Notes: a model not told the origin generated them from the sequence alone. Shown: positions 1-64,000, counted from the first letter of the stretch. The stretch is 64,000 bases of DNA from an uncultured Eubacteriales bacterium (GCA_902799465.1 CADCAS010000001.1:80055-144054); one strand, 5' to 3'. Numbers and translations: made by a program.

Positions 1-227
1 TCGCCGACGTGGCCCGCGCCTCCCGCGCCATCAAGGCGGCGTTTCACCCCGCCAAGGTCAACTACGGCGCGTTCAACGACAAGGGCCATCACCTGCACTT
101 CCATCTGGTGCCCAAGTATGAGAACGAGTTTGAGTTCGGCGGCGTGTTCGCCATGAACCCCGGCCGCGTGACCCTGACCGACGCCGAATACGACGCCATG
201 ATCGAGAAGATCAAGGCCGCCCTGTAA
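1..227 (+). CDS. HIT-family hydrolase, C-terminal fragment (5' end off-window)
   Basis: ORF open to the left edge; histidine-triad motif HLHFHLVP in the translation. Confidence 0.8.
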   Translation, partial: ADVARASRAIKAAFHPAKVNYGAFNDKGHHLHFHLVPKYENEFEFGGVFAMNPGRVTLTDAEYDAMIEKIKAAL

Positions 228-239
228 GGAGGAAATACC

Positions 240-542
240 ATGAACAATCGTTCCAAGGGCCTCGCCATTGCAAGCTACATCACCTGGATCGGCTGGCTGA
301 TCGCGTTCTTCAAGCGTGACAGGAGCGACACGCTGGTGCGCCGCCATATGAACCAGGCGCTGATTCTGAACCTGATCGCCACCGTCGCCAGCGTGATCGG
401 CCGGTTCGGCGGCATCTTCCGCACCGTCTACTTTGTGGTCGACCTCGCCGTACTGGTGCTGATCATTATGGGCATCCTCCGCGCCTCCAAGGGCAGCGAA
501 GAGCCCCTCCCCGTCATCGGCGGATATACCCTTATCGACTGA
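240..542 (+). CDS. small integral membrane protein (DUF4870-like)
   Basis: 100-aa ORF with a GGAGG RBS upstream; two or three hydrophobic helices (ITWIGWLIAFF, VVDLAVLVLIIMGIL). Confidence 0.7.
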   Translation: MNNRSKGLAIASYITWIGWLIAFFKRDRSDTLVRRHMNQALILNLIATVASVIGRFGGIFRTVYFVVDLAVLVLIIMGILRASKGSEEPLPVIGGYTLID

Positions 543-554
543 CGGAAAAGCATA

Positions 555-1574
555 ATGAAGCTATCAGATTTTATGTACGACCTGCCGGAGGAGCGCATCG
601 CGCAGACGCCGGTGGAGCCCCGGGACCACAGCCGGCTGATGGTGCTGCACCGGGACACCCACGAGATCGAGCACAGGCATTTCTATGATGTGATCGACTA
701 TCTGAACCCCGGCGACTGCATGGTGATCAACGAGACGAAGGTCATCCCGGCGAGGCTCTACGGGGAGCGGCCCACAGGCGGCGCGTGCGAGGTGCTGCTG
801 CTCAAGCAGGTGGGGCCGAAAAAATGGGAAACCCTGGTACGTCCGGGCAAGAAGCTCAGGCCCGGCGCGGAGGTGATCTTCGGCGACGGGCGGCTTCGGT
901 GCCGGGTGCTGGAGACCACCGACGCGGGCGGGCGCATCGTGGAATTCGAGTGCGAGGGCACCTTCGAGGCGGCGCTGGACGCGCTGGGCGAGATGCCGCT
1001 GCCCCCCTACATCCACGAAAAATTGCAGGACAGAAACCGCTATCAGACCGTCTATGCCAGACAGGACGGCAGCGCCGCCGCGCCCACGGCAGGTTTGCAC
1101 TTCACGCCGGAGCTGCTGGAGCGCATTCGCCAAAAGGGCATCGACATCGTGCCGGTGCTGCTGCACGTGGGGCTGGGCACCTTTCGCCCGGTGAAGGTGG
1201 AGAACATCGAGGACCACGAGATGCACACCGAGTATTTCGAGGTCACCGAGGACGCCGCCCGCCGCATCAACGCCGCCCGTGAGCGCGGCGGCCGCGTGAT
1301 TGCTGTGGGCACCACCAGCGTGCGCACCCTGGAATCCGCCGCGGAAAATGGCAGGGTCCGCGCCATGCGGGGCGACACCAACATCTTCATCAAGCCCGGC
1401 TATCAATACCAGATGGTGGACGCCCTCATCACCAACTTCCACCTCCCCGGCTCCACCCTGGTGATGCTGGTCTCTGCCCTCTACGACCGCGAGCGCATAC
1501 TGGACGCCTACCGCGTGGCCGTCAAGGAGCAATACCGCTTCTTCTCCTTCGGAGACGCCATGCTGATCCTCTGA
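555..1574 (+). CDS. queA: S-adenosylmethionine:tRNA ribosyltransferase-isomerase
   Basis: 339 aa; typical QueA N-terminus [30 protein letters not shown] and C-terminal [12 protein letters not shown]. Confidence 0.95.
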
Positions 1575-1577
1575 ACC

Positions 1578-1607
1578 CCGCCCGGACGAAAGTCCGGGCG
1601 GCTTTTT
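1578..1607 (+). terminator. rho-independent terminator after queA
   Basis: CCGCCCGGAC-GAAA-GTCCGGGCGG stem-loop followed by TTTTT. Confidence 0.75.
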
Positions 1608-1649
1608 CATAACCGGTCAGTCCTATTGAAACGTCGGACTTGTATAATC

Positions 1650-1979
1650 GAGAATGGAAAATGGAGAATGGAGAATTCAGGTGGAAATCCTTGCGGATTT
1701 CTTTTACTAAACGTAACTGTTCAGTCGGTCAGGGATGACTCCCTCAGTCAGCCTGCGGCTGACAGCTCCCTCGGAGAGGGAGCCTGGACGGAATCTCAAC
1801 AGCCTCCCTCTTTGAGGGAGGTGGCCCGCGAAGCGGGTCGGAAGGAGTCCGCGACTGAACAGTTACGATTAAACACTGTAAGCTGTGTTGTTGTGCTTGA
1901 TCACAGTCTTTTCATTCAAAGAAATCCGCAAGGATTTCCACATTCATTCTCCATTTTCCATTTTCAATTTTCAATTCTG
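1650..1979. repeat. heptamer-armed structured intergenic element A (core type 1, forward)
   Basis: Left arm is four tandem heptamers (GAGAATG GAAAATG GAGAATG GAGAATT). The right arm at 1941-1979 is their imperfect reverse complement. Core 1717-1862 is closed by CTGTTCAGTCG/CGACTGAACAG and holds several GC hairpins. Confidence 0.75.
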
Positions 1980-2084
1980 TATCCCGCCCCTCCCTTTCGC
2001 ACAATTTGTTCTTGTTAAATCCAATCATCTATGCTATAATAATTAACACAAGGCATACCATAAAATCAACAAGGGGGCTTTGCT

Positions 2085-3554
2085 ATGGCGGAAAACAGGA
2101 ATGGGTTGACGCGGGTTGCGTTTATCGGATCGGAGTGCTATCCCTTCATCAAGACGGGTGGCCTGGGCGACGTGATGTACGCCCTGCCGAGGGCGCTGAT
2201 CAAACAGGGGTGCGAGGTGCGGGTCATCATGCCCTACTACCGCTGCATCCCCGAGAAATACAAGGAGATGACGACCTACAAGGGCAACTTCATGATGGAC
2301 CTGTGCATGGACGGACGGCAGTTCTACGTGGGCATCATGGAGGCGGAGAAGGACGGCGTGATCTACGACTTCATCGACAACCGCGAATTCTTCGACTGGG
2401 GCAATCCCTACACGGGCCTGTGGGAGGACATCCCGAAGTACTGCTTCTTCTCCAAGGCCGCCCTGGCCATCCTCAATTACATGGAGTGGATCCCCGACGT
2501 GGTGCACTGCCACGACTGGCAGGCGGGTCTGGTGCCGGTGTACATGCGCACGCTGTTCGCGGGCACGCCCATCGGCGAGGCACGCAGCGTGCTGACCATC
2601 CACAACCTGCGCTTCCAGGGCATCTGCGGCATCCCCCACATGAAATACTGGACGGGCTTGCCGGACTACCTGTTCGACTATCCCGTCTTCAAGCAGAACG
2701 ACGACGACGCCAACATGTTCAAGGCCGGCCTGGCCTTCGCGGACCGCATCACCACCGTCAGCGAGACCTACGCCGAGGAGATCCAGACCATGTTCTACGG
2801 CGAGGGCCTGAACGATCACCTGTGGTATCACCGGACCAAGCTCAGCGGCATCGTCAACGGCATCGACGTGGAGCAGTGGGACGCCGCCGCGGACAAGCTG
2901 CTCACCGAGACCTACACCGCCGACGACGTCATCGAGAAAAAGAAGCTCAACAAGCGCGCCCTCCAGGAGAAGTTGGGGCTGGACGTGGACGACAACAAGT
3001 TCGTCATCGGCCTGATCTCCCGCCTGACCGACCAGAAGGGTCTGGACCTGGTGAACGCCGTATTCGAGCGCATGCTCAACGAGGAGACCCAGGTGGTCAT
3101 CCTCGGCACCGGCGATCCGCGCTACGAGGGCTCCTTCCGCTACTATGAGAGCGTCCACAAGGGCAGCGTCTGCGCCTACATCCAGTACAATGAGGCCCTG
3201 GCCCACCAGATCTACGCCAGCTCCGACGCGCTGCTGGTGCCCAGCCTGTTCGAGCCCTGCGGCCTGACCCAGCTCATCGCCATGCGCTACGGCACCGTGC
3301 CGATCGTCCGCGAGACCGGCGGCCTCAAGGACACCGTCGAGCCCTACAATGTCGAAACCGACGAGGGCAACGGCTTCACCTTCGACCGCTACGAGGCTGA
3401 CCTCCTCCTGGACGCCGTCGAGCGCGCCCGTGACCTCTTCTTCGACGAGCGCGGCAGCTGGAACGCCATGGTCATGCGCGACATGGAAAAGGACGTTTCC
3501 TGGGAGAATTCCGCCGGGAAGTATCTCAAGCTGTATGAGGAATTGAAGGGATAG
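2085..3554 (+). CDS. glgA: glycogen synthase (ADP-glucose type)
   Basis: 489 aa; GlgA hallmark N-terminus ECYPFIKTGGLGDV and C-terminal EPCGLTQL. Confidence 0.95.
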   Translation: MAENRNGLTRVAFIGSECYPFIKTGGLGDVMYALPRALIKQGCEVRVIMPYYRCIPEKYKEMTTYKGNFMMDLCMDGRQFYVGIMEAEKDGVIYDFIDNREFFDWGNPYTGLWEDIPKYCFFSKAALAILNYMEWIPDVVHCHDWQAGLVPVYMRTLFAGTPIGEARSVLTIHNLRFQGICGIPHMKYWTGLPDYLFDYPVFKQNDDDANMFKAGLAFADRITTVSETYAEEIQTMFYGEGLNDHLWYHRTKLSGIVNGIDVEQWDAAADKLLTETYTADDVIEKKKLNKRALQEKLGLDVDDNKFVIGLISRLTDQKGLDLVNAVFERMLNEETQVVILGTGDPRYEGSFRYYESVHKGSVCAYIQYNEALAHQIYASSDALLVPSLFEPCGLTQLIAMRYGTVPIVRETGGLKDTVEPYNVETDEGNGFTFDRYEADLLLDAVERARDLFFDERGSWNAMVMRDMEKDVSWENSAGKYLKLYEELKG

Positions 3555-3583
3555 GCGAATGTCGGGCAAAGCCCGACATTCGC
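3555..3583 (+). terminator. 12-bp-stem hairpin directly after glgA (no clear T-run)
   Basis: GCGAATGTCGGG-CAAA-GCCCGACATTCGC. Confidence 0.35.
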
Positions 3584-3988
3584 AGGCAACAGGCATCAGG
3601 CAACAGGCAACAGGCATTAGCCGGGGTTGCGGCAAAGCGTTTCACTGTTGATGCGAGGTCTGCATGCTTGTCGGACTGAGGGATGACCTCCGCTCGTAAA
3701 AAAGCTATCCTCGGGAAGTCAATCACGACCTCCCGAGGATAGCTTTATCTCTATAGAATGCATATATCTGTTCAGTCGTGGACTCCTTCCGACCCGCTTC
3801 GCGGCCCACCTCCCTCAAAGAGGGAGGCTTTTGGGCTTCCGTTCATGCTTCCGTTCAGGCTCCCTCTCCGAGGGAGCTGGCAGCCGCAGGCTGACTGAGG
3901 GAGTCAACCCTATGCGACTGAACAGTTGCGAACGCACCACGATTTGCCGTAACCCCGACTAATGCCTCATGTCTGATGCCTATTGCCT
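3584..3988. repeat. heptamer-armed structured intergenic element B (core type 1, inverted)
   Basis: Left arm AGGCAAC AGGCATC AGGCAAC AGGCAAC AGGCATT (3584-3618). Right arm AATGCCT CATGTCT GATGCCT ATTGCCT (3961-3988) is its complement. Core 3768-3925 is the reverse complement of 1717-1862, with a few substitutions and a short insertion. Confidence 0.75.
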
Positions 3989-4004
3989 CACAGAGGCGTC
4001 CCTG

Positions 4005-5822
4005 TCACGGGGACGCTTCTGTGCCGCTCTCCTGCGCCAGCTTTTCCACCAGCCGCTTGATGCGCTCGCGGGCTTCGGTCTGGTGCATGAACTGCTCCTC
4101 CCGGCTCTGCGGGGTGTCGCCCATGATGGCGACGAACTGGCTGACCTTGAGGCCCAGTGCGTCCTGCATGTCCCGGTCGGAGCCGTTCGGGGACACCAGG
4201 TAGTAGCACAGCAGCGAATCCTGCTGGCCTATGCGGTGCGCGCGGTCCTCGGCCTGGGAGTGAACGGCGGGCGACCAGTCCAGCTCGCCGAACACCACGC
4301 AGGTGGCCCGCTGGAGGTTCAGTCCGCTGGCGGAGCGCAGGGACACGCACAGCAGGTCCGTCTTGCCCGCCATGAAGGCCGCCGCGGCCTCGTCCTTCTG
4401 CTTATCGGTCTCACGTCCGGTGATGAATCTGGGCTTGCAGGCCTTGAGCTCCTTTTTGTAGATGTCCATCACCGCGTGGTGGTGGGCCATCAGCAGCACC
4501 TTCTCCCCGCCCTCCACCAGCGCCTTGACGAAGGCGCACACGAATGGCGCCTTGGCCACGCCGGTGGCCTGGCGCTGCTGCTGGGAGATGGCGTCCTCGA
4601 TGATGGCGCGGCGTGCGGGGTCGTCGGTGGCTTTAAGCAGCTTGAGGTTCTCGGCCACGGGCTTCATCAGCTCCCGGTACACCGCGTCGTCCCAGTCGAT
4701 CTCCTGCACCAGGCGGCGCTTGGCGGGCAGCTCCTTTAGCACGTCGGCTTTCAGCCGCCGCAGCATCAGCCCCTCGGCCCGCAGATGCTCCCCCAGCAGC
4801 TCGGGCTTGGCCACCACGGCGGTGTTGTAGCCGTAGCACCACTCCCGCGAGAAGCTCTCCCAATCGCCCAGGAAGTGGAAGTCGATGATGTTGACCACGT
4901 TCCAGATCTCGCCGCCCTGGTTGTAGATGGGCGTTCCCGACAGCCCGATGCAGTTCTCGCAGGCCTCCGACAGCAGAGACGCCGCGGAATACTTGCCCGT
5001 GCCGTTGTGGCGAAGCTCCTGCATCTCGTCGAAGATCACGGTCCTGAAGCCCAGCTCGGGCAGCACGTCCTTCCAGCCCCGCAGCAGCAGATAGTGGATG
5101 ATGTAGATGTCCGCCTCGGGCAGGGCATACGGCTTGAGGCCCCGGATGACGTGGACCCTCAGCCGCCCGTCGGGCGACAGGAAGCGCTCGACCTCCCGCT
5201 GCCAGTTGCGGATCAGATGGGGCGGCACCACCAGTATGGCGGGATAGGCCGCCGTGGTGGCCAGGAATGCCAGCGCCTGCACCGTCTTGCCCAGGCCCAT
5301 CTCGTCCGCCAGCAGGCAGCGCCGGGTGGACAGCATGAAGCCCAGTCCCTGCTTCTGGAAGGGCAGCAGTTCGCCGGTGAAGGTCTCCGCGGGCGGCGTG
5401 GCGGTCTCGGGCAGCTTCAGCGCCCGCTCCCGGCGCACGGCGTACTCCCGAGCCTCCTCCAGGGCGTTTTGCCACCGACTTTGGTCGGTTTCCTTTACCT
5501 CCAGCGGGTAGCGCAGCATCAGCCAGTTCAGCTCGCCGATGATGCGCCGGTGCGCCGTAAACCGCGCGACACCGCGCCCACGCCCGTCGCAGCCGGGAAA
5601 CAGCCGCTTCGCCAGCTCGGTCACGCAGGGCTCGCCCCTGATGGTCCAGCACTTGGACCGGCGGTTGTAGGACAGGGTGCCGTAGGTGCGCCCCCCTGCC
5701 GGCACATCCCGAAGATAGGCGGGAATGTCGCTCGGTTCGCAGGCGTCGCCGAAGTCGTCCATCACGATGGCGCCCTCCCCGGTGTACTCGTACTCCTCGC
5801 TCACGGCAGCGCCACCCCCCAC
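4005..5822 (-). CDS. SNF2-family DEAD/DEAH helicase
   Basis: Motifs LADEMGLGKT (Walker A/motif I), DEMQ (motif II) and helicase-C QAEDRAHRIGQ. A GTG at 5804 would give a GTGA stop/start overlap with the upstream gene and may be the real start. Confidence 0.9.
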   Translation of the reverse strand: MGGGAAVSEEYEYTGEGAIVMDDFGDACEPSDIPAYLRDVPAGGRTYGTLSYNRRSKCWTIRGEPCVTELAKRLFPGCDGRGRGVARFTAHRRIIGELNWLMLRYPLEVKETDQSRWQNALEEAREYAVRRERALKLPETATPPAETFTGELLPFQKQGLGFMLSTRRCLLADEMGLGKTVQALAFLATTAAYPAILVVPPHLIRNWQREVERFLSPDGRLRVHVIRGLKPYALPEADIYIIHYLLLRGWKDVLPELGFRTVIFDEMQELRHNGTGKYSAASLLSEACENCIGLSGTPIYNQGGEIWNVVNIIDFHFLGDWESFSREWCYGYNTAVVAKPELLGEHLRAEGLMLRRLKADVLKELPAKRRLVQEIDWDDAVYRELMKPVAENLKLLKATDDPARRAIIEDAISQQQRQATGVAKAPFVCAFVKALVEGGEKVLLMAHHHAVMDIYKKELKACKPRFITGRETDKQKDEAAAAFMAGKTDLLCVSLRSASGLNLQRATCVVFGELDWSPAVHSQAEDRAHRIGQQDSLLCYYLVSPNGSDRDMQDALGLKVSQFVAIMGDTPQSREEQFMHQTEARERIKRLVEKLAQESGTEASP

Positions 5823-6175
5823 AGACGGTTCAGCGATACGATCCGGACGGGCTTGCCCAGGATGCGCCCCGGCAGCGGCAGCGCCCGCTGGACGACCACC
5901 ACCGCCGCGTCCAGATCGTCGGATTCCAGATACCGCCGAAGCTGCTGGGTCAGCGCCGTCGCCGCGGGCCGCCCCTTCTTGACCTCTATGCCCACGCGCC
6001 CCACCCGGAAGTCGATGCGGCAGCGGGGTCCCAGTTTGTATTCATGCTCAAAATCAAGCCCTGCCGCGCCCAGGGCCGAAGCCACCTGGGCGTGGATGTC
6101 GTATTCCCCCGGCTGGGCGGGCATGCGCACGGCGGCCAGGGCATCGAGGATGAGGGCGATATTTGCGTCCGTCAT
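5801..6175 (-). CDS. small PD-(D/E)xK / VRR-NUC-like nuclease-fold protein
   Basis: 124 aa; D..(E)xK-like signature RIDF...GIEVKKG; translationally coupled to the SNF2 gene. Confidence 0.5.
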   Translation of the reverse strand: MTDANIALILDALAAVRMPAQPGEYDIHAQVASALGAAGLDFEHEYKLGPRCRIDFRVGRVGIEVKKGRPAATALTQQLRRYLESDDLDAAVVVVQRALPLPGRILGKPVRIVSLNRLWGVALP

Positions 6176-6633
6176 GGCATCTCCATCTCGTGTTCCATCG
6201 GTATAAACCCGTATTTTGTATACAGCGGACGCCCCTCGTCGGTGGCCTCCAGGGAGATGTGCCGAACGCCCCGCGCACGGGCGTCGGCCACCAGCATATC
6301 CAGAAGCCGCGTGGCGATGCCCCGTCTGCGGTAAGCGGGCCGCACGTACATGTTCATGATGTAGGCCTTCTCCCCCGTGGGATTGTGGCAGGTGGGCATG
6401 ACGCGGAAGTAGCTCACCCCGCCCGCGCCCACAAAGCGGCCATCATCGAAGGCCAGGTAGCCCGTGTGGCTCCCGACGGACAGCGCCCTCATGTAGTAAT
6501 CGCGGGACTGCGCCTTCACCTCGGAGAGGTCGTGATCGGCGTCCAGCCCGTTGGCGGCCCGCAGCACCTCCAGCCGCGTGGCCAGCAGCAGGTCCAGCCT
6601 GGAGAGGTCGGCTTTGATGTATTCGATATTCAA
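6172..6633 (-). CDS. GNAT-family N-acetyltransferase
   Basis: This is the C-terminal part of the long 6172..7527 ORF. GNAT motif A RRRGIATRLL is present. A TTG start at 6633 overlaps the upstream stop (TTGA). Confidence 0.8.
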   Translation of the reverse strand: MNIEYIKADLSRLDLLLATRLEVLRAANGLDADHDLSEVKAQSRDYYMRALSVGSHTGYLAFDDGRFVGAGGVSYFRVMPTCHNPTGEKAYIMNMYVRPAYRRRGIATRLLDMLVADARARGVRHISLEATDEGRPLYTKYGFIPMEHEMEMP

Positions 6634-7517
6634 GGCATGCGCTCCTGTAGGTCCATCAGCCGCTTGAGTTCTGCCGGCAGCGGCGAGGTCCGCTCGACGA
6701 TCTCCCCGGTGATGGGGTGGACGAGCCTGATGTAGGTGGAATGGAGGGCAAAGCGCCCCGGCAGCGCGGGGTCCTCCCGCCCATAGAGGAAGTCCCCGAC
6801 GATGGGATGTCCCAGGTGGGCCAGGTGGACCCGGATCTGGTGGGTGCGCCCCGTCTCCAAGCGCAGCCGCACCAGGGAACGCCCCTCCCCCGCCGCCTCG
6901 ACGCGATAGCGGGTCACCGCCCGGACGCCGTTGACCGCGTCCACCACCCGGCGGACGGTGGCGGCAGCCTCCTTGGCGATGGGCGCGTCGATGACGCCGG
7001 AGCCCTCCATGCGCCCCTCCGCCACCGCCAGGTACTCCCGCACAAACTGCTCGGTGTGCAGCTGCTTTTGCAGAGCCTGAGCGGCATGGGCGTGCCTGGC
7101 CGCGGCCATCAGGCCGCTGGTGCCCTTGTCCAGCCGGTTCAGCGGGCGAAACACCATGCCGGGATAGCGGTACGCCAGCCGGTTCTCCAGCGTCATGCCC
7201 GCCTGCTTTGCCGAGCACTGACACGCCAGCGGCGCGGGCTTGTCGATGATGAGGATATCGTCGTCCTCCCACACCACATTGACGGGGGTGGGATCGGGAA
7301 CTACCGCCGCCGCCGCGTTGTCCTCCAGCCACACCTCGACCCTGTCCCCACACTGCAAGACGTGGTTGGCGTGGACCGCGCAACCGTTGACCCGCACGCC
7401 GTCCCGGACCTTCAGCGCCGCGAACTGGTGATACGAGACCCCCATGCGTCCCCGCACGAAGTACTTCACCAGCCGCCCCGCGTCCTCCTCCGACACCGCC
7501 GCCGTCAGCACCCGCAC
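6630..7517 (-). CDS. RluA-family 23S rRNA pseudouridine synthase (RluD-like, S4 domain at the N-terminus)
   Basis: Catalytic motif LNRLDKGTSGLM and C-terminal RTHQIRVHLAHLGHPIVGD. Confidence 0.92.
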   Translation of the reverse strand: MRVLTAAVSEEDAGRLVKYFVRGRMGVSYHQFAALKVRDGVRVNGCAVHANHVLQCGDRVEVWLEDNAAAAVVPDPTPVNVVWEDDDILIIDKPAPLACQCSAKQAGMTLENRLAYRYPGMVFRPLNRLDKGTSGLMAAARHAHAAQALQKQLHTEQFVREYLAVAEGRMEGSGVIDAPIAKEAAATVRRVVDAVNGVRAVTRYRVEAAGEGRSLVRLRLETGRTHQIRVHLAHLGHPIVGDFLYGREDPALPGRFALHSTYIRLVHPITGEIVERTSPLPAELKRLMDLQERMP

Positions 7518-7654
7518 CAGCCCTCACCGCCCTTTCACACCATTATAGCATGCGCGGGTTAAAATGCAAGGCGAAAGGCGTCAATTGAACCGTGCTGATA
7601 GACGACGGTTGGCTATCATTCAGTCAAAGCGCTATACAGGGATATGACGGAGAT

Positions 7655-7835
7655 AATGAGGAATGAGGAATTAGGAATTAGGAATTGAAATAGCTTGGCT
7701 GCGTATGAGCGGTGATGCGCCGCCCACCAGGCAGCACGTATTGTTTCGATATATGACGGGCGGCCATTGACCGTTCCTACAACGCGCGGCAGTTGCTATT
7801 AATTCCTAATTCCTAATTCCTCATTCCTAATTCTC
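7655..7835. repeat. heptamer-armed structured intergenic element C (core type 2)
   Basis: Left arm AATGAGG x2, AATTAGG x2, AATTGAA (7655-7689). Right arm AATTCCT x3, CATTCCT, AATTCTC (7801-7835). The core begins AATAGCTTGGCTGCGTA..GATGCGCCGCCC. Confidence 0.75.
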
Positions 7836-7979
7836 CCCGTCAAATCCCAATTTGAAGTAACAGGGTGTATGGTAACAGCGCCCCTTCCCTCTTCCGCTAA
7901 ACTTCCATTAAGAAAGTGGACGAACCTCTCGGACTGTGCTATAATAAAGCGATGATACATCTGAAAGGGAGAAAGCGGC

Positions 7980-8531
7980 ATGAACGACTACAACGAGATC
8001 GGCGCGCGCCTGCGCGAATTGCGCGAGGTCAGCGACTACAGCATCGAGGATCTGGCGGCGGAGCTGAAGCTGGACCCCGAGGTATACGCCTCCTATGAAA
8101 AGAACGGCAAGGACGTGCCCATCAGCGTGATCTACGAGATCGCCAACAAGTTCAAGGTGGACTTCACGGAGATCGTCACCGGGCAGAGCGCCAAGCTGGA
8201 GACCTGGCACATGATCCGCAAGGGCGGCGGCAAGATCATCAACCGCAACCCGGAATACCACTTCGAGGACCTGGCCTTCCGCTATGCCAACAAGGTCATG
8301 CAGCCGCTGCTGGTGACCCTGGAGCCCACCGACGCCGTGGCCAAGCTCATCACCCACTCCGGCCAGGAGTTCAACCTGGTGCTGGAGGGCACGGTGATCG
8401 TCACCCTGGGGGACAAGGATTTCGTCCTCAACGAGGGCGATTCCATCTACTTCAACCCCACCATTCCCCACGGCCAGCGCTGCGGCAGCGCGGGGCAGCG
8501 GGCGCGGTTTTTGACGGTCATCGCGGAGTAA
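7980..8531 (+). CDS. XRE-family HTH regulator with C-terminal cupin domain
   Basis: N-terminal HTH (IGARLRELREVSDYSIEDLAAEL) and a C-terminal cupin (GDSIYFNPTIPHG). Confidence 0.88.
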   Translation: MNDYNEIGARLRELREVSDYSIEDLAAELKLDPEVYASYEKNGKDVPISVIYEIANKFKVDFTEIVTGQSAKLETWHMIRKGGGKIINRNPEYHFEDLAFRYANKVMQPLLVTLEPTDAVAKLITHSGQEFNLVLEGTVIVTLGDKDFVLNEGDSIYFNPTIPHGQRCGSAGQRARFLTVIAE

Positions 8532-8552
8532 CGCCAGGAGGGAGTCCTTACC

Positions 8553-10244
8553 ATGAACTATCTGCTCAATAAATTCCTGCCTCAGATCGAGTTTGACAGC
8601 TACGAGGAATTCAAGGATAAATTCACCATCAACGTGCCCGAAGATTTCAATTTCGGCTTCGACGTGGTGGACGCCTGGGCCGAGGCGGAGCCCGAAAAGC
8701 GGGCGCTGCTGTGGGTCAACGAGGAGGACGAGGAGCACAGCTTCACCTTCACCGACATCAAGCGCCTGTCCAACCGCGTGGCCAACTTCTTCAGCGACCT
8801 GGGCCTCAAAAAGGGCGACGTGGTGATGATGATCCTGCGCCGCCGCTGGGAATACTGGATCTGCGCCACGGCGCTTCACAAGCTGGGTGTCATACTGATC
8901 CCCGCCACCCTCCAGCTGACCAAGAAGGACATCGTCTATCGCGGCAACGCCGCCGAGGTCAAGGCCGTGGTGTGCGTGGACGACGCCTTTGTGGTGGGCC
9001 AGATGGAGGCCTCCCAGCCGGAGATCCCCTCCCTCAAGCACAAGATCCTGGTGGGCAGCCCGCGGGACGGCTGGCTCGACCTGCATGCCGAGATGGAAAA
9101 GTACCCCGAGACCTTCGAGCGCCCCACCGGCGATGCGGCCACCCGCGTCAACGACGTGATGCTGGTGTACTTCACCAGCGGCACCACCGGCATGCCCAAG
9201 CTGGTGCAGCACAACTTCGCCTATCCCCTGGGCCACATCGTCACCGCCAAATACTGGCAGCACGTGGAGGAGAACCGGCTGCACATGTCCGTGTCCGACT
9301 CCGGCTGGGCCAAGTTCGGCTGGGGCAAGATCTACGGCCAGTGGATCTGCGGCGCGACCATCTTCTGCTACGACATGGTGGGCAAGTTCAACCCCGCCAA
9401 CCTGCTCGCGAAGGTGGAGAAGTACCAGGTGACCACCTTCTGCGTGCCCCCGACCATGTACCGCTTCATGCTCCAGGAGGACCTGTCCAGGTACGACCTG
9501 TCCTGCCTGCATCACTGCGCCACCGCCGGCGAGCCGCTGAACCCCGAGGTGGTGAAGCAGTGGAAGGAGAAGGTGGGCCGGCAGATCTACGAGGGCTTCG
9601 GCCAGTCCGAGGGCCCCGTGCTGATGGCCAACTTCGGCAGCGAGTGGTTTAAGCCCATCGAGGGCTCCACCGGCAAGCCCAATCCCCTGTTTGACATCCA
9701 GCTGCTGGACAGCGACGGCAACGTCTGCGAGGACGGCGACGAGGGCAGCCTGACCATCATGGACGTGAAGCACCACCCGCCCGTGGGCCTGTTCACCGGC
9801 TACTACCGAGACCCCAAGCAGACCGAGGAGAAGCTGGGCGGCATCGGCTACAACACCGGCGACGTGCTCTGGCGCGACAGCGAGGGCTACTACCGCTTCG
9901 TGGGCCGCAATGACGACGTAATCAAATGCTCCGGCTATCGCATCGGGCCCTTCGAGGTGGAGTCCGCGCTGATCGCCCACGACGCCGTGGTGGAGTGCGC
10001 CATCACCGGCGCGCCCGACCCTATCCGCGGCCAGATCGTCAAGGCCACCGTCGTGCTGGCCAAGGGCTGGACCCCCTCCGATCAGCTCACCAAGGAGCTC
10101 CAGAACCACGTCAAGAAGCTCACCGCCCCCTATAAGTACCCCCGCGTCATCGAATACGTCGACGAGCTCCCCAAGACCGTCGGCGGCAAGATCAAGCGCG
10201 CACAGATCCGCAAGGCCGACGAGGATCAGTACGGCGCACAATAA
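8553..10244 (+). CDS. AMP-forming acyl-CoA synthetase (medium-chain/acetyl-CoA-synthetase-like)
   Basis: AMP-binding signature YFTSGTTGMPK, plus YNTGD and C-terminal PKTVGGKIKR. Confidence 0.92.
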   Translation: MNYLLNKFLPQIEFDSYEEFKDKFTINVPEDFNFGFDVVDAWAEAEPEKRALLWVNEEDEEHSFTFTDIKRLSNRVANFFSDLGLKKGDVVMMILRRRWEYWICATALHKLGVILIPATLQLTKKDIVYRGNAAEVKAVVCVDDAFVVGQMEASQPEIPSLKHKILVGSPRDGWLDLHAEMEKYPETFERPTGDAATRVNDVMLVYFTSGTTGMPKLVQHNFAYPLGHIVTAKYWQHVEENRLHMSVSDSGWAKFGWGKIYGQWICGATIFCYDMVGKFNPANLLAKVEKYQVTTFCVPPTMYRFMLQEDLSRYDLSCLHHCATAGEPLNPEVVKQWKEKVGRQIYEGFGQSEGPVLMANFGSEWFKPIEGSTGKPNPLFDIQLLDSDGNVCEDGDEGSLTIMDVKHHPPVGLFTGYYRDPKQTEEKLGGIGYNTGDVLWRDSEGYYRFVGRNDDVIKCSGYRIGPFEVESALIAHDAVVECAITGAPDPIRGQIVKATVVLAKGWTPSDQLTKELQNHVKKLTAPYKYPRVIEYVDELPKTVGGKIKRAQIRKADEDQYGAQ

Positions 10245-10257
10245 ACCCATAATAACC

Positions 10258-10297
10258 CGCCGCGCAGGTTAAAACTCCATGCCTGCGCGGCTTTTTT
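10258..10297 (+). terminator. rho-independent terminator
   Basis: GCCGCGCAGG ... CCTGCGCGGC stem followed by TTTTTTT. Confidence 0.75.
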
Positions 10298-10369
10298 TGC
10301 GGCCCGTTTAAGGCTATTTCAAGGATACCGCGTATAATGGAGCCATCCAATGAACGGGAGGCACACAAA

Positions 10370-12532
10370 ATGAAGAAACTGATCGCGATGCTACTGACCC
10401 TCTCGATGCTGCTGGCGCAGGGCGTATGCGCCGTCGCGGAGGATACCGACGAAACTACCGCAGAGGAGCGCGCGGCCATCGAGGCGGCGCTGAACCTCGC
10501 AAACAACCCGGACCAGGCCTGGTCCTACGACGCCGAAAGCGACGCCTGGACGCTGTCCATCGTGTCGGCGGTGGTCAATCCCGTGATCCCCGACGAGGAG
10601 GGCGTGTCGGTGTGCGTGCCGGGGGCCTATGTGACCGGCATCGACACCGACGGCGACGGCGCGGCGGATGTCACCGCCGAAAGCTATGCCGACACCGTGA
10701 ACGGTTCCCTGGTCATCGACTATGACGCCAGCGTCACCTCCACCCACGGCCAGGTCTACACTGCCGCCACGGCCCCGGTGATCCTGAACACCGGCGCGGC
10801 GGGCTACGGCAACTCCAGCAACACGCTGGCGTCCTCTGCCTACGCGCAGGAGGGCTATATCAACGTCTCCTGCGGCAACCGCGGCAAGCAGGACAGCTAT
10901 ACCGACGAAAGCGGCCAGACCGTCTACACCGGCGACGCGCCGTCCTGCCTCGCGGACCAGAAGGCCGCGGCGCGGTTCGTGAAGTACAACATCCTGCTGG
11001 GCAATCTGCCGGGCAGCGTGGACTACTGGGTCTCCACCGGCGGCAGCGGCGGCGGCGCGCACGCGGTGATGTTCGCGGCCACCTCCAACCATCCGGATTT
11101 CTACGACTATCAGATCGAAGTCGGCGCGGTGGGCGTCTATCGCAACGCCGACGGCAGCTATGATACCACCGTCACCATCGACGGCGAACAGGTGGAGCTC
11201 TCCGACGGCGCGTGGGGCTGCGTGGGCTACAGCCCAATCACGTCCCTCTACGAGGCCGACATGGCCATGGCCTTCGAGTATTCCCTCGACCCGGATTACA
11301 GCTTCAACACTGAATTCCAGAAGACGCTGGCGAGCTGCCTGTCTCAGGAGTACATGGAGTACGTCAACAGCCAGGACTGGACGTTTATGGGCGTCCCGCT
11401 GACCATCGAATACGACGCGGAAAGCGGAAGCTATACCGGCAGCTATGTGGATATGTACCGCTCCTGGTTCATCAACCAGCTCAACGAATATCTGAGCCAG
11501 CTGGATTACGCCGACGGCTGGACTTGGTTCGACTCGGACGGCAATACCCTGTCCGACGCGGAATTCCAAACCATGACCTTAGAGGACAAGATGCAGGCGT
11601 TCATTGAGGGCCGCTACTACAAGGGCTCCTCCGGTCGCGGCGGTCGCGGCGGCATGATGGGCGGCATGCTCCCCAGCGGCATGAACGGCAGGGCCGACTT
11701 CGGCGGCGGGCGTCCCGACTTTGCGAACGGTGAAATGCCCGACTTCGGCGGCCGGGGCGGCATGGGAGACGTCAACATGGGACCCGACGCCGGCGGCGAC
11801 GAAATGCGGGTCGGCACGCCGGATCAGGGCACCACTCAGGCCAGCGGCAGCGCCGTGGATTCCAGAAATTACGCCACCTATGAAGAGATGCTCGCCGCCT
11901 ACGCCGCCGACATCGCGGAGCTTGAGTCGGGCGACCGCTATGGCAAAAACCCCGTCGACCTCTACAATCCCCTCAACTACATCGGCGCGGAGGGCACTGA
12001 AAACCCCGCCTGGATGGTGCTGCTGTGCGGCGCGGCGGAGGGCGACATCTCCATGCTGAACTCCATGAACATCGAGATTGCCGCGCAGATGGCGGGCATC
12101 GACGCCGAAGCCCAGTGGCAATGGGACGGCGGCCACGTGCCCAGTGAAATCTTCGGCAGCTCCCTGGCGCTGCGGGTGGATCAGATGTACGGCGAATACG
12201 CGGAGAATCCCGCCCTTACCGGCGAGGCAATCACCAAATCCGATGCCGATTTGCAGACCGAAAACGGCGCCGCGGAATCCCCCACCGGCACGGACCTGAC
12301 CTCCTGGGTCAGCCTGGAGGAGGACGGGAGATATATCTTCTCCCTGGAGGACATCGCCGCCTACCGCACCGCCGCCGCCAGCAAGGCCACCCCCAGCTTC
12401 GACGTGATCGACTACGGCCAGGAGGACTACGTGTTCGGCGACACTGACACCGACGCCCGCCACTGGAGCGAATGGGTCTACAAAGCCCTGTCGGACAACC
12501 GCGAGGTCCTGGAGCCTCTGTTCAATCAATAA
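10370..12532 (+). CDS. secreted protein, putative alpha/beta-hydrolase (tannase/esterase-like) with a Gly/Met-rich insert
   Basis: Signal peptide MKKLIAMLLTLSMLLAQGVCAVA. GxSxG-like nucleophile elbow STGGSGGGAHAV. The start is placed at the internal ATG behind the GGGAGG RBS. Confidence 0.7.
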   Translation: MKKLIAMLLTLSMLLAQGVCAVAEDTDETTAEERAAIEAALNLANNPDQAWSYDAESDAWTLSIVSAVVNPVIPDEEGVSVCVPGAYVTGIDTDGDGAADVTAESYADTVNGSLVIDYDASVTSTHGQVYTAATAPVILNTGAAGYGNSSNTLASSAYAQEGYINVSCGNRGKQDSYTDESGQTVYTGDAPSCLADQKAAARFVKYNILLGNLPGSVDYWVSTGGSGGGAHAVMFAATSNHPDFYDYQIEVGAVGVYRNADGSYDTTVTIDGEQVELSDGAWGCVGYSPITSLYEADMAMAFEYSLDPDYSFNTEFQKTLASCLSQEYMEYVNSQDWTFMGVPLTIEYDAESGSYTGSYVDMYRSWFINQLNEYLSQLDYADGWTWFDSDGNTLSDAEFQTMTLEDKMQAFIEGRYYKGSSGRGGRGGMMGGMLPSGMNGRADFGGGRPDFANGEMPDFGGRGGMGDVNMGPDAGGDEMRVGTPDQGTTQASGSAVDSRNYATYEEMLAAYAADIAELESGDRYGKNPVDLYNPLNYIGAEGTENPAWMVLLCGAAEGDISMLNSMNIEIAAQMAGIDAEAQWQWDGGHVPSEIFGSSLALRVDQMYGEYAENPALTGEAITKSDADLQTENGAAESPTGTDLTSWVSLEEDGRYIFSLEDIAAYRTAAASKATPSFDVIDYGQEDYVFGDTDTDARHWSEWVYKALSDNREVLEPLFNQ

Positions 12533-12571
12533 AATCACGGCAATGACCGCCCCGCGGCGGCCATTGCCTTT

Positions 12572-12940
12572 CTATGTCTTCATGTGGGGCTTGAACAGCA
12601 GCGCGTTGATCAACCCGAACACCACCGCCGCGGTGATGCCCGCCGCCGTCCGCGTGACGCCGCCCACAAAGGCCCCGATCAGCCCATAGCGGTTCACACC
12701 CTCGATGGCGCCCATGGCCAGCGAGTAGCCAAACCCCGTCAGCGGCACCGTGGCCCCCGCCCCGGCGAAGTCCACCAGCGGCTTGTACAGCCCCAGCGCC
12801 GTCAAAAACACCCCGGACACCACAAACAGCACCAGTATCCGCGCGTTGGTCAGCTTCGTATTCATGATCAAAGCCTGCCCCACACAGCAGATCAAACCGC
12901 CGACGACAAAGGCCTTGAGGAATGGCATTATTGTTTCCAT
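12572..12940 (-). CDS. spoVAE: stage V sporulation protein AE
   Basis: 122-aa membrane protein with SpoVAE-like sequence (VPLTGFGYSL..GAIEGV). AGGAGGG RBS before the ATG at 12940; last gene of the spoVAC-AD-AE order. Confidence 0.85.
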   Translation of the reverse strand: METIMPFLKAFVVGGLICCVGQALIMNTKLTNARILVLFVVSGVFLTALGLYKPLVDFAGAGATVPLTGFGYSLAMGAIEGVNRYGLIGAFVGGVTRTAAGITAAVVFGLINALLFKPHMKT

Positions 12941-12973
12941 ATGCTTCCCTCCTGATTGGATGTTTTGAATAAA

Positions 12974-13126
12974 GGGAAAAGGCAACAGGGAAAAGGGAAA
13001 AGGAATAGCTTGGTTGCGTAGGGGCGGCGATGCGCCGCCCGCCCGGAAATACGGATTATATCGCTATAGTGCGCGCGACAGCCGTCTCCCCTTTTCCCTT
13101 TTCCCTTTTCCCTATTCCCTTTTCCC
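12974..13126. repeat. heptamer-armed structured intergenic element D (core type 2), intercistronic in the spoVA operon
   Basis: Left arm GGGAAAA GGCAACA GGGAAAA GGGAAAA GGAATAG. Right arm TTTTCCC x3, TATTCCC, TTTTCCC. The core begins AATAGCTTGGTTGCGTA..GATGCGCCGCCC, as in element C. Confidence 0.75.
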
Positions 13127-13138
13127 TAATCCGTCGCC

Positions 13139-14146
13139 CTACTCCCCCTCCAGACTCACCGCATAGCATATCCCGGGTATGCTCTGCCCCTGCTGGCTGG
13201 ACGTGGGCGAAAGCATGGCCCCGGATCCGGAGAGGAGGACGCGGGACAGCTCGCCGCTCTCGATGCGCTTCATGATCCAGCTGCACGACACCGACGCCAC
13301 GCAGCCGCAGCCGCTGCCCCCGGCGTGGGGGTCCTGCGCCTGGCTGTAGAGGCTCGCACCGCAGTCCACCAGCTTGTCCGCAGGCATATCCACCCCCGCC
13401 TTGCGGCACAATTGTAGAAGCAGGTCGCGCCCGATCCAGCCCAGGTCGCCGGTGACGATCAGGTCGTAGTCGTCGGCGGACTGCCGGGTGTCTGTGAGGT
13501 GGGCCGTCAGGGTGTCGAACACCGCAGGAGCCATGGCCGCCCCCATGTGGTTGGCATCCGTGATATTGAGATCGATGACCCGCCCCAGCGTCCCTGAGGT
13601 GACCTGTATGCCATGCCCGCCGCCGGACAGCAGCGCGCAGCCGCAGGCGGTGGCGGTCCAGCTGGCCTGGGGCGGGCGCTGGGTGCCCAGCTCCAGCGGG
13701 AAGCGGAACTGACGCTCGGCGGTGCAGAAGTGGCTGGAGGCGCAGCACAGCGCGTTGCGCAGGTCCCCGCCGCTGATCAGCGCCGCCCCCAGCGTCAGCG
13801 CCTCCACGAAGGTGGAGCACGCCCCGTACAGGCCCAAAAACGGCGCGCCCAGCTTCTTCGCGGCGAAGGTGGTGGCGATGATCTGGTTGTTCAGGTCGCC
13901 ACCCAGCACCGCGTCCACGCCGCCCGCGGACAGTCCCGCGGCGTCCAACGTGTCCCGGGCGCAGCGGCGCACCATCTCGCTCTCCGCCAGCTCCCAGCTC
14001 TTCTGGCCCAGCAGGTCGTCCTCCAGGATGGCGTCGAACCACTCCGCCAGAGGGCCCTGCCCCTCCTTGCGTCCGGCGACGCCCCGGTGGGCGGCGATCA
14101 CCGGAGGATTCTCATAGACGATGGTCTGTCCTCCCGCGCGGCTCAC
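13139..14146 (-). CDS. spoVAD: stage V sporulation protein AD
   Basis: 335 aa with a thiolase-like SpoVAD sequence (QTIVYENPPVIAAHRGVAGRKEGQGPL). GTG start overlaps the spoVAC stop (GTGA). The track ORF 13139..14638 is an in-frame read-through artefact. Confidence 0.88.
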   Translation of the reverse strand: MSRAGGQTIVYENPPVIAAHRGVAGRKEGQGPLAEWFDAILEDDLLGQKSWELAESEMVRRCARDTLDAAGLSAGGVDAVLGGDLNNQIIATTFAAKKLGAPFLGLYGACSTFVEALTLGAALISGGDLRNALCCASSHFCTAERQFRFPLELGTQRPPQASWTATACGCALLSGGGHGIQVTSGTLGRVIDLNITDANHMGAAMAPAVFDTLTAHLTDTRQSADDYDLIVTGDLGWIGRDLLLQLCRKAGVDMPADKLVDCGASLYSQAQDPHAGGSGCGCVASVSCSWIMKRIESGELSRVLLSGSGAMLSPTSSQQGQSIPGICYAVSLEGE

Positions 14147-14601
14147 AGCAGCCACCCCCTCAGCGCCCAATAGATCACGCCCACCAGCACCGACGACGCG
14201 ATGCCATAGGCCAGCACCGGCCCCGCCAGCGTGAACAGCCGCGCCCCCACGCCGGTGATCGCGCCCTCCCGCTGGAATTCGATGGCCGGCGCCGCCACGG
14301 AATTGGCGAAGCCCGTCACCGGGATGGCCGACCCCGCCCCGGCATACTTGCCGATGCGGTCGTACACGCCCAGCCCCGTCAGCGTGGTGCCGATGAGGAT
14401 CAGCACCGAGGTGGTGAACATCGGGTTGGTAACCTCGCCCAGCTTCAGGGTCTCCGCCCACGCGCTGATGAGCTGTCCCAGCGCGCAGATCGCGCCGCCC
14501 ACCCAGAAGGCGCGGACGTAGCCCACCAGCATCCGGCTGGATGGCGTGACACGGGACACCAAGTGCTGGTATTGCCCGGCGGTGTAGGGCTGTCGGCTCA
14601 T
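14143..14601 (-). CDS. spoVAC: stage V sporulation protein AC
   Basis: 152-aa membrane protein (GAGSAIPVTGFANSV). GGGAGG RBS before the ATG at 14601. Confidence 0.88.
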   Translation of the reverse strand: MSRQPYTAGQYQHLVSRVTPSSRMLVGYVRAFWVGGAICALGQLISAWAETLKLGEVTNPMFTTSVLILIGTTLTGLGVYDRIGKYAGAGSAIPVTGFANSVAAPAIEFQREGAITGVGARLFTLAGPVLAYGIASSVLVGVIYWALRGWLL

Positions 14602-14873
14602 ATCCCTGCCTCCCGTCCGCAGGGCAGGGCCGCGGCATACTCCCGCGCCCGTATCTCCCGATTCCTGCAAGCGATGTCCGGCTCCGTTATGACGATGGGC
14701 AGATCCCGCCGCTCCATGCGCGTCATCCCCTTTTTCTTTTGGGACTATTATGGGCCGCGGCGGGGCAGAATATGCAGAAACTCAGCGTGTTGCGCGAAAA
14801 ACGAATTAAAATAAAAGGGGGCCAGTCCGCGCGAAATCCACGCTTCCTGTCCCCTTTGTTGATCCTCAATCCG

Positions 14874-15449
14874 TCACTTCAGCATCTCTGCGAGGCTGCC
14901 CTCGGGCTCCACGCCCGTGCCCTCGCGGATGAGGGTGAACATCTCCTTGAGCTGCTTTTTGTTGTAGATGCCGGTGTTCATGTGGTAGCGCTTGCCGTCG
15001 CTGGTGAGGAAGCAGGCCTCCTTCACCTTGAACAGCGGCGACTTCTCGTCTGCGTTGGACTTGTCCACGCGGCTGAACCCCAGGTCCTCCACATAGCCGT
15101 AGCGCTCGACCTTGTCCATGTCGATGGTCTTGTCGATGAGCTTGAGGTCGGTGGAGCCCTGGCGGTAGATGATCATGGCCCGCTTCGCGTCCGGCGCGGG
15201 CTGGATGGTGGCGGGAAAGGCGATGCGCAGCCGCTTCCCGTCGATGCAGACCTGCGCCCTGGCATACAGCGAGCCGTAGGCGATGCCCATGGCGGCGATG
15301 AGATAGGAGAAGAAGGAAAAGCTGCTCATGTACGGGTTAATGGTGCCGGTGATCTGACCGTAGAGGGTAAATATGGCATCGGAGCAGCTTATCGCGACCA
15401 GCACATACAGCACGATATAGCCTGAACAGTAGGGACGAAATCTCTTCAT
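14874..15449 (-). CDS. hypothetical membrane protein
   Basis: 191-aa ORF with two N-terminal hydrophobic helices; coding-type GC3 bias. Confidence 0.6.
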   Translation of the reverse strand: MKRFRPYCSGYIVLYVLVAISCSDAIFTLYGQITGTINPYMSSFSFFSYLIAAMGIAYGSLYARAQVCIDGKRLRIAFPATIQPAPDAKRAMIIYRQGSTDLKLIDKTIDMDKVERYGYVEDLGFSRVDKSNADEKSPLFKVKEACFLTSDGKRYHMNTGIYNKKQLKEMFTLIREGTGVEPEGSLAEMLK

Positions 15450-15467
15450 ATCCGCGATCCTTTCACA

Positions 15468-16064
15468 TTAAAACATCCGAAACAGCGCCACCAGCTTGCC
15501 CAGCACGGTGGCATTCTCGACGATGATGGGCGCCATGGTGGAATTCTCGGGCTGGAGCCGCACGTGGCCATCCTCGTAGAAGATGCGCTTCAGCGTCGCC
15601 TCGTCCTCCACCAGCGCCACCACGATCTCGCCGTTGTCGGCGGAATCCTGCTGGCGAATGACCACGATGTCGCCGTCGTAGATGCCCGCCTCGATCATGC
15701 TCTCCCCCTGCACCCGCAGGCAGAAGCAATCGTCCTGTCCCAGCAGGCTCTGAGGCAGCACCAGATGGTCCTCGATATTCTCCACGGCCAGGATCGGCAG
15801 GCCCGCCGTCACCCGACCCACCAGCGGCACGCTGCGGCCCCGCTGGTGGGAGCCGTCCAGCACCTCCAGCGCGCGGGGCTTGGTGGAGTCCCGCCGGATG
15901 AGGCCCTGCTCCTCCAGGTGGTTCAAATGGGCGTGCACCGTGGAGGTGGATTTCAGCCCCACCGCCTGACAGATCTCCCGAACAGAAGGCGGATAGCCCT
16001 TCAGCTCGATCTCACTCTTGATGTAATCCAGGATTCGCTGCTGATTCAGCTGTGACGAACGCAT
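15468..16064 (-). CDS. lexA: LexA repressor
   Basis: Winged-helix N-terminus ([23 protein letters not shown]) and S24 peptidase C-terminus (GESM...[12 protein letters not shown]). Confidence 0.95.
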
Positions 16065-16131
16065 GCCAAGCCTCTCCCATCACGCAATGATGAATTGTGA
16101 CTTTATTATAGCATATTCTTTGTAAAAATAC

Positions 16132-16143
16132 AAACATATGTTC
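16132..16143. promoter_or_regulatory. SOS (Cheo-type) box upstream of lexA
   Basis: AAACATATGTTC is one mismatch from GAAC-N4-GTTC. On the minus strand it overlaps a TTGTAT-17-TATAAT promoter. Confidence 0.55.
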
Positions 16144-16146
16144 AAA

Positions 16147-17076
16147 TTATGTGCGCGTTTTCGGCAAAAAAGCCGACTTCAGCGCCGCCTCCGACAGCCC
16201 CTGCCCGATGACGACCAGCACGCCCTTGCGCACGTCGTCCACCGGGCGCACGGCGCGGTCCTCGGGGGTGCAGTTGACCTCGTACCAGTGTCCGTCCAGA
16301 TCCCGAATGTACCCCTTGACCCGCAGCACTCTGCCGAACTGCGGCTCGCGCATCACGGCGTCCAGCCGCGCCAAAAGATCTGCCTCGCCTTCGCAGCGGT
16401 CGGCGGTCATGAAGGTGTCGTAGAGCTCCTCGTGATTTGCCCCGTGGTGAGGATGCTCGTCCCGCCGGTAACCGCAGGCCATGAGGCGCTCAAAATCCCC
16501 ATCCGTCAGCGCGTCCCAGTCCACCGCCCAGACCTCGTCGTTCAGCACACGGCGTCCCCCGCATTTCAGGATCAGCCCGTTGAGCCACGCCACCGTCCGC
16601 GCCGCCGCGCCCTCACCTTCGCCCTGGGCCTTGCTCAAAACCACCGCGCCCGCCGCCATCAGCTGGCTGAACATCAGCGCCTCGGACTCCGGGGAGAGCG
16701 TCTCCGGCACCCGCGCGTCCACGATGGCCACCACGCTGCCGATCTCGCACAGCCCGCGCACCTCGTCCATGACCCCGAAGAACTCGTCCACGTCGTAGAT
16801 GCCCGACGGCTCCACCAGCACACGGTCGATCCCCCGCGCTGCCGCGTCCTTGAGCATCCCGATAAACTGGCCCCGTCCCCGGCAGCACATGCACACCCCC
16901 GACAGGTCCTCGATATCGCAGTCCTCGTCCCTCAAAAGCCGCGCGTCCACGCCCACACTGCCAAATTCGTTCTCGATCACAAGCACCCGACGGTCCGCCA
17001 AATGCTCCAGATACCTGTGGATAAAGGTCGTCTTCCCGGCCCCCAGAAATCCCGTGATCAAATCCACCCGCGTCAA
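16147..17076 (-). CDS. COG0523-family (CobW/YjiA-like) metallochaperone GTPase
   Basis: P-loop GFLGAGKTT and CxCC motif GVCMCC; TTG start. Confidence 0.85.
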   Translation of the reverse strand: MTRVDLITGFLGAGKTTFIHRYLEHLADRRVLVIENEFGSVGVDARLLRDEDCDIEDLSGVCMCCRGRGQFIGMLKDAAARGIDRVLVEPSGIYDVDEFFGVMDEVRGLCEIGSVVAIVDARVPETLSPESEALMFSQLMAAGAVVLSKAQGEGEGAAARTVAWLNGLILKCGGRRVLNDEVWAVDWDALTDGDFERLMACGYRRDEHPHHGANHEELYDTFMTADRCEGEADLLARLDAVMREPQFGRVLRVKGYIRDLDGHWYEVNCTPEDRAVRPVDDVRKGVLVVIGQGLSEAALKSAFLPKTRT

Positions 17077-17391
17077 TCCGCCCTGCCCCCTTCACATGAA
17101 ATCCTCCTCCTATCTTACCATAATCCCCTCCCCCATGCAACCCTGACCGACTCTCTGTTTGCAGCTCCACATTCCGGCGGCTTTGGAGTGGCTGACGGCA
17201 GAAATATGTCCTGTCGTATCCTCAGCCTTGTTGAATCCTGTAAACGCAGAACCAGGAGTGGTTTTGAGGCCATCTATTCTGCCTTTTCATCGTCTGTCAT
17301 GGTTAATGGGTGAATTGCAATCTCCGCATATTTCTAATCCCTTTGTTCACCGCTGCCTTTTGTTAAATATCCATATCCTCCCTCCAACCAC

Positions 17392-17421
17392 TGGACAAAT
17401 CCCAGACACCTGTGCTATAAT
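17392..17421 (+). promoter_or_regulatory. sigma-A-type promoter for the tRNA pair
   Basis: TGGACA - 18 nt - TGcTATAAT (extended -10), about 30 nt upstream of tRNA-Thr. Confidence 0.55.
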
Positions 17422-17450
17422 ATCATACTGTCAGCGGTTATGATTTATCC

Positions 17451-17526
17451 GCCAATGTAGCTCAGTTGGCAGAGCAGCGGTTTCGTAAACCGCAGGTCAA
17501 GGGTTCGAGTCCCTTCATTGGCTCCA
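17451..17526 (+). tRNA. tRNA-Thr (anticodon CGU), CCA encoded
   Basis: Cloverleaf folded by hand: acceptor GCCAATG/CATTGGC, anticodon loop TTCGTAA, T-loop GGTTCGAGTCC. Confidence 0.9.
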
Positions 17527-17532
17527 CCCCAA

Positions 17533-17606
17533 CGAGGTGTAGCGCAGTTTGGTAGCGCGTTTGGTTCGGGACCAAAAGGTCGCAGGTTCAAATCCTGTCA
17601 CCTCGA
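17533..17606 (+). tRNA. tRNA-Pro (anticodon CGG)
   Basis: Acceptor CGAGGTG/CACCTCG, anticodon stem-loop TTTGG-TTCGGGA-CCAAA, T-loop GGTTCAAATCC. Its 3' 42 nt are part of attL. Confidence 0.9.
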
Positions 17607-17607
17607 C
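17565..17607 (+). repeat. attL core (3' part of tRNA-Pro)
   Basis: TTCGGGACCAAAAGGTCGCAGGTTCAAATCCTGTCACCTCGAC is identical to 56952-56994. Confidence 0.92.
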
Positions 17608-17611
17608 TTGT

Positions 17612-17650
17612 AAATCTGTGTGATGTGTGAAGCATTACACAGATTTTTTT
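17612..17650 (+). terminator. hairpin plus T-run after tRNA-Pro (phage-side)
   Basis: AAATCTGTGTGATG / CATTACACAGATTT stem, then TTTTTTT. Confidence 0.6.
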
Positions 17651-17697
17651 GTGCTATTCTTTCAAAATCGGACGTGTAATGGCGGGATGAGTGCGGG

Positions 17698-17721
17698 TTT
17701 GGGTAACAGATTTGGGTAACA
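17698..17721 (+). promoter_or_regulatory. paired TTTGGGTAACA repeats (candidate recombination-protein binding sites, left arm)
   Basis: GGGTAACA at 17701 and 17714 (13-bp spacing). The same pair with the same spacing occurs at 56830 and 56843. Confidence 0.45.
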
Positions 17722-17766
17722 TTGGGGACAGATGGCCGGGGTGACGGACATCTGTCCCCTATTGTG

Positions 17767-19029
17767 TTATTGTGGGTTGTCGAGCTGGGGATCTTCGGGG
17801 GTGAGGGCGGTTTCGATCAGGCGCTGCATGGCGGCGGCGGACTCCTGGTCGCGGCGGCGGATGGCGTGAGCGTAGATGCGAAGGGTGGTGCTGGCGTCCT
17901 CGTGGCCCAGGCGGGAGGCGACGGCCACGGCGTCGATGTTATTGGCGAAGAGGAGGGTGGCGTGGGTATGGCGGAGGTCGTGGAAGCGAACGCCCTCAAA
18001 GCCGTTCTCATCGGCGAACTTGCGGAACCACTTGGACGGGGTGTCATGGTGGACTGGAGAGCCGTCCCAGGCGCAGATGATGCGACCGCAGCCGCGCCAG
18101 CGATCTCCGAGGAAAGTGGCGGCATCCTCGTGGTACTTGCGGGTCTCCTCCAGCAAGGCCATCATGCCGGGCGGCAGGTCTATGGTGCGGACGCCGGCTT
18201 CTGTCTTGGGATCGTCGACGTAGTTGCCCTTCTCCGGGGTATACTTGAGCGCCCGGTGGATGTCGATACAGCACTCCTCCCAGTTGACATCGGACAGCTC
18301 CAGCGCGCCGACCTCACCCAGGCGCAGGCCGCAGAGCAGCGCCAGCAGCACGGCGCAGCGCAGGGGCAGGGATTCCTCCTTCGCCAGGCAGCGGAGCAGC
18401 TGGACAGCCTGGCGGTCATCAAGAAAGTGGACGCGCTTCTTCTTCACCTTGGGACGGTCCACGCGATCCATGGGATTGACACTGAGATACTGCCACTGGA
18501 CGGCCTTGTTCAGCATGTAGCTGATGCAGTCGTAATAGTGGCGCACGGTGCGGTCAGAGAGCTTCCGGGGCTCCGGGGCCTCGCGTTCCCGGTCGGCCTT
18601 GCGCTTGCGCTGCTCCGCGGGGATGGCGGTGGTGCGGGCGTCGTCCTCCCGGATGGAGTTGATGAACGTCGTCAGCTGCATGGGGGTGAGCTTGCGCAAC
18701 GGGATGTCTCCCAGCGCGGGGAGTATGCGGCTGCTTAAAAAAAACTGGTAGTTCTTCGCGGTGGTGGGCGTGCAGTTGGGCGTGACGTGCTCCTTCATCC
18801 AGAGCTCAGCGAACTCCCGGACGCTGATGCCGCTGTCGTGGATTTGCTTGCCCTCTGCGATGTCCAGCTGGAGCTGGGCGGCGGCCAGCTCCGCCCTGGC
18901 CTGCTGCTCCATCTTCGACATGCCCGCCGGGAAGGTCAGCGTGCGCCGGATCCACTTGCGGCCGTCGGCCACGGAGGTGCGCACGCCCACGCGCCAGGTG
19001 TTGGGGCCGCGCTGTTCGATGGATGCCAT
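17767..19029 (-). CDS. int: tyrosine recombinase / phage integrase
   Basis: 420 aa from the ATG at 19029 (GAGGTG RBS). C-terminal catalytic region HDLRHTHATLL...LGHEDASTTLRIYAH. Lies adjacent to attL. Confidence 0.93.
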   Translation of the reverse strand: MASIEQRGPNTWRVGVRTSVADGRKWIRRTLTFPAGMSKMEQQARAELAAAQLQLDIAEGKQIHDSGISVREFAELWMKEHVTPNCTPTTAKNYQFFLSSRILPALGDIPLRKLTPMQLTTFINSIREDDARTTAIPAEQRKRKADREREAPEPRKLSDRTVRHYYDCISYMLNKAVQWQYLSVNPMDRVDRPKVKKKRVHFLDDRQAVQLLRCLAKEESLPLRCAVLLALLCGLRLGEVGALELSDVNWEECCIDIHRALKYTPEKGNYVDDPKTEAGVRTIDLPPGMMALLEETRKYHEDAATFLGDRWRGCGRIICAWDGSPVHHDTPSKWFRKFADENGFEGVRFHDLRHTHATLLFANNIDAVAVASRLGHEDASTTLRIYAHAIRRRDQESAAAMQRLIETALTPEDPQLDNPQ

Positions 19030-19076
19030 AGAATCACCTCGTAAGATATTTCTGTAGGGGGGTGTGTCGAAAAAAC

Positions 19077-19167
19077 GTGTTATTGTGTTATTCAGAATTT
19101 CGCTACCTATTTTTATCCTCGACAATTGCAGTGTTATTTTTCGTGTTATAACCCGGAAATGTGTTAT
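19077..19167 (+). promoter_or_regulatory. five direct GTGTTAT repeats upstream of int (candidate arm-type sites)
   Basis: GTGTTAT at 19077, 19085, 19131, 19143 and 19161. The complementary ATAACAC cluster lies at 56678-56778. Confidence 0.5.
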
Positions 19168-19239
19168 TCACGCCAAAACAGACCACGGGCACGAGCTGCG
19201 CGGGATGCGCTCTCGTGCCCGTTTTTTTGTTGTAGCCCG

Positions 19240-19800
19240 CTACTGATATCTGATGGCGATGCCCACGCCATAGTTATAGCCGTTGGTGCCGCCGTCGATC
19301 TTGAAACCGCTGACCATCGCATCGGAATGCCGGAGGGCTTCATCCACTTCCGCGATACTGTCCTTTGGAACATGGCCGATCAGCACATCGTTCACCCGCA
19401 CCTCGAAGGCCAGCTCACCCTGCCAGGACGATCTGAGGATGGCCACGTTGAGGTTGTCGCCGTCTTGGAAGGGCGAGCGCTGGTGGTCGATGTCGGCGAT
19501 GATGCTCTGGCGGTTCGTGCCGTCGTCGTTGTCGAAGGTCACTCCCGCGACGCGGAAGTTGACGAAGTGATACTGCGGAGCAGCCGGGGCAGGCCTTGCA
19601 GTAGTCGTGTGAACACCAGCCGCGGGCATCGGCTTCTTTGCCGGAGCAGCGGATTTCAGGTCCCGCACGCCCAGCACAGCGAAGACCGCGCCGACGGCGA
19701 TGCCGCCCAGTAGCGCGTTCTTTCCGCCCTGGCTGGCCGCGCTGGCGACGCAGATCACGGCCAGCGCCAGGAATACGACACCGAGGATTTTCTTCTTCAT
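19240..19800 (-). CDS. membrane-anchored HIRAN-domain-like protein (lysogeny-region moron)
   Basis: N-terminal TM helices. C-terminal FRVAGVTFDNDDG...LIGHVPKD resembles HIRAN. Confidence 0.55.
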   Translation of the reverse strand: MKKKILGVVFLALAVICVASAASQGGKNALLGGIAVGAVFAVLGVRDLKSAAPAKKPMPAAGVHTTTARPAPAAPQYHFVNFRVAGVTFDNDDGTNRQSIIADIDHQRSPFQDGDNLNVAILRSSWQGELAFEVRVNDVLIGHVPKDSIAEVDEALRHSDAMVSGFKIDGGTNGYNYGVGIAIRYQ

Positions 19801-19828
19801 GGGTCATTCCTCCCTGTGACAGCGCGGA

Positions 19829-20356
19829 TCAGTCGGGCAGGACGACGGTGAACACACCCGCGCTCTTGAAGCTGCCGGCGCGATCCTCGATCTCCACATC
19901 GATGGTGTCGGTGTCTTCCGGGATGACGAAGAACCACCGCATCTCCTTGAGGGTGGCGCCGGGCTGCACGTTCTTGCTCCAGTTGTCGGTATTCACCAGC
20001 TGGTCGTCCATGTAGATGGTGCGGTCACATTCCACGCCGTTCTGGTAGACCTTCACCCAATGGTTTTCCCGGAAGTTGTCGGTCTGATCGGTGGTGTTGG
20101 TATAGGCAAATACCAGTGAGATCACCGGCTGACCATCCTTGTCCAGTCCGCGCTCCATGCTGTTGAGTTCGACATGGGCGGTGGTGGTGTCCCATGTGGC
20201 AAAGGCGCCTTCCGTCTGTGTGCGGGACGCCAGCTCCAGATTGATCAGGTCGCGCATCTGGACGAGCTCGTCTGTGCTCATGGAGAAAATATCGGCTTCC
20301 GCGAAAGCGGCAGCGGACAGCAGCAGCGCCAGAACCAGGATAATCAGTTTACGCAT
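19829..20356 (-). CDS. secreted protein/lipoprotein (DUF4352/DUF5067-like)
   Basis: Signal peptide MRKLIILVLALLLSAAAFA; GGGAGGAAATAAC RBS before the ATG at 20356. Confidence 0.65.
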   Translation of the reverse strand: MRKLIILVLALLLSAAAFAEADIFSMSTDELVQMRDLINLELASRTQTEGAFATWDTTTAHVELNSMERGLDKDGQPVISLVFAYTNTTDQTDNFRENHWVKVYQNGVECDRTIYMDDQLVNTDNWSKNVQPGATLKEMRWFFVIPEDTDTIDVEIEDRAGSFKSAGVFTVVLPD

Positions 20357-20873
20357 TGTTATTTCCTCCCTTGTTCTCCAGCATACGTGCCGGCATCTTC
20401 GTGACATCGAGAGCCGCAATGGTGGCGGCGTTGGCGGCGTCGGCGAGCTTTGCCGAGTCGCCGTCGGTGGCGGCCTTGAGGCAGGTGGTCAGGTGGCGCA
20501 TGAAATCCCGCCAGGCCGTGAGCGGCTGTTCGCCGCAGGGCTTGCCCTGGCACATGTAGACGATGGCCGCGTCCACCAGCGCGCCGACATCACTGGCCGT
20601 GGGCGCGGAGGCGCCGGCGAGGTTGTTCAGCGTCATCAGCGAGGACACCAGCGCGGAGGCGTTGGCGCTGCGCTCGGCGGAGATCCCCGCGATGTAGTCC
20701 AGGGAAACGTGGTAGTAGTTGGACAGCGCCAGCGCGTGGTCCATGCTGGGGATGCGCCCGTTCTCATAGGCGGACAGGGCGCTCCGGGGAATGCGCAGCG
20801 CATCCGCCACGTCGGTCTGGTTCAGTTCCTTTTCCTCTCGCAGCTGTTTGATTCTGTTTGCGGCATACGACAT
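20349..20873 (-). CDS. XRE-family repressor (CI-like)
   Basis: HTH IKQLREEKELNQTDVADALRIPRSALSAYENG. Divergent from the early-lytic genes. No S24 peptidase domain seen. Confidence 0.85.
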   Translation of the reverse strand: MSYAANRIKQLREEKELNQTDVADALRIPRSALSAYENGRIPSMDHALALSNYYHVSLDYIAGISAERSANASALVSSLMTLNNLAGASAPTASDVGALVDAAIVYMCQGKPCGEQPLTAWRDFMRHLTTCLKAATDGDSAKLADAANAATIAALDVTKMPARMLENKGGNNNA

Positions 20874-20968
20874 TTAAGACATCACCTCTCTTATTGTTTT
20901 AATTGTATCATTTCTTTTGTTATTTGTGTCGATTCTGTTTTATTGTCATTGATTTAGAAGTTTACCTA

Positions 20969-20998
20969 TTGACAAAAAAAAAAAAAAAACCGTAGAAT
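20969..20998 (+). promoter_or_regulatory. early-lytic (PR-like) promoter with an A16 spacer
   Basis: TTGACA - 18 nt (15 further A residues, then CCG) - TAGAAT, reading toward the cro-like gene. Confidence 0.6.
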
Positions 20999-21011
20999 GA
21001 TAGACACTAAA

Positions 21012-21024
21012 GACATTATATGTC
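21012..21024. promoter_or_regulatory. operator-like palindrome
   Basis: GACAT-TAT-ATGTC just downstream of the -10, with extra GACA(C/T) half-sites nearby. Confidence 0.4.
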
Positions 21025-21105
21025 CTTAAACACGGACATTCAAGACAGATAAACCCAAAATACACACGAAAAATCAGCCAATATCTACCAAACGGAGGAA
21101 TCCCA

Positions 21106-21579
21106 ATGAAAAGCTATCAAAACATCTACCGCGCGGCGCGGATGCAGGCAGCCCAGGGCGAGCCGATCTTCTCCAGCCGGGAGCGCACGGCGGCGGAGCT
21201 GTTCGTGAGCGCGGAGGCCTTGCAGGACTACGAGACCGGCCGGACGCTGCCACCCTGCGATGTGGTACAGCGGATGGTGGAGGTCTACGGCGTGCCCGAC
21301 CTGAAGCGCCAGCACATCCGCGCCTGCTGCCCACTGCTGACCGACTACGGCGGGGAGGGCTTCGAGGGGCTCCCGCTGGCGGCGCTGAAGTGGGCCATCG
21401 AGGTCGACGACATGCGGGACATGGCGCTGCGCTTCGCCCGCATGGCCCGGGACGGTCGGATCAGCAGCGACGAGATCGAGGCCGCCCTGCGGGTGCGCGA
21501 CAAGGCAGTGACGCTGCGGCAGGTGATGGAGGAGAGCATCGAGGTCATCGACCAGGCGATGAAGGGGGTAAATAAATGA
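21106..21579 (+). CDS. XRE-family HTH protein (Cro/early regulator)
   Basis: HTH RERTAAELFVSAEALQDYETGRTLP; first gene of the rightward early operon. Confidence 0.75.
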   Translation: MKSYQNIYRAARMQAAQGEPIFSSRERTAAELFVSAEALQDYETGRTLPPCDVVQRMVEVYGVPDLKRQHIRACCPLLTDYGGEGFEGLPLAALKWAIEVDDMRDMALRFARMARDGRISSDEIEAALRVRDKAVTLRQVMEESIEVIDQAMKGVNK

Positions 21580-21905
21580 ATCTTCAAACTGTGAACGCTG
21601 TCAGCAGCGCGCTGGGGATCTCCCGGGACCGGGTGCGGCGGGCCATCGCCAACGGGCATCTGGAGGTGATGAAGTTGGGGAACCGGAACCTTATAGACCT
21701 GGACACGGCGCGCAGGGTGCTGATCGGGGGCATGAATATCGAGGCATTGAGCGCGGCCACGGGGCTGAGCGTGACGGCGATCCGCCGCGGCATCAAAGAG
21801 GGCTGGATGCCCTTCGAAAAGCCGGGCAAGAGCTACATGTTCGACCTGGAAAAGGTAAAGGCGGTGCTGGAAGGACGGATGGAGAAGCGGGGTGACGGGG
21901 CGTGA
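21576..21905 (+). CDS. DNA-binding protein with two excisionase-type (HTH_17-like) repeats
   Basis: LQTVNAVSSALGISRDRVRRAIANGHL and IEALSAATGLSVTAIRRGIKEGWMP; ATGA overlap with the previous gene. Confidence 0.65.
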   Translation: MNLQTVNAVSSALGISRDRVRRAIANGHLEVMKLGNRNLIDLDTARRVLIGGMNIEALSAATGLSVTAIRRGIKEGWMPFEKPGKSYMFDLEKVKAVLEGRMEKRGDGA

Positions 21906-22243
21906 AGCTGCGGACGGTGAACGAGGCGGTTCAGGAGCTGGGCGTATCCAAGTATTACCTGCGCACCGGCATCAAGGAAAAGCGTTTCCCGGCGCTGGAA
22001 TGGGGCGGGCGGCTGCTGGTGGACATCGAGGAGATAGAGCCGCTGATCGCGGAGGAGCGTCGCCAGCGGGAGGCCCACGAGGGCATGATCGGCCTGAAGG
22101 ACTGCGCGGAGGCCATCGGCATCAAGCCGGAGTCCCTGCGGAAGATGGCGATGGCGGGGCTGGTGCCCCACCGGAAGGTCGGGCGATACTACAGATTCTG
22201 CCTGGCGGACGTGATGGCCGCGATCCGGGCAGGCATGAAGTAA
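21902..22243 (+). CDS. DNA-binding protein with two excisionase-type HTH repeats (paralogue of the previous gene)
   Basis: GTG start overlapping the previous stop. LRTVNEAVQELGVSKYYLRTGIKEKRFP and LKDCAEAIGIKPESLRKMAMAGLVP. Confidence 0.65.
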   Translation: MKLRTVNEAVQELGVSKYYLRTGIKEKRFPALEWGGRLLVDIEEIEPLIAEERRQREAHEGMIGLKDCAEAIGIKPESLRKMAMAGLVPHRKVGRYYRFCLADVMAAIRAGMK

Positions 22244-22261
22244 CAAGAAGGGCTGAGGGCT

Positions 22262-25072
22262 ATGGCGCACGAGTATATCGGTCTTCCAAATCTGATCAGC
22301 CTGCTGGGCGGCGAAAAGGGCAAGCCCAAGCGGGGCAAGAACGGCATGGAGCACCTGTGCCTGTGCCCCGTCCACGGCGACCGCAAGGCCAGCCTCTCCG
22401 TGGTGGAGACCAACGACCGCATACTGATGAAATGCCTCAGCCACGATTGCAGCACGGAGGCCATCTGCGACGCCATCGGCATCAAGGTGACGGAGCTGTT
22501 CAGGGGGCCCATGCCGGAGACCGCGAAGCCGGCGCGGAAGCCCGCGACGAACCGGAAGAAGGCCGCACCTCCGCCACCGGAGGAACCCCCGCCGTCGAAG
22601 GTCTACAGCAGCTACGCGGAGGCCTACGGCTACCTGGGCAAGCTGGTGTGCTGCTATCCCTACCGGGACAGCAAAGGGCAGCTCATGTACGAGGTGGCCC
22701 GGATCGTACAGAAGGATGGCGAGAAGACCTTCCGCCAGCACCGGCCCGTGAAGCCGGACGGCAGCGGGAAGTGCGCCTTCCCCATCCGCCTGGACGTGCC
22801 GGCCTCGATGCGGGAGAGCCTGATCTACCGCCAGCGGGAGATCGAGGACGCGGTGGCCGCGGGCGAGCCGGTGTACATCGTGGAGGGCGAGAAGGACGCC
22901 GACACGATGGCGAAGCTGGGCCTTCACGCCACCACCAACTCCGGAGGCGGCGGCAAGGAGCGCTGGAAGGACGGCCACACCGCCCACTTCAAGGGCGCGG
23001 CGGAGGTGTTCATCCTGCCGGACAACGACGCCACCGGCGAGGGCCACGCCCAGGAGGTCTACAAGGCGGTGGCGAAGGTCGCCAAGGCGGTCTACATCAT
23101 CCGTCTGGTGGAAGGCTACGGCGAGCTGCCGCCCAAGGGCGACTTCACCGACCTGGCGGCGCTGGCGGGAACAGAGAAAGCCGTGGAGATCCTCCACAGG
23201 CTGGAGGCGGAGGCCCGGGAGAGCCTGTGGCAGCGGGCGCAGCGGGCCTATGCGGATATTCCCGGCTACGGCATCGACGAGGGGCGGACCTGCCAGTTCG
23301 TGGACGGCGTGCCGAAGCAGCTGTGCAACTTCGTGGCGCTGCCCACGGAGATCGTGGAGACGGACAACGGCCTGACGGTGGAGAAGAGCATGAAGATCGC
23401 GGGCTGGAACCTGTTCGGCAGGCCGCTGCGGCCGGTGGTGGTGCCCATGAGCAAATTCAAGACCATGGACTGGGCGCTGGAGAGCTGGGACGTGGAGGCC
23501 AACATCATGCCGGGCAACACGGTGCGGGACAAGCTCAGGTGGGTGATGACGGAGGCGGCCTTCCGCACGGCGACGCGCAAGACGGTCTACAGCCACTGCG
23601 GTTGGCGGCAGATCGACGGGAAGTGGGTGTATCTCCACCAGGGCGGCTGCATCGGTGCGGAGGGCATCAATGTGGACATGGGCAACGAGCTGGCGGGCTA
23701 CACGCTGTCCGGCTATCCCGAGGGCATGACAGAGGTGGACGCGGCGGTGACCAGCTACAGCACCACGCTGAACATCCCGGCGCAAATCAGCGTGCCGCTG
23801 CTGGGCATCACCTACCTGGCGCCGCTGTGCGAGTTCCTGGAGCAGATGCTCTGCCCGCCCAGCTTCATCACGGCGCTGATCGGGCGGCACGGCAGCCACA
23901 AGACCAGCATCGCCTCGCTGTTTCTGAACCACTTCGGGCGGTTCGGCCTGCGGGGAATGCCCCAGAACTTCACCAGCACGGTGAATGCTGTGCGCAACGC
24001 GGCCTTTGCCGCCAAGGACACGGTGTTGCTGATCGATGACTTCTTTCCCCAGAGCGGCGCGGGGCTCCAGGAGGTGCGCAAGATGAACAACATGATGCAG
24101 CTTTTGAGCCGCGCCTTCGGTGACAAGGCCAACCGCAGCCGGCTGAACGCAGACCTTTCGACCCAGGCGGCGAAGCCATCGCGGGGCATCGCGCTGATCA
24201 CCGGCGAGAACACGCCGGACATCGGCGGCAGCGGGCAGGCCCGCATGTACATCATCAGCCTGGACAAGGGCTCCTACACCTACTCAGACGACATGGACAG
24301 GCTGCGGCAGGACGCGGAGGACGGCGCGCTTCGTCTGGCGATGGCCAGCTACATCGAATGGCTGCTGCCCCAGGCGAACGAGCTGCCCGCGCGGCTGCGG
24401 GACATGTTCACCGAATACCGCAGGAAGGCCCACAAGCTCATCGCCGGGGCGGCCACCAACGATCGCGCCGACGACGCCGCGGCCCACATCATGCTGGGGC
24501 TGACGATAATGCTGGAATGGATGGAACACCTGGGGCTGATGGAGGGCGAGGCCGTGGAGGCGCAGCTGACGGACTGGTGGAGCGTGGTGCTAAGCAACAT
24601 CCGCCAGCAGGGCGCGGAGGGCCGGGACGAATCGCCGGTGAGCATGTTCCTGACGGCGACGCGGGAGATGCTGATCAGCGGGGCCATCGCCGTGACGGAC
24701 ATCAGCGACGCAGATGTGAAAAAGGGCGGCTCCGGCAAGAGCGTGATGGTGGGCTACTGCGACGCGCAGAACTACTATTTCCTGCCCGACCAGCTGATCG
24801 GCGAGGTGACCCGGTTTTACAACAATCAGAACCGGGTGTTTCCGCTGACCAAGAACGCGCTGTTCAAGATCATGCGGGACGACGGCGTGGTGGAGCAGTG
24901 GGATGAGCGCTCCGGCCGGACGACCCGGCAGAAGAACATCAACGGCAGGAACTACCGATACCTGTGGATCCCGCGCTGGCGCATCGACGGCAAACAGCCG
25001 GCGGTGGAGCAGGTAAAGATGGACTTCAAGGAAGTAGACGATAAAGAAGTGCCGGAAGATTGGAAGGAATGA
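22262..25072 (+). CDS. phage primase/helicase (Zn-ribbon + TOPRIM + P-loop DUF927-like domain)
   Basis: Zn-binding CLCPVHGD..CLSHDC, TOPRIM VYIVEGEKDADT..ILPDNDATGEGHA, Walker A GRHGSHKTS. Confidence 0.85.
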   Translation: MAHEYIGLPNLISLLGGEKGKPKRGKNGMEHLCLCPVHGDRKASLSVVETNDRILMKCLSHDCSTEAICDAIGIKVTELFRGPMPETAKPARKPATNRKKAAPPPPEEPPPSKVYSSYAEAYGYLGKLVCCYPYRDSKGQLMYEVARIVQKDGEKTFRQHRPVKPDGSGKCAFPIRLDVPASMRESLIYRQREIEDAVAAGEPVYIVEGEKDADTMAKLGLHATTNSGGGGKERWKDGHTAHFKGAAEVFILPDNDATGEGHAQEVYKAVAKVAKAVYIIRLVEGYGELPPKGDFTDLAALAGTEKAVEILHRLEAEARESLWQRAQRAYADIPGYGIDEGRTCQFVDGVPKQLCNFVALPTEIVETDNGLTVEKSMKIAGWNLFGRPLRPVVVPMSKFKTMDWALESWDVEANIMPGNTVRDKLRWVMTEAAFRTATRKTVYSHCGWRQIDGKWVYLHQGGCIGAEGINVDMGNELAGYTLSGYPEGMTEVDAAVTSYSTTLNIPAQISVPLLGITYLAPLCEFLEQMLCPPSFITALIGRHGSHKTSIASLFLNHFGRFGLRGMPQNFTSTVNAVRNAAFAAKDTVLLIDDFFPQSGAGLQEVRKMNNMMQLLSRAFGDKANRSRLNADLSTQAAKPSRGIALITGENTPDIGGSGQARMYIISLDKGSYTYSDDMDRLRQDAEDGALRLAMASYIEWLLPQANELPARLRDMFTEYRRKAHKLIAGAATNDRADDAAAHIMLGLTIMLEWMEHLGLMEGEAVEAQLTDWWSVVLSNIRQQGAEGRDESPVSMFLTATREMLISGAIAVTDISDADVKKGGSGKSVMVGYCDAQNYYFLPDQLIGEVTRFYNNQNRVFPLTKNALFKIMRDDGVVEQWDERSGRTTRQKNINGRNYRYLWIPRWRIDGKQPAVEQVKMDFKEVDDKEVPEDWKE

Positions 25073-25103
25073 AAACCGCCAGCGCTGGCGGTTTTGAGGA
25101 GGG

Positions 25104-25316
25104 ATGACTGTGCTGGAAAATATTCAGAAGATGCAGCAGTTCCTGATAGCGTGCAGGGTGACCGAGTATCTGATGCCCGAACAGATCGCGCTGCTGTCTG
25201 TGGCGCTGGACGTGTTGAAGGAATATGTGAAAAATGCTGACGATTTGGAAAAGCTGGCCATCGACCAGGTGCTGGAAGCCCGGACGGCTGCCGGGATCGT
25301 AAGACGAGTGGACTGA
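25104..25316 (+). CDS. hypothetical phage protein
   Basis: 70-aa ORF behind a GAGGAGGG RBS. Confidence 0.55.
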   Translation: MTVLENIQKMQQFLIACRVTEYLMPEQIALLSVALDVLKEYVKNADDLEKLAIDQVLEARTAAGIVRRVD

Positions 25317-25320
25317 TTTG

Positions 25321-25344
25321 AAAAGCGTCAGCGCTGACGCTTTT
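25321..25344. repeat. 24-bp perfect palindrome, copy 1 (hairpin flanked by A4/T4; putative bidirectional terminator)
   Basis: AAAAGCGTCAGCGCTGACGCTTTT. Confidence 0.9.
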
Positions 25345-25365
25345 GAAAGGAGGAAGCCATTGAAA

Positions 25366-25902
25366 ATGAGAAACCAGGCCCCGCGGCTACCTCAAGTCCC
25401 GGAAGTGTGGCGGGATGTCCCCGGCTATGGTGGGCTGTACCAGGTCAGCAGCGAAGGCCGGGTGCGCAAGCGTCTGAAGGGCGGCGGATGGCGGTTTGTC
25501 AAGATCGTGGAAGGCAGGGGGCGCAGTGGCAAACATCAGGTGGTCAACCTCTACATGAACGGCCAGCACTTCCAGGCCACTGTACTGCGCGTGGTAGCCC
25601 TGGCATTCTATCCTGATCGGATGACCGGCGACGCTATGGCCGTCCATCGCAACGGCCTGCATGCCGACAACAGTCTGCGCAACCTGATAATCCTGACCAA
25701 CCGGGAATGCTCCCTGTGGCAGAATAACTGCCGGCGCCGGGCGGTGTGCATGATCGACAGCGAGGGCGAGCCACTGGAAATCTATCCAACCATAGCGGCA
25801 GCCTGCCGGGCAACCGGGTTGGCAAAGCAGACCATTTACCGGCACTGTAACAACAAGCCCAACCGGGGACTGCCGGACGGCGTGAGCTTTGAGTGGGCGT
25901 AG
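25366..25902 (+). CDS. HNH homing endonuclease (NUMOD4 + HNH_3 + C-terminal HTH)
   Basis: WRDVPGYGGLYQVSSEGRVRK (NUMOD4), HRNGLHADNSLRNL (HNH), ATGLAKQTIYRHC (HTH). A TTG at 25360 is an alternative start. Confidence 0.8.
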   Translation: MRNQAPRLPQVPEVWRDVPGYGGLYQVSSEGRVRKRLKGGGWRFVKIVEGRGRSGKHQVVNLYMNGQHFQATVLRVVALAFYPDRMTGDAMAVHRNGLHADNSLRNLIILTNRECSLWQNNCRRRAVCMIDSEGEPLEIYPTIAAACRATGLAKQTIYRHCNNKPNRGLPDGVSFEWA

Positions 25903-25919
25903 GGTTAGGAGGCGACGAT

Positions 25920-26138
25920 GTGAACAGGCACAAGGATCATCTGACCGCCAGCTGCCCGTATTTCCAGACTCGGTCCGACTACAAAGGCGGTCACTGGGTT
26001 CTGTGCTGTCTGGGCAGCAAGGCCTTTGAAACAGCCTGGGAGCGCAATCAATTCTATAAGACGATGTGTTGCGAGAGAAGCGACCTTTGTGAGATCCGTA
26101 CGATCGGAAAAGTAAAAAGGAGGGGACCCAAGACATGA
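25920..26138 (+). CDS. small Cys-rich hypothetical protein
   Basis: GTG start 7 nt after an AGGAGG RBS; 72 aa. Confidence 0.45.
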   Translation: MNRHKDHLTASCPYFQTRSDYKGGHWVLCCLGSKAFETAWERNQFYKTMCCERSDLCEIRTIGKVKRRGPKT

Positions 26139-27382
26139 AACAGAATTTCAAGGTGACCTACATCGACCCCAACAGACGGCAGCTCTACATCGGCGTGCAG
26201 CCGGAGGGCGGCTACTGCGGATATGCTCAGACCGGGAAGGAGACCCCGCGACGGCTGACCAACGGCTACATGAAGCGGGAAGGCTATGCCACTTATGAGG
26301 AGGCGGAGCGTGCCCTGGACCTGTACGTCTCCAATGCGCGCTACGAGCGCGCCGGCAACTGGGAGGTGCTGGTGAACGGGAAGTATGTGAGCTGGGACGA
26401 GCTGTCGAAGATCAGGATGGGTCACCTGCCTGCCCCGACCATGGCGCCTCCGGACGCGGTGGTGAGCCTGGCGAATATCGAGTACCGCATCGCCATCCAC
26501 ATCCAGGGTGCCTATGAGAACCTGCTGGAGGTCGGCCGGGCGCTCGTGGAGGCAAAGGACGCCGACCTGGTGCCGCACGGTCAATGGGAGACATGGCTGG
26601 AGAAGAACACCGGCATGAGCGACCGCAGCGCCCAGCGGCTGATGCAGGCCGCCAGGGCGACACCCGCGGGGTCCATGATGTCCAAGCTGCCGGTGACGAA
26701 GATCCAGGCCATACTGTCACTGCCTGAACCGGAACGGGAACCGATGGCGGAGAAGGCCGTGGCGGAGAACATGACCCTCCGGCAGCTGCAACAGGAGATC
26801 AGGGACCAGAAGGCGAAGGTCGAGGCGCTGGAGGGTATGAACAAGCGCATCAACAGCCGGGCGGAATCCAGCGAGCACAATGCCCGGCAAGCCCGGGTCA
26901 TGGCAGACAAGGCGATCAAGCGGGCGAATGAAGCGGAGCGCGAACGGGATGAGCTCCGGATGGCCATGGAGGAGATGGCCGGCGAGCTGGAAAAGCCCCC
27001 GACGCCCGCCGTCGGCATCAGCGAAGAAGCCCAGGCGGAGATCGACCGGCTGAACGCCGCCCTGGCCGATGCGGAGAAGATGGCCGAATACCAGGCCCGG
27101 CAGCGGGAGCAGGCCCAGCAGGAGCTGCTGGATCTCCGGACGCAGGCGGCGCGGGGCGAGGGGCAGGCGCAGGAGGATCTGACGGCGGAGGCCGTGGGCG
27201 TTGCGGCGCGGACCTTCATCACGTCGGTGGGCTATCTCCCCCACTCCGACCGGCTGCTGACCCTGCGGGAAGGCGACCGGGCGCAGATCGCGTCCTGCGC
27301 GGTGACGCTCCAGCGCTGGGCGGAGGATGTGCTGAGGATCGTCAACAGTGCCAGGGACGCGGTGGTCATTGAGGGGGTGTGA
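26135..27382 (+). CDS. DUF3102-like phage protein with a long coiled coil
   Basis: IAIHIQGAYENLLEVGRALVEAKD..HGQWETWLEKNTGMSDRSAQRLMQ resembles DUF3102; the C-terminal half is Glu/Arg/Ala-rich coiled coil. Confidence 0.65.
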   Translation: MKQNFKVTYIDPNRRQLYIGVQPEGGYCGYAQTGKETPRRLTNGYMKREGYATYEEAERALDLYVSNARYERAGNWEVLVNGKYVSWDELSKIRMGHLPAPTMAPPDAVVSLANIEYRIAIHIQGAYENLLEVGRALVEAKDADLVPHGQWETWLEKNTGMSDRSAQRLMQAARATPAGSMMSKLPVTKIQAILSLPEPEREPMAEKAVAENMTLRQLQQEIRDQKAKVEALEGMNKRINSRAESSEHNARQARVMADKAIKRANEAERERDELRMAMEEMAGELEKPPTPAVGISEEAQAEIDRLNAALADAEKMAEYQARQREQAQQELLDLRTQAARGEGQAQEDLTAEAVGVAARTFITSVGYLPHSDRLLTLREGDRAQIASCAVTLQRWAEDVLRIVNSARDAVVIEGV

Positions 27383-27385
27383 TTC

Positions 27386-27805
27386 ATGGGCGAGCTGGTG
27401 ACGATGAAGCAGAACGGCGCGCTGCCGATCCCCGCGGCAGTAGTCGAAGAGATGCAGCAGATGAGGGAAGCACTCCAGACCATGGCCGGTCTGCTGCGGG
27501 CAACCAACGAGACCATGATGCAGCTCCAGCGCCAGGTGCGGCTGTTGGAGAAGGTCACACCCTCCCAAGCCAGCGCCATGAACAGGGCCATCCGGGAACG
27601 GGCCACGGAGCTGTGCGCCATCTACATGGCGCCCGCCTGCGACAAGGCCGTTGCCACAGCCATCCGCAAGGCCGTGAAGCTGCGCTTCGGCGCGTCCACC
27701 GCGAAGGATCTGCCGCGGTGCGAGTATGAGGTGGCCATGGCACAGGTCCGGGGCTGGGATGATTACAAGGTTATGAAGGGCATTCGGGAGAAGTTACGAC
27801 CATGA
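27386..27805 (+). CDS. hypothetical phage protein (ORF6C-like)
   Basis: 139-aa ORF with coding GC3 bias and tight spacing in the operon. Confidence 0.6.
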   Translation: MGELVTMKQNGALPIPAAVVEEMQQMREALQTMAGLLRATNETMMQLQRQVRLLEKVTPSQASAMNRAIRERATELCAIYMAPACDKAVATAIRKAVKLRFGASTAKDLPRCEYEVAMAQVRGWDDYKVMKGIREKLRP

Positions 27806-27954
27806 TCTATGATGATACGTGTACTAAAATCTGTGACACCTGCCGCCACTACTTGGGCGGCGGGTGCTGCCGGATCAACCTGGAGGCCGAATGCGGCAAG
27901 GGCGAGTTTGAGGCATGGGAACCAAAAGAACTGGAGGAAGACCATGGACATTGA
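27802..27954 (+). CDS. small CxxC protein (50 aa; below the ORF-track cut-off)
   Basis: Hand translation MIYDDTCTKICDTCRHYLGGGCCRINLEAECGKGEFEAWEPKELEEDHGH; ATGA overlap with the preceding stop. Confidence 0.45.
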   Translation: MIYDDTCTKICDTCRHYLGGGCCRINLEAECGKGEFEAWEPKELEEDHGH

Positions 27955-28213
27955 CAAGGCAGCAGAAGCTCGGTCCCGCATGGTGTCCGGCTTCTATGAG
28001 TTCGTCGGCGGGCTGGTGGATCTTGTGACTCTGGCCTTCGCAGACCTGGCCAAGACGTTGGGTACTTTCGATTGGAGCGGGCTGGCAAAGCTGAAAGAGT
28101 CAGACCCGGATCTGTTCAGCTGGACAGCCAGTGGCCCGATCCGGCGCGTGCAGCTGCGGCGGGCGAGGGCTTTGATGGAGGAGAGAAAATGGCAGAATTA
28201 TACAAGACACTGA
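27944..28213 (+). CDS. hypothetical phage protein
   Basis: Internal ATG (MDIDKAAEARS...) of track ORF 27809..28213, preceded by GGAGGAAG. Confidence 0.5.
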   Translation: MDIDKAAEARSRMVSGFYEFVGGLVDLVTLAFADLAKTLGTFDWSGLAKLKESDPDLFSWTASGPIRRVQLRRARALMEERKWQNYTRH

Positions 28214-28398
28214 CGCCGGCATTCCGGCAGCAGATTCTTGACAGCCTGGATCAGCAGCTGCGGGAGCTGGACGCTTGCCAGGAAAACGCGCTGGTGGCCG
28301 TGCAGCGATTGGGGCTTTCCAGCTATAAGGCCCTTTTCAAGGCGCTGCCCGATGGCTATCCGGTTCCGATCACAAAGGGAGGACGCTATGACGGATAA
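28189..28398 (+). CDS. hypothetical phage protein
   Basis: MAELYKTLTPAFRQQ... behind a GGAGGAGAG RBS. Confidence 0.5.
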   Translation: MAELYKTLTPAFRQQILDSLDQQLRELDACQENALVAVQRLGLSSYKALFKALPDGYPVPITKGGRYDG

Positions 28399-28681
28399 AT
28401 ATAAGGGTTACCACGAAAGCGTCAACATAGAGCAGTTCGCCAACGCCGTGCAGCTGCTCGACGATGCCACCCGCTACGACAGTGAGATGCGGTTGAGCAA
28501 TATGGAGTTGGTAGCCCTGGCGCGGATCCTGGCCTATGAGGGCGTCCATGGAGATGGCGGGCACTTCGCCCACGCGGTGGATTTTCTGTGGATGGCCCAC
28601 AGGATCAGCACGGCGTCGAAGCTGATGCTGCTGGATCTTATGGGCAACGATCTGATGGACAAGATTAACAATGGAAAATAA
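28388..28681 (+). CDS. hypothetical phage protein
   Basis: MTDKYKGYHES... behind an AAGGGAGG RBS. Confidence 0.55.
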   Translation: MTDKYKGYHESVNIEQFANAVQLLDDATRYDSEMRLSNMELVALARILAYEGVHGDGGHFAHAVDFLWMAHRISTASKLMLLDLMGNDLMDKINNGK

Positions 28682-28898
28682 GATGGACCACGATTATGAG
28701 CTATTCGCCATCGTGCTGAACAGTAAGCCCGCCACCTGCGAGACCTGCCCGTTCTTCGGCCATTCGATCCGCAGCACATACCTGGGCTATTGCACCCCGC
28801 TGAACAAGCGGATGCGGCGCGATGATTTCACCATGGGAACCCTGGGCACCTGCCCGATAAGAGTGCACGAAGAGAAGGCGAAAGCATATGAGCCATGA
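28671..28898 (+). CDS. small CxxC protein
   Basis: 75 aa; TCETCPFFGH...YCTP...GTCP. Confidence 0.5.
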   Translation: MENKMDHDYELFAIVLNSKPATCETCPFFGHSIRSTYLGYCTPLNKRMRRDDFTMGTLGTCPIRVHEEKAKAYEP

Positions 28899-29061
28899 AG
28901 AGAGAAAAAGATATTTTAGGGTGGAGTGTATAGGAACTTTGCCTGATCGAACAAACGAGGGTTATACGATTAAGCAATACATAGTAATGATCAGGAAGCC
29001 GCTCAGACCGATCCGATACATGCAGCTTCGGAAAGTGATGGCAATGATGAAGGAGAGATGA
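28888..29061 (+). CDS. hypothetical small basic protein (57 aa; below the track cut-off), low-GC segment
   Basis: Hand translation MSHEERKRYFRVECIGTLPDRTNEGYTIKQYIVMIRKPL...; its stop overlaps the next start (ATGA). Confidence 0.35.
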   Translation: MSHEERKRYFRVECIGTLPDRTNEGYTIKQYIVMIRKPLRPIRYMQLRKVMAMMKER

Positions 29062-29249
29062 CCATGGACAAGAAAGATTTGAATGACAATGGTCGTGAAG
29101 ACGTGCTCAATGACATAGAGGCAGCTATTAATGGGCTGAAGAGTGTGGAACACTACGGGTTATTTGTTCAGCATGAGGATGAATGCAAGGAAGGCATTCA
29201 AATGGCCATTCGATTACTGAGAGGAATGAAGGAGGTATTGAAGGGATGA
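29058..29249 (+). CDS. hypothetical phage protein
   Basis: 63-aa ORF; ATGA coupling on both sides. Confidence 0.5.
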   Translation: MTMDKKDLNDNGREDVLNDIEAAINGLKSVEHYGLFVQHEDECKEGIQMAIRLLRGMKEVLKG

Positions 29250-29698
29250 ACAAGGTTATACTGATCGGCAACCTGGCGAACGACCCGGAGGCGTTCACCA
29301 CGCAGAGCGGGATCAGCCGCTCCACCTTCCGACTGGCGGTGCAGCGGCGGTATGCCAACGCCCAGGGCGTCCGGGAGGCGGACTTTCTGACCATCGTGGC
29401 CTGGCGAAATACCGCGGACTTCTGCAACCGCTACCTGACGAAGGGGCGGAAGATCGCCGTGGAGGGCAGCATCACGGTGCGCAGCTACGACGGGCAGGAC
29501 GGGCAGCGGCACTGGGTGACGGAGATCATCGCCGACAGCGTGGAGGCCGTCGGCGGCAGAAAGAGCGAGGATCCCAGCCCGGAGGAGCCGCCGGCACCGA
29601 AACCATCGGAGGACCGGCCGGAACAGCAGCGGATGGACATGTACAATAATGCTCCCGATGATTTCACGGAAGTGGACGACGACGAATTGCCTTTTTAG
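29246..29698 (+). CDS. ssb: single-stranded DNA-binding protein
   Basis: MNKVILIGNLANDPE... OB-fold N-terminus and acidic tail DDDELPF. Confidence 0.93.
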   Translation: MNKVILIGNLANDPEAFTTQSGISRSTFRLAVQRRYANAQGVREADFLTIVAWRNTADFCNRYLTKGRKIAVEGSITVRSYDGQDGQRHWVTEIIADSVEAVGGRKSEDPSPEEPPAPKPSEDRPEQQRMDMYNNAPDDFTEVDDDELPF

Positions 29699-29723
29699 TT
29701 GACAGATGACGGAGGGCGGCAGC

Positions 29724-30197
29724 ATGACACTGACAGCGATGGAGATCCTGGAGCGATGCAGGCGGGCGGAGGGCGAAAAGCGCCGTCTGAAGGAACGGGC
29801 CGATATGATCCGGGACACCGCCGGCCACATGACGGCGAGCCTGGACGGCATCGGCGCGCGGAGCACCGGCGCCGGCGACCGCATGGTGGGACTGATGGCC
29901 AGGCTCGAGGAGGCAGAGCAGGCCCTGAAGCAGCGGGACCAGGAATACACCGCGGAGGTCGCCGCCGCCTGCCAGCTGCTGGACCGGCTGCCGCCCCTGG
30001 AGTGCGGTATCATGACGCGCTATTATATCCGGGGTGAAACGCTCAGAGCCATCGCAACTGAGATGGGATACAGCTATGGGTATATCTGCAACAGCAAGAC
30101 GGCCGCATGCCGGCAGCTGAAGAAGCTGGGCGAGGGCGACATTATGCGCGTGCTGCCGCAATGGTACATAATCGAAGATGAAAAGCGTCAGCGCTGA
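29724..30197 (+). CDS. sigma-70 region-4-like phage transcriptional regulator (RinA/ArpU/DUF1492-type candidate late activator)
   Basis: C-terminal HTH LPPLECGIMTRYYIRGETLRAIATEMGYSYGYICNSK. GGAGGG RBS before the ATG at 29724. The stop codon lies inside palindrome copy 2. Confidence 0.6.
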   Translation: MTLTAMEILERCRRAEGEKRRLKERADMIRDTAGHMTASLDGIGARSTGAGDRMVGLMARLEEAEQALKQRDQEYTAEVAAACQLLDRLPPLECGIMTRYYIRGETLRAIATEMGYSYGYICNSKTAACRQLKKLGEGDIMRVLPQWYIIEDEKRQR

Positions 30198-30203
30198 CGC
30201 TTT
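30181..30203. repeat. 24-bp palindrome, copy 2 (23/24)
   Basis: AAAAGCGTCAGCGCTGACGCTTT(a). Confidence 0.9.
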
Positions 30204-30211
30204 AAGAAGGG

Positions 30212-30541
30212 ATGGTATCAATGGAGAAAAAGACCAATCTGACGGTTACGATCAAGGGAACCTGTGAGGATGAAAATGGCGAGATGCACATCGTAGATGC
30301 CAAGTATGAAAACTTGGATTTCGTATTCCTGAACGCATTCAAGTTTCTCCCCAACGATCAATGCAGTCATGAGGTCGCGACGATGGGTGGTTCTTCGGGT
30401 TACATGTGGTCAAAAATCATAAAGACTATCATCGAAACTGTGGATGAGGACGGAGATTTTTTCCTTGTGATACTGAAGAGGGCCTTAACGGAATTGACGA
30501 TGAAAAGCGTCAGCGCTGACGCTTTTGAAGAAAAAATGTGA
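30212..30541 (+). CDS. hypothetical protein (moron-like, lower GC), bracketed by palindrome copies 2 and 3
   Basis: 109-aa ORF with AT-richer codons than its neighbours; its 3' end reads through palindrome copy 3 (KSVSADAF). Confidence 0.5.
   Translation: MVSMEKKTNLTVTIKGTCEDENGEMHIVDAKYENLDFVFLNAFKFLPNDQCSHEVATMGGSSGYMWSKIIKTIIETVDEDGDFFLVILKRALTELTMKSVSADAFEEKM
30503..30526. repeat. 24-bp palindrome, copy 3
   Basis: AAAAGCGTCAGCGCTGACGCTTTT. Confidence 0.9.
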
Positions 30542-30609
30542 ACCTATGTGAGTAAGATGTGAATAAATGTGAATCGATGTGAACTTGATGTGAACCCCCC
30601 TCATGTGAT
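30536..30609 (+). repeat. array of seven direct ATGTGA(A) repeats with helical phasing
   Basis: Repeat starts at 30536, 30546, 30557, 30567, 30577, 30588 and 30603, giving spacings of 10, 11, 10, 10, 11 and 15. Confidence 0.85.
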
Positions 30610-30614
30610 ATATA
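30585..30614 (+). promoter_or_regulatory. candidate late promoter overlapping the repeat array
   Basis: TTGATG - 18 nt - TGaTATATA (extended -10). Confidence 0.4.
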
Positions 30615-30802
30615 TAAAATGACCGATGCGGGGAAAACAGATGGCGGGACGCTGGGGATTCCACGGCCGCCGGCTGCGACAGCTTTCTTCAAGGTTTACT
30701 TCCTCTCAATTTTGATTCGACCAACCATGCCCTATCCCCCGCACGGTCACCATCTTGCGTCAAGCGTGGCTCCGACACACGCCTGGCGCTTTATTATACC
30801 TC

Positions 30803-30826
30803 AAAAGCGTCAGCGATGACGCTTTT
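30803..30826. repeat. 24-bp palindrome, copy 4 (one central mismatch)
   Basis: AAAAGCGTCAGCGaTGACGCTTTT. Confidence 0.85.
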
Positions 30827-30847
30827 CATCATTTTGGGGGTGTTTGG

Positions 30848-31018
30848 ATGGTGCTTGATGTGACAAAGGTGCCGGACTGTGACAACTGCTTCCTGAAGGA
30901 ATCCTGCGCGGACGCGGTGCCGGGGCAGTTCTGCACGGCGTGGATCAGCCGGGAGCCGCCGAAGCGGGAGCCGGATCCGAATGAGGCGTGGAGGCGGGGC
31001 GAGGACGTGAGCTTCTGA
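30848..31018 (+). CDS. small CxxC protein
   Basis: MVLDVTKVPDCDNCFLKESCADAVPGQFC...; its stop overlaps the HNH start. Confidence 0.5.
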   Translation: MVLDVTKVPDCDNCFLKESCADAVPGQFCTAWISREPPKREPDPNEAWRRGEDVSF

Positions 31019-31332
31019 TGGACTACAAGGAAAGCCTTCCCTTCTACCACTCCGCGGCCTGGAAGCGGGTGCGGGCGCTGGCGATGCAGCGGGATCAGGG
31101 GATGTGCCAGGACTGCATGGACCGGCTGCGGGCGGGCTACGGCATCAAGCCGAACCGGGCGCAAATGGTTCATCACATCATCCCGCTGGAGGAGCGGCCG
31201 GACCTGGCACTGGACCTGAACAACCTTCGCAGCCTGTGCAATGAGTGCCATAATAGACAGCACCCTGAGAAGGGGCGGGACCGGCGGCAGGCGAAGGAAG
31301 TGCCCGCGGGGATGCGGGTCATCAAGGTATAA
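31018..31332 (+). CDS. HNH endonuclease (packaging-associated)
   Basis: CQDC...HHIIPLEE...NLRSLCNECHN; lies immediately upstream of terS/terL. Confidence 0.88.
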   Translation: MDYKESLPFYHSAAWKRVRALAMQRDQGMCQDCMDRLRAGYGIKPNRAQMVHHIIPLEERPDLALDLNNLRSLCNECHNRQHPEKGRDRRQAKEVPAGMRVIKV

Positions 31333-31346
31333 GGGAGGATTACATC

Positions 31347-31721
31347 ATGAACGAGGTTCTGAAGAACGCGCACTTTGAGCGGATCACCGACGAGAAGGCC
31401 CGGAGGGTCTATGAATACTTATGCGACGCCTGCGACAGGCGCGTGGGCGGCATCACCGACGCCGATCAGATGCTGGTGGCGGATTACGCCTACGCCGAAC
31501 AGGTGAAGGGCGTGCTGATGGACGACATCGCCAAGCGCGGCATCGGCCAGGAACGCAGCAACGGGCGGCAGAAATACTGGGCCGACAACAAGAGCCTGGC
31601 GCACCTGCGTTCCTACTGCGATCAGCAGCGCAAGCAGCTGGCGGAGCTTCGGCTGACGCCGAACGGGCGCAAGGCGGAAAGCGTGGATCTGGATGACGAC
31701 TTCGACAGGTTCCCCGATTGA
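31347..31721 (+). CDS. terS: terminase small subunit (P27-family-like)
   Basis: 124 aa between HNH and terL; YAYAEQV...LRLTPNGRK pattern. Confidence 0.8.
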   Translation: MNEVLKNAHFERITDEKARRVYEYLCDACDRRVGGITDADQMLVADYAYAEQVKGVLMDDIAKRGIGQERSNGRQKYWADNKSLAHLRSYCDQQRKQLAELRLTPNGRKAESVDLDDDFDRFPD

Positions 31722-33423
31722 AAGATGTCTAAGTTACGCCCGTAGGGCGGTCAACGGGGAAATCGTCGTATGTGAAAAGACCAGGATGGCCTGCCGCCGC
31801 TTCCTGGACGATCTGGAAAAGAGCAAGGATCCCGGATACCCGTGGGTGTTCGACGAGCATAAGGCCGCGCGGCCGGTGGACTTCATGGAGAAGTTCCTGG
31901 TGCCCACCAAGGGCGACTACGACCGCATGGTGCTGATGGACTGGCAGTGCTTCATCGAGTGCAACCTGTTCGGCTGGGTGGACAGACAGACGGGGCTCCG
32001 GCGGTTCAACGAGGCGCTGATCCTGGTGGGCACCGGCAACGGCAAGAGCACGATGATGGCCGGAAACGCCACCTTCATGGCCTGCAAGGACGGGGAGAAA
32101 GGCGCGGAGATCTACCTGCTGGCCAACTCCAAGGACCAGGCGGGCATCGTGTTCAATGAGTGCAAGGCGCAGATCGAGGCCAGCCGGTTCCTGGCGCCGC
32201 GGTTCCGGACGCTGCGGGACGGTGTCTACTACGACAAGGCCAACGCCACCATCCGGCACCGAAGCAGCGACTCCAAGCGATTGGACGGCCTGAACCCGCA
32301 CGGTGCGATCTTCGACGAGATCCACGAATACCGGGATTTCAAGCTGCTGAACATCATCAAGAAGAAGACCGTCAAGCGCACCCAGCCGCTGATCATGTAC
32401 ATCACCACCATGGGCAACGTGCTGGACGGGCCGCTGGCGTACTACTACGGCCAGTTCACCGACGCGCTGCTGGGACACCTGGACCCGCTGGTGGCGGACC
32501 GGATGTTCGCGTTCATCGCGGAGATGGACGCCACGGACGACATCGAGGACAGCAGCCTGTGGATCAAGGCGAATCCTTCCATCGGGCAGACGCTGGAGCT
32601 TTCACGGCTGGAGGAGCAGTGGAAGCGCGACAAGCTGATCCCCAGCGAGCGCGCCAACTTCATCTGCAAGCAGCTGAACATCATGGTGAACGCCGACGAC
32701 ATGGCCTTCGTGCAGCCGGAGGTCATCAAGCGGAACCGTGAGACCATCCCGGAGGAAAGTCTTTTGGGGCGGCGCTGCTACGGCGGCTTCGACCTTAGTA
32801 ACCGCGAGGACTTCACCGCTGCGGCGCTGGAGTTCCCGCTGGACGACGGGCGCATCTTCGTCAAGCTTCACTCCTGGGTGCCGCGGCGGAAGGTGGAGCT
32901 GGACCAGGAGAAGATCGACTACTACGGCCTGGCGATGAAGGGACATCTGACCATCGTGGAGGGCGAATACATCCGGCAGGAAGATGTGTTCGACTGGTTC
33001 GTCCAGCAGTCTAAGCTCTACGAGCTGGTGACCATCGGCTACGATCCGGCCAACGCCACGCGGCTTCGGCAGATGCTGGAGAACAAGGGCTTCGACTGCC
33101 AGGTGGTCAGGCAAGGGCCGATCACGCTGAACGACCCGATGAAGGACATCAAGGAGTTGCTGCTGGCCGGCAAGGTCGTCAGCAACGCCGACCCGATGCT
33201 GGCGTGGTACACGGACAACGTGCGCATCTCCGGCGAGCGCCGGCACGCCGACAAGGAGAACTGGATGCCCACCAAGCGCAACAAGTTCCGGAAGATCGAC
33301 GGCTTCATGGCCTGGCTGGACGCTCACTGCGTCCGCATGGACAAGCAGCCGGCGGGCATGGTGGTGACGCCGCCGCGAATCCGCGTGGTCGATCTGGGCA
33401 GCAGGAGGCACGCGCGCATATAA
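31693..33423 (+). CDS. terL: terminase large subunit
   Basis: Walker A LILVGTGNGKST, Walker B/coupling IFDEIHEY, and nuclease-domain C-terminus. Confidence 0.93.
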   Translation: MTTSTGSPIERCLSYARRAVNGEIVVCEKTRMACRRFLDDLEKSKDPGYPWVFDEHKAARPVDFMEKFLVPTKGDYDRMVLMDWQCFIECNLFGWVDRQTGLRRFNEALILVGTGNGKSTMMAGNATFMACKDGEKGAEIYLLANSKDQAGIVFNECKAQIEASRFLAPRFRTLRDGVYYDKANATIRHRSSDSKRLDGLNPHGAIFDEIHEYRDFKLLNIIKKKTVKRTQPLIMYITTMGNVLDGPLAYYYGQFTDALLGHLDPLVADRMFAFIAEMDATDDIEDSSLWIKANPSIGQTLELSRLEEQWKRDKLIPSERANFICKQLNIMVNADDMAFVQPEVIKRNRETIPEESLLGRRCYGGFDLSNREDFTAAALEFPLDDGRIFVKLHSWVPRRKVELDQEKIDYYGLAMKGHLTIVEGEYIRQEDVFDWFVQQSKLYELVTIGYDPANATRLRQMLENKGFDCQVVRQGPITLNDPMKDIKELLLAGKVVSNADPMLAWYTDNVRISGERRHADKENWMPTKRNKFRKIDGFMAWLDAHCVRMDKQPAGMVVTPPRIRVVDLGSRRHARI

Positions 33424-33453
33424 AAAAGACCCCGAAGGGTCTTTTTTGATCGG

Positions 33454-33666
33454 TCAAACCCATGACAGGTGGCGCTTCTGCTGCATGCAGTCCACCAGAT
33501 AGTAGTTGATCAGCGTCTGATAGGGAATGCCCGTGCTCTCTGCCTGGGTCTTGAAGTATTCCACGGTTTCGGCGTCGATGTTGATGGTTACCTGCTTCTT
33601 CTGTCGGGCAGCGTAGGGATTCTTGACGGCTTTGGAAAAATCGTACTCTTCACGCATACGGAACAC
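33454..33666 (-). CDS. brnA: BrnA-type antitoxin (CopG/RHH-like)
   Basis: EYDFSKAVKNPYA...TINIDAETVEYFK..GIPYQTLIN; lies downstream of brnT. Confidence 0.8.
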   Translation of the reverse strand: MFRMREEYDFSKAVKNPYAARQKKQVTINIDAETVEYFKTQAESTGIPYQTLINYYLVDCMQQKRHLSWV

Positions 33667-33669
33667 CTC

Positions 33670-33957
33670 CTAACCCTGGTCGTATTGCGCGGACTCGTGG
33701 GCGGTCGCCTTTCTGGCGGAAATGATGCGGATGACGCGGTCGCCGTCCCTCAGGCAGTGGCAGACGACCAGCATTCTGGCCCGGATGCTGAAGCCCAGGA
33801 TGATGAACCGCTCCTCCGTCTCGGAATGATCGGGATCGTCGATCACCAATGCCTCCGGGTCCTCAAACACCGTGCTGGCTTCCTCGAAGCTCACGCCGTG
33901 TTTTCTGATGTTAATCGATGCCTTGTCGGCATCCCACTCAAATCTCATGCCGTTCAT
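33670..33957 (-). CDS. brnT: BrnT-type toxin (DUF497)
   Basis: FEWDADKASINIRKHGVSFEEASTVFEDP...ERFIILG...IRIISARKAT. Start is at 33957 or 33948. Confidence 0.85.
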   Translation of the reverse strand: MNGMRFEWDADKASINIRKHGVSFEEASTVFEDPEALVIDDPDHSETEERFIILGFSIRARMLVVCHCLRDGDRVIRIISARKATAHESAQYDQG

Positions 33958-33981
33958 AATTATATTATAATTATGAACGGC
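33949..33981. promoter_or_regulatory. 33-bp perfect palindrome over the brnT start and promoter (candidate TA operator)
   Basis: GCCGTTCATAATTATA-T-TATAATTATGAACGGC; it contains TATAAT in both orientations. Confidence 0.6.
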
Positions 33982-34001
33982 TGAAAAGTCAAGCGGAGGG
34001 A

Positions 34002-35246
34002 ATGAATATGTGGCCATTCAAAAGGCGGAAAAACGAGGTCAAGGCGCGGGACGAGCCCCGGCAGGTGAACCGCAACCGGAATCTGCGGATGATCAACCGG
34101 CCGCGGGCGGACAACACGATCCAGGGGAACGAGGCCATCTACGCGGCGGTGTCGCGGATCGCGAACACCATGGGCATGATCCCGATGCACATCTACAAGG
34201 ACTACGCCATACAGCCGAAGCATCCGCTGGAGCGGCTGCTGGCGCTGGAGCCGAATCCGAACTTCACGGCCTTCGGCTTCCGGCAGACCATGGAGGTGCT
34301 GCGCAACACCGAGGGCAACGCCTACGCGCTGCGGGTATTGGACAGGTTGGGCGGGCTTCTGCGGCTGGACATCCTGAACCCCACGCGGGTGCAGCCCATG
34401 CGGGATCCGGCGGACGGCTCGACCTGGTATCAGATCATGCTGGACGATGGGGTGGCCTACACCATACCCGGCTACATGGTGCTGAACCTCCGGCACATGT
34501 CGGCCAACGGGGAAAAGGGCATCCGGCCCATCGACGTGCTGCGCAAAAGCCTGGACTACGACGCGCAGGTGAAGGCGCTGTCGCTGGACCAGCTGGACGG
34601 CGTGAACCACGGCATCATGCTGACGGTGCCCAACAGCGGCCTCAGCCAGGAGCAGAAGGACGACCTGGTGGATCGCTTCCTGGAGACCTATGAAAAAAGC
34701 AACCGGTCCGTGGTGGTGCTGGAGGGCGGCCTGACGGCGACGAACTTCTCCTCCTCACCGGTGGACAGCCAGCTGCTGGACGTGGAAAGGATCACCCGGA
34801 ACCGCGTGGCGACGGTCTACAACCTGCCGCCCCATATGCTGGGCGATTATTCGGACACGTCCTTCTCCACGGCCGAGCAGCAGATGCAGGAGTTTTTGCA
34901 GCTGACCATCATCCCCATCGTTCAGCAGTGGGAGGACGAGTTCAACCGGAAGCTGCTGACGCCGGAGGAGTTCGCCGTCGGCTACCGCATCCGCTTCGAC
35001 ACCGACGCGCTGACCCGTGCGGACACGCTGGCGACGGCGCAGACCAACCAGATGGCGATTCGCGGCGGCTGGCGCAAGCCCAACGAGGTCAGACAGAGCG
35101 AATACCGCCCGCCGGACCCCTACGGCGATCACCTGATGAGCAGCCGCGACATACTGCCGCTGCGCATCATGGTGGACAATCCCGAATTGCTTTTGGGGGC
35201 GGCTTCGGCGGTGAAGCAGGAGAAGAAGGAAGGTGAGAACAAGTGA
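34002..35246 (+). CDS. portal protein (HK97-family-like)
   Basis: 414 aa after terL; NEAIYAAVSRIANTMG..., LEGGL..., PPHMLGD motifs. Confidence 0.88.
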   Translation: MNMWPFKRRKNEVKARDEPRQVNRNRNLRMINRPRADNTIQGNEAIYAAVSRIANTMGMIPMHIYKDYAIQPKHPLERLLALEPNPNFTAFGFRQTMEVLRNTEGNAYALRVLDRLGGLLRLDILNPTRVQPMRDPADGSTWYQIMLDDGVAYTIPGYMVLNLRHMSANGEKGIRPIDVLRKSLDYDAQVKALSLDQLDGVNHGIMLTVPNSGLSQEQKDDLVDRFLETYEKSNRSVVVLEGGLTATNFSSSPVDSQLLDVERITRNRVATVYNLPPHMLGDYSDTSFSTAEQQMQEFLQLTIIPIVQQWEDEFNRKLLTPEEFAVGYRIRFDTDALTRADTLATAQTNQMAIRGGWRKPNEVRQSEYRPPDPYGDHLMSSRDILPLRIMVDNPELLLGAASAVKQEKKEGENK

Positions 35247-36061
35247 GACGGTTTTGGAATTTCCGAAACGATGTGAACCAGCCCGAGGACGGTGTGCTGA
35301 CGGTGGACGGCGTGCTGATGACGGACGACTGGTGGGACGACGATGACGGCGTGACATCCTCGCGGGCGTTCAAAAAGGCGCTGGCGAAGTACCGGAACGT
35401 CACGGTGGTCATCAACAGTCCCGGCGGCGACGTGATGGCCGGGGCGGAGATGTACTCCGCGCTGAGGGAGCATTCCACCAGCGGGAAGGGCAGGGTCACG
35501 GTGAAGATCACGGCCCTGGCGGCCAGCGCGGCGAGCGTCGTGGCCATGGCGGGCGACGAGATCCTGATGAGCCCGGTGGCGTACATGATGGTCCACAACC
35601 CGTGGAGCTTCATGGCCGGCAACGCCGACGACATGCGCAAGGAGGCCGACGCGCTGGACGAGATCGCGGAGGGCATCATCAACGCCTACCAGCTGCGCAC
35701 CCACAAGAGCCGGGCGAAGCTGAAGGAGCTGATGGACGGCGAGAGCTACATGAACGCCCGGCGGTGCATCGCGGAGGGCTTCGCGGACGGGCTGCTGTAC
35801 GAGGCTCCGATGGAGCCCGATGAAGAGGAACCGGAGGAGGACGACCCCGACGAGGAAGAGGGCGTGCTGATGAAGGCCAAGGACTTCGGCATCGGTCGGG
35901 CCGTGGCCTGCGCGATAGCGCACGGGATGAAGGTGAACCCGCTGCGGACGCGCAGCGCAAAGGCTCCGAACGCTGCGGAAATGCAGCATGAGGACAGCCT
36001 TGAGGATGAGATCCGGCTGGACATCGCCATGCGGGCGGAAATGATCGCAAGCCTGTTTTGA
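35243..36061 (+). CDS. ClpP-like (S14) prohead protease
   Basis: INSPGGDVMAG...ALAASAASVVAMAGD...MMVHNPW; acidic C-terminal extension. Confidence 0.9.
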   Translation: MRRFWNFRNDVNQPEDGVLTVDGVLMTDDWWDDDDGVTSSRAFKKALAKYRNVTVVINSPGGDVMAGAEMYSALREHSTSGKGRVTVKITALAASAASVVAMAGDEILMSPVAYMMVHNPWSFMAGNADDMRKEADALDEIAEGIINAYQLRTHKSRAKLKELMDGESYMNARRCIAEGFADGLLYEAPMEPDEEEPEEDDPDEEEGVLMKAKDFGIGRAVACAIAHGMKVNPLRTRSAKAPNAAEMQHEDSLEDEIRLDIAMRAEMIASLF

Positions 36062-36063
36062 TC

Positions 36064-36087
36064 AAAAGCGTCAGCGCTGACGCTTTT
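36064..36087. repeat. 24-bp palindrome, copy 5
   Basis: AAAAGCGTCAGCGCTGACGCTTTT, between the protease and capsid genes. Confidence 0.9.
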
Positions 36088-36109
36088 CGAATGTAAGGAG
36101 GACAACAAA

Positions 36110-37339
36110 ATGAACGAGCTTCAGAGACTCATGAACGAGATCACCAATCTGGGCAATCAGATCCGGGCGGCGGCGATGGCGCTGGCGAACCGGGCGATGG
36201 ACAGCAATGTGAGCATCGACGACGTGAAGAAGGACCAGGCCGCGCTGGATGCGATGAAGCAGCGGCTGGCGGCGCTCCAGGCGGCCTACGATGTGCAGGT
36301 TCAGACGGCTGCGGACGGTGTTCAGCCCACCGGCAGCGAGGGCCAGAAGAAGAGCCTGAAGGACATGCTGAAGTCCAACGAGTACGCGCGGGCGTTTGCC
36401 TATGCCATCCAGAACGGCATCGGCCGCAAGAACGGCCGGGGCAACGAGCAGGTGAAGATCCTCTACGACGCGCTGACCGAATCCGGCGGCACGCCCGTGG
36501 GCAGCGACGGCGGCTTCCTGGTGCCGGAGGACATCGACCACTCCATCCGCGAGCTGCGCAGGACGCTGAACCCGCTGGCGCAGTATTTCGGCGAGGAGAA
36601 CGTCACCGCGCCCACCGGCTGGCGCGTGGTGGACACCGCGCCCACGAGGGGCCTGGTGGACGTGAACGAGATGGGCCAGATCAACGCGAACGACGACAAG
36701 CCCTTCTTCAAGAAGGTGCCCTACAGCACCAGCAAGAAGGCGCTGATCCTGCCCGTGTCCAACGAGCTGGCCACCGACAACGTGGCGAACCTGTTCGCGT
36801 ACCTGAGCCAGTGGTTCGCCAAGAAGCTGGTGATCACCGAGAACGCCATGCTGGTGGCGCTGCTGCGGTCCCTGACCGCCGTGGACATCTCCACCGACCC
36901 GCTGGCGGGCATCAAGAAGGCGCTGAACGTGGACCTCGACCCGGCCATCGCCGCGGTCTCCACGATCATCACCAACCAGTCGGGCTTCAACGAGCTGGAC
37001 AACCTGCTGGACGACAACAAGCGTCCCCTGCTGCAGCCCGATCCCACCAACGCCACCGTGAACCGCATCAAGGGCCACACCGTGGCCGTGGCGAGCGACG
37101 CCACGCTGCCGAACGTCACCAGCGGCGAGGGCCAGAGCGCTACCTCTGCCGCGGATATCTTCATCGGCGACGGCAAGGAGTTCGCCACCCTGTTCCGCGT
37201 GGGCGGCTTCGAGCTGGCGAGCACTGACATCGGTGGCAGCGCCTGGCGCACCAATTCCACCGAGATCCGCGGCATCGCGCGCCTGGGCGTGACCCTGTTC
37301 GACGACAAGGCCATGGTCCGCCGCAGCCTGACGGTCTGA
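36110..37339 (+). CDS. major capsid protein (HK97 fold)
   Basis: 409 aa with an N-terminal coiled-coil delta domain; sits after the protease. Confidence 0.9.
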   Translation: MNELQRLMNEITNLGNQIRAAAMALANRAMDSNVSIDDVKKDQAALDAMKQRLAALQAAYDVQVQTAADGVQPTGSEGQKKSLKDMLKSNEYARAFAYAIQNGIGRKNGRGNEQVKILYDALTESGGTPVGSDGGFLVPEDIDHSIRELRRTLNPLAQYFGEENVTAPTGWRVVDTAPTRGLVDVNEMGQINANDDKPFFKKVPYSTSKKALILPVSNELATDNVANLFAYLSQWFAKKLVITENAMLVALLRSLTAVDISTDPLAGIKKALNVDLDPAIAAVSTIITNQSGFNELDNLLDDNKRPLLQPDPTNATVNRIKGHTVAVASDATLPNVTSGEGQSATSAADIFIGDGKEFATLFRVGGFELASTDIGGSAWRTNSTEIRGIARLGVTLFDDKAMVRRSLTV

Positions 37340-37355
37340 TCCGGAGGGCAGCGCA

Positions 37356-37607
37356 ATGGCGATTGAGAGATCAGAGAGCCAGCAGACCACCTGCAACGCC
37401 ACCGCCGTCATCGACGGTGAGCGCAAGCAGGTGGCCAGCGCCACCTGCTCCATCCGCCCGGGCAAGAGCATGACCTTCTCGGTGGACGTCCAGGCGGACC
37501 TGAGCCAGCTGAGCGAGGAGGACCGCACCGCCGTGGTCACTATGTTCGAGGATTACCTGGCGGAAGAACAGATGAAGGCCAGCGAGCTGGGCATACCAAT
37601 CAACTGA
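37356..37607 (+). CDS. hypothetical head-associated protein
   Basis: 83-aa ORF directly after the capsid gene. Confidence 0.55.
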   Translation: MAIERSESQQTTCNATAVIDGERKQVASATCSIRPGKSMTFSVDVQADLSQLSEEDRTAVVTMFEDYLAEEQMKASELGIPIN

Positions 37608-37617
37608 GGTGATGAGC

Positions 37618-37884
37618 ATGGTGGACGTGGATTACATCCGCAGGTTTGCGGGCGCCGATCCGGAGGACGATGCCCTGCTGGAATCCATGCGGGACGCCGC
37701 GGTGGAATGGTATGAAAAGGCGGGCGTGCCCAGGACGACGGAAGGGGCGCTTTACGCCTTTTGGGTGGCGAATTTAGCGGCCTGGATGTATGACAACCGG
37801 GGCAATGCCGACGCGCAGGCCGCGATCCCGGCCTACATTGTCACCAGCGTCCACCAGTTACGCCCTGCGGGAGGTTCCACATGA
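37618..37884 (+). CDS. head-tail connector (gp6-like)
   Basis: Synteny plus VDYIRRFAGADPEDDALLESMRDAAVEWYEKAG; GAGGTG RBS 6 nt before the ATG at 37618. Confidence 0.7.
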   Translation: MVDVDYIRRFAGADPEDDALLESMRDAAVEWYEKAGVPRTTEGALYAFWVANLAAWMYDNRGNADAQAAIPAYIVTSVHQLRPAGGST

Positions 37885-38219
37885 GCATCAAAGCTGGAGA
37901 TCTGCGGCATGTTGTGACGCTGCAAAAGCCCGGAAACACCGTGAACGAGAAGGGCCGCAGGATCACCGGCTGGGTGGACGTGGCCATCGTGCGCGCGGGC
38001 AAGGCCGACGTCTCCGGCCGGGAGTTCTACGTGGCGCAGGCCTATCACGCGGAGGATGTGGTGACGTTCACGCTGCGGTATCGCAGCGACGTCACCACCC
38101 AGTGGCGGCTTAAACATCACGGCGCGGTTTACAACATCTTAGAGGTCAACCATCTGGGCTATATGCGCGACTACATGAGGCTCAAGTGCAGATTGGTGAC
38201 CGGGGAGGCGAATCACTGA
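37881..38219 (+). CDS. head-closure / head-tail adaptor protein
   Basis: GDLRHVVTLQKP...GREFYVAQA...FTLRYR pattern typical of SPP1 gp16-like proteins. Confidence 0.75.
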   Translation: MSIKAGDLRHVVTLQKPGNTVNEKGRRITGWVDVAIVRAGKADVSGREFYVAQAYHAEDVVTFTLRYRSDVTTQWRLKHHGAVYNILEVNHLGYMRDYMRLKCRLVTGEANH

Positions 38220-38644
38220 TGGGAACCTTTTCATGCAGCGGCATCGGCGCGGAGCTGGAGAAGTTCGACCTGAAGCGCAGGGGCGCGGACGAGGCCATCA
38301 GCAAGGCCGTGAAGGCCGGCGGCCAGGTGCTGGCGAAGCGGCTGAAGGACGCCGCGCCGGAGAGAAGCGGCGGGCTCAAGAGGAGCATCAAGGCCAGCAA
38401 GGTGGAATACAACGCCGGGGACGGCTTCCACTGCAACGTGGGCCCGGATGGGAAGGACGCGCACGGCGTGCCATACGCCAAGATCGGGAACATACTGGAA
38501 TACGGCCGAAGCGCACAGGCGCGGGACCCGGGCCGAGACGTGACGGCCATGCCGAAGAAGCCCTGGTTCGTGCCGACGGTGAACAGCGCGGAGAATGAGG
38601 TCGTGCAGGCCATGCGCGACGCCTTCAACGGAGCACAGAAATGA
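38219..38644 (+). CDS. HK97 gp10-family tail-neck protein
   Basis: Synteny plus GGLKRSIKA...YAKIGNILEYG; ATGA overlap with the previous gene. Confidence 0.7.
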   Translation: MGTFSCSGIGAELEKFDLKRRGADEAISKAVKAGGQVLAKRLKDAAPERSGGLKRSIKASKVEYNAGDGFHCNVGPDGKDAHGVPYAKIGNILEYGRSAQARDPGRDVTAMPKKPWFVPTVNSAENEVVQAMRDAFNGAQK

Positions 38645-38997
38645 GCGATTTACTGACAACTGATGTCGTTCAGCAATTCTTCTATGGAGCGCTGAAGGAC
38701 ATGCCCGTGCCGGTGAGCCAGCCGCCGGGGGATTCGGAGGCCGAGACGTGGATCACGTTTAACGAGGTTTCCGCCGACAGCCGCACAGCATCCAACGGTG
38801 TGCAGCGGGTTCGCCACCTGGTGCAGCTGCACGGCTGGAGCCATAGCCAGGACGACGATCACCGCGTGGCCTTCTTCATGGCGATTGAGCTGCTGAAGGC
38901 CGCGGGGGTCCGGGTGTTTGGCTACGGCATGGACGAATATGAGCAGGACACGGGAATCCACCATATCGCATGTACGTGTGAGTGGTGGCAACGATAG
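38641..38997 (+). CDS. putative tail-completion protein
   Basis: 118-aa ORF between the gp10-like and major tail genes. Confidence 0.55.
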   Translation: MSDLLTTDVVQQFFYGALKDMPVPVSQPPGDSEAETWITFNEVSADSRTASNGVQRVRHLVQLHGWSHSQDDDHRVAFFMAIELLKAAGVRVFGYGMDEYEQDTGIHHIACTCEWWQR

Positions 38998-39016
38998 TTT
39001 ATAGGAGGGTAATAAA

Positions 39017-39640
39017 ATGCCTAACGATAACAACACTGCCCTTCAGGGGGCGAATGCCTATTCCGAGGGCTACTTTTACGGTGTCCTCGACATCTATTAT
39101 GCGGTGATGAAGACGCCGGACGGCCCGAAGGTGAAGCCCACCTATGATCCCTACGAGGTGCTGGGCAAGACCATCGAGGTGACCATCACGCCCAATTACA
39201 AGGAGGGCAAGGTGTTCGCGTCGAACGTGGCCACCCGCAACGAGAAGCGCGTGGACAGCTACACCGTGTCCATCAACCTGGACAAGGTGCCCTACGCGGT
39301 GCGGGAGGAGATCCTGGGCCGGATGAAGGACTCCAACGGCGTGCAGATCATCAAGGGCAATCAGATCGCGCCCTATGTGGCCATCGCCTTCGCCCTGACG
39401 CTGGACGACGGCAGCAAGGAGCTTTGGACCCTGTACAAGGGCAAGTTCTCTGAGATGTCTCAGACCGGCCACACCGACAGCGATTCCATGACCTATCAGC
39501 ATCCGACCATCGAGGCGACCTTCATCCGCCGCGAATGCGACGACGCGCTGGCTGCCATCGCCGCCACCGCGGACGAGAATGTCATGGAGACCGTGGAGGC
39601 CGGCTGGTTCGAGCAGGTCTACGAAGTGCCCGCGGCATAA
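39017..39640 (+). CDS. major tail protein (phi13-family-like)
   Basis: 207 aa upstream of the chaperone pair; no sheath gene is present. Confidence 0.75.
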   Translation: MPNDNNTALQGANAYSEGYFYGVLDIYYAVMKTPDGPKVKPTYDPYEVLGKTIEVTITPNYKEGKVFASNVATRNEKRVDSYTVSINLDKVPYAVREEILGRMKDSNGVQIIKGNQIAPYVAIAFALTLDDGSKELWTLYKGKFSEMSQTGHTDSDSMTYQHPTIEATFIRRECDDALAAIAATADENVMETVEAGWFEQVYEVPAA

Positions 39641-39652
39641 GGAGAACGATCA

Positions 39653-40036
39653 ATGGAGAACAAGGAAGTAACGGGGCGGGATATTTCCCGTCCCACCGAT
39701 CATCTGGAGCTGGGCGGCGTTGACTATCCGCTGGCCTTCGACCTGGCCTGCATGCGGGTAGCGGAGGACGTTTATGAGGTCCAGTACGGGCGCAACGTGA
39801 ACTTCGCGAACATCGTGATGTATCTGGCGGCGGGCAAGCTGGGCGCCATCATGGCAATCCTCTACGGCGCGCTGCTGTCCGGGGCGAAGGCGCACAAGGT
39901 CGAGCCGCTGACCTGGGAGGAGTTCACGGAGAAGTTCCGGCTGACCAGCATCCCGGCGGTGAAGGAGCTGCTGATGGAGCGGGTAAAGGACGCGCTGCCG
40001 AAGGCGGAGGGCGAGGGTGAAAACCCTCCTCAGTAG
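39653..40036 (+). CDS. tail assembly chaperone (gpG-like)
   Basis: 127 aa, acidic, positioned after the major tail gene. Confidence 0.7.
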   Translation: MENKEVTGRDISRPTDHLELGGVDYPLAFDLACMRVAEDVYEVQYGRNVNFANIVMYLAAGKLGAIMAILYGALLSGAKAHKVEPLTWEEFTEKFRLTSIPAVKELLMERVKDALPKAEGEGENPPQ

Positions 40037-40269
40037 GCCGGGAGGACGACCACACCTTCCCCTGGCTTGAGCTGTATTCCGGGGCGCTGGAGGTGGGAAT
40101 GGACCCGGCAACGTTCTGGGCATCCAGCCCGCGGGCGGTGTTTCTGGTGATTCGGGAAAGGCGACGGAGGACCTCATCCGTCTCGCGCTATGCGCGATCC
40201 ACCTTCCCCAGAGGGGAAGGCAAAGGACGACCGGCGAAGGTGCGGCTGAACAGATTGCCGCACCCGTGA
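40021..40269 (+). CDS. -1 frameshift extension of the tail assembly chaperone (gpT-like); no start codon of its own
   Basis: The -1 frame is open from 40021 (a TGA lies at 40018-20) and overlaps the last 16 nt of the chaperone gene. Hand translation KPSSVGREDDHTFPWLELYSGALEVGMDPATFWASSPRAVFLVI... Confidence 0.6.
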   Translation, partial: KPSSVGREDDHTFPWLELYSGALEVGMDPATFWASSPRAVFLVIRERRRRTSSVSRYARSTFPRGEGKGRPAKVRLNRLPHP

Positions 40270-40280
40270 GGATTGCAGAA

Positions 40281-40317
40281 GGAGGAACGTTTTAAGTGGC
40301 GTTCCTCCATTTTTTTT
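40281..40317 (+). terminator. rho-independent terminator immediately after the chaperone genes
   Basis: GGAGGAACG ... CGTTCCTCC stem, then ATTTTTTTT. Confidence 0.7.
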
Positions 40318-40333
40318 GTAAGGGGGCGATGCT

Positions 40334-41110
40334 GTGATTGTGGGCAGCACGGGCTTTTCTTTTGGCGGCGTGCACAGCCGGGACGACATGGGGCTGATCT
40401 ACGCGGAGAAGGACGGCCACGTCATGATCCCGGAGATCAAGCGCAACGCCTACAGCATCGCCGGCATGAGCGGCACGGTGCTGATGCCCGGCGAGGCCTG
40501 GCAGACGTTCTTTTTGGAGGGAACGCTCTACCCCGCGGAGGAGCCGCGCACGCTGGCGGACGCCCAGGCGCTGCTTCGGGACATCGTTGCCTGGCTGACC
40601 GCCGGGCGGCAGCGGCTGATCTTCGACTATGAGCCGGGGGTCTACTACCTGGCGGAGATCTCCACGGCCAGCAAGTACAGCCTGCGCAACTGGTTCGGCG
40701 GCGAGCTGCCGATCCGGTTCACGGTGCAGCCGTTCGCGTACAGCGTGGAGGAGCGATCGAGCACCGTGGAGACCGCCTCGAGCAGCGCCACGGTCCAGCT
40801 GAACGTCGAGACCGGCCAGAGGGCGCCGCTGAAGCTGACGATCGAAAACACCGGCACGGCAGCCATCACGCGGGTGACGATCCAGGGCATCACTCTGAAG
40901 AACATGAACCTCGCCCACGGGCAGACGCTGGTGATCGACTGCGAGCCGCCCATGGGGGCGACGGTCGGCAATGAGAGCGCCATGCAGTATGCCGCGGCCT
41001 TCGCGCCGGTCATGCTGGACAACGGCGTGAACAGGATCCCGGTATCGCTGTCCTACGGCGGCGGCACGGTGCGGGCGAGGATCACGGCTTCGGCGAGGGG
41101 GCGGTGGTAA
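40334..41110 (+). CDS. distal tail protein (Dit, siphovirus tail family)
   Basis: GTG start; FSFGGVHSRDDMGLIY...GTLYP...IRFTVQPFAYS pattern. Confidence 0.75.
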   Translation: MIVGSTGFSFGGVHSRDDMGLIYAEKDGHVMIPEIKRNAYSIAGMSGTVLMPGEAWQTFFLEGTLYPAEEPRTLADAQALLRDIVAWLTAGRQRLIFDYEPGVYYLAEISTASKYSLRNWFGGELPIRFTVQPFAYSVEERSSTVETASSSATVQLNVETGQRAPLKLTIENTGTAAITRVTIQGITLKNMNLAHGQTLVIDCEPPMGATVGNESAMQYAAAFAPVMLDNGVNRIPVSLSYGGGTVRARITASARGRW

Positions 41111-43285
41111 ATGGAGTATTTGAGCGTTTACGACCAGGACGGCACGATGCTAGCCGTGCTGGATCACGCGGACAAGATCGGCTACGTTCTCAAGCACAAC
41201 GACCTCTGGACGGGGTCGTTTTCGCTGCCCTCCGGAGATCCGGCGAACGCCTTTTGTCAGGCGCACAACCTGGTGCGACTGCCGGACGGGAGCCGGGACA
41301 CGGGCCTCTTCCGGATCGTCGGCATGCCCAGCGGCGAGGAGTCCGCGATGGGCGGCGTGCGCACCTACAACCTGGAACATGTGATGGCCACGCTGCTGGA
41401 CGACGTCCTCTTTGGGTATCACGAGGTGGGCGGCACCGGGGTCAATACCCGGCAGGTGATGGAGTACATCCTGGGAAAGCAGACAGTGCGGCGCTGGCAG
41501 CTGGGCGCGTGCGAGTTCAACGACTACTTCCAGTATCACTTTGAAAACGTGTCGCTGCTGTCGGCGCTGCTTTCATTGGGCGAGGTTTTGACGGAGGAAT
41601 ACACGTGGGACTTCGACACCGACACGACGCCCTGGACGGTGAACCTGCGGCGGGCCGACAGTGCGCCCGGCTGCGGCATCCACTACGGGCGGAATCTGGT
41701 GAGCATCACAAAGACCATGGACGCCTCCGCGCTGGTGACGCGGCTGTATCCGCTGGGATACGGCGAGGGCGTGAACCAGCTGACCATCCGGGACGCGAAC
41801 GGGGGTCTCCCCTACCTCGACGCCGACACCATCGCCACCTGGGGCGTGAAGTGCAGCGTCTGGACGGACACGAGGATCCAGGACGCTCAGACGCTGAAAG
41901 CCCGGGGCCTTCAGGTGCTGGACGGATACAAGAATCCCTACATCACCTATACCGCGAAGGCCATCGACCTGTATCTGATCACCGGCTACAGCTGGGACAA
42001 CTACATGCCCGGCAAGCTGGTCAAGGTGATGGACTCGGAGCACGGGATCGACTTCGACGCGCGGATCGTGGAGATCGGCAAGCGGGACGTGAACGGCGAT
42101 CCCGGCGACATCGAGATCACCATCGCCAACACGCCCAGGGACGCGGCGGATTCTATCAACACGCTGGCGGACCGCGTGGGCATCGGCGAGCTCTACAGCC
42201 AGGGCGCGACGAACCTGTTCGCCATCCCCTTCGCCGACAACGCGGACGAAAACCACCCGGCGAAATTCCGCGTTTACATCCCCGCGGGGATGGTGCGGAT
42301 CAACAAGATGCAGCTGACGTGGCAGCTCCAGCCCTTCCGGGCCTATTCCACCGGCGCGGCTGCCGGCGGCAGCACCACGAAGACCAGCAGCAGCGGCGGC
42401 GGCGGCGCGGTGACGACGCGCACGTCGGACGATGTGCAGCAGACCAGCGAATACGGGGGCAAGACGACCATCACCCAGCCGGAACGCGTGCTGACCGACG
42501 ACATCATCGCCGACCTGGGATGGACGACCGGTCCCTACAAAAACGGCCTGGGCGACCAGGAATACATGGGAAGCACCGACGGCACTGAGCTGACGACCTC
42601 CACGGGCGGCGCACACGCGCACCGGCTGCCGGATCACAGCCACGGCATGAGCCACCACCATCGGGTGGACGCCCACACCCATTCCGTCAACATCGACGCG
42701 GAGGCGGACTGGAATGTCAACATGGTCCATGTGGCGGGCTATACCGGCAACCCGAGCGGCGAGGTCAACACGGGACAGCCCAAGTATCAGGACGATACGA
42801 AGCCCAATACCGACCCGGTGACGGACGCCACGACCTATATGGATGATGGGCATACGCATGATGTGGTCAGGCATGCCCACGGCATGGACCATTTCCACTA
42901 CTTCAAGAGCCTCAAGATCCCGTCATTCGACATTGAGATACCGGACCACAGTCATGCCGTGAAGATACCCGGCCACAACCACACGGTGGACATCCAGCCG
43001 CACACCCACGACGTGACGCTGCCCGACCACGAGCACGGCATCGTGTACGGCATCTATGAAGGCGGCAGGGCCAGCAGCGTGACCATCAACGTGGACGGCG
43101 TGAGCGTTCCCGTCGGCAGCGGCGGCGAGATCGACGTGAGCGGCTACTTATCCAAGGACGACAACGGCAAGATCCGGCGCGGCGCGTGGCACGAGATCCA
43201 GATCGTGCCGGACAGCCTGACGCGCATCGAGGCCAACCTGACCGCGCAGGTTTTTGTGCAGTCGGTCGGCGGGGGCGACTATTGA
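41111..43285 (+). CDS. tail-associated protein (Tal / prophage-tail endopeptidase family) with a His-rich C-terminal region
   Basis: N-terminus MEYLSVYDQDGTMLAVLDHADKIGYVLKHNDLWTGSFSLP is typical of siphovirus Tal. The C-terminus carries at least 9 HxH motifs. Confidence 0.75.
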   Translation: MEYLSVYDQDGTMLAVLDHADKIGYVLKHNDLWTGSFSLPSGDPANAFCQAHNLVRLPDGSRDTGLFRIVGMPSGEESAMGGVRTYNLEHVMATLLDDVLFGYHEVGGTGVNTRQVMEYILGKQTVRRWQLGACEFNDYFQYHFENVSLLSALLSLGEVLTEEYTWDFDTDTTPWTVNLRRADSAPGCGIHYGRNLVSITKTMDASALVTRLYPLGYGEGVNQLTIRDANGGLPYLDADTIATWGVKCSVWTDTRIQDAQTLKARGLQVLDGYKNPYITYTAKAIDLYLITGYSWDNYMPGKLVKVMDSEHGIDFDARIVEIGKRDVNGDPGDIEITIANTPRDAADSINTLADRVGIGELYSQGATNLFAIPFADNADENHPAKFRVYIPAGMVRINKMQLTWQLQPFRAYSTGAAAGGSTTKTSSSGGGGAVTTRTSDDVQQTSEYGGKTTITQPERVLTDDIIADLGWTTGPYKNGLGDQEYMGSTDGTELTTSTGGAHAHRLPDHSHGMSHHHRVDAHTHSVNIDAEADWNVNMVHVAGYTGNPSGEVNTGQPKYQDDTKPNTDPVTDATTYMDDGHTHDVVRHAHGMDHFHYFKSLKIPSFDIEIPDHSHAVKIPGHNHTVDIQPHTHDVTLPDHEHGIVYGIYEGGRASSVTINVDGVSVPVGSGGEIDVSGYLSKDDNGKIRRGAWHEIQIVPDSLTRIEANLTAQVFVQSVGGGDY

Positions 43286-43306
43286 TTGAGAGGAGGACTA
43301 AAGAAC

Positions 43307-46300
43307 ATGGCAGACAATGAGAACAATGGCGTTCAGACTATACACGGTTTGAGCGTGGAGCAGAGCCTGCTGGGCGCCGTGAACGACGCGGCTACCCAGG
43401 AGCCCGACGAGGAATATGAGATCATCGCCGTGGAGGATCTGGAGCGGGTGAAGCTGGGCCGGCAGGGCGAGAACGAGACCCAGACCGTGCGCATCGACTG
43501 CAATGAATGGCTGGTGCAGCTCCAGGGGTGCACCTTCATGGTGGTGGCGCTGCGGCCCGGCGAGACGGAGCTGTACGTGCCGGACATCACGGTTTCCAAC
43601 GGACTGATCACCTGGCCCATCACAGCGCAGGACACCGCCTGCTCCGGCGCGGGCCGGGCGGAGGTGCGCGCGCTCAAGGGCGACGCGGTGAAGAAATCCA
43701 AGCTGTTCCGCACCTGGATCGAGCCCGCCCTGGAGGGCGCCATCGGCACGCCGGTGACCCCGCCCAACTGGGTAAAGGAGACGAAGGAAGCCCTCGACCG
43801 GGCCAACACCCTGATGGCGGACGCGCTGGCGGCTGCCAACGAGGCCAACGAAGCGGCGGAGAACCTGGACGACGAGGTGGCTGCCGCCAAGACCGACGCC
43901 CTGGACGCCATCGCGGCGGCAAAGACTGACGCGCAGGAAGCGGCGGACGCGACGCTTACGGACATCGCGGAGGCCCGCGACGCGGGCCTGGACGCCATTG
44001 ACGCGGCCCAGGCGGCGGCTGTGGCGGACGCTGCGGAGGCCATGAACACGGCGAAGGACGACGCTGTGGCGGCGGGAGAAGCGGCCCTGGAGGCCGCCAA
44101 GGTGGCGAAGCTGGAGGAAATCGCGGAAGCCAAGACCAACGCGGAGCAGATCGCGGCGGCGGCGGTGGAAATCGCCGAGGACGCCAACGCCAACGCCGTG
44201 CAGGCGCTGGAAAAGGCCACCAACGCCGAGAACGATTCCGCGACCTACGCGACGGACATTGACGAGCTGAAGTCTGGGATGCAGCGCTATAACCTGGAGA
44301 GCGGCAGCTACTTCGGCGGCGTATTCCTGGACGAGGACACCAACACGCTGTACTTCACCGACAAAAACGGCAGGGTCATTGCCGAGGTGGAGAACATCGG
44401 ACGCGGCGGCGGCGGCGGCGGTGGCGGCGACGACAGCGGCAGCAACAGCAAGATCCACATGGACAACATCAGCGGCTGGCAGTCCAAGACACTGGCGCGG
44501 AAGAAGGACGAGGCCGTCCCCAGCTGCCCGGTGACGCTGCAGTGGTCGTCCATTGAGAACGAGTTGCCGACCGGCAACGGCACGCTGCGGGTCATGGTCA
44601 ACGACAAGACCGAGGCCATGCTGGAGGTGCAGCAGGGCACTGTGGTGGTGGACGTAGCCGGGTATCTGAAGACCGGCTCCAACATGCTAGACTTCACGGT
44701 ATACGACATCTACGGCAAAAACCGCACCTGCCGCTGCTCGGTGGACGTCAAGGAGATGTACCTGGAGAGCACCCACGACAACACCCAGCCCCAGAAGGGC
44801 GCTTTTGCGTTCGCATACACGCCCTTCGGCAGCGTGCGCAAGCTCGTCCACTTCGAGATGGACGGCACGGAGCTGGGCACCGTGGAGACCTCCGTCAACG
44901 GACACCAGCAGAGCTACACCATCCCGAAGCAGACCCACGGGGCGCATGTGCTGCGCGTGTGGTTTGAGGCTGAGATCAACGGTCAGACGGTTCTGTCCAA
45001 TACGCTGTATTACGAGATCATCTGCATTGACCCGCTGAGCACCGCGCCGATCATCGTCTCCAACTTTGACCGCTCCACCGTGTCCCAGTATGAGACGCTG
45101 ACCATTGAATACAACGTCTATGACCCCATGCGCCTGGAAGCGCCGGTCACCATCGACGTGGACGGGACTCAGGTCGCGAGCCTGACCGCCAGCCGCGAGA
45201 CGCAGACCTTCACCTACCGGGTGAGCCGCGCCGGAGCGCTGGCCATCGCCATCAAGAGCGGCGAGACTACAAAGACCCTTGACCTGACGGTGACCGAGTC
45301 CGACGTGCACCCGGAGGCCGTGACCGACCAGCTGAGCCTGTACCTGGACGCCGCAGGCCGCAGCAATTCCGAAACCAACCCGGCAGTGTGGGAATACGGC
45401 AGTGGCGCGAGCAAGATCGCGGCGACGTTTACCGGCTACAACTGGACGCGGGACGGCTGGCTGCTGGATGAGAACGCCCTGACCTGCCTGCGCACGATGG
45501 GCGGCGGCAAGGTGACAATCCCCGCGCTGGTCTACGGCAGGGACTTCCGCTCCAGCGGCAAGACCATTGAAATTGAGTTCAAGAGCCACAACGTGCTGGA
45601 TTACGACAGCCCCATCATCAGCTGCATGAGCGGCAACAGGGGCTTTGAAATCTATGCCGACCACGCGGTATTCAAGAGCGCCCGCGCAGAGGTGAGCACC
45701 CGGTTCGCTACTGACAAGCGGATCCGGCTGACGCTGGCCGTGGAGCCTCAAAACGACTACCGGCTGGTATACCTGTACATCGACGGTATATATCAGAGCA
45801 TTTCCCAGTACTCCACCACCGACAGCTTCCAGCAGGCGGAGCCCGTGGGCATCACCGTGGGCGACAATGCCCGCTGCGGCGTGGACTTGTACAACGTTCG
45901 CGTGTATGACCGCTATCTGACCGGCGACGAGGTGCTCATGAACTACATCGCCGATCGGCAGGACGCCTTCGAGATGCTGGAGCTGTACCAGCGCAACGAC
46001 ATCTACGAAAACGGCCAGATCGCCATCAGCAGGCTGCCGAAAGACCTGCCCTACGCCGTTTTGACCGGCCCGGAGTCCCCGCAGTACAAGGGCGACAAAA
46101 AGACTGTGAGCATGGTCTACGACGAGCCCGCCAACAGCGCACGGCACCTGGTGGCCCAGGGCGTGGTCGTGAACGTGCAGGGCACCAGCTCCCAGTATTA
46201 CGCTGTCAAGAATCTGAAGATCACCTTCAAGGAAGGTGCGACGGTGAACGGGCGGCTGGTGATGGGCTTCACCATCCGGGACGGCAGCATCATGGTGGAC

Positions 46301-49300
46301 ACGTTTACACTGAAGGCGGACGTGGCCTCCTCGGAGAGCGCCAACAACATTGTGCTGGCGAAGCTGTTTGACGACCTGTCCCAGGAGCTGGGCATCCTGA
46401 CCCCGCCCCAGAAAAAGAACCGGGCCGTGCGGCAGGGCATGGACGGCTTCCCCTGTGCTGTGTTCTGGGATTATGGCGACGGCCCCGTGTTCATCGGCAA
46501 GTACAACTTCAACAACGACAAGGGTACCCCGGAAACCTTCGGCTTTGCGGATGGTGACGAGGTGTGGGACGTGCGCAACTTCGACAGCCAGCTTTCCAAG
46601 TTCCGCACGAACGTGTTCGGCGACAGCTGGACGGACGATTATGAGTCCATCTTCCCGGAGGACTACTTCGACAGCACCCGGCTGCAGGCCATGACGGACT
46701 TCATCTACGGCACCTGGCAGGAGAACGCCAGCGGTAACGCGCTGCCGGAGGCCGTGACCTATGATGGCGTGAGCTACGACCACGACACCGCCGCCTACCG
46801 CCTGGCGAAATTCAAGGCCGAGTACGGCGACTGGTATGACCTGGACAATGCGGCGTTTTTCTACGTGTTCACGCTGGTCATGCTGCTGGCGGACAACCGG
46901 CAGAAAAACGAGCACCTGGCCTGGTATGACGATATCAAAAGGTGGTGGGAGCTGCCCTACGACTTTGACACCGCGCTGGGCACCGACAACCTGGGCCGAC
47001 TGACCTTTGAATACTGGATGGAGGATATTGACCAGGTCGGCGGCAAGAACATCTTCAACGGCCAGGACAACGTGAAATGGCAGAACTACCGGCAGGCGTT
47101 CTGGGCTCGCTGCTGCGCTATGTATCAGCGGATGCGCTCTACCGGCAAGTTTTCGGCGGAGTACATCGCCACACTTATCGACGTCTGGCAGGGAAGCTGG
47201 CCGGAGGCCATGTGGAACGAGGATGGCGAGTACAAGTACACCAACCCGCTGCGCAGGGACGGCATCACCACCTATCTGTCCATGGCGCTGGGCAGCAAGA
47301 AAGGCCAGCGCTACGACTTCCTGGTGTGGCGGTTTGCCTACTGTGACAGCCTGTTTGACGCGGGTGACGCGCTCCAGACCATCATGTTCCGGCCCTACTT
47401 CCACATCACGGAGGCGCAGCGGGCCAGCGGCGACTACGACGTGACGGTGGAACTCTACAAAAAGGGCTACGTCAAGCTGCTGTGGGACGACACCGCCACG
47501 GGCGAGCGCCTGGTGGGCAACACGCTGACCTGCCAGTGCGAGAACCCCTACACGGACGCCAACCAGGCCGTGTGCAACCTGCACAGCGCCAAGATGATAA
47601 AGGACATCCGGGGCCTCGAAAAGCTGAACGTGCAGTATTTTGACGGCTCCAAGGCCGAGAACCTCCAGGCCATCCGACTGGGCAGCCAGGAGGAGGGCTA
47701 CGTCAACGAAATGACCACCGAGGTATCGGCGGGCGCGAACAGGAAGCTGACTCTGGTCGAGCTGACCGGGTGCGTGAACTTCGGCACCGGCGACCAGAAG
47801 GTGCTGACGCTGACCCAGTGCCCGAACCTGGAAAAGGTCTACGCGACCCGGACGGCGCTCCAGGGCGTTGACCTGCCCAACGGCGGCGTGCTGAACACGC
47901 TGAAGCTGCCTGCGACCACCAGCAGCCTGGTGATCCGCAACCAGCCCCGGCTGACGGACGCGAACCTGACGCTGGCGGGCTGGGACAACATCGACCAGCT
48001 CTGGCTTGAGAACATGAGCGGCCTGGACACCAAGGCCATATTCAACCGGGTGCCCGTGGGCACCGCCGTGCGCATTACGGGCTTCACCTGGGAGGTGACC
48101 GGCGCAGCGGAAATTGACACCATCATGGACAGGCTGGACACCATGCGCGGTATCAGCATCAACGGCCAGGGGCAGAGCGAGGAAGTGGACGACGCGCAGA
48201 TGAGCGGCACCATTCACGCCAGCGCCCTGCGCGGCGACGACATCGCCCGGTGGAAGGAGCGCTATCCCACCATCAACGTGACTGCCGACCACACCTCCTC
48301 CACCAAGACCTTCAAGAGCTGGGACGGTTCTACGACCGTGGGGACGGTGGAGTATGCCGACGGCAGGCCCGTGACGGCGCTGCCGAGTGTCCCGGCGAGG
48401 ACGGAGACCGCCCAGTACACCTTCACGGCGGTGGGCTGGAATACTGCGGAGGACGCCCAGACCGCGAACTTTGACGCGAGCACCGTCAACGACAGCGACC
48501 TGACCCTGTATGCCGCTTACAGCCGCACGGTGCGCAGTTATCCCATCACCTGGGCCAACGACGACAACAGCCAGCTGGACAGCGAGACCTACCAGTACGG
48601 CCAGCGGCCCAGCTATAAGAAGGGCACGCCTGTGAGCGCGGTGGACAGCAGCAGGCCGTTCGTGTCCTGGACGCCCACCATTGTGGATGTGACCGGGCCT
48701 GCGACCTACAAGGCGAGCTACATTCCGATTTACACCGCGACCTTCGTGAGGGCTGCGGAGGACGGCGGCGGGACGCTGGGAACCAAGAATTACCAGGACG
48801 GCCAGACGGTGACGGACGACGGCATCACGACGCCCACCAGCACCCGCGAGGGTTACACCTTCAGCGGGTGGACGCCTGCCCTGGGTGTGATCCACGCGAA
48901 CACGACCTACACGGCGAAGTTCAAAGCGCCCAGCGACGCCCCGACGGCGACCACTGCCGACGGCGCTTATGGCGTGGAGTGGGACTACAACGCCAGCGCC
49001 ACCACGCTGACCAGGAAGGGCCTTGCGGCGAGCTTCAGCAACCCGACGCCCGCCACGGCGGTGGACGGCAGCGGCTCCTCGCCCTTTGACACCATCGCGC
49101 CCTGGAAGGACATGAAGCGCTTCAACGTCGTGAGAGGCGCGGCGTCTGATTCGCAGAATCAGCCGTCCGCGGTTTCCGGCGACGCCGGAAACTCGGAATC
49201 CCAAGGGGATTCCGACCTTTGGACGCTGGTGCCCGACACCGACGCGAGCTTCGACGAGGCCGCCAACGACACGGTGGTGTACATCCCCGAGTTCTACTAC

Positions 49301-50095
49301 ACCGCCTACAAGGACACGACCAACAAGAAGTGGCTGTGGGCCATCAGCCCGACTCAGCTTCCGGGCTACAAGAAACACCCCGGCAGCGGCTGCTATGTGG
49401 GCCGCTTCCACACCGGCGGCGACAGCTCTGCGGTGTATTCCAAGGGCGGCGTGGCCCCGCTGGTGAGCACCACCCGCGCCAACTTCCGCACCTACAGCAA
49501 GGCCAAGGGCAACGGCTGGCACCAGATCGACCTGGCCACCTGGTCCGCCATCCAGCTGCTCTACCTGGTGGAGTTTGCCAACTGGCACAGCCAGGACCAG
49601 CTGGGCACCGGCCAGAATACCGGCAGCATCAAGGCCACCGGCGCGACCACCGGCGCAGTCTACCACACCCTCAAGCGCAGCGGCGCCAGCAACATGTACC
49701 GCTGGATCGAGAATCCGTTCAGCAATGTGCTGACGTGGGTGGACGGCTTTGTGGCCAACAACCGGGCGGCCTATGTCAGCACCGACATGGCCAGCTACGG
49801 CGAGAGCACCAGCGGCATGGAGGCCGCGGGCATCACGCTGCCCAGCAGCGAGATGATCACCGGCCTGGGCTACAGCGAGAAATGCGCCTGGGCGTTTATC
49901 CCGGACACCGCAAGCGGCGGCAGCGCGACCACTTATGTCACTGACCGCGTGTACTCCGACGCCGGCGTGCGGCTGGTGGCCGTTGGCGGCAACTACTACT
50001 CCAACGACCACTGTGGCGTGTTCTACTTCGGCGCGGATTGGAGCGTCGCCGGAGCCAGCGCCAGCCTGGGCTCCCGTCTCCTTTATAAGCCCTGA
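43307..50095 (+). CDS. giant tail fibre / receptor-binding protein (2262 aa), DGR target with a C-type-lectin-fold C-terminus
   Basis: GAGGAGGA RBS. Ala-rich coiled coil, poly-Gly hinge, LamG-like, LRR-like and Listeria-Bacteroides-type repeats. C-terminal ...GGNYYSNDHCGVFYFGADW... carries the VR. Confidence 0.88.
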   Translation: MADNENNGVQTIHGLSVEQSLLGAVNDAATQEPDEEYEIIAVEDLERVKLGRQGENETQTVRIDCNEWLVQLQGCTFMVVALRPGETELYVPDITVSNGLITWPITAQDTACSGAGRAEVRALKGDAVKKSKLFRTWIEPALEGAIGTPVTPPNWVKETKEALDRANTLMADALAAANEANEAAENLDDEVAAAKTDALDAIAAAKTDAQEAADATLTDIAEARDAGLDAIDAAQAAAVADAAEAMNTAKDDAVAAGEAALEAAKVAKLEEIAEAKTNAEQIAAAAVEIAEDANANAVQALEKATNAENDSATYATDIDELKSGMQRYNLESGSYFGGVFLDEDTNTLYFTDKNGRVIAEVENIGRGGGGGGGGDDSGSNSKIHMDNISGWQSKTLARKKDEAVPSCPVTLQWSSIENELPTGNGTLRVMVNDKTEAMLEVQQGTVVVDVAGYLKTGSNMLDFTVYDIYGKNRTCRCSVDVKEMYLESTHDNTQPQKGAFAFAYTPFGSVRKLVHFEMDGTELGTVETSVNGHQQSYTIPKQTHGAHVLRVWFEAEINGQTVLSNTLYYEIICIDPLSTAPIIVSNFDRSTVSQYETLTIEYNVYDPMRLEAPVTIDVDGTQVASLTASRETQTFTYRVSRAGALAIAIKSGETTKTLDLTVTESDVHPEAVTDQLSLYLDAAGRSNSETNPAVWEYGSGASKIAATFTGYNWTRDGWLLDENALTCLRTMGGGKVTIPALVYGRDFRSSGKTIEIEFKSHNVLDYDSPIISCMSGNRGFEIYADHAVFKSARAEVSTRFATDKRIRLTLAVEPQNDYRLVYLYIDGIYQSISQYSTTDSFQQAEPVGITVGDNARCGVDLYNVRVYDRYLTGDEVLMNYIADRQDAFEMLELYQRNDIYENGQIAISRLPKDLPYAVLTGPESPQYKGDKKTVSMVYDEPANSARHLVAQGVVVNVQGTSSQYYAVKNLKITFKEGATVNGRLVMGFTIRDGSIMVDTFTLKADVASSESANNIVLAKLFDDLSQELGILTPPQKKNRAVRQGMDGFPCAVFWDYGDGPVFIGKYNFNNDKGTPETFGFADGDEVWDVRNFDSQLSKFRTNVFGDSWTDDYESIFPEDYFDSTRLQAMTDFIYGTWQENASGNALPEAVTYDGVSYDHDTAAYRLAKFKAEYGDWYDLDNAAFFYVFTLVMLLADNRQKNEHLAWYDDIKRWWELPYDFDTALGTDNLGRLTFEYWMEDIDQVGGKNIFNGQDNVKWQNYRQAFWARCCAMYQRMRSTGKFSAEYIATLIDVWQGSWPEAMWNEDGEYKYTNPLRRDGITTYLSMALGSKKGQRYDFLVWRFAYCDSLFDAGDALQTIMFRPYFHITEAQRASGDYDVTVELYKKGYVKLLWDDTATGERLVGNTLTCQCENPYTDANQAVCNLHSAKMIKDIRGLEKLNVQYFDGSKAENLQAIRLGSQEEGYVNEMTTEVSAGANRKLTLVELTGCVNFGTGDQKVLTLTQCPNLEKVYATRTALQGVDLPNGGVLNTLKLPATTSSLVIRNQPRLTDANLTLAGWDNIDQLWLENMSGLDTKAIFNRVPVGTAVRITGFTWEVTGAAEIDTIMDRLDTMRGISINGQGQSEEVDDAQMSGTIHASALRGDDIARWKERYPTINVTADHTSSTKTFKSWDGSTTVGTVEYADGRPVTALPSVPARTETAQYTFTAVGWNTAEDAQTANFDASTVNDSDLTLYAAYSRTVRSYPITWANDDNSQLDSETYQYGQRPSYKKGTPVSAVDSSRPFVSWTPTIVDVTGPATYKASYIPIYTATFVRAAEDGGGTLGTKNYQDGQTVTDDGITTPTSTREGYTFSGWTPALGVIHANTTYTAKFKAPSDAPTATTADGAYGVEWDYNASATTLTRKGLAASFSNPTPATAVDGSGSSPFDTIAPWKDMKRFNVVRGAASDSQNQPSAVSGDAGNSESQGDSDLWTLVPDTDASFDEAANDTVVYIPEFYYTAYKDTTNKKWLWAISPTQLPGYKKHPGSGCYVGRFHTGGDSSAVYSKGGVAPLVSTTRANFRTYSKAKGNGWHQIDLATWSAIQLLYLVEFANWHSQDQLGTGQNTGSIKATGATTGAVYHTLKRSGASNMYRWIENPFSNVLTWVDGFVANNRAAYVSTDMASYGESTSGMEAAGITLPSSEMITGLGYSEKCAWAFIPDTASGGSATTYVTDRVYSDAGVRLVAVGGNYYSNDHCGVFYFGADWSVAGASASLGSRLLYKP
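49944..50083 (+). repeat. DGR variable repeat (VR)
   Basis: 140-nt match to 50214-50353 with 17 mismatches, all opposite TR adenines. Confidence 0.9.
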
Positions 50096-50102
50096 CGGGG
50101 GA

Positions 50103-50122
50103 CCGGGGGCCGCAGCCCCCGG
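50103..50122 (+). promoter_or_regulatory. GC hairpin 8 nt downstream of the VR gene stop (DGR target-recognition-type element)
   Basis: CCGGGGGC-CGCA-GCCCCCGG: 8-bp GC stem, 4-nt loop. Confidence 0.6.
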
Positions 50123-50213
50123 AAACGTGGCCCAGCTACAGAGAGGATGATTGCTATGAAGTAGCAGCTTAATAAAAGGGATTACCCATGCAGTGGGCCA
50201 GGCTATGCGTTTC

Positions 50214-50353
50214 ACCGCGTGAACTCCAACACCGGCGTGCAGCTGGTGGCCGTTGGCGGCAACTACAACTCCAACGACAACTATGGCGTGTTCTACTTCA
50301 ACGCGAATTGGAACGTCACCGAAACCAACGCCAACCTGGGCTCCCGTCACCTT
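50214..50353 (+). repeat. DGR template repeat (TR), noncoding
   Basis: A-rich (AAC-codon-rich in VR register) invariant copy. Bracketed by the inverted repeat ATTACCCATGCA (50181-92) / TGCATGGGTAAT (50378-89). Confidence 0.9.
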
Positions 50354-50380
50354 GTTTAATGATCCATGTTTTAGCATTGC

Positions 50381-50590
50381 ATGGGTAATTCCGCAGCACT
50401 CGCTGAAAATTCTACCGACAGGACGGGGTTTAGTAGGACGGGGCCGGACTTTGAGTCTGGCCCCGTTTCGGACGACCCCGAGGTAAACAAGGAGGCATTA
50501 GAGCTGGCGCTGAACGGCATCGAGACGGACGACGGGCAGCTGGAGAGAGCAGAGGAACAATTCAGGAAAGACGTGGAAGGATGGTGCTAA
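50381..50590 (+). CDS. doubtful small acidic ORF
   Basis: The only in-frame ATG sits inside the TR-flanking inverted repeat. The first half has non-coding-like codon usage and crosses a hairpin (50441-50465). The second half looks coding and follows an AAGGAGG at 50489. Confidence 0.25.
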   Translation: MGNSAALAENSTDRTGFSRTGPDFESGPVSDDPEVNKEALELALNGIETDDGQLERAEEQFRKDVEGWC

Positions 50591-51630
50591 GGATGAAAGC
50601 GGTGGAAAGACTGATCGCAACGGCTGAAGCGGAGCTCGGCTACCTGGAGAAAAAGAGCAATAAGGACCTGGACAGCAAGACGGCCAACGCCGGCAGCGCG
50701 AATTATACGAAGTATAACCGCGACCTGAAGAACTGGACCGGCGTGGGCAGCCTGAGCGCCCAGTGGTGCCAGGCGTTTGTGGACTGGTTATTTATTATGG
50801 CCTTCGGCGTGGAAGTTGCGAAGAAGCTGCTGGGCAAATTCACCAACTACACACCCACCGGGTCCGACGCCTTCAAGAAGCGGGACGCCTACATCAAGCG
50901 GGGCAAGGGAAAGCCGAAGCGCGGCGACGTGATTTATTTTTACTCCAGCGCGAAGGGCAGGATCGGCCACGTGGGCATCGTGACGGATGTCACCAGCTCC
51001 AAGGTGTACACCATCGAAGGCAACACCAGCGGGGCCAGCAGCCTGGTGACGAACGGCGGCGGCGTCAAAAAGAAGAGTTACAGCCTGTCCAGCACCTACA
51101 TCGACGGCTATGGCAGCGTGGATTATTCCGTGGTGGACGGTCTGGACTTCAAGGCCCCGGAAGTGGTGGCCGTGAAGCTGGGCGACCGGCTGCTGAAGAA
51201 CGGCAGCGAGGGCGACGACGTGAAAGAGCTCCAGGCGGCGCTGATCGGCCTGGGCTTCAGCTGCGGCAGCTATGGCGCGGACGGCGAATATGGGGATTGC
51301 ACTGAGATGGCCGTACGGGCCTTCCAGGCGGCCCACGGCTGCGAAGTCGATGGAGAATATGGCCCGGAGACGCACGCGGCCCTGGAGGCCGCCGTGGACG
51401 CCCAGAGCGCCGGAGCGGACCCGGAGGCCGCCCAGTATGTGCAAATTGAAAAGGGTAAAAAGTGCTACATAAGGACCGGCCCCGGCACGGAGAACAAGGC
51501 CCTGGGCGTGGCGCACAGCCTGGACAAGCTGCAATACGCGGGCGAGACCGCGGAAAACGGCTGGCACCGGGTCAAGTACGGGAACGGGCTGGCCTGGGTA
51601 TCCGGCAAGTACGGGAAGCTGGTGGCGTGA
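50581..51630 (+). CDS. endolysin (CHAP/NlpC-P60-type amidase + PG_binding_1 + SH3-like)
   Basis: QWCQAFVDW (catalytic Cys context), GHVGIV...IEGNT, LKNGSEGDDVKELQAAL, and C-terminal SH3-like GWHRVKYGNGLAWV. Confidence 0.88.
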   Translation: MVLRMKAVERLIATAEAELGYLEKKSNKDLDSKTANAGSANYTKYNRDLKNWTGVGSLSAQWCQAFVDWLFIMAFGVEVAKKLLGKFTNYTPTGSDAFKKRDAYIKRGKGKPKRGDVIYFYSSAKGRIGHVGIVTDVTSSKVYTIEGNTSGASSLVTNGGGVKKKSYSLSSTYIDGYGSVDYSVVDGLDFKAPEVVAVKLGDRLLKNGSEGDDVKELQAALIGLGFSCGSYGADGEYGDCTEMAVRAFQAAHGCEVDGEYGPETHAALEAAVDAQSAGADPEAAQYVQIEKGKKCYIRTGPGTENKALGVAHSLDKLQYAGETAENGWHRVKYGNGLAWVSGKYGKLVA

Positions 51631-51776
51631 TGCAGCGGGAAATATTGGTGGCCGTGGCCTGGGCGGACCTGATCCTATGCGAAGTCGGCAAAATCCTGGC
51701 CATGGTGATCCCCGCGGCGCTGATTGGAGCGCTGGCGGCGCTGGTGTTTGAGTATCAGCGGAGAAAGCGGAGGTGA
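51630..51776 (+). CDS. small membrane protein (lysis accessory?)
   Basis: 48 aa with one TM helix and a basic tail RRKRR; its ATG overlaps the endolysin stop. Confidence 0.4.
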   Translation: MQREILVAVAWADLILCEVGKILAMVIPAALIGALAALVFEYQRRKRR

Positions 51777-51833
51777 TGGCCTATGAGGGGATAGAGCCAT
51801 GGGCGACCATAAAACAAAAGGGAGGAATAGAAA

Positions 51834-52274
51834 ATGGATAAGGTATGGTCCGAGGTAGTGAAGATCATGGCCGCAGGCGTGGGCATCATCGCCGGATTCT
51901 ATGGCGGATGGACGCCGGGCAGTCGGGTGCTGGTGGTGCTGATGGTGGTGGACTACATCACCGGCCTGGCCTGCGCCCTGACCGGGCACAGCACAAAGAC
52001 CGAAAGCGGCCACTTTTGGTCGCAGGTGGCCTTTGTGGGATTGCTCAAAAAGGGCGTTATTATGCTGGTCATCCTGGTGGCCGCGCAGCTGGACGGCGTG
52101 ATTAACGGCGGCGAGGGCGTGACCCTGTTCCGGTCCGCCGCTGAATTTTTCTATATTGCCAGTGAGGGCCTGTCCATCGTGGAGAACGCGGGTCTCCTGG
52201 GTGTGCCCGTGCCCAAGGGCATCAAGCAGGCCCTGGAGGCGCTACGGGATAAGAACGACAAGGACAAAGACTAA
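51834..52274 (+). CDS. holin (phage_holin_4-like)
   Basis: 146 aa, 3-4 TM helices, charged C-terminus; VVDYITG...FYIASEGLSIVENAGLLG. Confidence 0.85.
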   Translation: MDKVWSEVVKIMAAGVGIIAGFYGGWTPGSRVLVVLMVVDYITGLACALTGHSTKTESGHFWSQVAFVGLLKKGVIMLVILVAAQLDGVINGGEGVTLFRSAAEFFYIASEGLSIVENAGLLGVPVPKGIKQALEALRDKNDKDKD

Positions 52275-52285
52275 CCAAACAAGCG

Positions 52286-52315
52286 GCGCTCATCCGAAAG
52301 GGTGGGCGCTTTTTT
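52286..52315 (+). terminator. rho-independent terminator after the holin gene
   Basis: GCGCTCATCC-GAAA-GGGTGGGCGC (with G-U pairs), then TTTTTT. Confidence 0.6.
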
Positions 52316-52342
52316 CTGTTTTAGAAGAAAGGGGGGATAGCT

Positions 52343-55300
52343 GTGCCGAACAACAGCGAGGGCATCGGAACGAAAGTAAGCGTTAAGGGCGATAAAGAGT
52401 ATAAAAGCGCATTACAGCAAATCAGCAGGCAGCTGACCGTTCTTAATACCGACATGAAGGCCAGCCAATCCGCTTTTGGTGCCCAGGCTGAGACCATGGA
52501 CGGTATGCACGACCGCCTGGAAAAACTCAATGAAATATATGAGGTCCAGGCGAAAAAGGTGGAGCTGATCCGGGAACAGCTGGAGAAGGCCAAGGCGGAA
52601 TACGGCGAGAACAGCAAGCAGGCGGATGATCTGCAAATTGCCCTGAACAAGGCCACGGCGCAGATGAACGGGACGGCGAACCAGATCACCACCACGGAAC
52701 AGGGTCTGAAGACGCTGGCGGACGCCCAGCATCTGGCCGGGGACGCGACGGACGCTTCCTCGATGACCTTGAAAGAGGCGGAGCAGGCACTGAAGAACGC
52801 CGGCGAGGGCGCTGAGGAGATGGCCGGTTCTGTGGGCGACGCCGGGGACGCCGCGGGCGAGGTCGGCGACGCCGCAGAGGACGCCAGCGGCGGCGTGGGC
52901 AGCTTTGCAGAGTCGCTGCTGGAGGCGGCAGGGGCCGTGGGCGGCGGCTTCCTGGACGGCGTGCAGGGGCTTCTGGGCGCGCTGGGCAGCATTGGCGGGG
53001 CGTGCGTGGAGGCGCTGGGCGAGGCGTTTGACCTGGCAAAGGACGCGGGCAAGTATGCCGACGATCTGCTGACGCTGTCGAGCCAGGTGGGCGTGGACAC
53101 AGACAAGCTCCAGCAGTGGCAGTATGCCAGCAACTTCATCGACACGTCGGTGGAAACGATCACCGGAAGCATGACGAAGCTGACGAAGAAGATGGACTCC
53201 GCGCAGGAGGAGGAGAAGAAGAACGCGGAGAAGTGGCAGGAGCACCTGGACAAGATCGCGCGGGGCGAGAAGGACACCTGGAGCGAGGTCACCACGGCCC
53301 GGGACGCCTTTGTGAAGCTGGGTGTTTCCTGGAAGGACTACAACGGCAACCTGCGCGACAACGAGGAGGTCTTCATGGACCTCATCGACGCGCTGGGGAA
53401 GGTCGAGAATCCGGTGGAGCGCGACGCGCTGGCCATGGAGCTGTTCGGCAAGAGCGCCAAGGAGCTCAATCCGCTGATCGAGGCCGGCAGCCGCGCTTGG
53501 CGGGAGATGGGCCAGGAAGCGGAGGCCATGGGGACGGTGTTCTCCGAGGGGAACCTCGAGATCATGGGCGGCTTCGACGACACCATGCAGATGTTCAACG
53601 CCACGGCGGACGCCATGAAGAAGACCATCGGGCTCAAGATGATCCCGATGTTCGAGCCGCTGGTGCAGGCCGCGGGCCAGAGCATGGGCAGGCTGTCGAA
53701 GGCGCTCCAGGACGGGGCGAGCCCGACGGAGCTGGCCGGTGTGCTGGACGAGGTCGCGAACAGCCTGATCGACGAGCTGACGGTGACGTTCGTGCGGCTG
53801 GACGAGATGGTGCCGGAGGCGGTGAAGGTCATTTCGCAGGTGATCAGCCATGTGGCCGAAGCGCTGCCGGAGCTGGCGCGGGTGGCGCTGCCGGGGGCGA
53901 TGAAGCTGTTGCAGGCGGTGCTGGATGGGCTGTTGCAGATCACCGGGCCGCTGGCCACGCTGGCCACGGAGCTGGTGACCACGGTGGCGGGGTTTCTGAT
54001 CGACAACCTGCCGGACATCGTGGACGCGGGCACGGATCTGTTGCTGGGGCTGGTGGACGGTATCGTGGACGCGCTTCCGGAGCTGATCCCGGCGGCGGTC
54101 GAGATGGTGGTGAAGCTGGCGGAAGGGCTGATTCAGGCCATCCCGAAGTTAGTGGAAAAGCTGCCGGAGATCGTTGATGCCATCTGGGACGGTCTGGTGA
54201 ACACGGACTGGCCGGGACTGGGCAGTGAGGTGCTGAGCTCGATCTGGGGCACGCTGGGAGCGCTGGGCGACGACCTGCTGGGGATCTTCACGGACGCCAT
54301 CACGAACATCACCGGTCTGGACTTCGCCTCCATCGGCAGCGGCATCCAGAGTGCCATCGAGGGCATTCTGGGGTCGGACGGCAGCTTCCTGTCGGGGCTG
54401 TTTTCCGACGCGCACGACGACATCGAGGGAATCGACTGGGACAAGCTGGGCGAGAACGTCGGGAAGGCCGGTTCGGCGCTGGTGAATATGACCGGCGAGG
54501 CGCTGGCGGGCGGCTTTGAGGCCGGTTATGCGCTGATCGAGAATATCGAATGGGGCAAGCTGGGTGAGACGGTCGGCAACATCGCCAACGGGCTGGTGAA
54601 TCTGACCGGCGAGGTGGCTGCGGCGGGCTTCGAGGCAGCGCACGGGCTGATCGAGGGGCTGGACTGGGAAGGCCTGGGCAAGACCGTGGGCGACGTGGGC
54701 AACGGGTTGGTGAACCTGACCGGCGAGGTCGCCGCGCAGGGGTTCCAGAACGCGCACGATCTGATCGAAAATATCGACTGGAGCGGGCTGACGGACACGC
54801 TGGCGGCGGTGCCGAACGGGCTGATCGAGCTGTCCGGCGACCTGATCGCGCAGGGTTTCCGGAATGGGCACGACCTGATCGAGAAGATCAACTGGGGCGG
54901 TCTGACGGACACGCTGGCAGCGGTGCCCAACGGTCTGATCGAGCTGAGCGGCGAGACGCTCTCCGGGGCGTTCTCGGCGGCCTATGACATCATCAGCGAC
55001 ATTCCCTGGGACGAGCTGGGGAACGAAGTCGCGGACGGCCTGGGGCGCGCCTGGGGCATCGTCAGCGGCGTTGGCGACGTGGCGCTGGGCTTGGGCGAGG
55101 GCGCGGTGATGGCCGGTCAGCAGGGCGTCGGGGCGCTGAAGGACTGGATCGCTTCATGGCGGGACGACGGCGAGGTGGAGAGCGAGGCCACGGCCGTCGG
55201 CGCGCAGGTGATCACCGACGTGGGCACCGGCGTAACCAACGAGGTGCCGCAGCTGGAGACCACCGCGCAGGAGGCCGCGGACGCGCTGCTGACGGCGATC

Positions 55301-55963
55301 CGGAATGTACTGACAGAGTCGACGGTGGAGCAGATCGGCAAGGATCTGGACGAGGACGTCTGGACCGGCGTGGTGCTGGGCGAGGACGAGCTCTTGCAGG
55401 TCGTGGCCGGGGTTGCCGGGGATTCCTTTGACGAGCTCAGGGACGCCGTGGAGGACGCCGGGTTTGCCGAGATCGGCCGGCAGATGGACAACGGGATTGT
55501 TTCAGGCATTTACGAGAACAGCCGGTACATCAAGGAGGCGGCCAGGGCGGCGGCGCAGGCGGCTTACAATGCCGCGAAGAGCGAGCTGGGGATCGCCAGC
55601 CCGTCCAAGAAGGGCGGATGGTTGGGCGAGATGTTCGACCTGGGCTTCGCCGGTGGATTGATCGACAACGCCGATGAGATCGAGAGCGCCATGGGGTATC
55701 TCAATGAGCTGACCACTGCGGAGGCTGAGCCGGTGATGGTCGGAGGGCCGATGCAGCGAGGGTTTGCTGGATTTGAGATCGATTACGGGCAGATGCGGGA
55801 GGCTTTCATTGAGGCCATCGAGGAGACCGGTGTGGGCAATATGGTGATGCAGATGGATAAGGAAGTCGTCGGCGAAACGCTGGAGCCGGTCACCAGCAGG
55901 GCCACCCGGCAGCGGCAGCAGAGGTATGTCAAGGGCAGGACGGCAAGGCTGGTGATAGGATGA
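52343..55963 (+). CDS. tail tape-measure protein (1206 aa), in a non-canonical position
   Basis: GTG start behind AAAGGGGGG. N-terminal coiled coil. TMP core LQQWQYASNFIDTS..., ALAMELFGKSAKELNPLIEAG. 38-aa tandem repeats. Confidence 0.85.
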   Translation: MPNNSEGIGTKVSVKGDKEYKSALQQISRQLTVLNTDMKASQSAFGAQAETMDGMHDRLEKLNEIYEVQAKKVELIREQLEKAKAEYGENSKQADDLQIALNKATAQMNGTANQITTTEQGLKTLADAQHLAGDATDASSMTLKEAEQALKNAGEGAEEMAGSVGDAGDAAGEVGDAAEDASGGVGSFAESLLEAAGAVGGGFLDGVQGLLGALGSIGGACVEALGEAFDLAKDAGKYADDLLTLSSQVGVDTDKLQQWQYASNFIDTSVETITGSMTKLTKKMDSAQEEEKKNAEKWQEHLDKIARGEKDTWSEVTTARDAFVKLGVSWKDYNGNLRDNEEVFMDLIDALGKVENPVERDALAMELFGKSAKELNPLIEAGSRAWREMGQEAEAMGTVFSEGNLEIMGGFDDTMQMFNATADAMKKTIGLKMIPMFEPLVQAAGQSMGRLSKALQDGASPTELAGVLDEVANSLIDELTVTFVRLDEMVPEAVKVISQVISHVAEALPELARVALPGAMKLLQAVLDGLLQITGPLATLATELVTTVAGFLIDNLPDIVDAGTDLLLGLVDGIVDALPELIPAAVEMVVKLAEGLIQAIPKLVEKLPEIVDAIWDGLVNTDWPGLGSEVLSSIWGTLGALGDDLLGIFTDAITNITGLDFASIGSGIQSAIEGILGSDGSFLSGLFSDAHDDIEGIDWDKLGENVGKAGSALVNMTGEALAGGFEAGYALIENIEWGKLGETVGNIANGLVNLTGEVAAAGFEAAHGLIEGLDWEGLGKTVGDVGNGLVNLTGEVAAQGFQNAHDLIENIDWSGLTDTLAAVPNGLIELSGDLIAQGFRNGHDLIEKINWGGLTDTLAAVPNGLIELSGETLSGAFSAAYDIISDIPWDELGNEVADGLGRAWGIVSGVGDVALGLGEGAVMAGQQGVGALKDWIASWRDDGEVESEATAVGAQVITDVGTGVTNEVPQLETTAQEAADALLTAIRNVLTESTVEQIGKDLDEDVWTGVVLGEDELLQVVAGVAGDSFDELRDAVEDAGFAEIGRQMDNGIVSGIYENSRYIKEAARAAAQAAYNAAKSELGIASPSKKGGWLGEMFDLGFAGGLIDNADEIESAMGYLNELTTAEAEPVMVGGPMQRGFAGFEIDYGQMREAFIEAIEETGVGNMVMQMDKEVVGETLEPVTSRATRQRQQRYVKGRTARLVIG
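54420..55045 (+). repeat. about six tandem 114-bp (38-aa) repeats inside the tape-measure gene
   Basis: Unit I(D/E)W(D/G/E/S)xLGxxVGxxxNGLVNLTGExxAxGFxxxHxLIE, repeated with decreasing identity. Confidence 0.8.
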
Positions 55964-56250
55964 TGTCTGGGGATGAGAAGGTGATATTGGCTGCGGCCGT
56001 AGAACGATACGGCGAGGGCGCGCAGCTGGTCAAGTGCTGCGAAGAGTTGAGCGAGCTGGCGCATGCGATCTGCAAGCGGTTCGATGTGTCTGTGGGGTAT
56101 GAGCGCGATGGCGAGGAGGTCGTCGAGGAGATCGCCGATGTCGAGATCATGCTGGAGCAGCTGCGCGTGATCCTCCGCGTGGATCCGGAGATGGAGCAGC
56201 GATGGCGGGAGAGGAAGCTGAACAGGCTGCGGAGGCGGCTGGGTGTATAG
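55960..56250 (+). CDS. MazG-like nucleotide pyrophosphohydrolase domain protein
   Basis: EELSELAHAICK ... EEIADVEIMLEQL pattern; ATGA overlap with the TMP stop. Confidence 0.5.
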   Translation: MMSGDEKVILAAAVERYGEGAQLVKCCEELSELAHAICKRFDVSVGYERDGEEVVEEIADVEIMLEQLRVILRVDPEMEQRWRERKLNRLRRRLGV

Positions 56251-56254
56251 ACGT

Positions 56255-56289
56255 GGGAGGAAGGTCGTGTGGCCTTCCTCCCGCTTTTT
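56255..56289 (+). terminator. rho-independent terminator at the end of the rightward prophage genes
   Basis: GGGAGGAAGG ... CCTTCCTCCC perfect 10-bp stem, then GCTTTTT. Confidence 0.75.
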
Positions 56290-56677
56290 GTTTGGGGTGG
56301 CGAGCGACGGCCGGCCGGCTGACAATGGCGCAGGTGTGGGGCACTGGTGGCCTGTGAGATGGGTGTGGCGCGCCGGCCGGCTGCTATTGTTTGGCGCGAA
56401 GCGCCAGGGCTTTTCTCCTCGGCGCGCATGCGCTCGGGGTTTTTCTTTCGCCAGAAATCGCCGATTGTGAGGGGTGCGGGTGACACGGTGTGGGGAAAGC
56501 GGTCGACTTTGGAGGATTCTTTCCGCTGCCGATTATGATGGCGATGGGCCAGGTGCGAGGACGATGAGGGGTATCCCGGCCCGGGTCGGAAGTTGGAAAG
56601 GCCTCTCCCCTACACCGGGCGCATCCTAACCCTTTACAGCGTAGGACTTTGAAAAAACAGGGCGGGGCTATTCTTGA

Positions 56678-56778
56678 ATAACACATATAACACTATAAAA
56701 GGAAATGTGTTATATATCAATGATGGGCATATATTATTGAAAAGAAATCTTGCCTAACACAAACAACACTTATAACAC
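56678..56778. promoter_or_regulatory. ATAACAC/GTGTTAT repeat cluster in the right arm
   Basis: ATAACAC at 56678, 56687 and 56772; GTGTTAT at 56707; 6/7 copies at 56754 and 56763. Confidence 0.5.
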
Positions 56779-56829
56779 ATACAGAAAAATAATTATGTTC
56801 TTAGGCACATAATTATGATTGAAAAGTCT

Positions 56830-56850
56830 GGGTAACATTTATGGGTAACA
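56830..56850 (+). promoter_or_regulatory. paired GGGTAACA repeats (right arm)
   Basis: GGGTAACA at 56830 and 56843, with the same 13-bp spacing as 17701/17714. Confidence 0.45.
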
Positions 56851-56951
56851 AGTGTCGAGAAAATAGACGCAGGTTGCACAAAACACTCTTTTTTCATATC
56901 GTAATTCAATAAAATCAGACTGCAAATTACCGTTTAACGAATTATAAGCCC

Positions 56952-56994
56952 TTCGGGACCAAAAGGTCGCAGGTTCAAATCCTGTCACCTCGAC
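56952..56994 (+). repeat. attR of the prophage, doubling as the left att of the tandem element (tRNA-Pro 3' remnant)
   Basis: Exact 43-bp copy of 17565-17607. Confidence 0.92.
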
Positions 56995-57145
56995 CACCCC
57001 AAAAAGCCTTGAAAACACAGCGTTTTCGGGCTTTTTTCTTATTGCTGAAAGCACCAGTTTCCCTAAAATTGCCCTAACCAGCATTGAAATGAGCCTCAGC
57101 GTGATTAATACAGGGTGCTACATATGGAAGATTTCACATCAAATA

Positions 57146-57212
57146 CAGGTTTTACAGGAATATGCAGGTTTTACAGGATATACAAGTTTTCCATATATAC
57201 AGGGTTTACAAA
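57146..57212 (+). promoter_or_regulatory. direct repeats CAGGTTTTACAGGA (candidate arm-type sites of the second integrase)
   Basis: Perfect copies at 57146 and 57165; degenerate copies at about 57182 and 57200. Confidence 0.45.
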
Positions 57213-57257
57213 CAGATAATACAAATCCTGCAGGCGACGCCTACAGGATGCGTTTAT

Positions 57258-58397
57258 CTACTCTTGTTTTTCATGTCGCTGTTGCCTTCGTTCGGCAGCT
57301 TGACGTTTCATCTCATCCGTGCTGGCGGTGTACACGTCCAGTGTAATTCCCGTGGTACTGTGCCCGGCCATAGCCGCTATGGTCTTGATGTCGGTTCCGG
57401 CCTTTTCCTCGTTGGTGATGAACGTTTTCCGCAGCGTGTGGAGCGTGACCTCTGGATGGCCGAGGCGGTTACGGATTCGGACAAAGGCGTTTTCAATCGT
57501 CCTGTGCGGCATCGGCGACCCGTCCTCGCGGGTGAACACCAACCCGTTGTCATTCTGCCATTGATTCCCGGCGCGGAGCCTGTTTTCATTCTGGCGGCGT
57601 TTCTCGTCCCTCAGGAAGGCGAGCACGTAGGGCGGGACGTAGATACTCCGTGCCTGTTTGGTTTTGGTTCGATCCTTGACCTCGCGCACGCTTCCTTTTG
57701 TGCGCTTGCGTTCAAGCTGGCCTGATATGAGTATCTCGCCGGATTTCAGATTGATATTCTTCCACAAGAAGCCTAACACTTCACTAATTCGTGCTCCCGT
57801 ATGTAGCGCAAGCAAGAATATATTCTTGTAGGGGGAGGCGTTAAACTCTTTCTCAAACGCCGTTTGTAAATCAGATTCCATGGCAACCGGCGCTTTACGA
57901 ATGATGTGTGGCAAATCCAGATCCGAGGCAGGGTTTTTCGGTATGAGTTCCATTTTGACGGCATCTTGAAGCGCTGCCGAAAGGACACCAACGATATTAT
58001 GGATATATTTCGGGGATTTATCCAGACCATTCACGAACTCTTGACACTGAGCGCGACGAAGTTCCTGCAGTCTGGCTTTACCTAACCTCGGTTTGATGTA
58101 TAACCGACAAATTGATTCATAGTTGGTATAAGTACCAGGTTCTATATTCCGTTTTTTTTCTAACCATTCATCTACCCATTGAGACAGGTTCTTTTTTTGA
58201 GGCGAGACATATTGCCCGGTAGTTATCTTTGCTTGCACATCACGCAGTTTCCTCACACATTCAGATTCGCTGGTCGCGCTGACGGATTTTTGCATGTGGG
58301 TGAAGGGGTCGGTGTACCGCCCTTCATAGTAAACACGTCCCTTGACATACTTCTTCCTGACAGATCCAAGGCCATTACTATTCTTTTTCCCTGTCAT
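57258..58397 (-). CDS. int: tyrosine recombinase / integrase (second element)
   Basis: 379 aa from MTGKKNSNGLGSVRKKY...; catalytic region HTLRKTFIT...AGHSTTGITLDVY. Confidence 0.9.
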   Translation of the reverse strand: MTGKKNSNGLGSVRKKYVKGRVYYEGRYTDPFTHMQKSVSATSESECVRKLRDVQAKITTGQYVSPQKKNLSQWVDEWLEKKRNIEPGTYTNYESICRLYIKPRLGKARLQELRRAQCQEFVNGLDKSPKYIHNIVGVLSAALQDAVKMELIPKNPASDLDLPHIIRKAPVAMESDLQTAFEKEFNASPYKNIFLLALHTGARISEVLGFLWKNINLKSGEILISGQLERKRTKGSVREVKDRTKTKQARSIYVPPYVLAFLRDEKRRQNENRLRAGNQWQNDNGLVFTREDGSPMPHRTIENAFVRIRNRLGHPEVTLHTLRKTFITNEEKAGTDIKTIAAMAGHSTTGITLDVYTASTDEMKRQAAERRQQRHEKQE

Positions 58398-58881
58398 GCG
58401 GATCACCCATTTCATCAGCATCAAAAAAAGATGTCCTGTTCCTAAGGATAGCGAATAAATCATCACGTGACATAACGCCATCTTTCACAGCATCAGAGAG
58501 CTTATCAAAATCCTTGAAAAAACTAACAATAGGAAATGATGCAGTAGACAGCGAAAACTCATTATCTGAAACGCAGATTTTAAAGCTATTTTTCCCGGCT
58601 TTGATTTCTGCGAGCTGTGCAAGTATGCTGCAAATAACACTGTACTTTCCAGTGCCAAGCGGAAACAGGTGATTTATGAAATCGTCTTCGCCAAGAAGCC
58701 ACCATACAGGAACACCGAGAATTCTCGCATACTTCACTACCTCATTTATTCGTGGGTTTTTTTTGTCGTTGATATAAGAACTCAACGTTCCTGGTGCAAT
58801 CTGTAAATCTTCCGCAAGCTCTGCCTGCGTGATGCCTTTAGTGGTAATGATAGTCCGCAATCTTTCTGCAAATTCCTTCAT
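58378..58881 (-). CDS. XRE-family repressor
   Basis: HTH LRTIITTKGITQAELAEDLQIAPGTLSSYINDKK; GGAGGTG RBS. Confidence 0.85.
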   Translation of the reverse strand: MKEFAERLRTIITTKGITQAELAEDLQIAPGTLSSYINDKKNPRINEVVKYARILGVPVWWLLGEDDFINHLFPLGTGKYSVICSILAQLAEIKAGKNSFKICVSDNEFSLSTASFPIVSFFKDFDKLSDAVKDGVMSRDDLFAILRNRTSFFDADEMGDPHDREKE

Positions 58882-58921
58882 ATAGGGCACCTCCAACTTT
58901 AATTATAACGAAACATGAATA

Positions 58922-58980
58922 AATTGTCAAGCGCAAAAGAAATTTTCTTTCTTGACAATTCTTTTCGTGTATGCTATAGT
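58922..58980 (+). promoter_or_regulatory. rightward promoter with a flanking 10-bp inverted repeat (operator candidate)
   Basis: TTGACA(58952)-17 nt-TATAGT(58975). AATTGTCAAG (58922-31) / CTTGACAATT (58951-60) overlaps the -35. Confidence 0.6.
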
Positions 58981-59000
58981 GTTTTCGGAGGTGAAAAAGG

Positions 59001-59204
59001 ATGGACGCAAAAAACACCCTGGATACCGGTGCATTTACCCTCGCAGAAGCCGCAAAATATTGTGGCGTCTCGTATCCGGTCATGCTTGCATGGGTCAATC
59101 TTCCGACATTTCCTGCGATTCGTTCCGGCAGAAGGTGGGTTATCCCGAAATCCGCACTCACTGAGTGGCTGGATGCCCAGGCAAAAGCAAGGATGGAGAT
59201 TTAA
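59001..59204 (+). CDS. excisionase-family HTH protein (AlpA/Xis-like)
   Basis: FTLAEAAKYCGVSYPVMLAWVNLPTFPAIRSGRRWVIPKSAL. Confidence 0.75.
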   Translation: MDAKNTLDTGAFTLAEAAKYCGVSYPVMLAWVNLPTFPAIRSGRRWVIPKSALTEWLDAQAKARMEI

Positions 59205-59744
59205 ATGGATCTTTTTGAGCGGTTGCGAGATGAAGTTAGCGCGGAAGCGGCCGGACGCCGCTACGGATTGCGCTTTAACAGGTCTGGCCGTGCCTGGTGT
59301 CCGTTCCATCCGGATGGGAAGCATGCCGCAATGGCGTTTTACACCGATGGCGGTGCCTACTGCCACAGTTGCCACATGTCCGCTGATGCCGTCAGTCTGA
59401 CCGCGAAATTGCTGAATTTATCTCAAATTGATGCCGCGAAGCAGCTGGCGCACGATTTCAACATTACTGATGTCGATGGACGGCCTGACCCGGCGCTGAT
59501 CGAGAAGCGGAAGCGCGAATGCCAGCAGGAGCGCGAACGCAGGGAAGCGGAGAAAAATGCATTCAATCTGCGCTGGGGCCAGCTTTGTGAGATTGCCAGG
59601 GAAGCTGATGCGGAATTGCGCCGCTTCACGGATCCGGAGGTCGCATGGAACGATCCGCGATTCATCGCGGTGCTGACAGCGCTGGCGAGGGCAAATGAGC
59701 TGCTTGACATTATGTGGGAAGTGATTTGTTATGAGCGGTCTTGA
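59205..59744 (+). CDS. CHC2 zinc-finger (DnaG-primase N-terminal-like) protein
   Basis: CPFHPDGKHAAMAF...YCHSCH. Confidence 0.75.
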   Translation: MDLFERLRDEVSAEAAGRRYGLRFNRSGRAWCPFHPDGKHAAMAFYTDGGAYCHSCHMSADAVSLTAKLLNLSQIDAAKQLAHDFNITDVDGRPDPALIEKRKRECQQERERREAEKNAFNLRWGQLCEIAREADAELRRFTDPEVAWNDPRFIAVLTALARANELLDIMWEVICYERS

Positions 59745-60846
59745 TACTTTCATCATGGACGGGTACAAGTTACCTGACACTATTGTCCATGATGCAGTGC
59801 CGACACCACCGGCGGGGCCCTTGTGGAAAACCATTCAGGCGGGAAGGGGGTGTGATTTGATGTCAATGGAATTTCCTCCCATAGTCTATGCTGTGGAAGA
59901 CCTCATAACCGAAGGCTGCAGCATACTTGCAGGTCCGCGCAAAGTCGGTAAATCCTGGCTATCTTTGCAGTTGTGTCTGGCCATTGCAAACGGTACTCCG
60001 CTGCTTGGGCGGCATGTTGAGCAGGGTGAAACACTATATTGCGCCTTTGAAGATCCACCACGTAGATTGCAGGATCGGCTCAACAAACTGGGAGAACCAA
60101 TGGGAACAGATTTTTATTATCTCTGCCGAGACAAGTTGCTGACAATAAATAATGGACTTGTTGATTTTCTCGATGCCTGGTGCACTGCGCACACCCGTGC
60201 AAGAGCGATTGTGATCGACGTCCTCGCCATGGTATGGCACTCTAACAAGCGCAACCAAGATGCTTATACTGAGGCATATGACGTCATTGGGCGATTCAAA
60301 AAGCTGGGAGAGCAACATCATGTCGCCGTGATCCTGGTGCACCACGTTAGGAAAAAAAGCCGCGATGACGGTGACGATCCTTTTGACAGAATTTTGGGAT
60401 CGACTGGCATTGTGGCTGCTGCGGATACATCTTTAGTTCTGGAGCGATCACCAGCTTCGGTTCACGGAAAACTATCCGTCATAGGTCGCGACGTGCCAAG
60501 TGATGAAATCCCAGTAGCATATGAGCGATGCCGTTGGCGGCTGTCCTCCATCCTGGAGGATGATGGAAACGACGAAATCAGAAAGCTGGTGCGTGGTTTA
60601 GCTGCTTCATCCCCGGCGGGATGGATTGGTACACCATCTCAGGCTGTTGCCCAGGCTGGCGAATTTGGAGCGCGTGTAACTTCACCTGAGAGCGTTGGAT
60701 GGTTCTTCAAAAATGGCTATTGCGCCGATGTCTCGATTAGGCGAAGAACACGAACCAGTCGTGATTACATCATCAAAGCATTAGAGCCTGATAGCGATCA
60801 CCGGTTAGAGGGTCAGCCACATGAACAGATTGAAGCCGATATATAG
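59731..60846 (+). CDS. AAA_25/RepA-like RecA-fold ATPase (replication)
   Basis: Walker A GPRKVGKSW and Walker B AIVIDVL; HHVRK motif. Confidence 0.8.
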   Translation: MSGLDTFIMDGYKLPDTIVHDAVPTPPAGPLWKTIQAGRGCDLMSMEFPPIVYAVEDLITEGCSILAGPRKVGKSWLSLQLCLAIANGTPLLGRHVEQGETLYCAFEDPPRRLQDRLNKLGEPMGTDFYYLCRDKLLTINNGLVDFLDAWCTAHTRARAIVIDVLAMVWHSNKRNQDAYTEAYDVIGRFKKLGEQHHVAVILVHHVRKKSRDDGDDPFDRILGSTGIVAAADTSLVLERSPASVHGKLSVIGRDVPSDEIPVAYERCRWRLSSILEDDGNDEIRKLVRGLAASSPAGWIGTPSQAVAQAGEFGARVTSPESVGWFFKNGYCADVSIRRRTRTSRDYIIKALEPDSDHRLEGQPHEQIEADI

Positions 60847-61126
60847 AATTGTGTTCAGCTTCCACGCTGACCGCCTCGCGGCGCTGGAGCGTGATGATCA
60901 GCGCTTCGCAGAGGATACCGTGGCCGGGGTGAAGACAATCCTTATGAAAGCCGGAAGGGATCCAGTAGTGGCGGTGTTCCTGGAGGCGGTCATGGCTGAC
61001 CTTGCGCTGCAAAGCGGCGCAGAGACGCGCCTGGAGCTGTGGCGACGGTTCACAGAGCGTGTAAATCGAGAGCTGGAGAGCCTGGAAGCCTTGGAAGGTG
61101 GTGACGGCCATGGCCAAGACGGATGA
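60821..61126 (+). CDS. hypothetical protein
   Basis: 101-aa ORF in operon context. Confidence 0.45.
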   Translation: MNRLKPIYRIVFSFHADRLAALERDDQRFAEDTVAGVKTILMKAGRDPVVAVFLEAVMADLALQSGAETRLELWRRFTERVNRELESLEALEGGDGHGQDG

Positions 61127-61210
61127 CACGTCTTAATGGGCGCTGTGTGTGATCGATGGTGATGGGTCGGACTTGGCAGGCACAGTATCATCATCGAAGG
61201 AGGATCACAC

Positions 61211-61450
61211 ATGGACAGGAATGTTTTTACATTCTCCATCCCCCGGCGTGATTGCATGGTTGTGGCGACGGCATTGCATCACCTGGGCATGGAGGCAGCG
61301 GAGGGTGACGATATCGGTCACCGGGCGCTGCTGCTGGAGCGGTATCTGTGTGCCATGTGCAAGGCAGACAATGCCACACATGAGATCGAGAGTTTGCGGA
61401 TGCTGCTGTTTGCGGACAAGAAAGGAGCGGAACATGAGTATAAGAGATGA
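61211..61450 (+). CDS. hypothetical protein
   Basis: 79-aa ORF. Confidence 0.4.
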   Translation: MDRNVFTFSIPRRDCMVVATALHHLGMEAAEGDDIGHRALLLERYLCAMCKADNATHEIESLRMLLFADKKGAEHEYKR

Positions 61451-61727
61451 TTTGACCATGCCTCTGACACCGACTATGGTGACAGTACTCAGCATGGCGG
61501 TGGAAAACTTCGTGGAACACGGTATGCCGGATAAACCCATCTTCGGCTGTGACATCTCCAGGGTAACCGACAGGATCACAACTGAGTTGGATTACATGCG
61601 TCGCCTGGTTGAGCTGGAGCAGCAGGGAAACAAGGAAGCTTATGAGGAATGCCGTGCGGATTTGGCCTTGTATGAGGCCGGTCTGCTTGCCGAGATGGAG
61701 AAGCTGGAAGCGGAAACTACTTTTTGA
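61434..61727 (+). CDS. hypothetical protein
   Basis: Internal ATG (MSIRDDLTMPL...) behind an AAAGGAG RBS within track ORF 61149..61727. Confidence 0.5.
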   Translation: MSIRDDLTMPLTPTMVTVLSMAVENFVEHGMPDKPIFGCDISRVTDRITTELDYMRRLVELEQQGNKEAYEECRADLALYEAGLLAEMEKLEAETTF

Positions 61728-61747
61728 AATGGAAGGGAGAAAAGATC

Positions 61748-62245
61748 ATGAAGAATCTTGCGGCACAGAGAGAACGGGCTATGAATGCAGTGAACGGTCT
61801 GACCTTTGAACAGGTCGAAACGGCAGCACAAGTAATGGAGTTTGCTGTCCAGAAGTACGGCAACCAGCCGTCGATCCTGGCAGGATTGGCGTTCATGGCT
61901 GGCGTTGCCGTGGGGAAGAGCGAGAGCGGCAGCGGCACGAATGAGAAGAGTGTGAGCGAAGCGGCTACGGCAGAAGATGTCGTTCGATGTGTTCATGCAG
62001 GCTATGCAGGCGACATCTCTGATGACATTGAAGCACCGCTGCGCAGGCTGGCCGATGTCATGTTTGCGACAGTCGCGCACTATGAGGATATTCAAGCAGA
62101 GAAAGGATGCAAACTGACAACCACCGAAGCAAACGAGGCGGTTGAATACTTGGAAACTTTCGCGCGTAGTGTCCGATGCATCCAAGAGAACGCGCTGGCC
62201 ATATCGAAAAGGGCGGACAATGCCGCTCTGGGCGTGGCTGATTGA
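61748..62245 (+). CDS. hypothetical protein
   Basis: MKNLAAQRERAMN... behind a GGAAGGGAG RBS. Confidence 0.55.
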   Translation: MKNLAAQRERAMNAVNGLTFEQVETAAQVMEFAVQKYGNQPSILAGLAFMAGVAVGKSESGSGTNEKSVSEAATAEDVVRCVHAGYAGDISDDIEAPLRRLADVMFATVAHYEDIQAEKGCKLTTTEANEAVEYLETFARSVRCIQENALAISKRADNAALGVAD

Positions 62246-62300
62246 CCTTTTTCGTTGCGCAGGAAGTGCCAACATGTTATAATAGAGGTGGTGGTTGTCG

Positions 62301-62486
62301 ATGTCTCTTGTGGTCTGCGTCAAGTATACGGATGATCGTGAAATGCTATCCGTGACGGAAAGGTTGCAGGATTTGGATCTGCGAGTTTCAAAAGAAGCGC
62401 ATACCGACGGTGGCCGGTTCCGGCGCGTATATCTGAAATCAAAGGACGTCACAAAGGGCACAAAAGCAGCCCACCAAACCGAATAG
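62301..62486 (+). CDS. hypothetical small protein
   Basis: ATG 6 nt after an AGAGGTGGTGG RBS. Confidence 0.45.
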   Translation: MSLVVCVKYTDDREMLSVTERLQDLDLRVSKEAHTDGGRFRRVYLKSKDVTKGTKAAHQTE

Positions 62487-62533
62487 AATACACATATCAA
62501 GTACCCCACCCGGCAGCGGGTGGAAGCCTACAA

Positions 62534-62582
62534 GGCGCGGGAAACGAGATCGAGTGATCGATCACGCCCCGCGCCTGTTTTT
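62534..62582 (+). terminator. hairpin plus T-run
   Basis: GGCGCGGG ... CCCGCGCC stem, then TGTTTTT. Confidence 0.5.
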
Positions 62583-62605
62583 ATCAGGAAGGGGTGGACA
62601 ACACC

Positions 62606-62785
62606 ATGCGGTACAGCAAAGCCAGGGAGCTGGTGGTCTTCACCAGCGCGGCGACAGTTTCAACGATGATCAGGTCACCACAGCAAATCTGGGAATTCAT
62701 CAAAATGGTGACGAGGGACTTTGGAATGCCTCACCGCTGGGGCTGGGCGGAGGATCTGGATCTGGAAGGTGGTGCGGTAGCGTGA
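62606..62785 (+). CDS. hypothetical small protein
   Basis: ATG after an AGGAAGGGGTGG RBS. Confidence 0.4.
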   Translation: MRYSKARELVVFTSAATVSTMIRSPQQIWEFIKMVTRDFGMPHRWGWAEDLDLEGGAVA

Positions 62786-62947
62786 GCAAGCTGCATAACG
62801 GATTTTTAATTCCGTCGCCACCATGGCGAAGCAATAAGCCGTCGGACGGCGATCCGCACCACAGCACCAGCACCGGCACAGCTTCGGCAAGTTGGAGACG
62901 GCTGTGGGCGAAGCAGAGAAACAATCAGGAAGGGAGGGAAACAACAC

Positions 62948-63172
62948 ATGGAAAATCGGAACATAGCGAAGGTCAAGCAGCTGTGCAAGCAGCGTGCGGA
63001 GCTGGATGCGAAGCTGAAAACGCCACAGTTTAGGCGTAACACTATCGAGTGCATCCGGGCGCGGATTGCTATCAAGAATGAGATCCAGCAGATTGACAAG
63101 CAGCTGCGCGGATTGAAAAATATTGTGATCCGCGAGAAACGACCTGACTTGATTCTGCGCACGGGATGGTAA
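62948..63172 (+). CDS. hypothetical basic coiled-coil protein
   Basis: 74-aa ORF behind a GGAAGGGAGG RBS. Confidence 0.5.
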   Translation: MENRNIAKVKQLCKQRAELDAKLKTPQFRRNTIECIRARIAIKNEIQQIDKQLRGLKNIVIREKRPDLILRTGW

Positions 63173-63185
63173 TGGAGGTGACCAT

Positions 63186-63392
63186 GTGGCACGGCTGAAA
63201 GAGATCAGGATCACTGGCCGGGAAGCCTTCCGGGCAGCGGCGGGGATCCATCGCGCCTGGTATGATCCTGCTGTTGACGGTCCGCCGGAAGGCAGGAAGC
63301 ACAAGCGTACTGTGTCATGGCTGGCCAGGATCGGCGCGGCAGTTCATGCGAAGGTAATCGGAACGGTCAAGCGCCTGGTGCGTAGGGGATAA
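63186..63392 (+). CDS. hypothetical basic protein
   Basis: GTG start after a GGAGGTG RBS. Confidence 0.4.
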   Translation: MARLKEIRITGREAFRAAAGIHRAWYDPAVDGPPEGRKHKRTVSWLARIGAAVHAKVIGTVKRLVRRG

Positions 63393-63423
63393 TCAAACAA
63401 CACGTTGAACAGGAGGAATAACG

Positions 63424-64000
63424 ATGCGAGTGATGGACGAGATTTTGAGGATCGATGTGCGTAGCATCCAGGAGCGGAGCAAGCTGGAGGATGAGGCGCG
63501 AGAGCTGACCGCGAGGATTGGCGATCTGCAAAAGACCATGGATCAGGCCATTGCGGAAGGCGACACTCCGTATAATCGCGGCGTTTACGAGAGAGCTGAT
63601 TCTGAGCAGCGCAAATTGATTGCGCGTCTCGGTTTCGTGAAAAATCTGCTGGCCGTGCCCCGTCCCATGGTGACCCGGCAGGAAGTGCTGGAAGCATGGC
63701 AGCAGTACGCCGAACGCTACAACGCCAGCGTGGAGCCGGATCTGATCAAGTATGACAAGGCCCGGCGTGAGCTGGCGAAGCAGTTTCAGACGATTGTCCG
63801 CAAGCAGAATGAAGCCATGAAGGTGCGCGACAAGCTGACGGCCGTTCTGGAGGCACTTCCGGGTGGTGTGGAGTTCAACATCTTCGGGGCTGCGGATCCG
63901 GAAATGGAGCCGATTGAGGGTCTGCCTTCCACAAAGCCTGTCGTTTATGAAGGGCAGTACACCACCGGCGACCTCGCATTTTTTGCCAGTCATGGTGATC
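63424..64000 (+). CDS. hypothetical protein, 3' end off-window (not in the ORF track because no stop is reached)
   Basis: ATG after an AGGAGGAATAACG RBS. Hand translation MRVMDEILRIDVRSIQERSKLEDEARELTARIGDLQ... stays open to the window edge. Confidence 0.5.
   Translation, partial: MRVMDEILRIDVRSIQERSKLEDEARELTARIGDLQKTMDQAIAEGDTPYNRGVYERADSEQRKLIARLGFVKNLLAVPRPMVTRQEVLEAWQQYAERYNASVEPDLIKYDKARRELAKQFQTIVRKQNEAMKVRDKLTAVLEALPGGVEFNIFGAADPEMEPIEGLPSTKPVVYEGQYTTGDLAFFASHGD

Follow-up and report, generated by a model that had tools for sequence, protein, structure and literature searches.

A second integrase element, lying beside a prophage at a tRNA-Pro gene of an uncultured Eubacteriales bacterium, is best explained, with a probability that we put at roughly 0.6, as a PICI/SaPI-like, cos-type integrative satellite which supplies its own tape measure protein (TMP), and whose helper would be a phage resembling the siphophage L171. 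The element, called element 2 here, starts within the window, that is, the whole stretch of 64,000 nt that was analysed (GCA_902799465.1 CADCAS010000001.1:80055-144054), and runs past its end. The rest was read from the metagenome contig L002, which is 100% identical to the window across an overlap of 7,091 bp; L002 coordinates are converted to window numbering by adding 56909. The boundaries, gene content and homologies of the element are established, as is the circular form of a relative.

The insertion site is a tRNA-Pro(CGG) gene (17533-17607, plus strand, by ARAGORN). Its last 43 nt (17565-17607, plus strand) form the first att copy, attL of prophage 1, and recur exactly at 56952-56994, with 0 such repeats expected in shuffles. 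The initial annotation had taken this tRNA remnant both for attR of the prophage and for the left boundary of another element, and the repeats bear this out: the second att copy (56952-56997, plus strand), defined by exact repeats shared with the first and third, contains attR of prophage 1 (56952-56994) and, at 56973-56997, attL of element 2, a 25-bp sequence GTTCAAATCCTGTCACCTCGACCAC. The rightward extension proposed there led to the third copy, an exact 25-bp repeat at L002 13478-13502 (off-window, ~70387-70411 in window numbering), so that the direct repeats at the two ends give the element a period of 13,414 bp. A missing reverse transcriptase had also been thought conceivable off-window, but there is none within element 2, and the DNA beyond its third att copy shows, at most, a weak resemblance to a group II intron. 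Since the 3' end of the gene at 17533-17607 reads ...CGACTT, the tRNA-Pro 3' end supplied by the phage lacks CCA. Behind the tRNA 3' end restored by element 2 comes a terminator hairpin with a T-run from the element itself (57008-57040, plus strand), and a near-identical hairpin lies behind the attP core of a circular relative, L212 (blastn, 81% over 90 bp to the same contig under its other label, L006). The motif TTTCCCTAAAATTGCCCTAA at 57058-57077 (plus strand) has a related motif, AGTTTCCCTAAAAGTTTCCCTAAT, in the right arm (L002 13201-13477); motifs of this type are found on both sides of the attP core in L212, and TTTCCCTAAAATTGCCCTAA is a candidate recombination-directionality or integrase accessory site. 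The element has arm-type repeats of its own, as had been noticed before: three copies of ACAGGTTTTAC with 0-1 mismatch at 57145-57209 (plus strand) and two inverted copies in the right arm (L002 13243-13290), five matches in total against 0.07 expected. When the two ends of the element are joined, the attP so formed can be followed through the real attP junction of L212 in one HSP of 279 bp at 70%.

The left part of the element has the gene order of a PICI/SaPI head, and profile matches confirmed this earlier reading. The tyrosine integrase gene int2 (57258-58421, minus strand; Phage_integrase 4e-22, phrog_1 1e-64) encodes 387 aa as called, or 379 aa from the next ATG, and adjoins attL, so that att repeats at both ends are combined with an integrase at one end, as in PICIs. 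Its product is 67% identical to the L212 integrase and, at 23% identity, unrelated to the integrase of prophage 1. Element 2 is a second, separate element, which shares the tRNA-Pro core with the prophage in a tandem arrangement. An XRE/CI-type repressor (58378-58884, minus strand; HTH_3 2e-11), a candidate for a Stl-like master repressor, is followed by near-consensus divergent sigma-70 promoters (58902-58980, both directions). The leftward promoter, TTGACA-17-TATAAT, matches the consensus at 12/12 positions and the rightward one, TTGACA-17-TATAGT, at 11/12. The operator that had been predicted with them has a candidate in the inverted repeat AATTGTCAAG...CTTGACAATT, which spans both -35 boxes. 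Rightward there is a small excisionase/AlpA-like DNA-binding protein of the HTH_17 type (59001-59204, plus strand; HTH_17 3e-11; phrog_66, excisionase/regulator, 9e-7). Leftward XRE, rightward HTH_17, the promoters and the shared inverted repeat make up the divergent regulatory module of a PICI, as judged by homology and consensus only.

A CHC2 zinc-ribbon protein of 179 aa comes next (59205-59744, plus strand; CHC2 2e-6; phrog_11992 over its full length), which has a primase-type Zn finger but neither TOPRIM nor a catalytic primase domain, and then an AAA_25 (RepA/DnaB-like RecA-family) ATPase (59731-60846, plus strand; AAA_25 3e-28), a putative replication initiator or helicase whose close relatives are rare (98, 51 and 43% identity). 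CHC2 and AAA_25 may form a replication module; the iteron and palindrome candidates lie 9 kb off, not beside the rep genes. Eight or so small ORFs of 59-165 aa (60821-63392, plus strand) gave no match in Pfam, PHROGs or PADLOC, and the 5' part of a 213-aa ORF (63424-64000, plus strand) is cut by the window end. The lower GC noted over 57.3-59 kb was also found, with values over 57-59 kb down to 0.49 and 0.415 against ~0.62 elsewhere. Element 2 as a whole has a GC content of 0.53, compared with 0.55-0.57 in phages of the L171 type and 0.62-0.63 in both prophage 1 and the host chromosome.

The off-window part had been expected to settle size and cargo. The size, 13.4 kb, and the absence of a complete virion module downstream fit a satellite; that its principal cargo would be a complete gene for a tape measure protein had not been foreseen. 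This gene (L002 7935/7944-10565, 873-876 aa) lies between a weak regulator-like protein of 220 aa (L002 7244-7906) and a 236-aa protein (L002 10568-11278). The proteins flanking the TMP are orphans, and the structure model of the 236-aa orphan is poor (pLDDT 59), its fold search uninformative. A ribosomal S21 homologue follows (L002 11289-11483), and then 1.7 kb of apparently non-coding DNA with a 41-bp phage-homologous patch (L002 11733-11773), four GCGCCAnnnn repeats (L002 12005-12041), a cos-like block (L002 12061-12133), 10-bp iterons (L002 12778-12817) and two 28-bp direct repeats around an AT-rich palindrome (L002 12888-12976). When all ORFs were scanned with Pfam and PHROGs, nothing for capsid, portal, terminase, tail tube, baseplate or lysis came up, which leaves the TMP as the one structural gene in the element; nor were genes for capsid-size redirection, terS or interference recognised among the ORFs.

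The TMP is complete and intact (phrog_1272 1.6e-120; PhageMin_Tail 4e-36) and aligns end to end, at 70-78% aa identity, with TMPs from canonical tail modules of complete siphophages, the closest being those of an L171-like HNH/cos siphophage family; over the first 200 residues the identity to such helper-type TMPs is ~95%. Before the start codon, nucleotide identity to L171 is 23%; precisely at this codon it leaps to 90-95%, a level kept for 500 nt before it decays, and from these alignments the exchange of tmp with an L171-like helper lineage is recent. A second link to this family is the 73-bp block at L002 12061-12133, whose identity to the intergenic block that separates the HNH endonuclease gene from terS in L171 is 89%. 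In the phages it lies just upstream of terS and its core is invariant in four phages with differing flanks; in element 2 short repeats directly precede it. By position and conservation the block is a probable cos site, but it could also be a late promoter or leader, or else a scar left by recombination, comparable to the 41-bp patch, which is a piece of a gp10-like gene. Near-consensus minus-strand promoters stand just upstream of both helper-homologous non-coding patches. Element 2 is not itself an L171-type prophage: the collinear order HNH-terS-terL-portal-protease-MCP-...-MTP-chaperones-TMP-Dit-Tal-lysis is lacking, and it shares with L171 only the tmp ORF and the two short patches (41 and 73 bp), out of phage order. 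Because the TMP and the cos-like block match that family, the helper is probably an L171-like HNH/cos siphophage and not the neighbouring prophage 1.

The relative L212 (IMGVR_UViG_3300031994_000909) is a 12,126-bp IMG/VR contig, listed in a viral contig collection, with an exact terminal overlap of 127 bp, and is therefore a circle of 11,999 bp. Its presence there as a circle gives indirect support to helper induction and to transfer in phage-like particles. It shares with element 2 the integrase (67%), HTH_17 (50%), CHC2 (46%) and AAA_25 (43%) proteins, the att-flanking DNA, and the same attP architecture at a tRNA-like 3' end. It also has a TMP without capsid, portal or terL. Unlike element 2, it carries its own terS (phrog_51, 4e-33), a sigma factor, a connector-like gene and a chaperone-like gene of 135 aa, and has no cos-like block of the L171 type. 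The TMP of L212 (588 aa, phrog_6900 1e-77) belongs to another lineage, and BLAST finds nothing in common between it and the 876-aa TMP. Current databases contain very few members of the backbone family, and a more distant relative, L319, has no TMP and no phage genes but a restriction-like cargo; the "TMP-carrying family" thus rests on two lineages.

It could be argued that element 2 is a cryptic, immobile mosaic remnant, in which the L171-like pieces (tmp, the 41-bp gp10-like patch and the block from the terS leader) are functionless scars of illegitimate or homologous recombination. The 41-bp patch does look like a scar in non-coding DNA, the pieces of phage origin do not keep the order of the phage map, and there is the 1.7 kb of apparently non-coding DNA. 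The element has also never been found alone or excised: in the five assemblies with a visible left flank it lies beside prophage 1 in 5/5, and no empty site, solo copy or circular junction of element 2 itself came to light. We nevertheless consider such decay unlikely, given the perfect att repeats and symmetric arm sites and the intact state of every ORF, including the 2.6-kb tmp with its dN/dS of 0.15-0.18. The variants from six samples are 99.7-100% identical and keep their reading frames open, the phage exchange is recent and starts exactly at a start codon, and L212, a diverged relative with the same backbone and also with a TMP, exists as a circle. A phage-independent integrative and replicative island, plasmid-like or mobilisable, merely with phage-derived cargo, is favoured by the AAA_25/RepA-like protein, a type widespread among plasmids and integrative elements across many phyla, and by the cargo of distant relatives such as L319. 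Such an island is decidedly improbable, since Pfam and PHROGs scans found no relaxase, coupling protein or other transfer function in element 2, its cargo is specifically a virion protein and the terS-leader block of one phage family, and its closest relative, from a viral collection, has terS, a chaperone and a TMP. Very little credence can be given to the proposal of the initial annotation that element 2 is a satellite of prophage 1, for although the two are physically adjacent on a common tRNA-Pro core, prophage 1 too is of the HNH/terL kind, and its right end, beside the element, has a TMP gene in an unusual position, they share no protein or DNA beyond the distant integrase similarity (23%), differ by nine points in GC, and are set apart by a TMP and a cos-like block which prophage 1 does not share and which match another phage family with unrelated tail genes.

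The reading of element 2 as a cos-type satellite can be compared with what is known of such elements, for which we used the published list of PICI features (att repeats, ~10-18 kb, no structural or lysis modules, etc.; PMC6092414). Cos-type PICIs without terS are packaged by the helper terminase, which skips cos sites (PMC6092414, PMC5052747). Like the cos-type PICIs and SaPIs, for example SaPIbov5 of S. aureus and EcCICFT073 of E. coli, element 2 belongs to the range of ~13-15 kb, with flanking att repeats, the integrase beside one of them, a repressor read leftward and a regulator/excisionase read rightward from divergent promoters, a putative replication module of its own, and, in place of terS, a copy of what is probably the helper cos region, as judged by position and conservation. 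Because of this copy and the lack of terS, packaging would depend on the HNH/TerS/TerL of the helper (PMC5052747, PMC6092414). It differs from them in having a CHC2 zinc ribbon and an AAA_25 ATPase instead of the usual Pri-Rep, in carrying a full tmp and a ribosomal S21 gene with no recognised Ccm or capsid-size gene, and in its host, an uncultured high-GC Clostridia-type bacterium.

The first reports of TMPs in satellites date from 2025-26 and concern PLE11 of Vibrio (PMC12987554), the EPIPs of Mycolicibacterium (PMC12822802) and some cf-PICIs. In Vibrio cholerae, PLE11 replaces the helper TMP through an Rta/TMP system to give chimeric tails (PMC12987554). Element 2 likewise has a complete TMP distinct from that of its predicted helper, and the proposed logic, substitution of the TMP in helper-built tails, is the same; L212 shares with PLE11 a tail-chaperone-like gene. 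The backbones are unrelated, however, the predicted helper is a temperate siphophage whereas ICP1 is a lytic myophage, and the identity to the helper-type TMP is 70-78% in element 2 but ~20% in PLE11. Among the ORFs of element 2, neither a homologue of Rta nor a gene for a baseplate hub was recognised. The EPIPs of Mycolicibacterium aichiense are satellites encoding a TMP (PMC12822802) and, like element 2, are small and lack the remaining tail genes and the holin. They have a serine integrase, terS, adaptor, stopper, scaffold and major capsid protein, in contrast to element 2 with its tyrosine integrase and tRNA att site.

Element 2 is placed into the tRNA-Pro 3' end by its tyrosine integrase and brings a terminator and a substitute 3' end with it; its tandem neighbour here is an unrelated prophage, whose core in this tRNA overlaps that of the element. 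For induction, replication, cos packaging and TMP substitution we infer the following course. While the element rests, the XRE repressor would silence the rightward operon, and helper infection or induction would lift this repression. Excision by int and the HTH_17 protein may then be followed by replication by the CHC2 and AAA_25 proteins, possibly from an origin in the iteron/palindrome region. As the element carries the block found upstream of the helper's terS, the probable cos, its concatemers would be packaged by the HNH/TerS/TerL of the helper. By analogy with PLE11, the TMP of the element would be built into helper-made tails to give chimeric tails, which presumably keeps the satellite transmissible while disturbing helper tail assembly; alternatively, the TMP may control tail length or DNA entry.

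A broader version of this reading is tentative, and possible rather than probable: element 2 and L212 might represent an undescribed Clostridial satellite family that swaps in the TMPs of its current helpers for chimeric tails, and element 2 might in addition hijack the helper cos and make antisense RNAs against helper late-gene regions. The start-codon breakpoint with the helper lineage, together with an unrelated TMP in a lineage of the same backbone, suggests that the TMP is a swappable, helper-matching module. For automated satellite-helper pairing, it is relevant that a prophage and a satellite which adjoin at one att site do not necessarily form a helper-satellite pair. The locus adds examples of satellite TMPs from gut/rumen-type Clostridia on a different backbone, and such TMPs indicate that tail assembly is a new level on which helpers and satellites are in conflict.

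The element that begins at the second att copy, here called element 2, is a bounded unit of 13.4 kb with a 25-bp core, since a third att copy and the repeats of a right arm were both found. An exact look-up of its AAA_25 protein retrieved the metagenome contig L002 (ENA ERZ1029116, 13,622 bp), which matches the window with 100% identity across an overlap of 7,091 bp, its position 1 being window 56910; L167, taken out of a 137-kb contig, is identical to it throughout. In L002, the 25-bp GTTCAAATCCTGTCACCTCGACCAC occurs at 64-88 (window 56973-56997) and, without a mismatch, again 13,414 bp further on at 13478-13502. The initial annotation had proposed looking to the right for a third att copy, and it is there. 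ACAGGTTTTAC is found twice, inverted, in the right arm, together with a motif of the TTTCCCTAAAA type that resembles the one in the left arm; the arm repeats ascribed to the element are real and non-random, with inverted copies at its other end.

The att site derives from a tRNA-Pro(CGG) gene which ARAGORN places at 17533-17607, next to a tRNA-Thr gene at 17451-17526. Its 3'-terminal 43 nt (17565-17607) are copied exactly at 56952-56994, the very coordinates first read for this remnant, and shuffled sequences gave no such match. Between these two copies lies prophage 1, 39 kb long, whose 43-bp repeat overlaps the 25-bp core of element 2 by 22 bp. Its integrase (17767-19032, minus strand) and int2 of element 2 are only 23% identical, so the proposal that two different integrases share one att core holds. 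Copy 1 ends in ...CGACTT, supplied by the phage, and copies 2 and 3 end in ...CGACCAC; either order of insertion would fit. The tandem arrangement was seen in every contig having int2 and a visible left flank. Element 2 lies beside prophage 1 in five assemblies; it was not encountered in excised form, by itself or in a virome, and a look-up of the upstream chromosomal protein, aimed at an empty or solo att site, returned no record. The sample names suggest ruminant gut metagenomes as the origin. Because all contigs stop 120-230 bp past the third att copy, the chromosome to the right is not reached. The sequence following the tRNA terminator there (L002 13542-13622; L167 15590-15731) starts with GTGTGCC...GGAAGTCCGG; it has no plasmid match and only a weak match to group-II-intron D1-D4 (16 bits, E 0.12), and could represent a multicopy retroelement that went in behind the tRNA terminator.

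The genes listed in the initial annotation for the left half of element 2 are correct by Pfam and PHROGs matches. The tyrosine integrase gene int2 (57258-58421, minus strand; Phage_integrase 4e-22, phrog_1 1e-64) is accompanied by an XRE repressor gene (58378-58884, minus strand; HTH_3), and these are followed by genes for an HTH_17 protein (59001-59204; PF12728 3e-11, phrog_66 excisionase/regulator), a CHC2 zinc-ribbon protein (59205-59744; Zn_ribbon_DnaG), an AAA_25 ATPase (59731-60846; PF13481 3e-28) and small orphan ORFs. The suggested divergent promoter with an operator is borne out by prediction: the intergenic region has two divergent near-consensus promoters, with an inverted repeat lying across both putative -35 boxes. 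The lower GC content described for about 57-59 kb is also real, with measured drops to 0.49 and 0.415.

The right half carries accessory genes: a 213-aa orphan (L002 6515-7156), a 220-aa protein that matches regulators weakly (phrog_36 1.4e-4), a tape measure protein (TMP) of 873-876 aa (7935/7944-10565; PhageMin_Tail 4e-36, phrog_1272 1.6e-120), a 236-aa orphan, and a 64-aa homologue of ribosomal protein S21 (11289-11483, about window 68198-68392; Pfam 1e-13, phrog_21469). S21-like translation-related genes are known in some phages. About 1.7 kb without convincing genes follows, and then the AT-rich right arm. The 213-, 220- and 236-aa proteins gave nothing informative in a PDB sequence search; the AF2 model of the last (pLDDT 59) drew only generic ferredoxin-like matches in Foldseek. 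PADLOC found no match among the orphan ORFs, nor did Rfam across the whole element.

The unusual part of element 2 is the TMP. It can be aligned end to end with phage TMPs, and its nearest relatives (60-78% identity, 872-952 aa) belong to complete siphophages of one HNH/cos family (L168, L171, L372, L376), where they are encoded within canonical tail modules. The gene order of these L171-type phages is HNH endonuclease, terS (Terminase_4), terL, portal, S78 protease, capsid and connectors, and then Big_2 tail tube, chaperones, TMP, distal tail genes, RVT_1 reverse transcriptase and lysin. DNA similarity to element 2 sets in precisely at the start codon of tmp and ends about 22 nt short of the stop; compared with L171, the 100 nt ahead of the gene are 23% identical, its first 500 nt 90-95% and the sequence further along 58-78%. 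TMP residues 1-200 are 92-99% identical to those of the phages, and comparison with three phage TMPs gives a dN/dS of 0.15-0.18. These values mark the gene as intact, constrained and recently exchanged with the L171-type lineage. With about 0.15 nm assumed per residue, tails built on an 873-aa TMP would be roughly 8 nm shorter than those built on one of 929 aa. The reverse transcriptase of these phages is itself worth pointing out: 448 aa long (L171 19837-21183; L168 18559-19905; L372 19852-21198), it has tail-fibre genes on one side and the lysin gene on the other, an interval which is the typical location of diversity-generating retroelements.

Two short patches in the non-coding region of element 2 also match the L171-type phages. 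One is a 73-bp block (L002 12061-12133) with 89% identity to the block between HNH and terS in L171. Its core, CTCAACGGCGCTGGGCA(A/G)TC(T/A)TTTCCAACTGCG(C/G)GG...ATTTT...AAAAGGGGT, is kept in four phages and element 2, the upstream flanks differ, and four GCGCCA repeats with 10-bp spacing stand immediately upstream of it in element 2. The cos site of HNH/cos phages lies at the HNH-terS position, as established for phi12/SaPIbov5-type systems (PMC5052747); judged by position and conservation, the block is a probable helper-type cos site. An exact 30-mer of the core had no match in IMG/VR. The other, a 41-bp patch (11733-11773), has 92.7% identity to the 3' end of a gp10-like gene, which all phages of the family have ahead of their tail tube gene; with flanks that do not match these phages, the patch is possibly a scar. 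Candidate origin features are found further right, namely 10-bp iterons (12778-12817) and an AT-rich palindrome between two perfect 28-bp repeats (12888-12976). The minus strand of 11599-12583 has five predicted near-consensus sigma-70 promoters (10-12/12 matches), all leftward; read on this strand, the 41-bp patch lies about 30 nt downstream of one of them and the cos-like block about 100 nt downstream of another. Such promoters could give rise to antisense RNAs against late-gene regions of the helper.

What, then, is element 2? An ordinary second prophage is not what the downstream sequence contains, as no capsid, portal, terminase, tail tube, baseplate, lysin or holin gene was found among its genes and the complete virion module is absent. 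Nor did it arise simply by deletion from an L171-like prophage, given that the homology is confined to tmp and two short patches, whose order is not that of the phage. The initial annotation also saw a potential helper in prophage 1, which has terL, portal, major tail protein, Dit, Tal, CHAP lysin and holin genes of its own. This is probably wrong: apart from the 23%-identical integrase, no protein of element 2 matches prophage 1, the DNA of the two has no significant similarity, and the GC content of element 2 is 0.53 compared with 0.62 for prophage 1. The corresponding values are 0.55-0.57 for L171-type phages and 0.63 for the host chromosome. Prophage 1 and the L171-type phages have only HNH (39%) and terL (26%) in common.

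Prophage 1 has a peculiarity of its own. There is no TMP gene between its tail tube and chaperone genes (39017-40270) and Dit (40334), and its sole TMP (52343-55963) lies past the lysin and holin genes at the right end. In its relative MT836202.1, the orthologous TMP (43% identity) is directly behind the tail tube and chaperones, the usual place, so the gene has been displaced by about 12 kb; several assemblies have the same arrangement. The protein is 1206 aa in the window and L003, and 1244 aa in L001 (2499-6233) and L167. The last gene (55960-56250) encodes a 96-aa MazG-like nucleoside triphosphate pyrophosphohydrolase (phrog_2245 2e-23), with about 700 bp of non-coding DNA before attR.

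The description that best fits element 2 is a PICI-like satellite of the cos type that carries its own TMP gene. Its integrase, leftward repressor, rightward regulator/excisionase, putative replication genes, accessory genes and presumed packaging determinant follow the order of Gram-positive PICIs and SaPIs; the satellite layout first proposed for it was the right structural interpretation. The closest known systems are the cos-type islands SaPIbov5 and EcCICFT073 (PMC5052747, PMC6092414), as element 2 is without terS and has the helper-type cos-like block; PICIs bearing cos and lacking terS are known (PMC6092414). Four element lengths come to 53.7 kb, close to the roughly 53 kb of L171-type phage contigs, so that packaging of multimers into full-size heads is conceivable, if speculative.

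The backbone of element 2 is rare. Its AAA_25 homologues were found at 98, 51 and 43% identity, and a further AAA_25 alignment search of GTDB genomes, IMG/VR and JGI metagenomes gave, among the matches listed, only distant proteins in other architectures; one such element that was checked, L319, is without a TMP. The 43% relative belongs to L212 (IMGVR_UViG_3300031994_000909, 12,126 bp; pieces L006/L008), whose termini overlap exactly by 127 bp, making it an 11,999-bp circle or a concatemer. It shares with element 2 the integrase (67%), HTH_17 (50%), CHC2 (46%) and AAA_25 (43%) proteins and the DNA on either side of the att core; the core of its attP looks like the 3' end of another tRNA and has behind it a terminator like that of element 2. 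When the ends of element 2 are joined in silico, a single HSP runs across the real attP junction of L212. The cargo of L212 is a sigma factor, terS (phrog_51 4e-33), a connector-like 142-aa protein (about 40% identity to a gene about 2 kb upstream of tmp in many phages), a 588-aa TMP (phrog_6900 1e-77) and a chaperone-like 135-aa protein (46% identity to the gene directly before tmp, the chaperone position, in one phage). L212 appears to be the excised form of an undescribed satellite that carries a TMP.

According to a December 2025 preprint, satellites are otherwise without TMPs, the exceptions being its EPIPs and PLE11 (PMC12822802); the PLE11 study adds that putative tmp genes are present in some PLE-like elements and some cf-PICIs (PMC12987554). 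In PLE11, the TMP, chaperone and hub replace helper parts, which lets the satellite evade the tail-assembly inhibitor that it makes itself (PMC12987554). Unlike PLE11, element 2 has no recognisable tail-assembly inhibitor among its orphan ORFs. We propose that the same logic may apply, with the TMP of element 2 serving in place of the part of a predicted L171-like helper. The TMPs of L212 and element 2 are unrelated by BLAST, and hence two lineages of one backbone carry TMPs of different origin, which argues for a function of these genes over chance debris.
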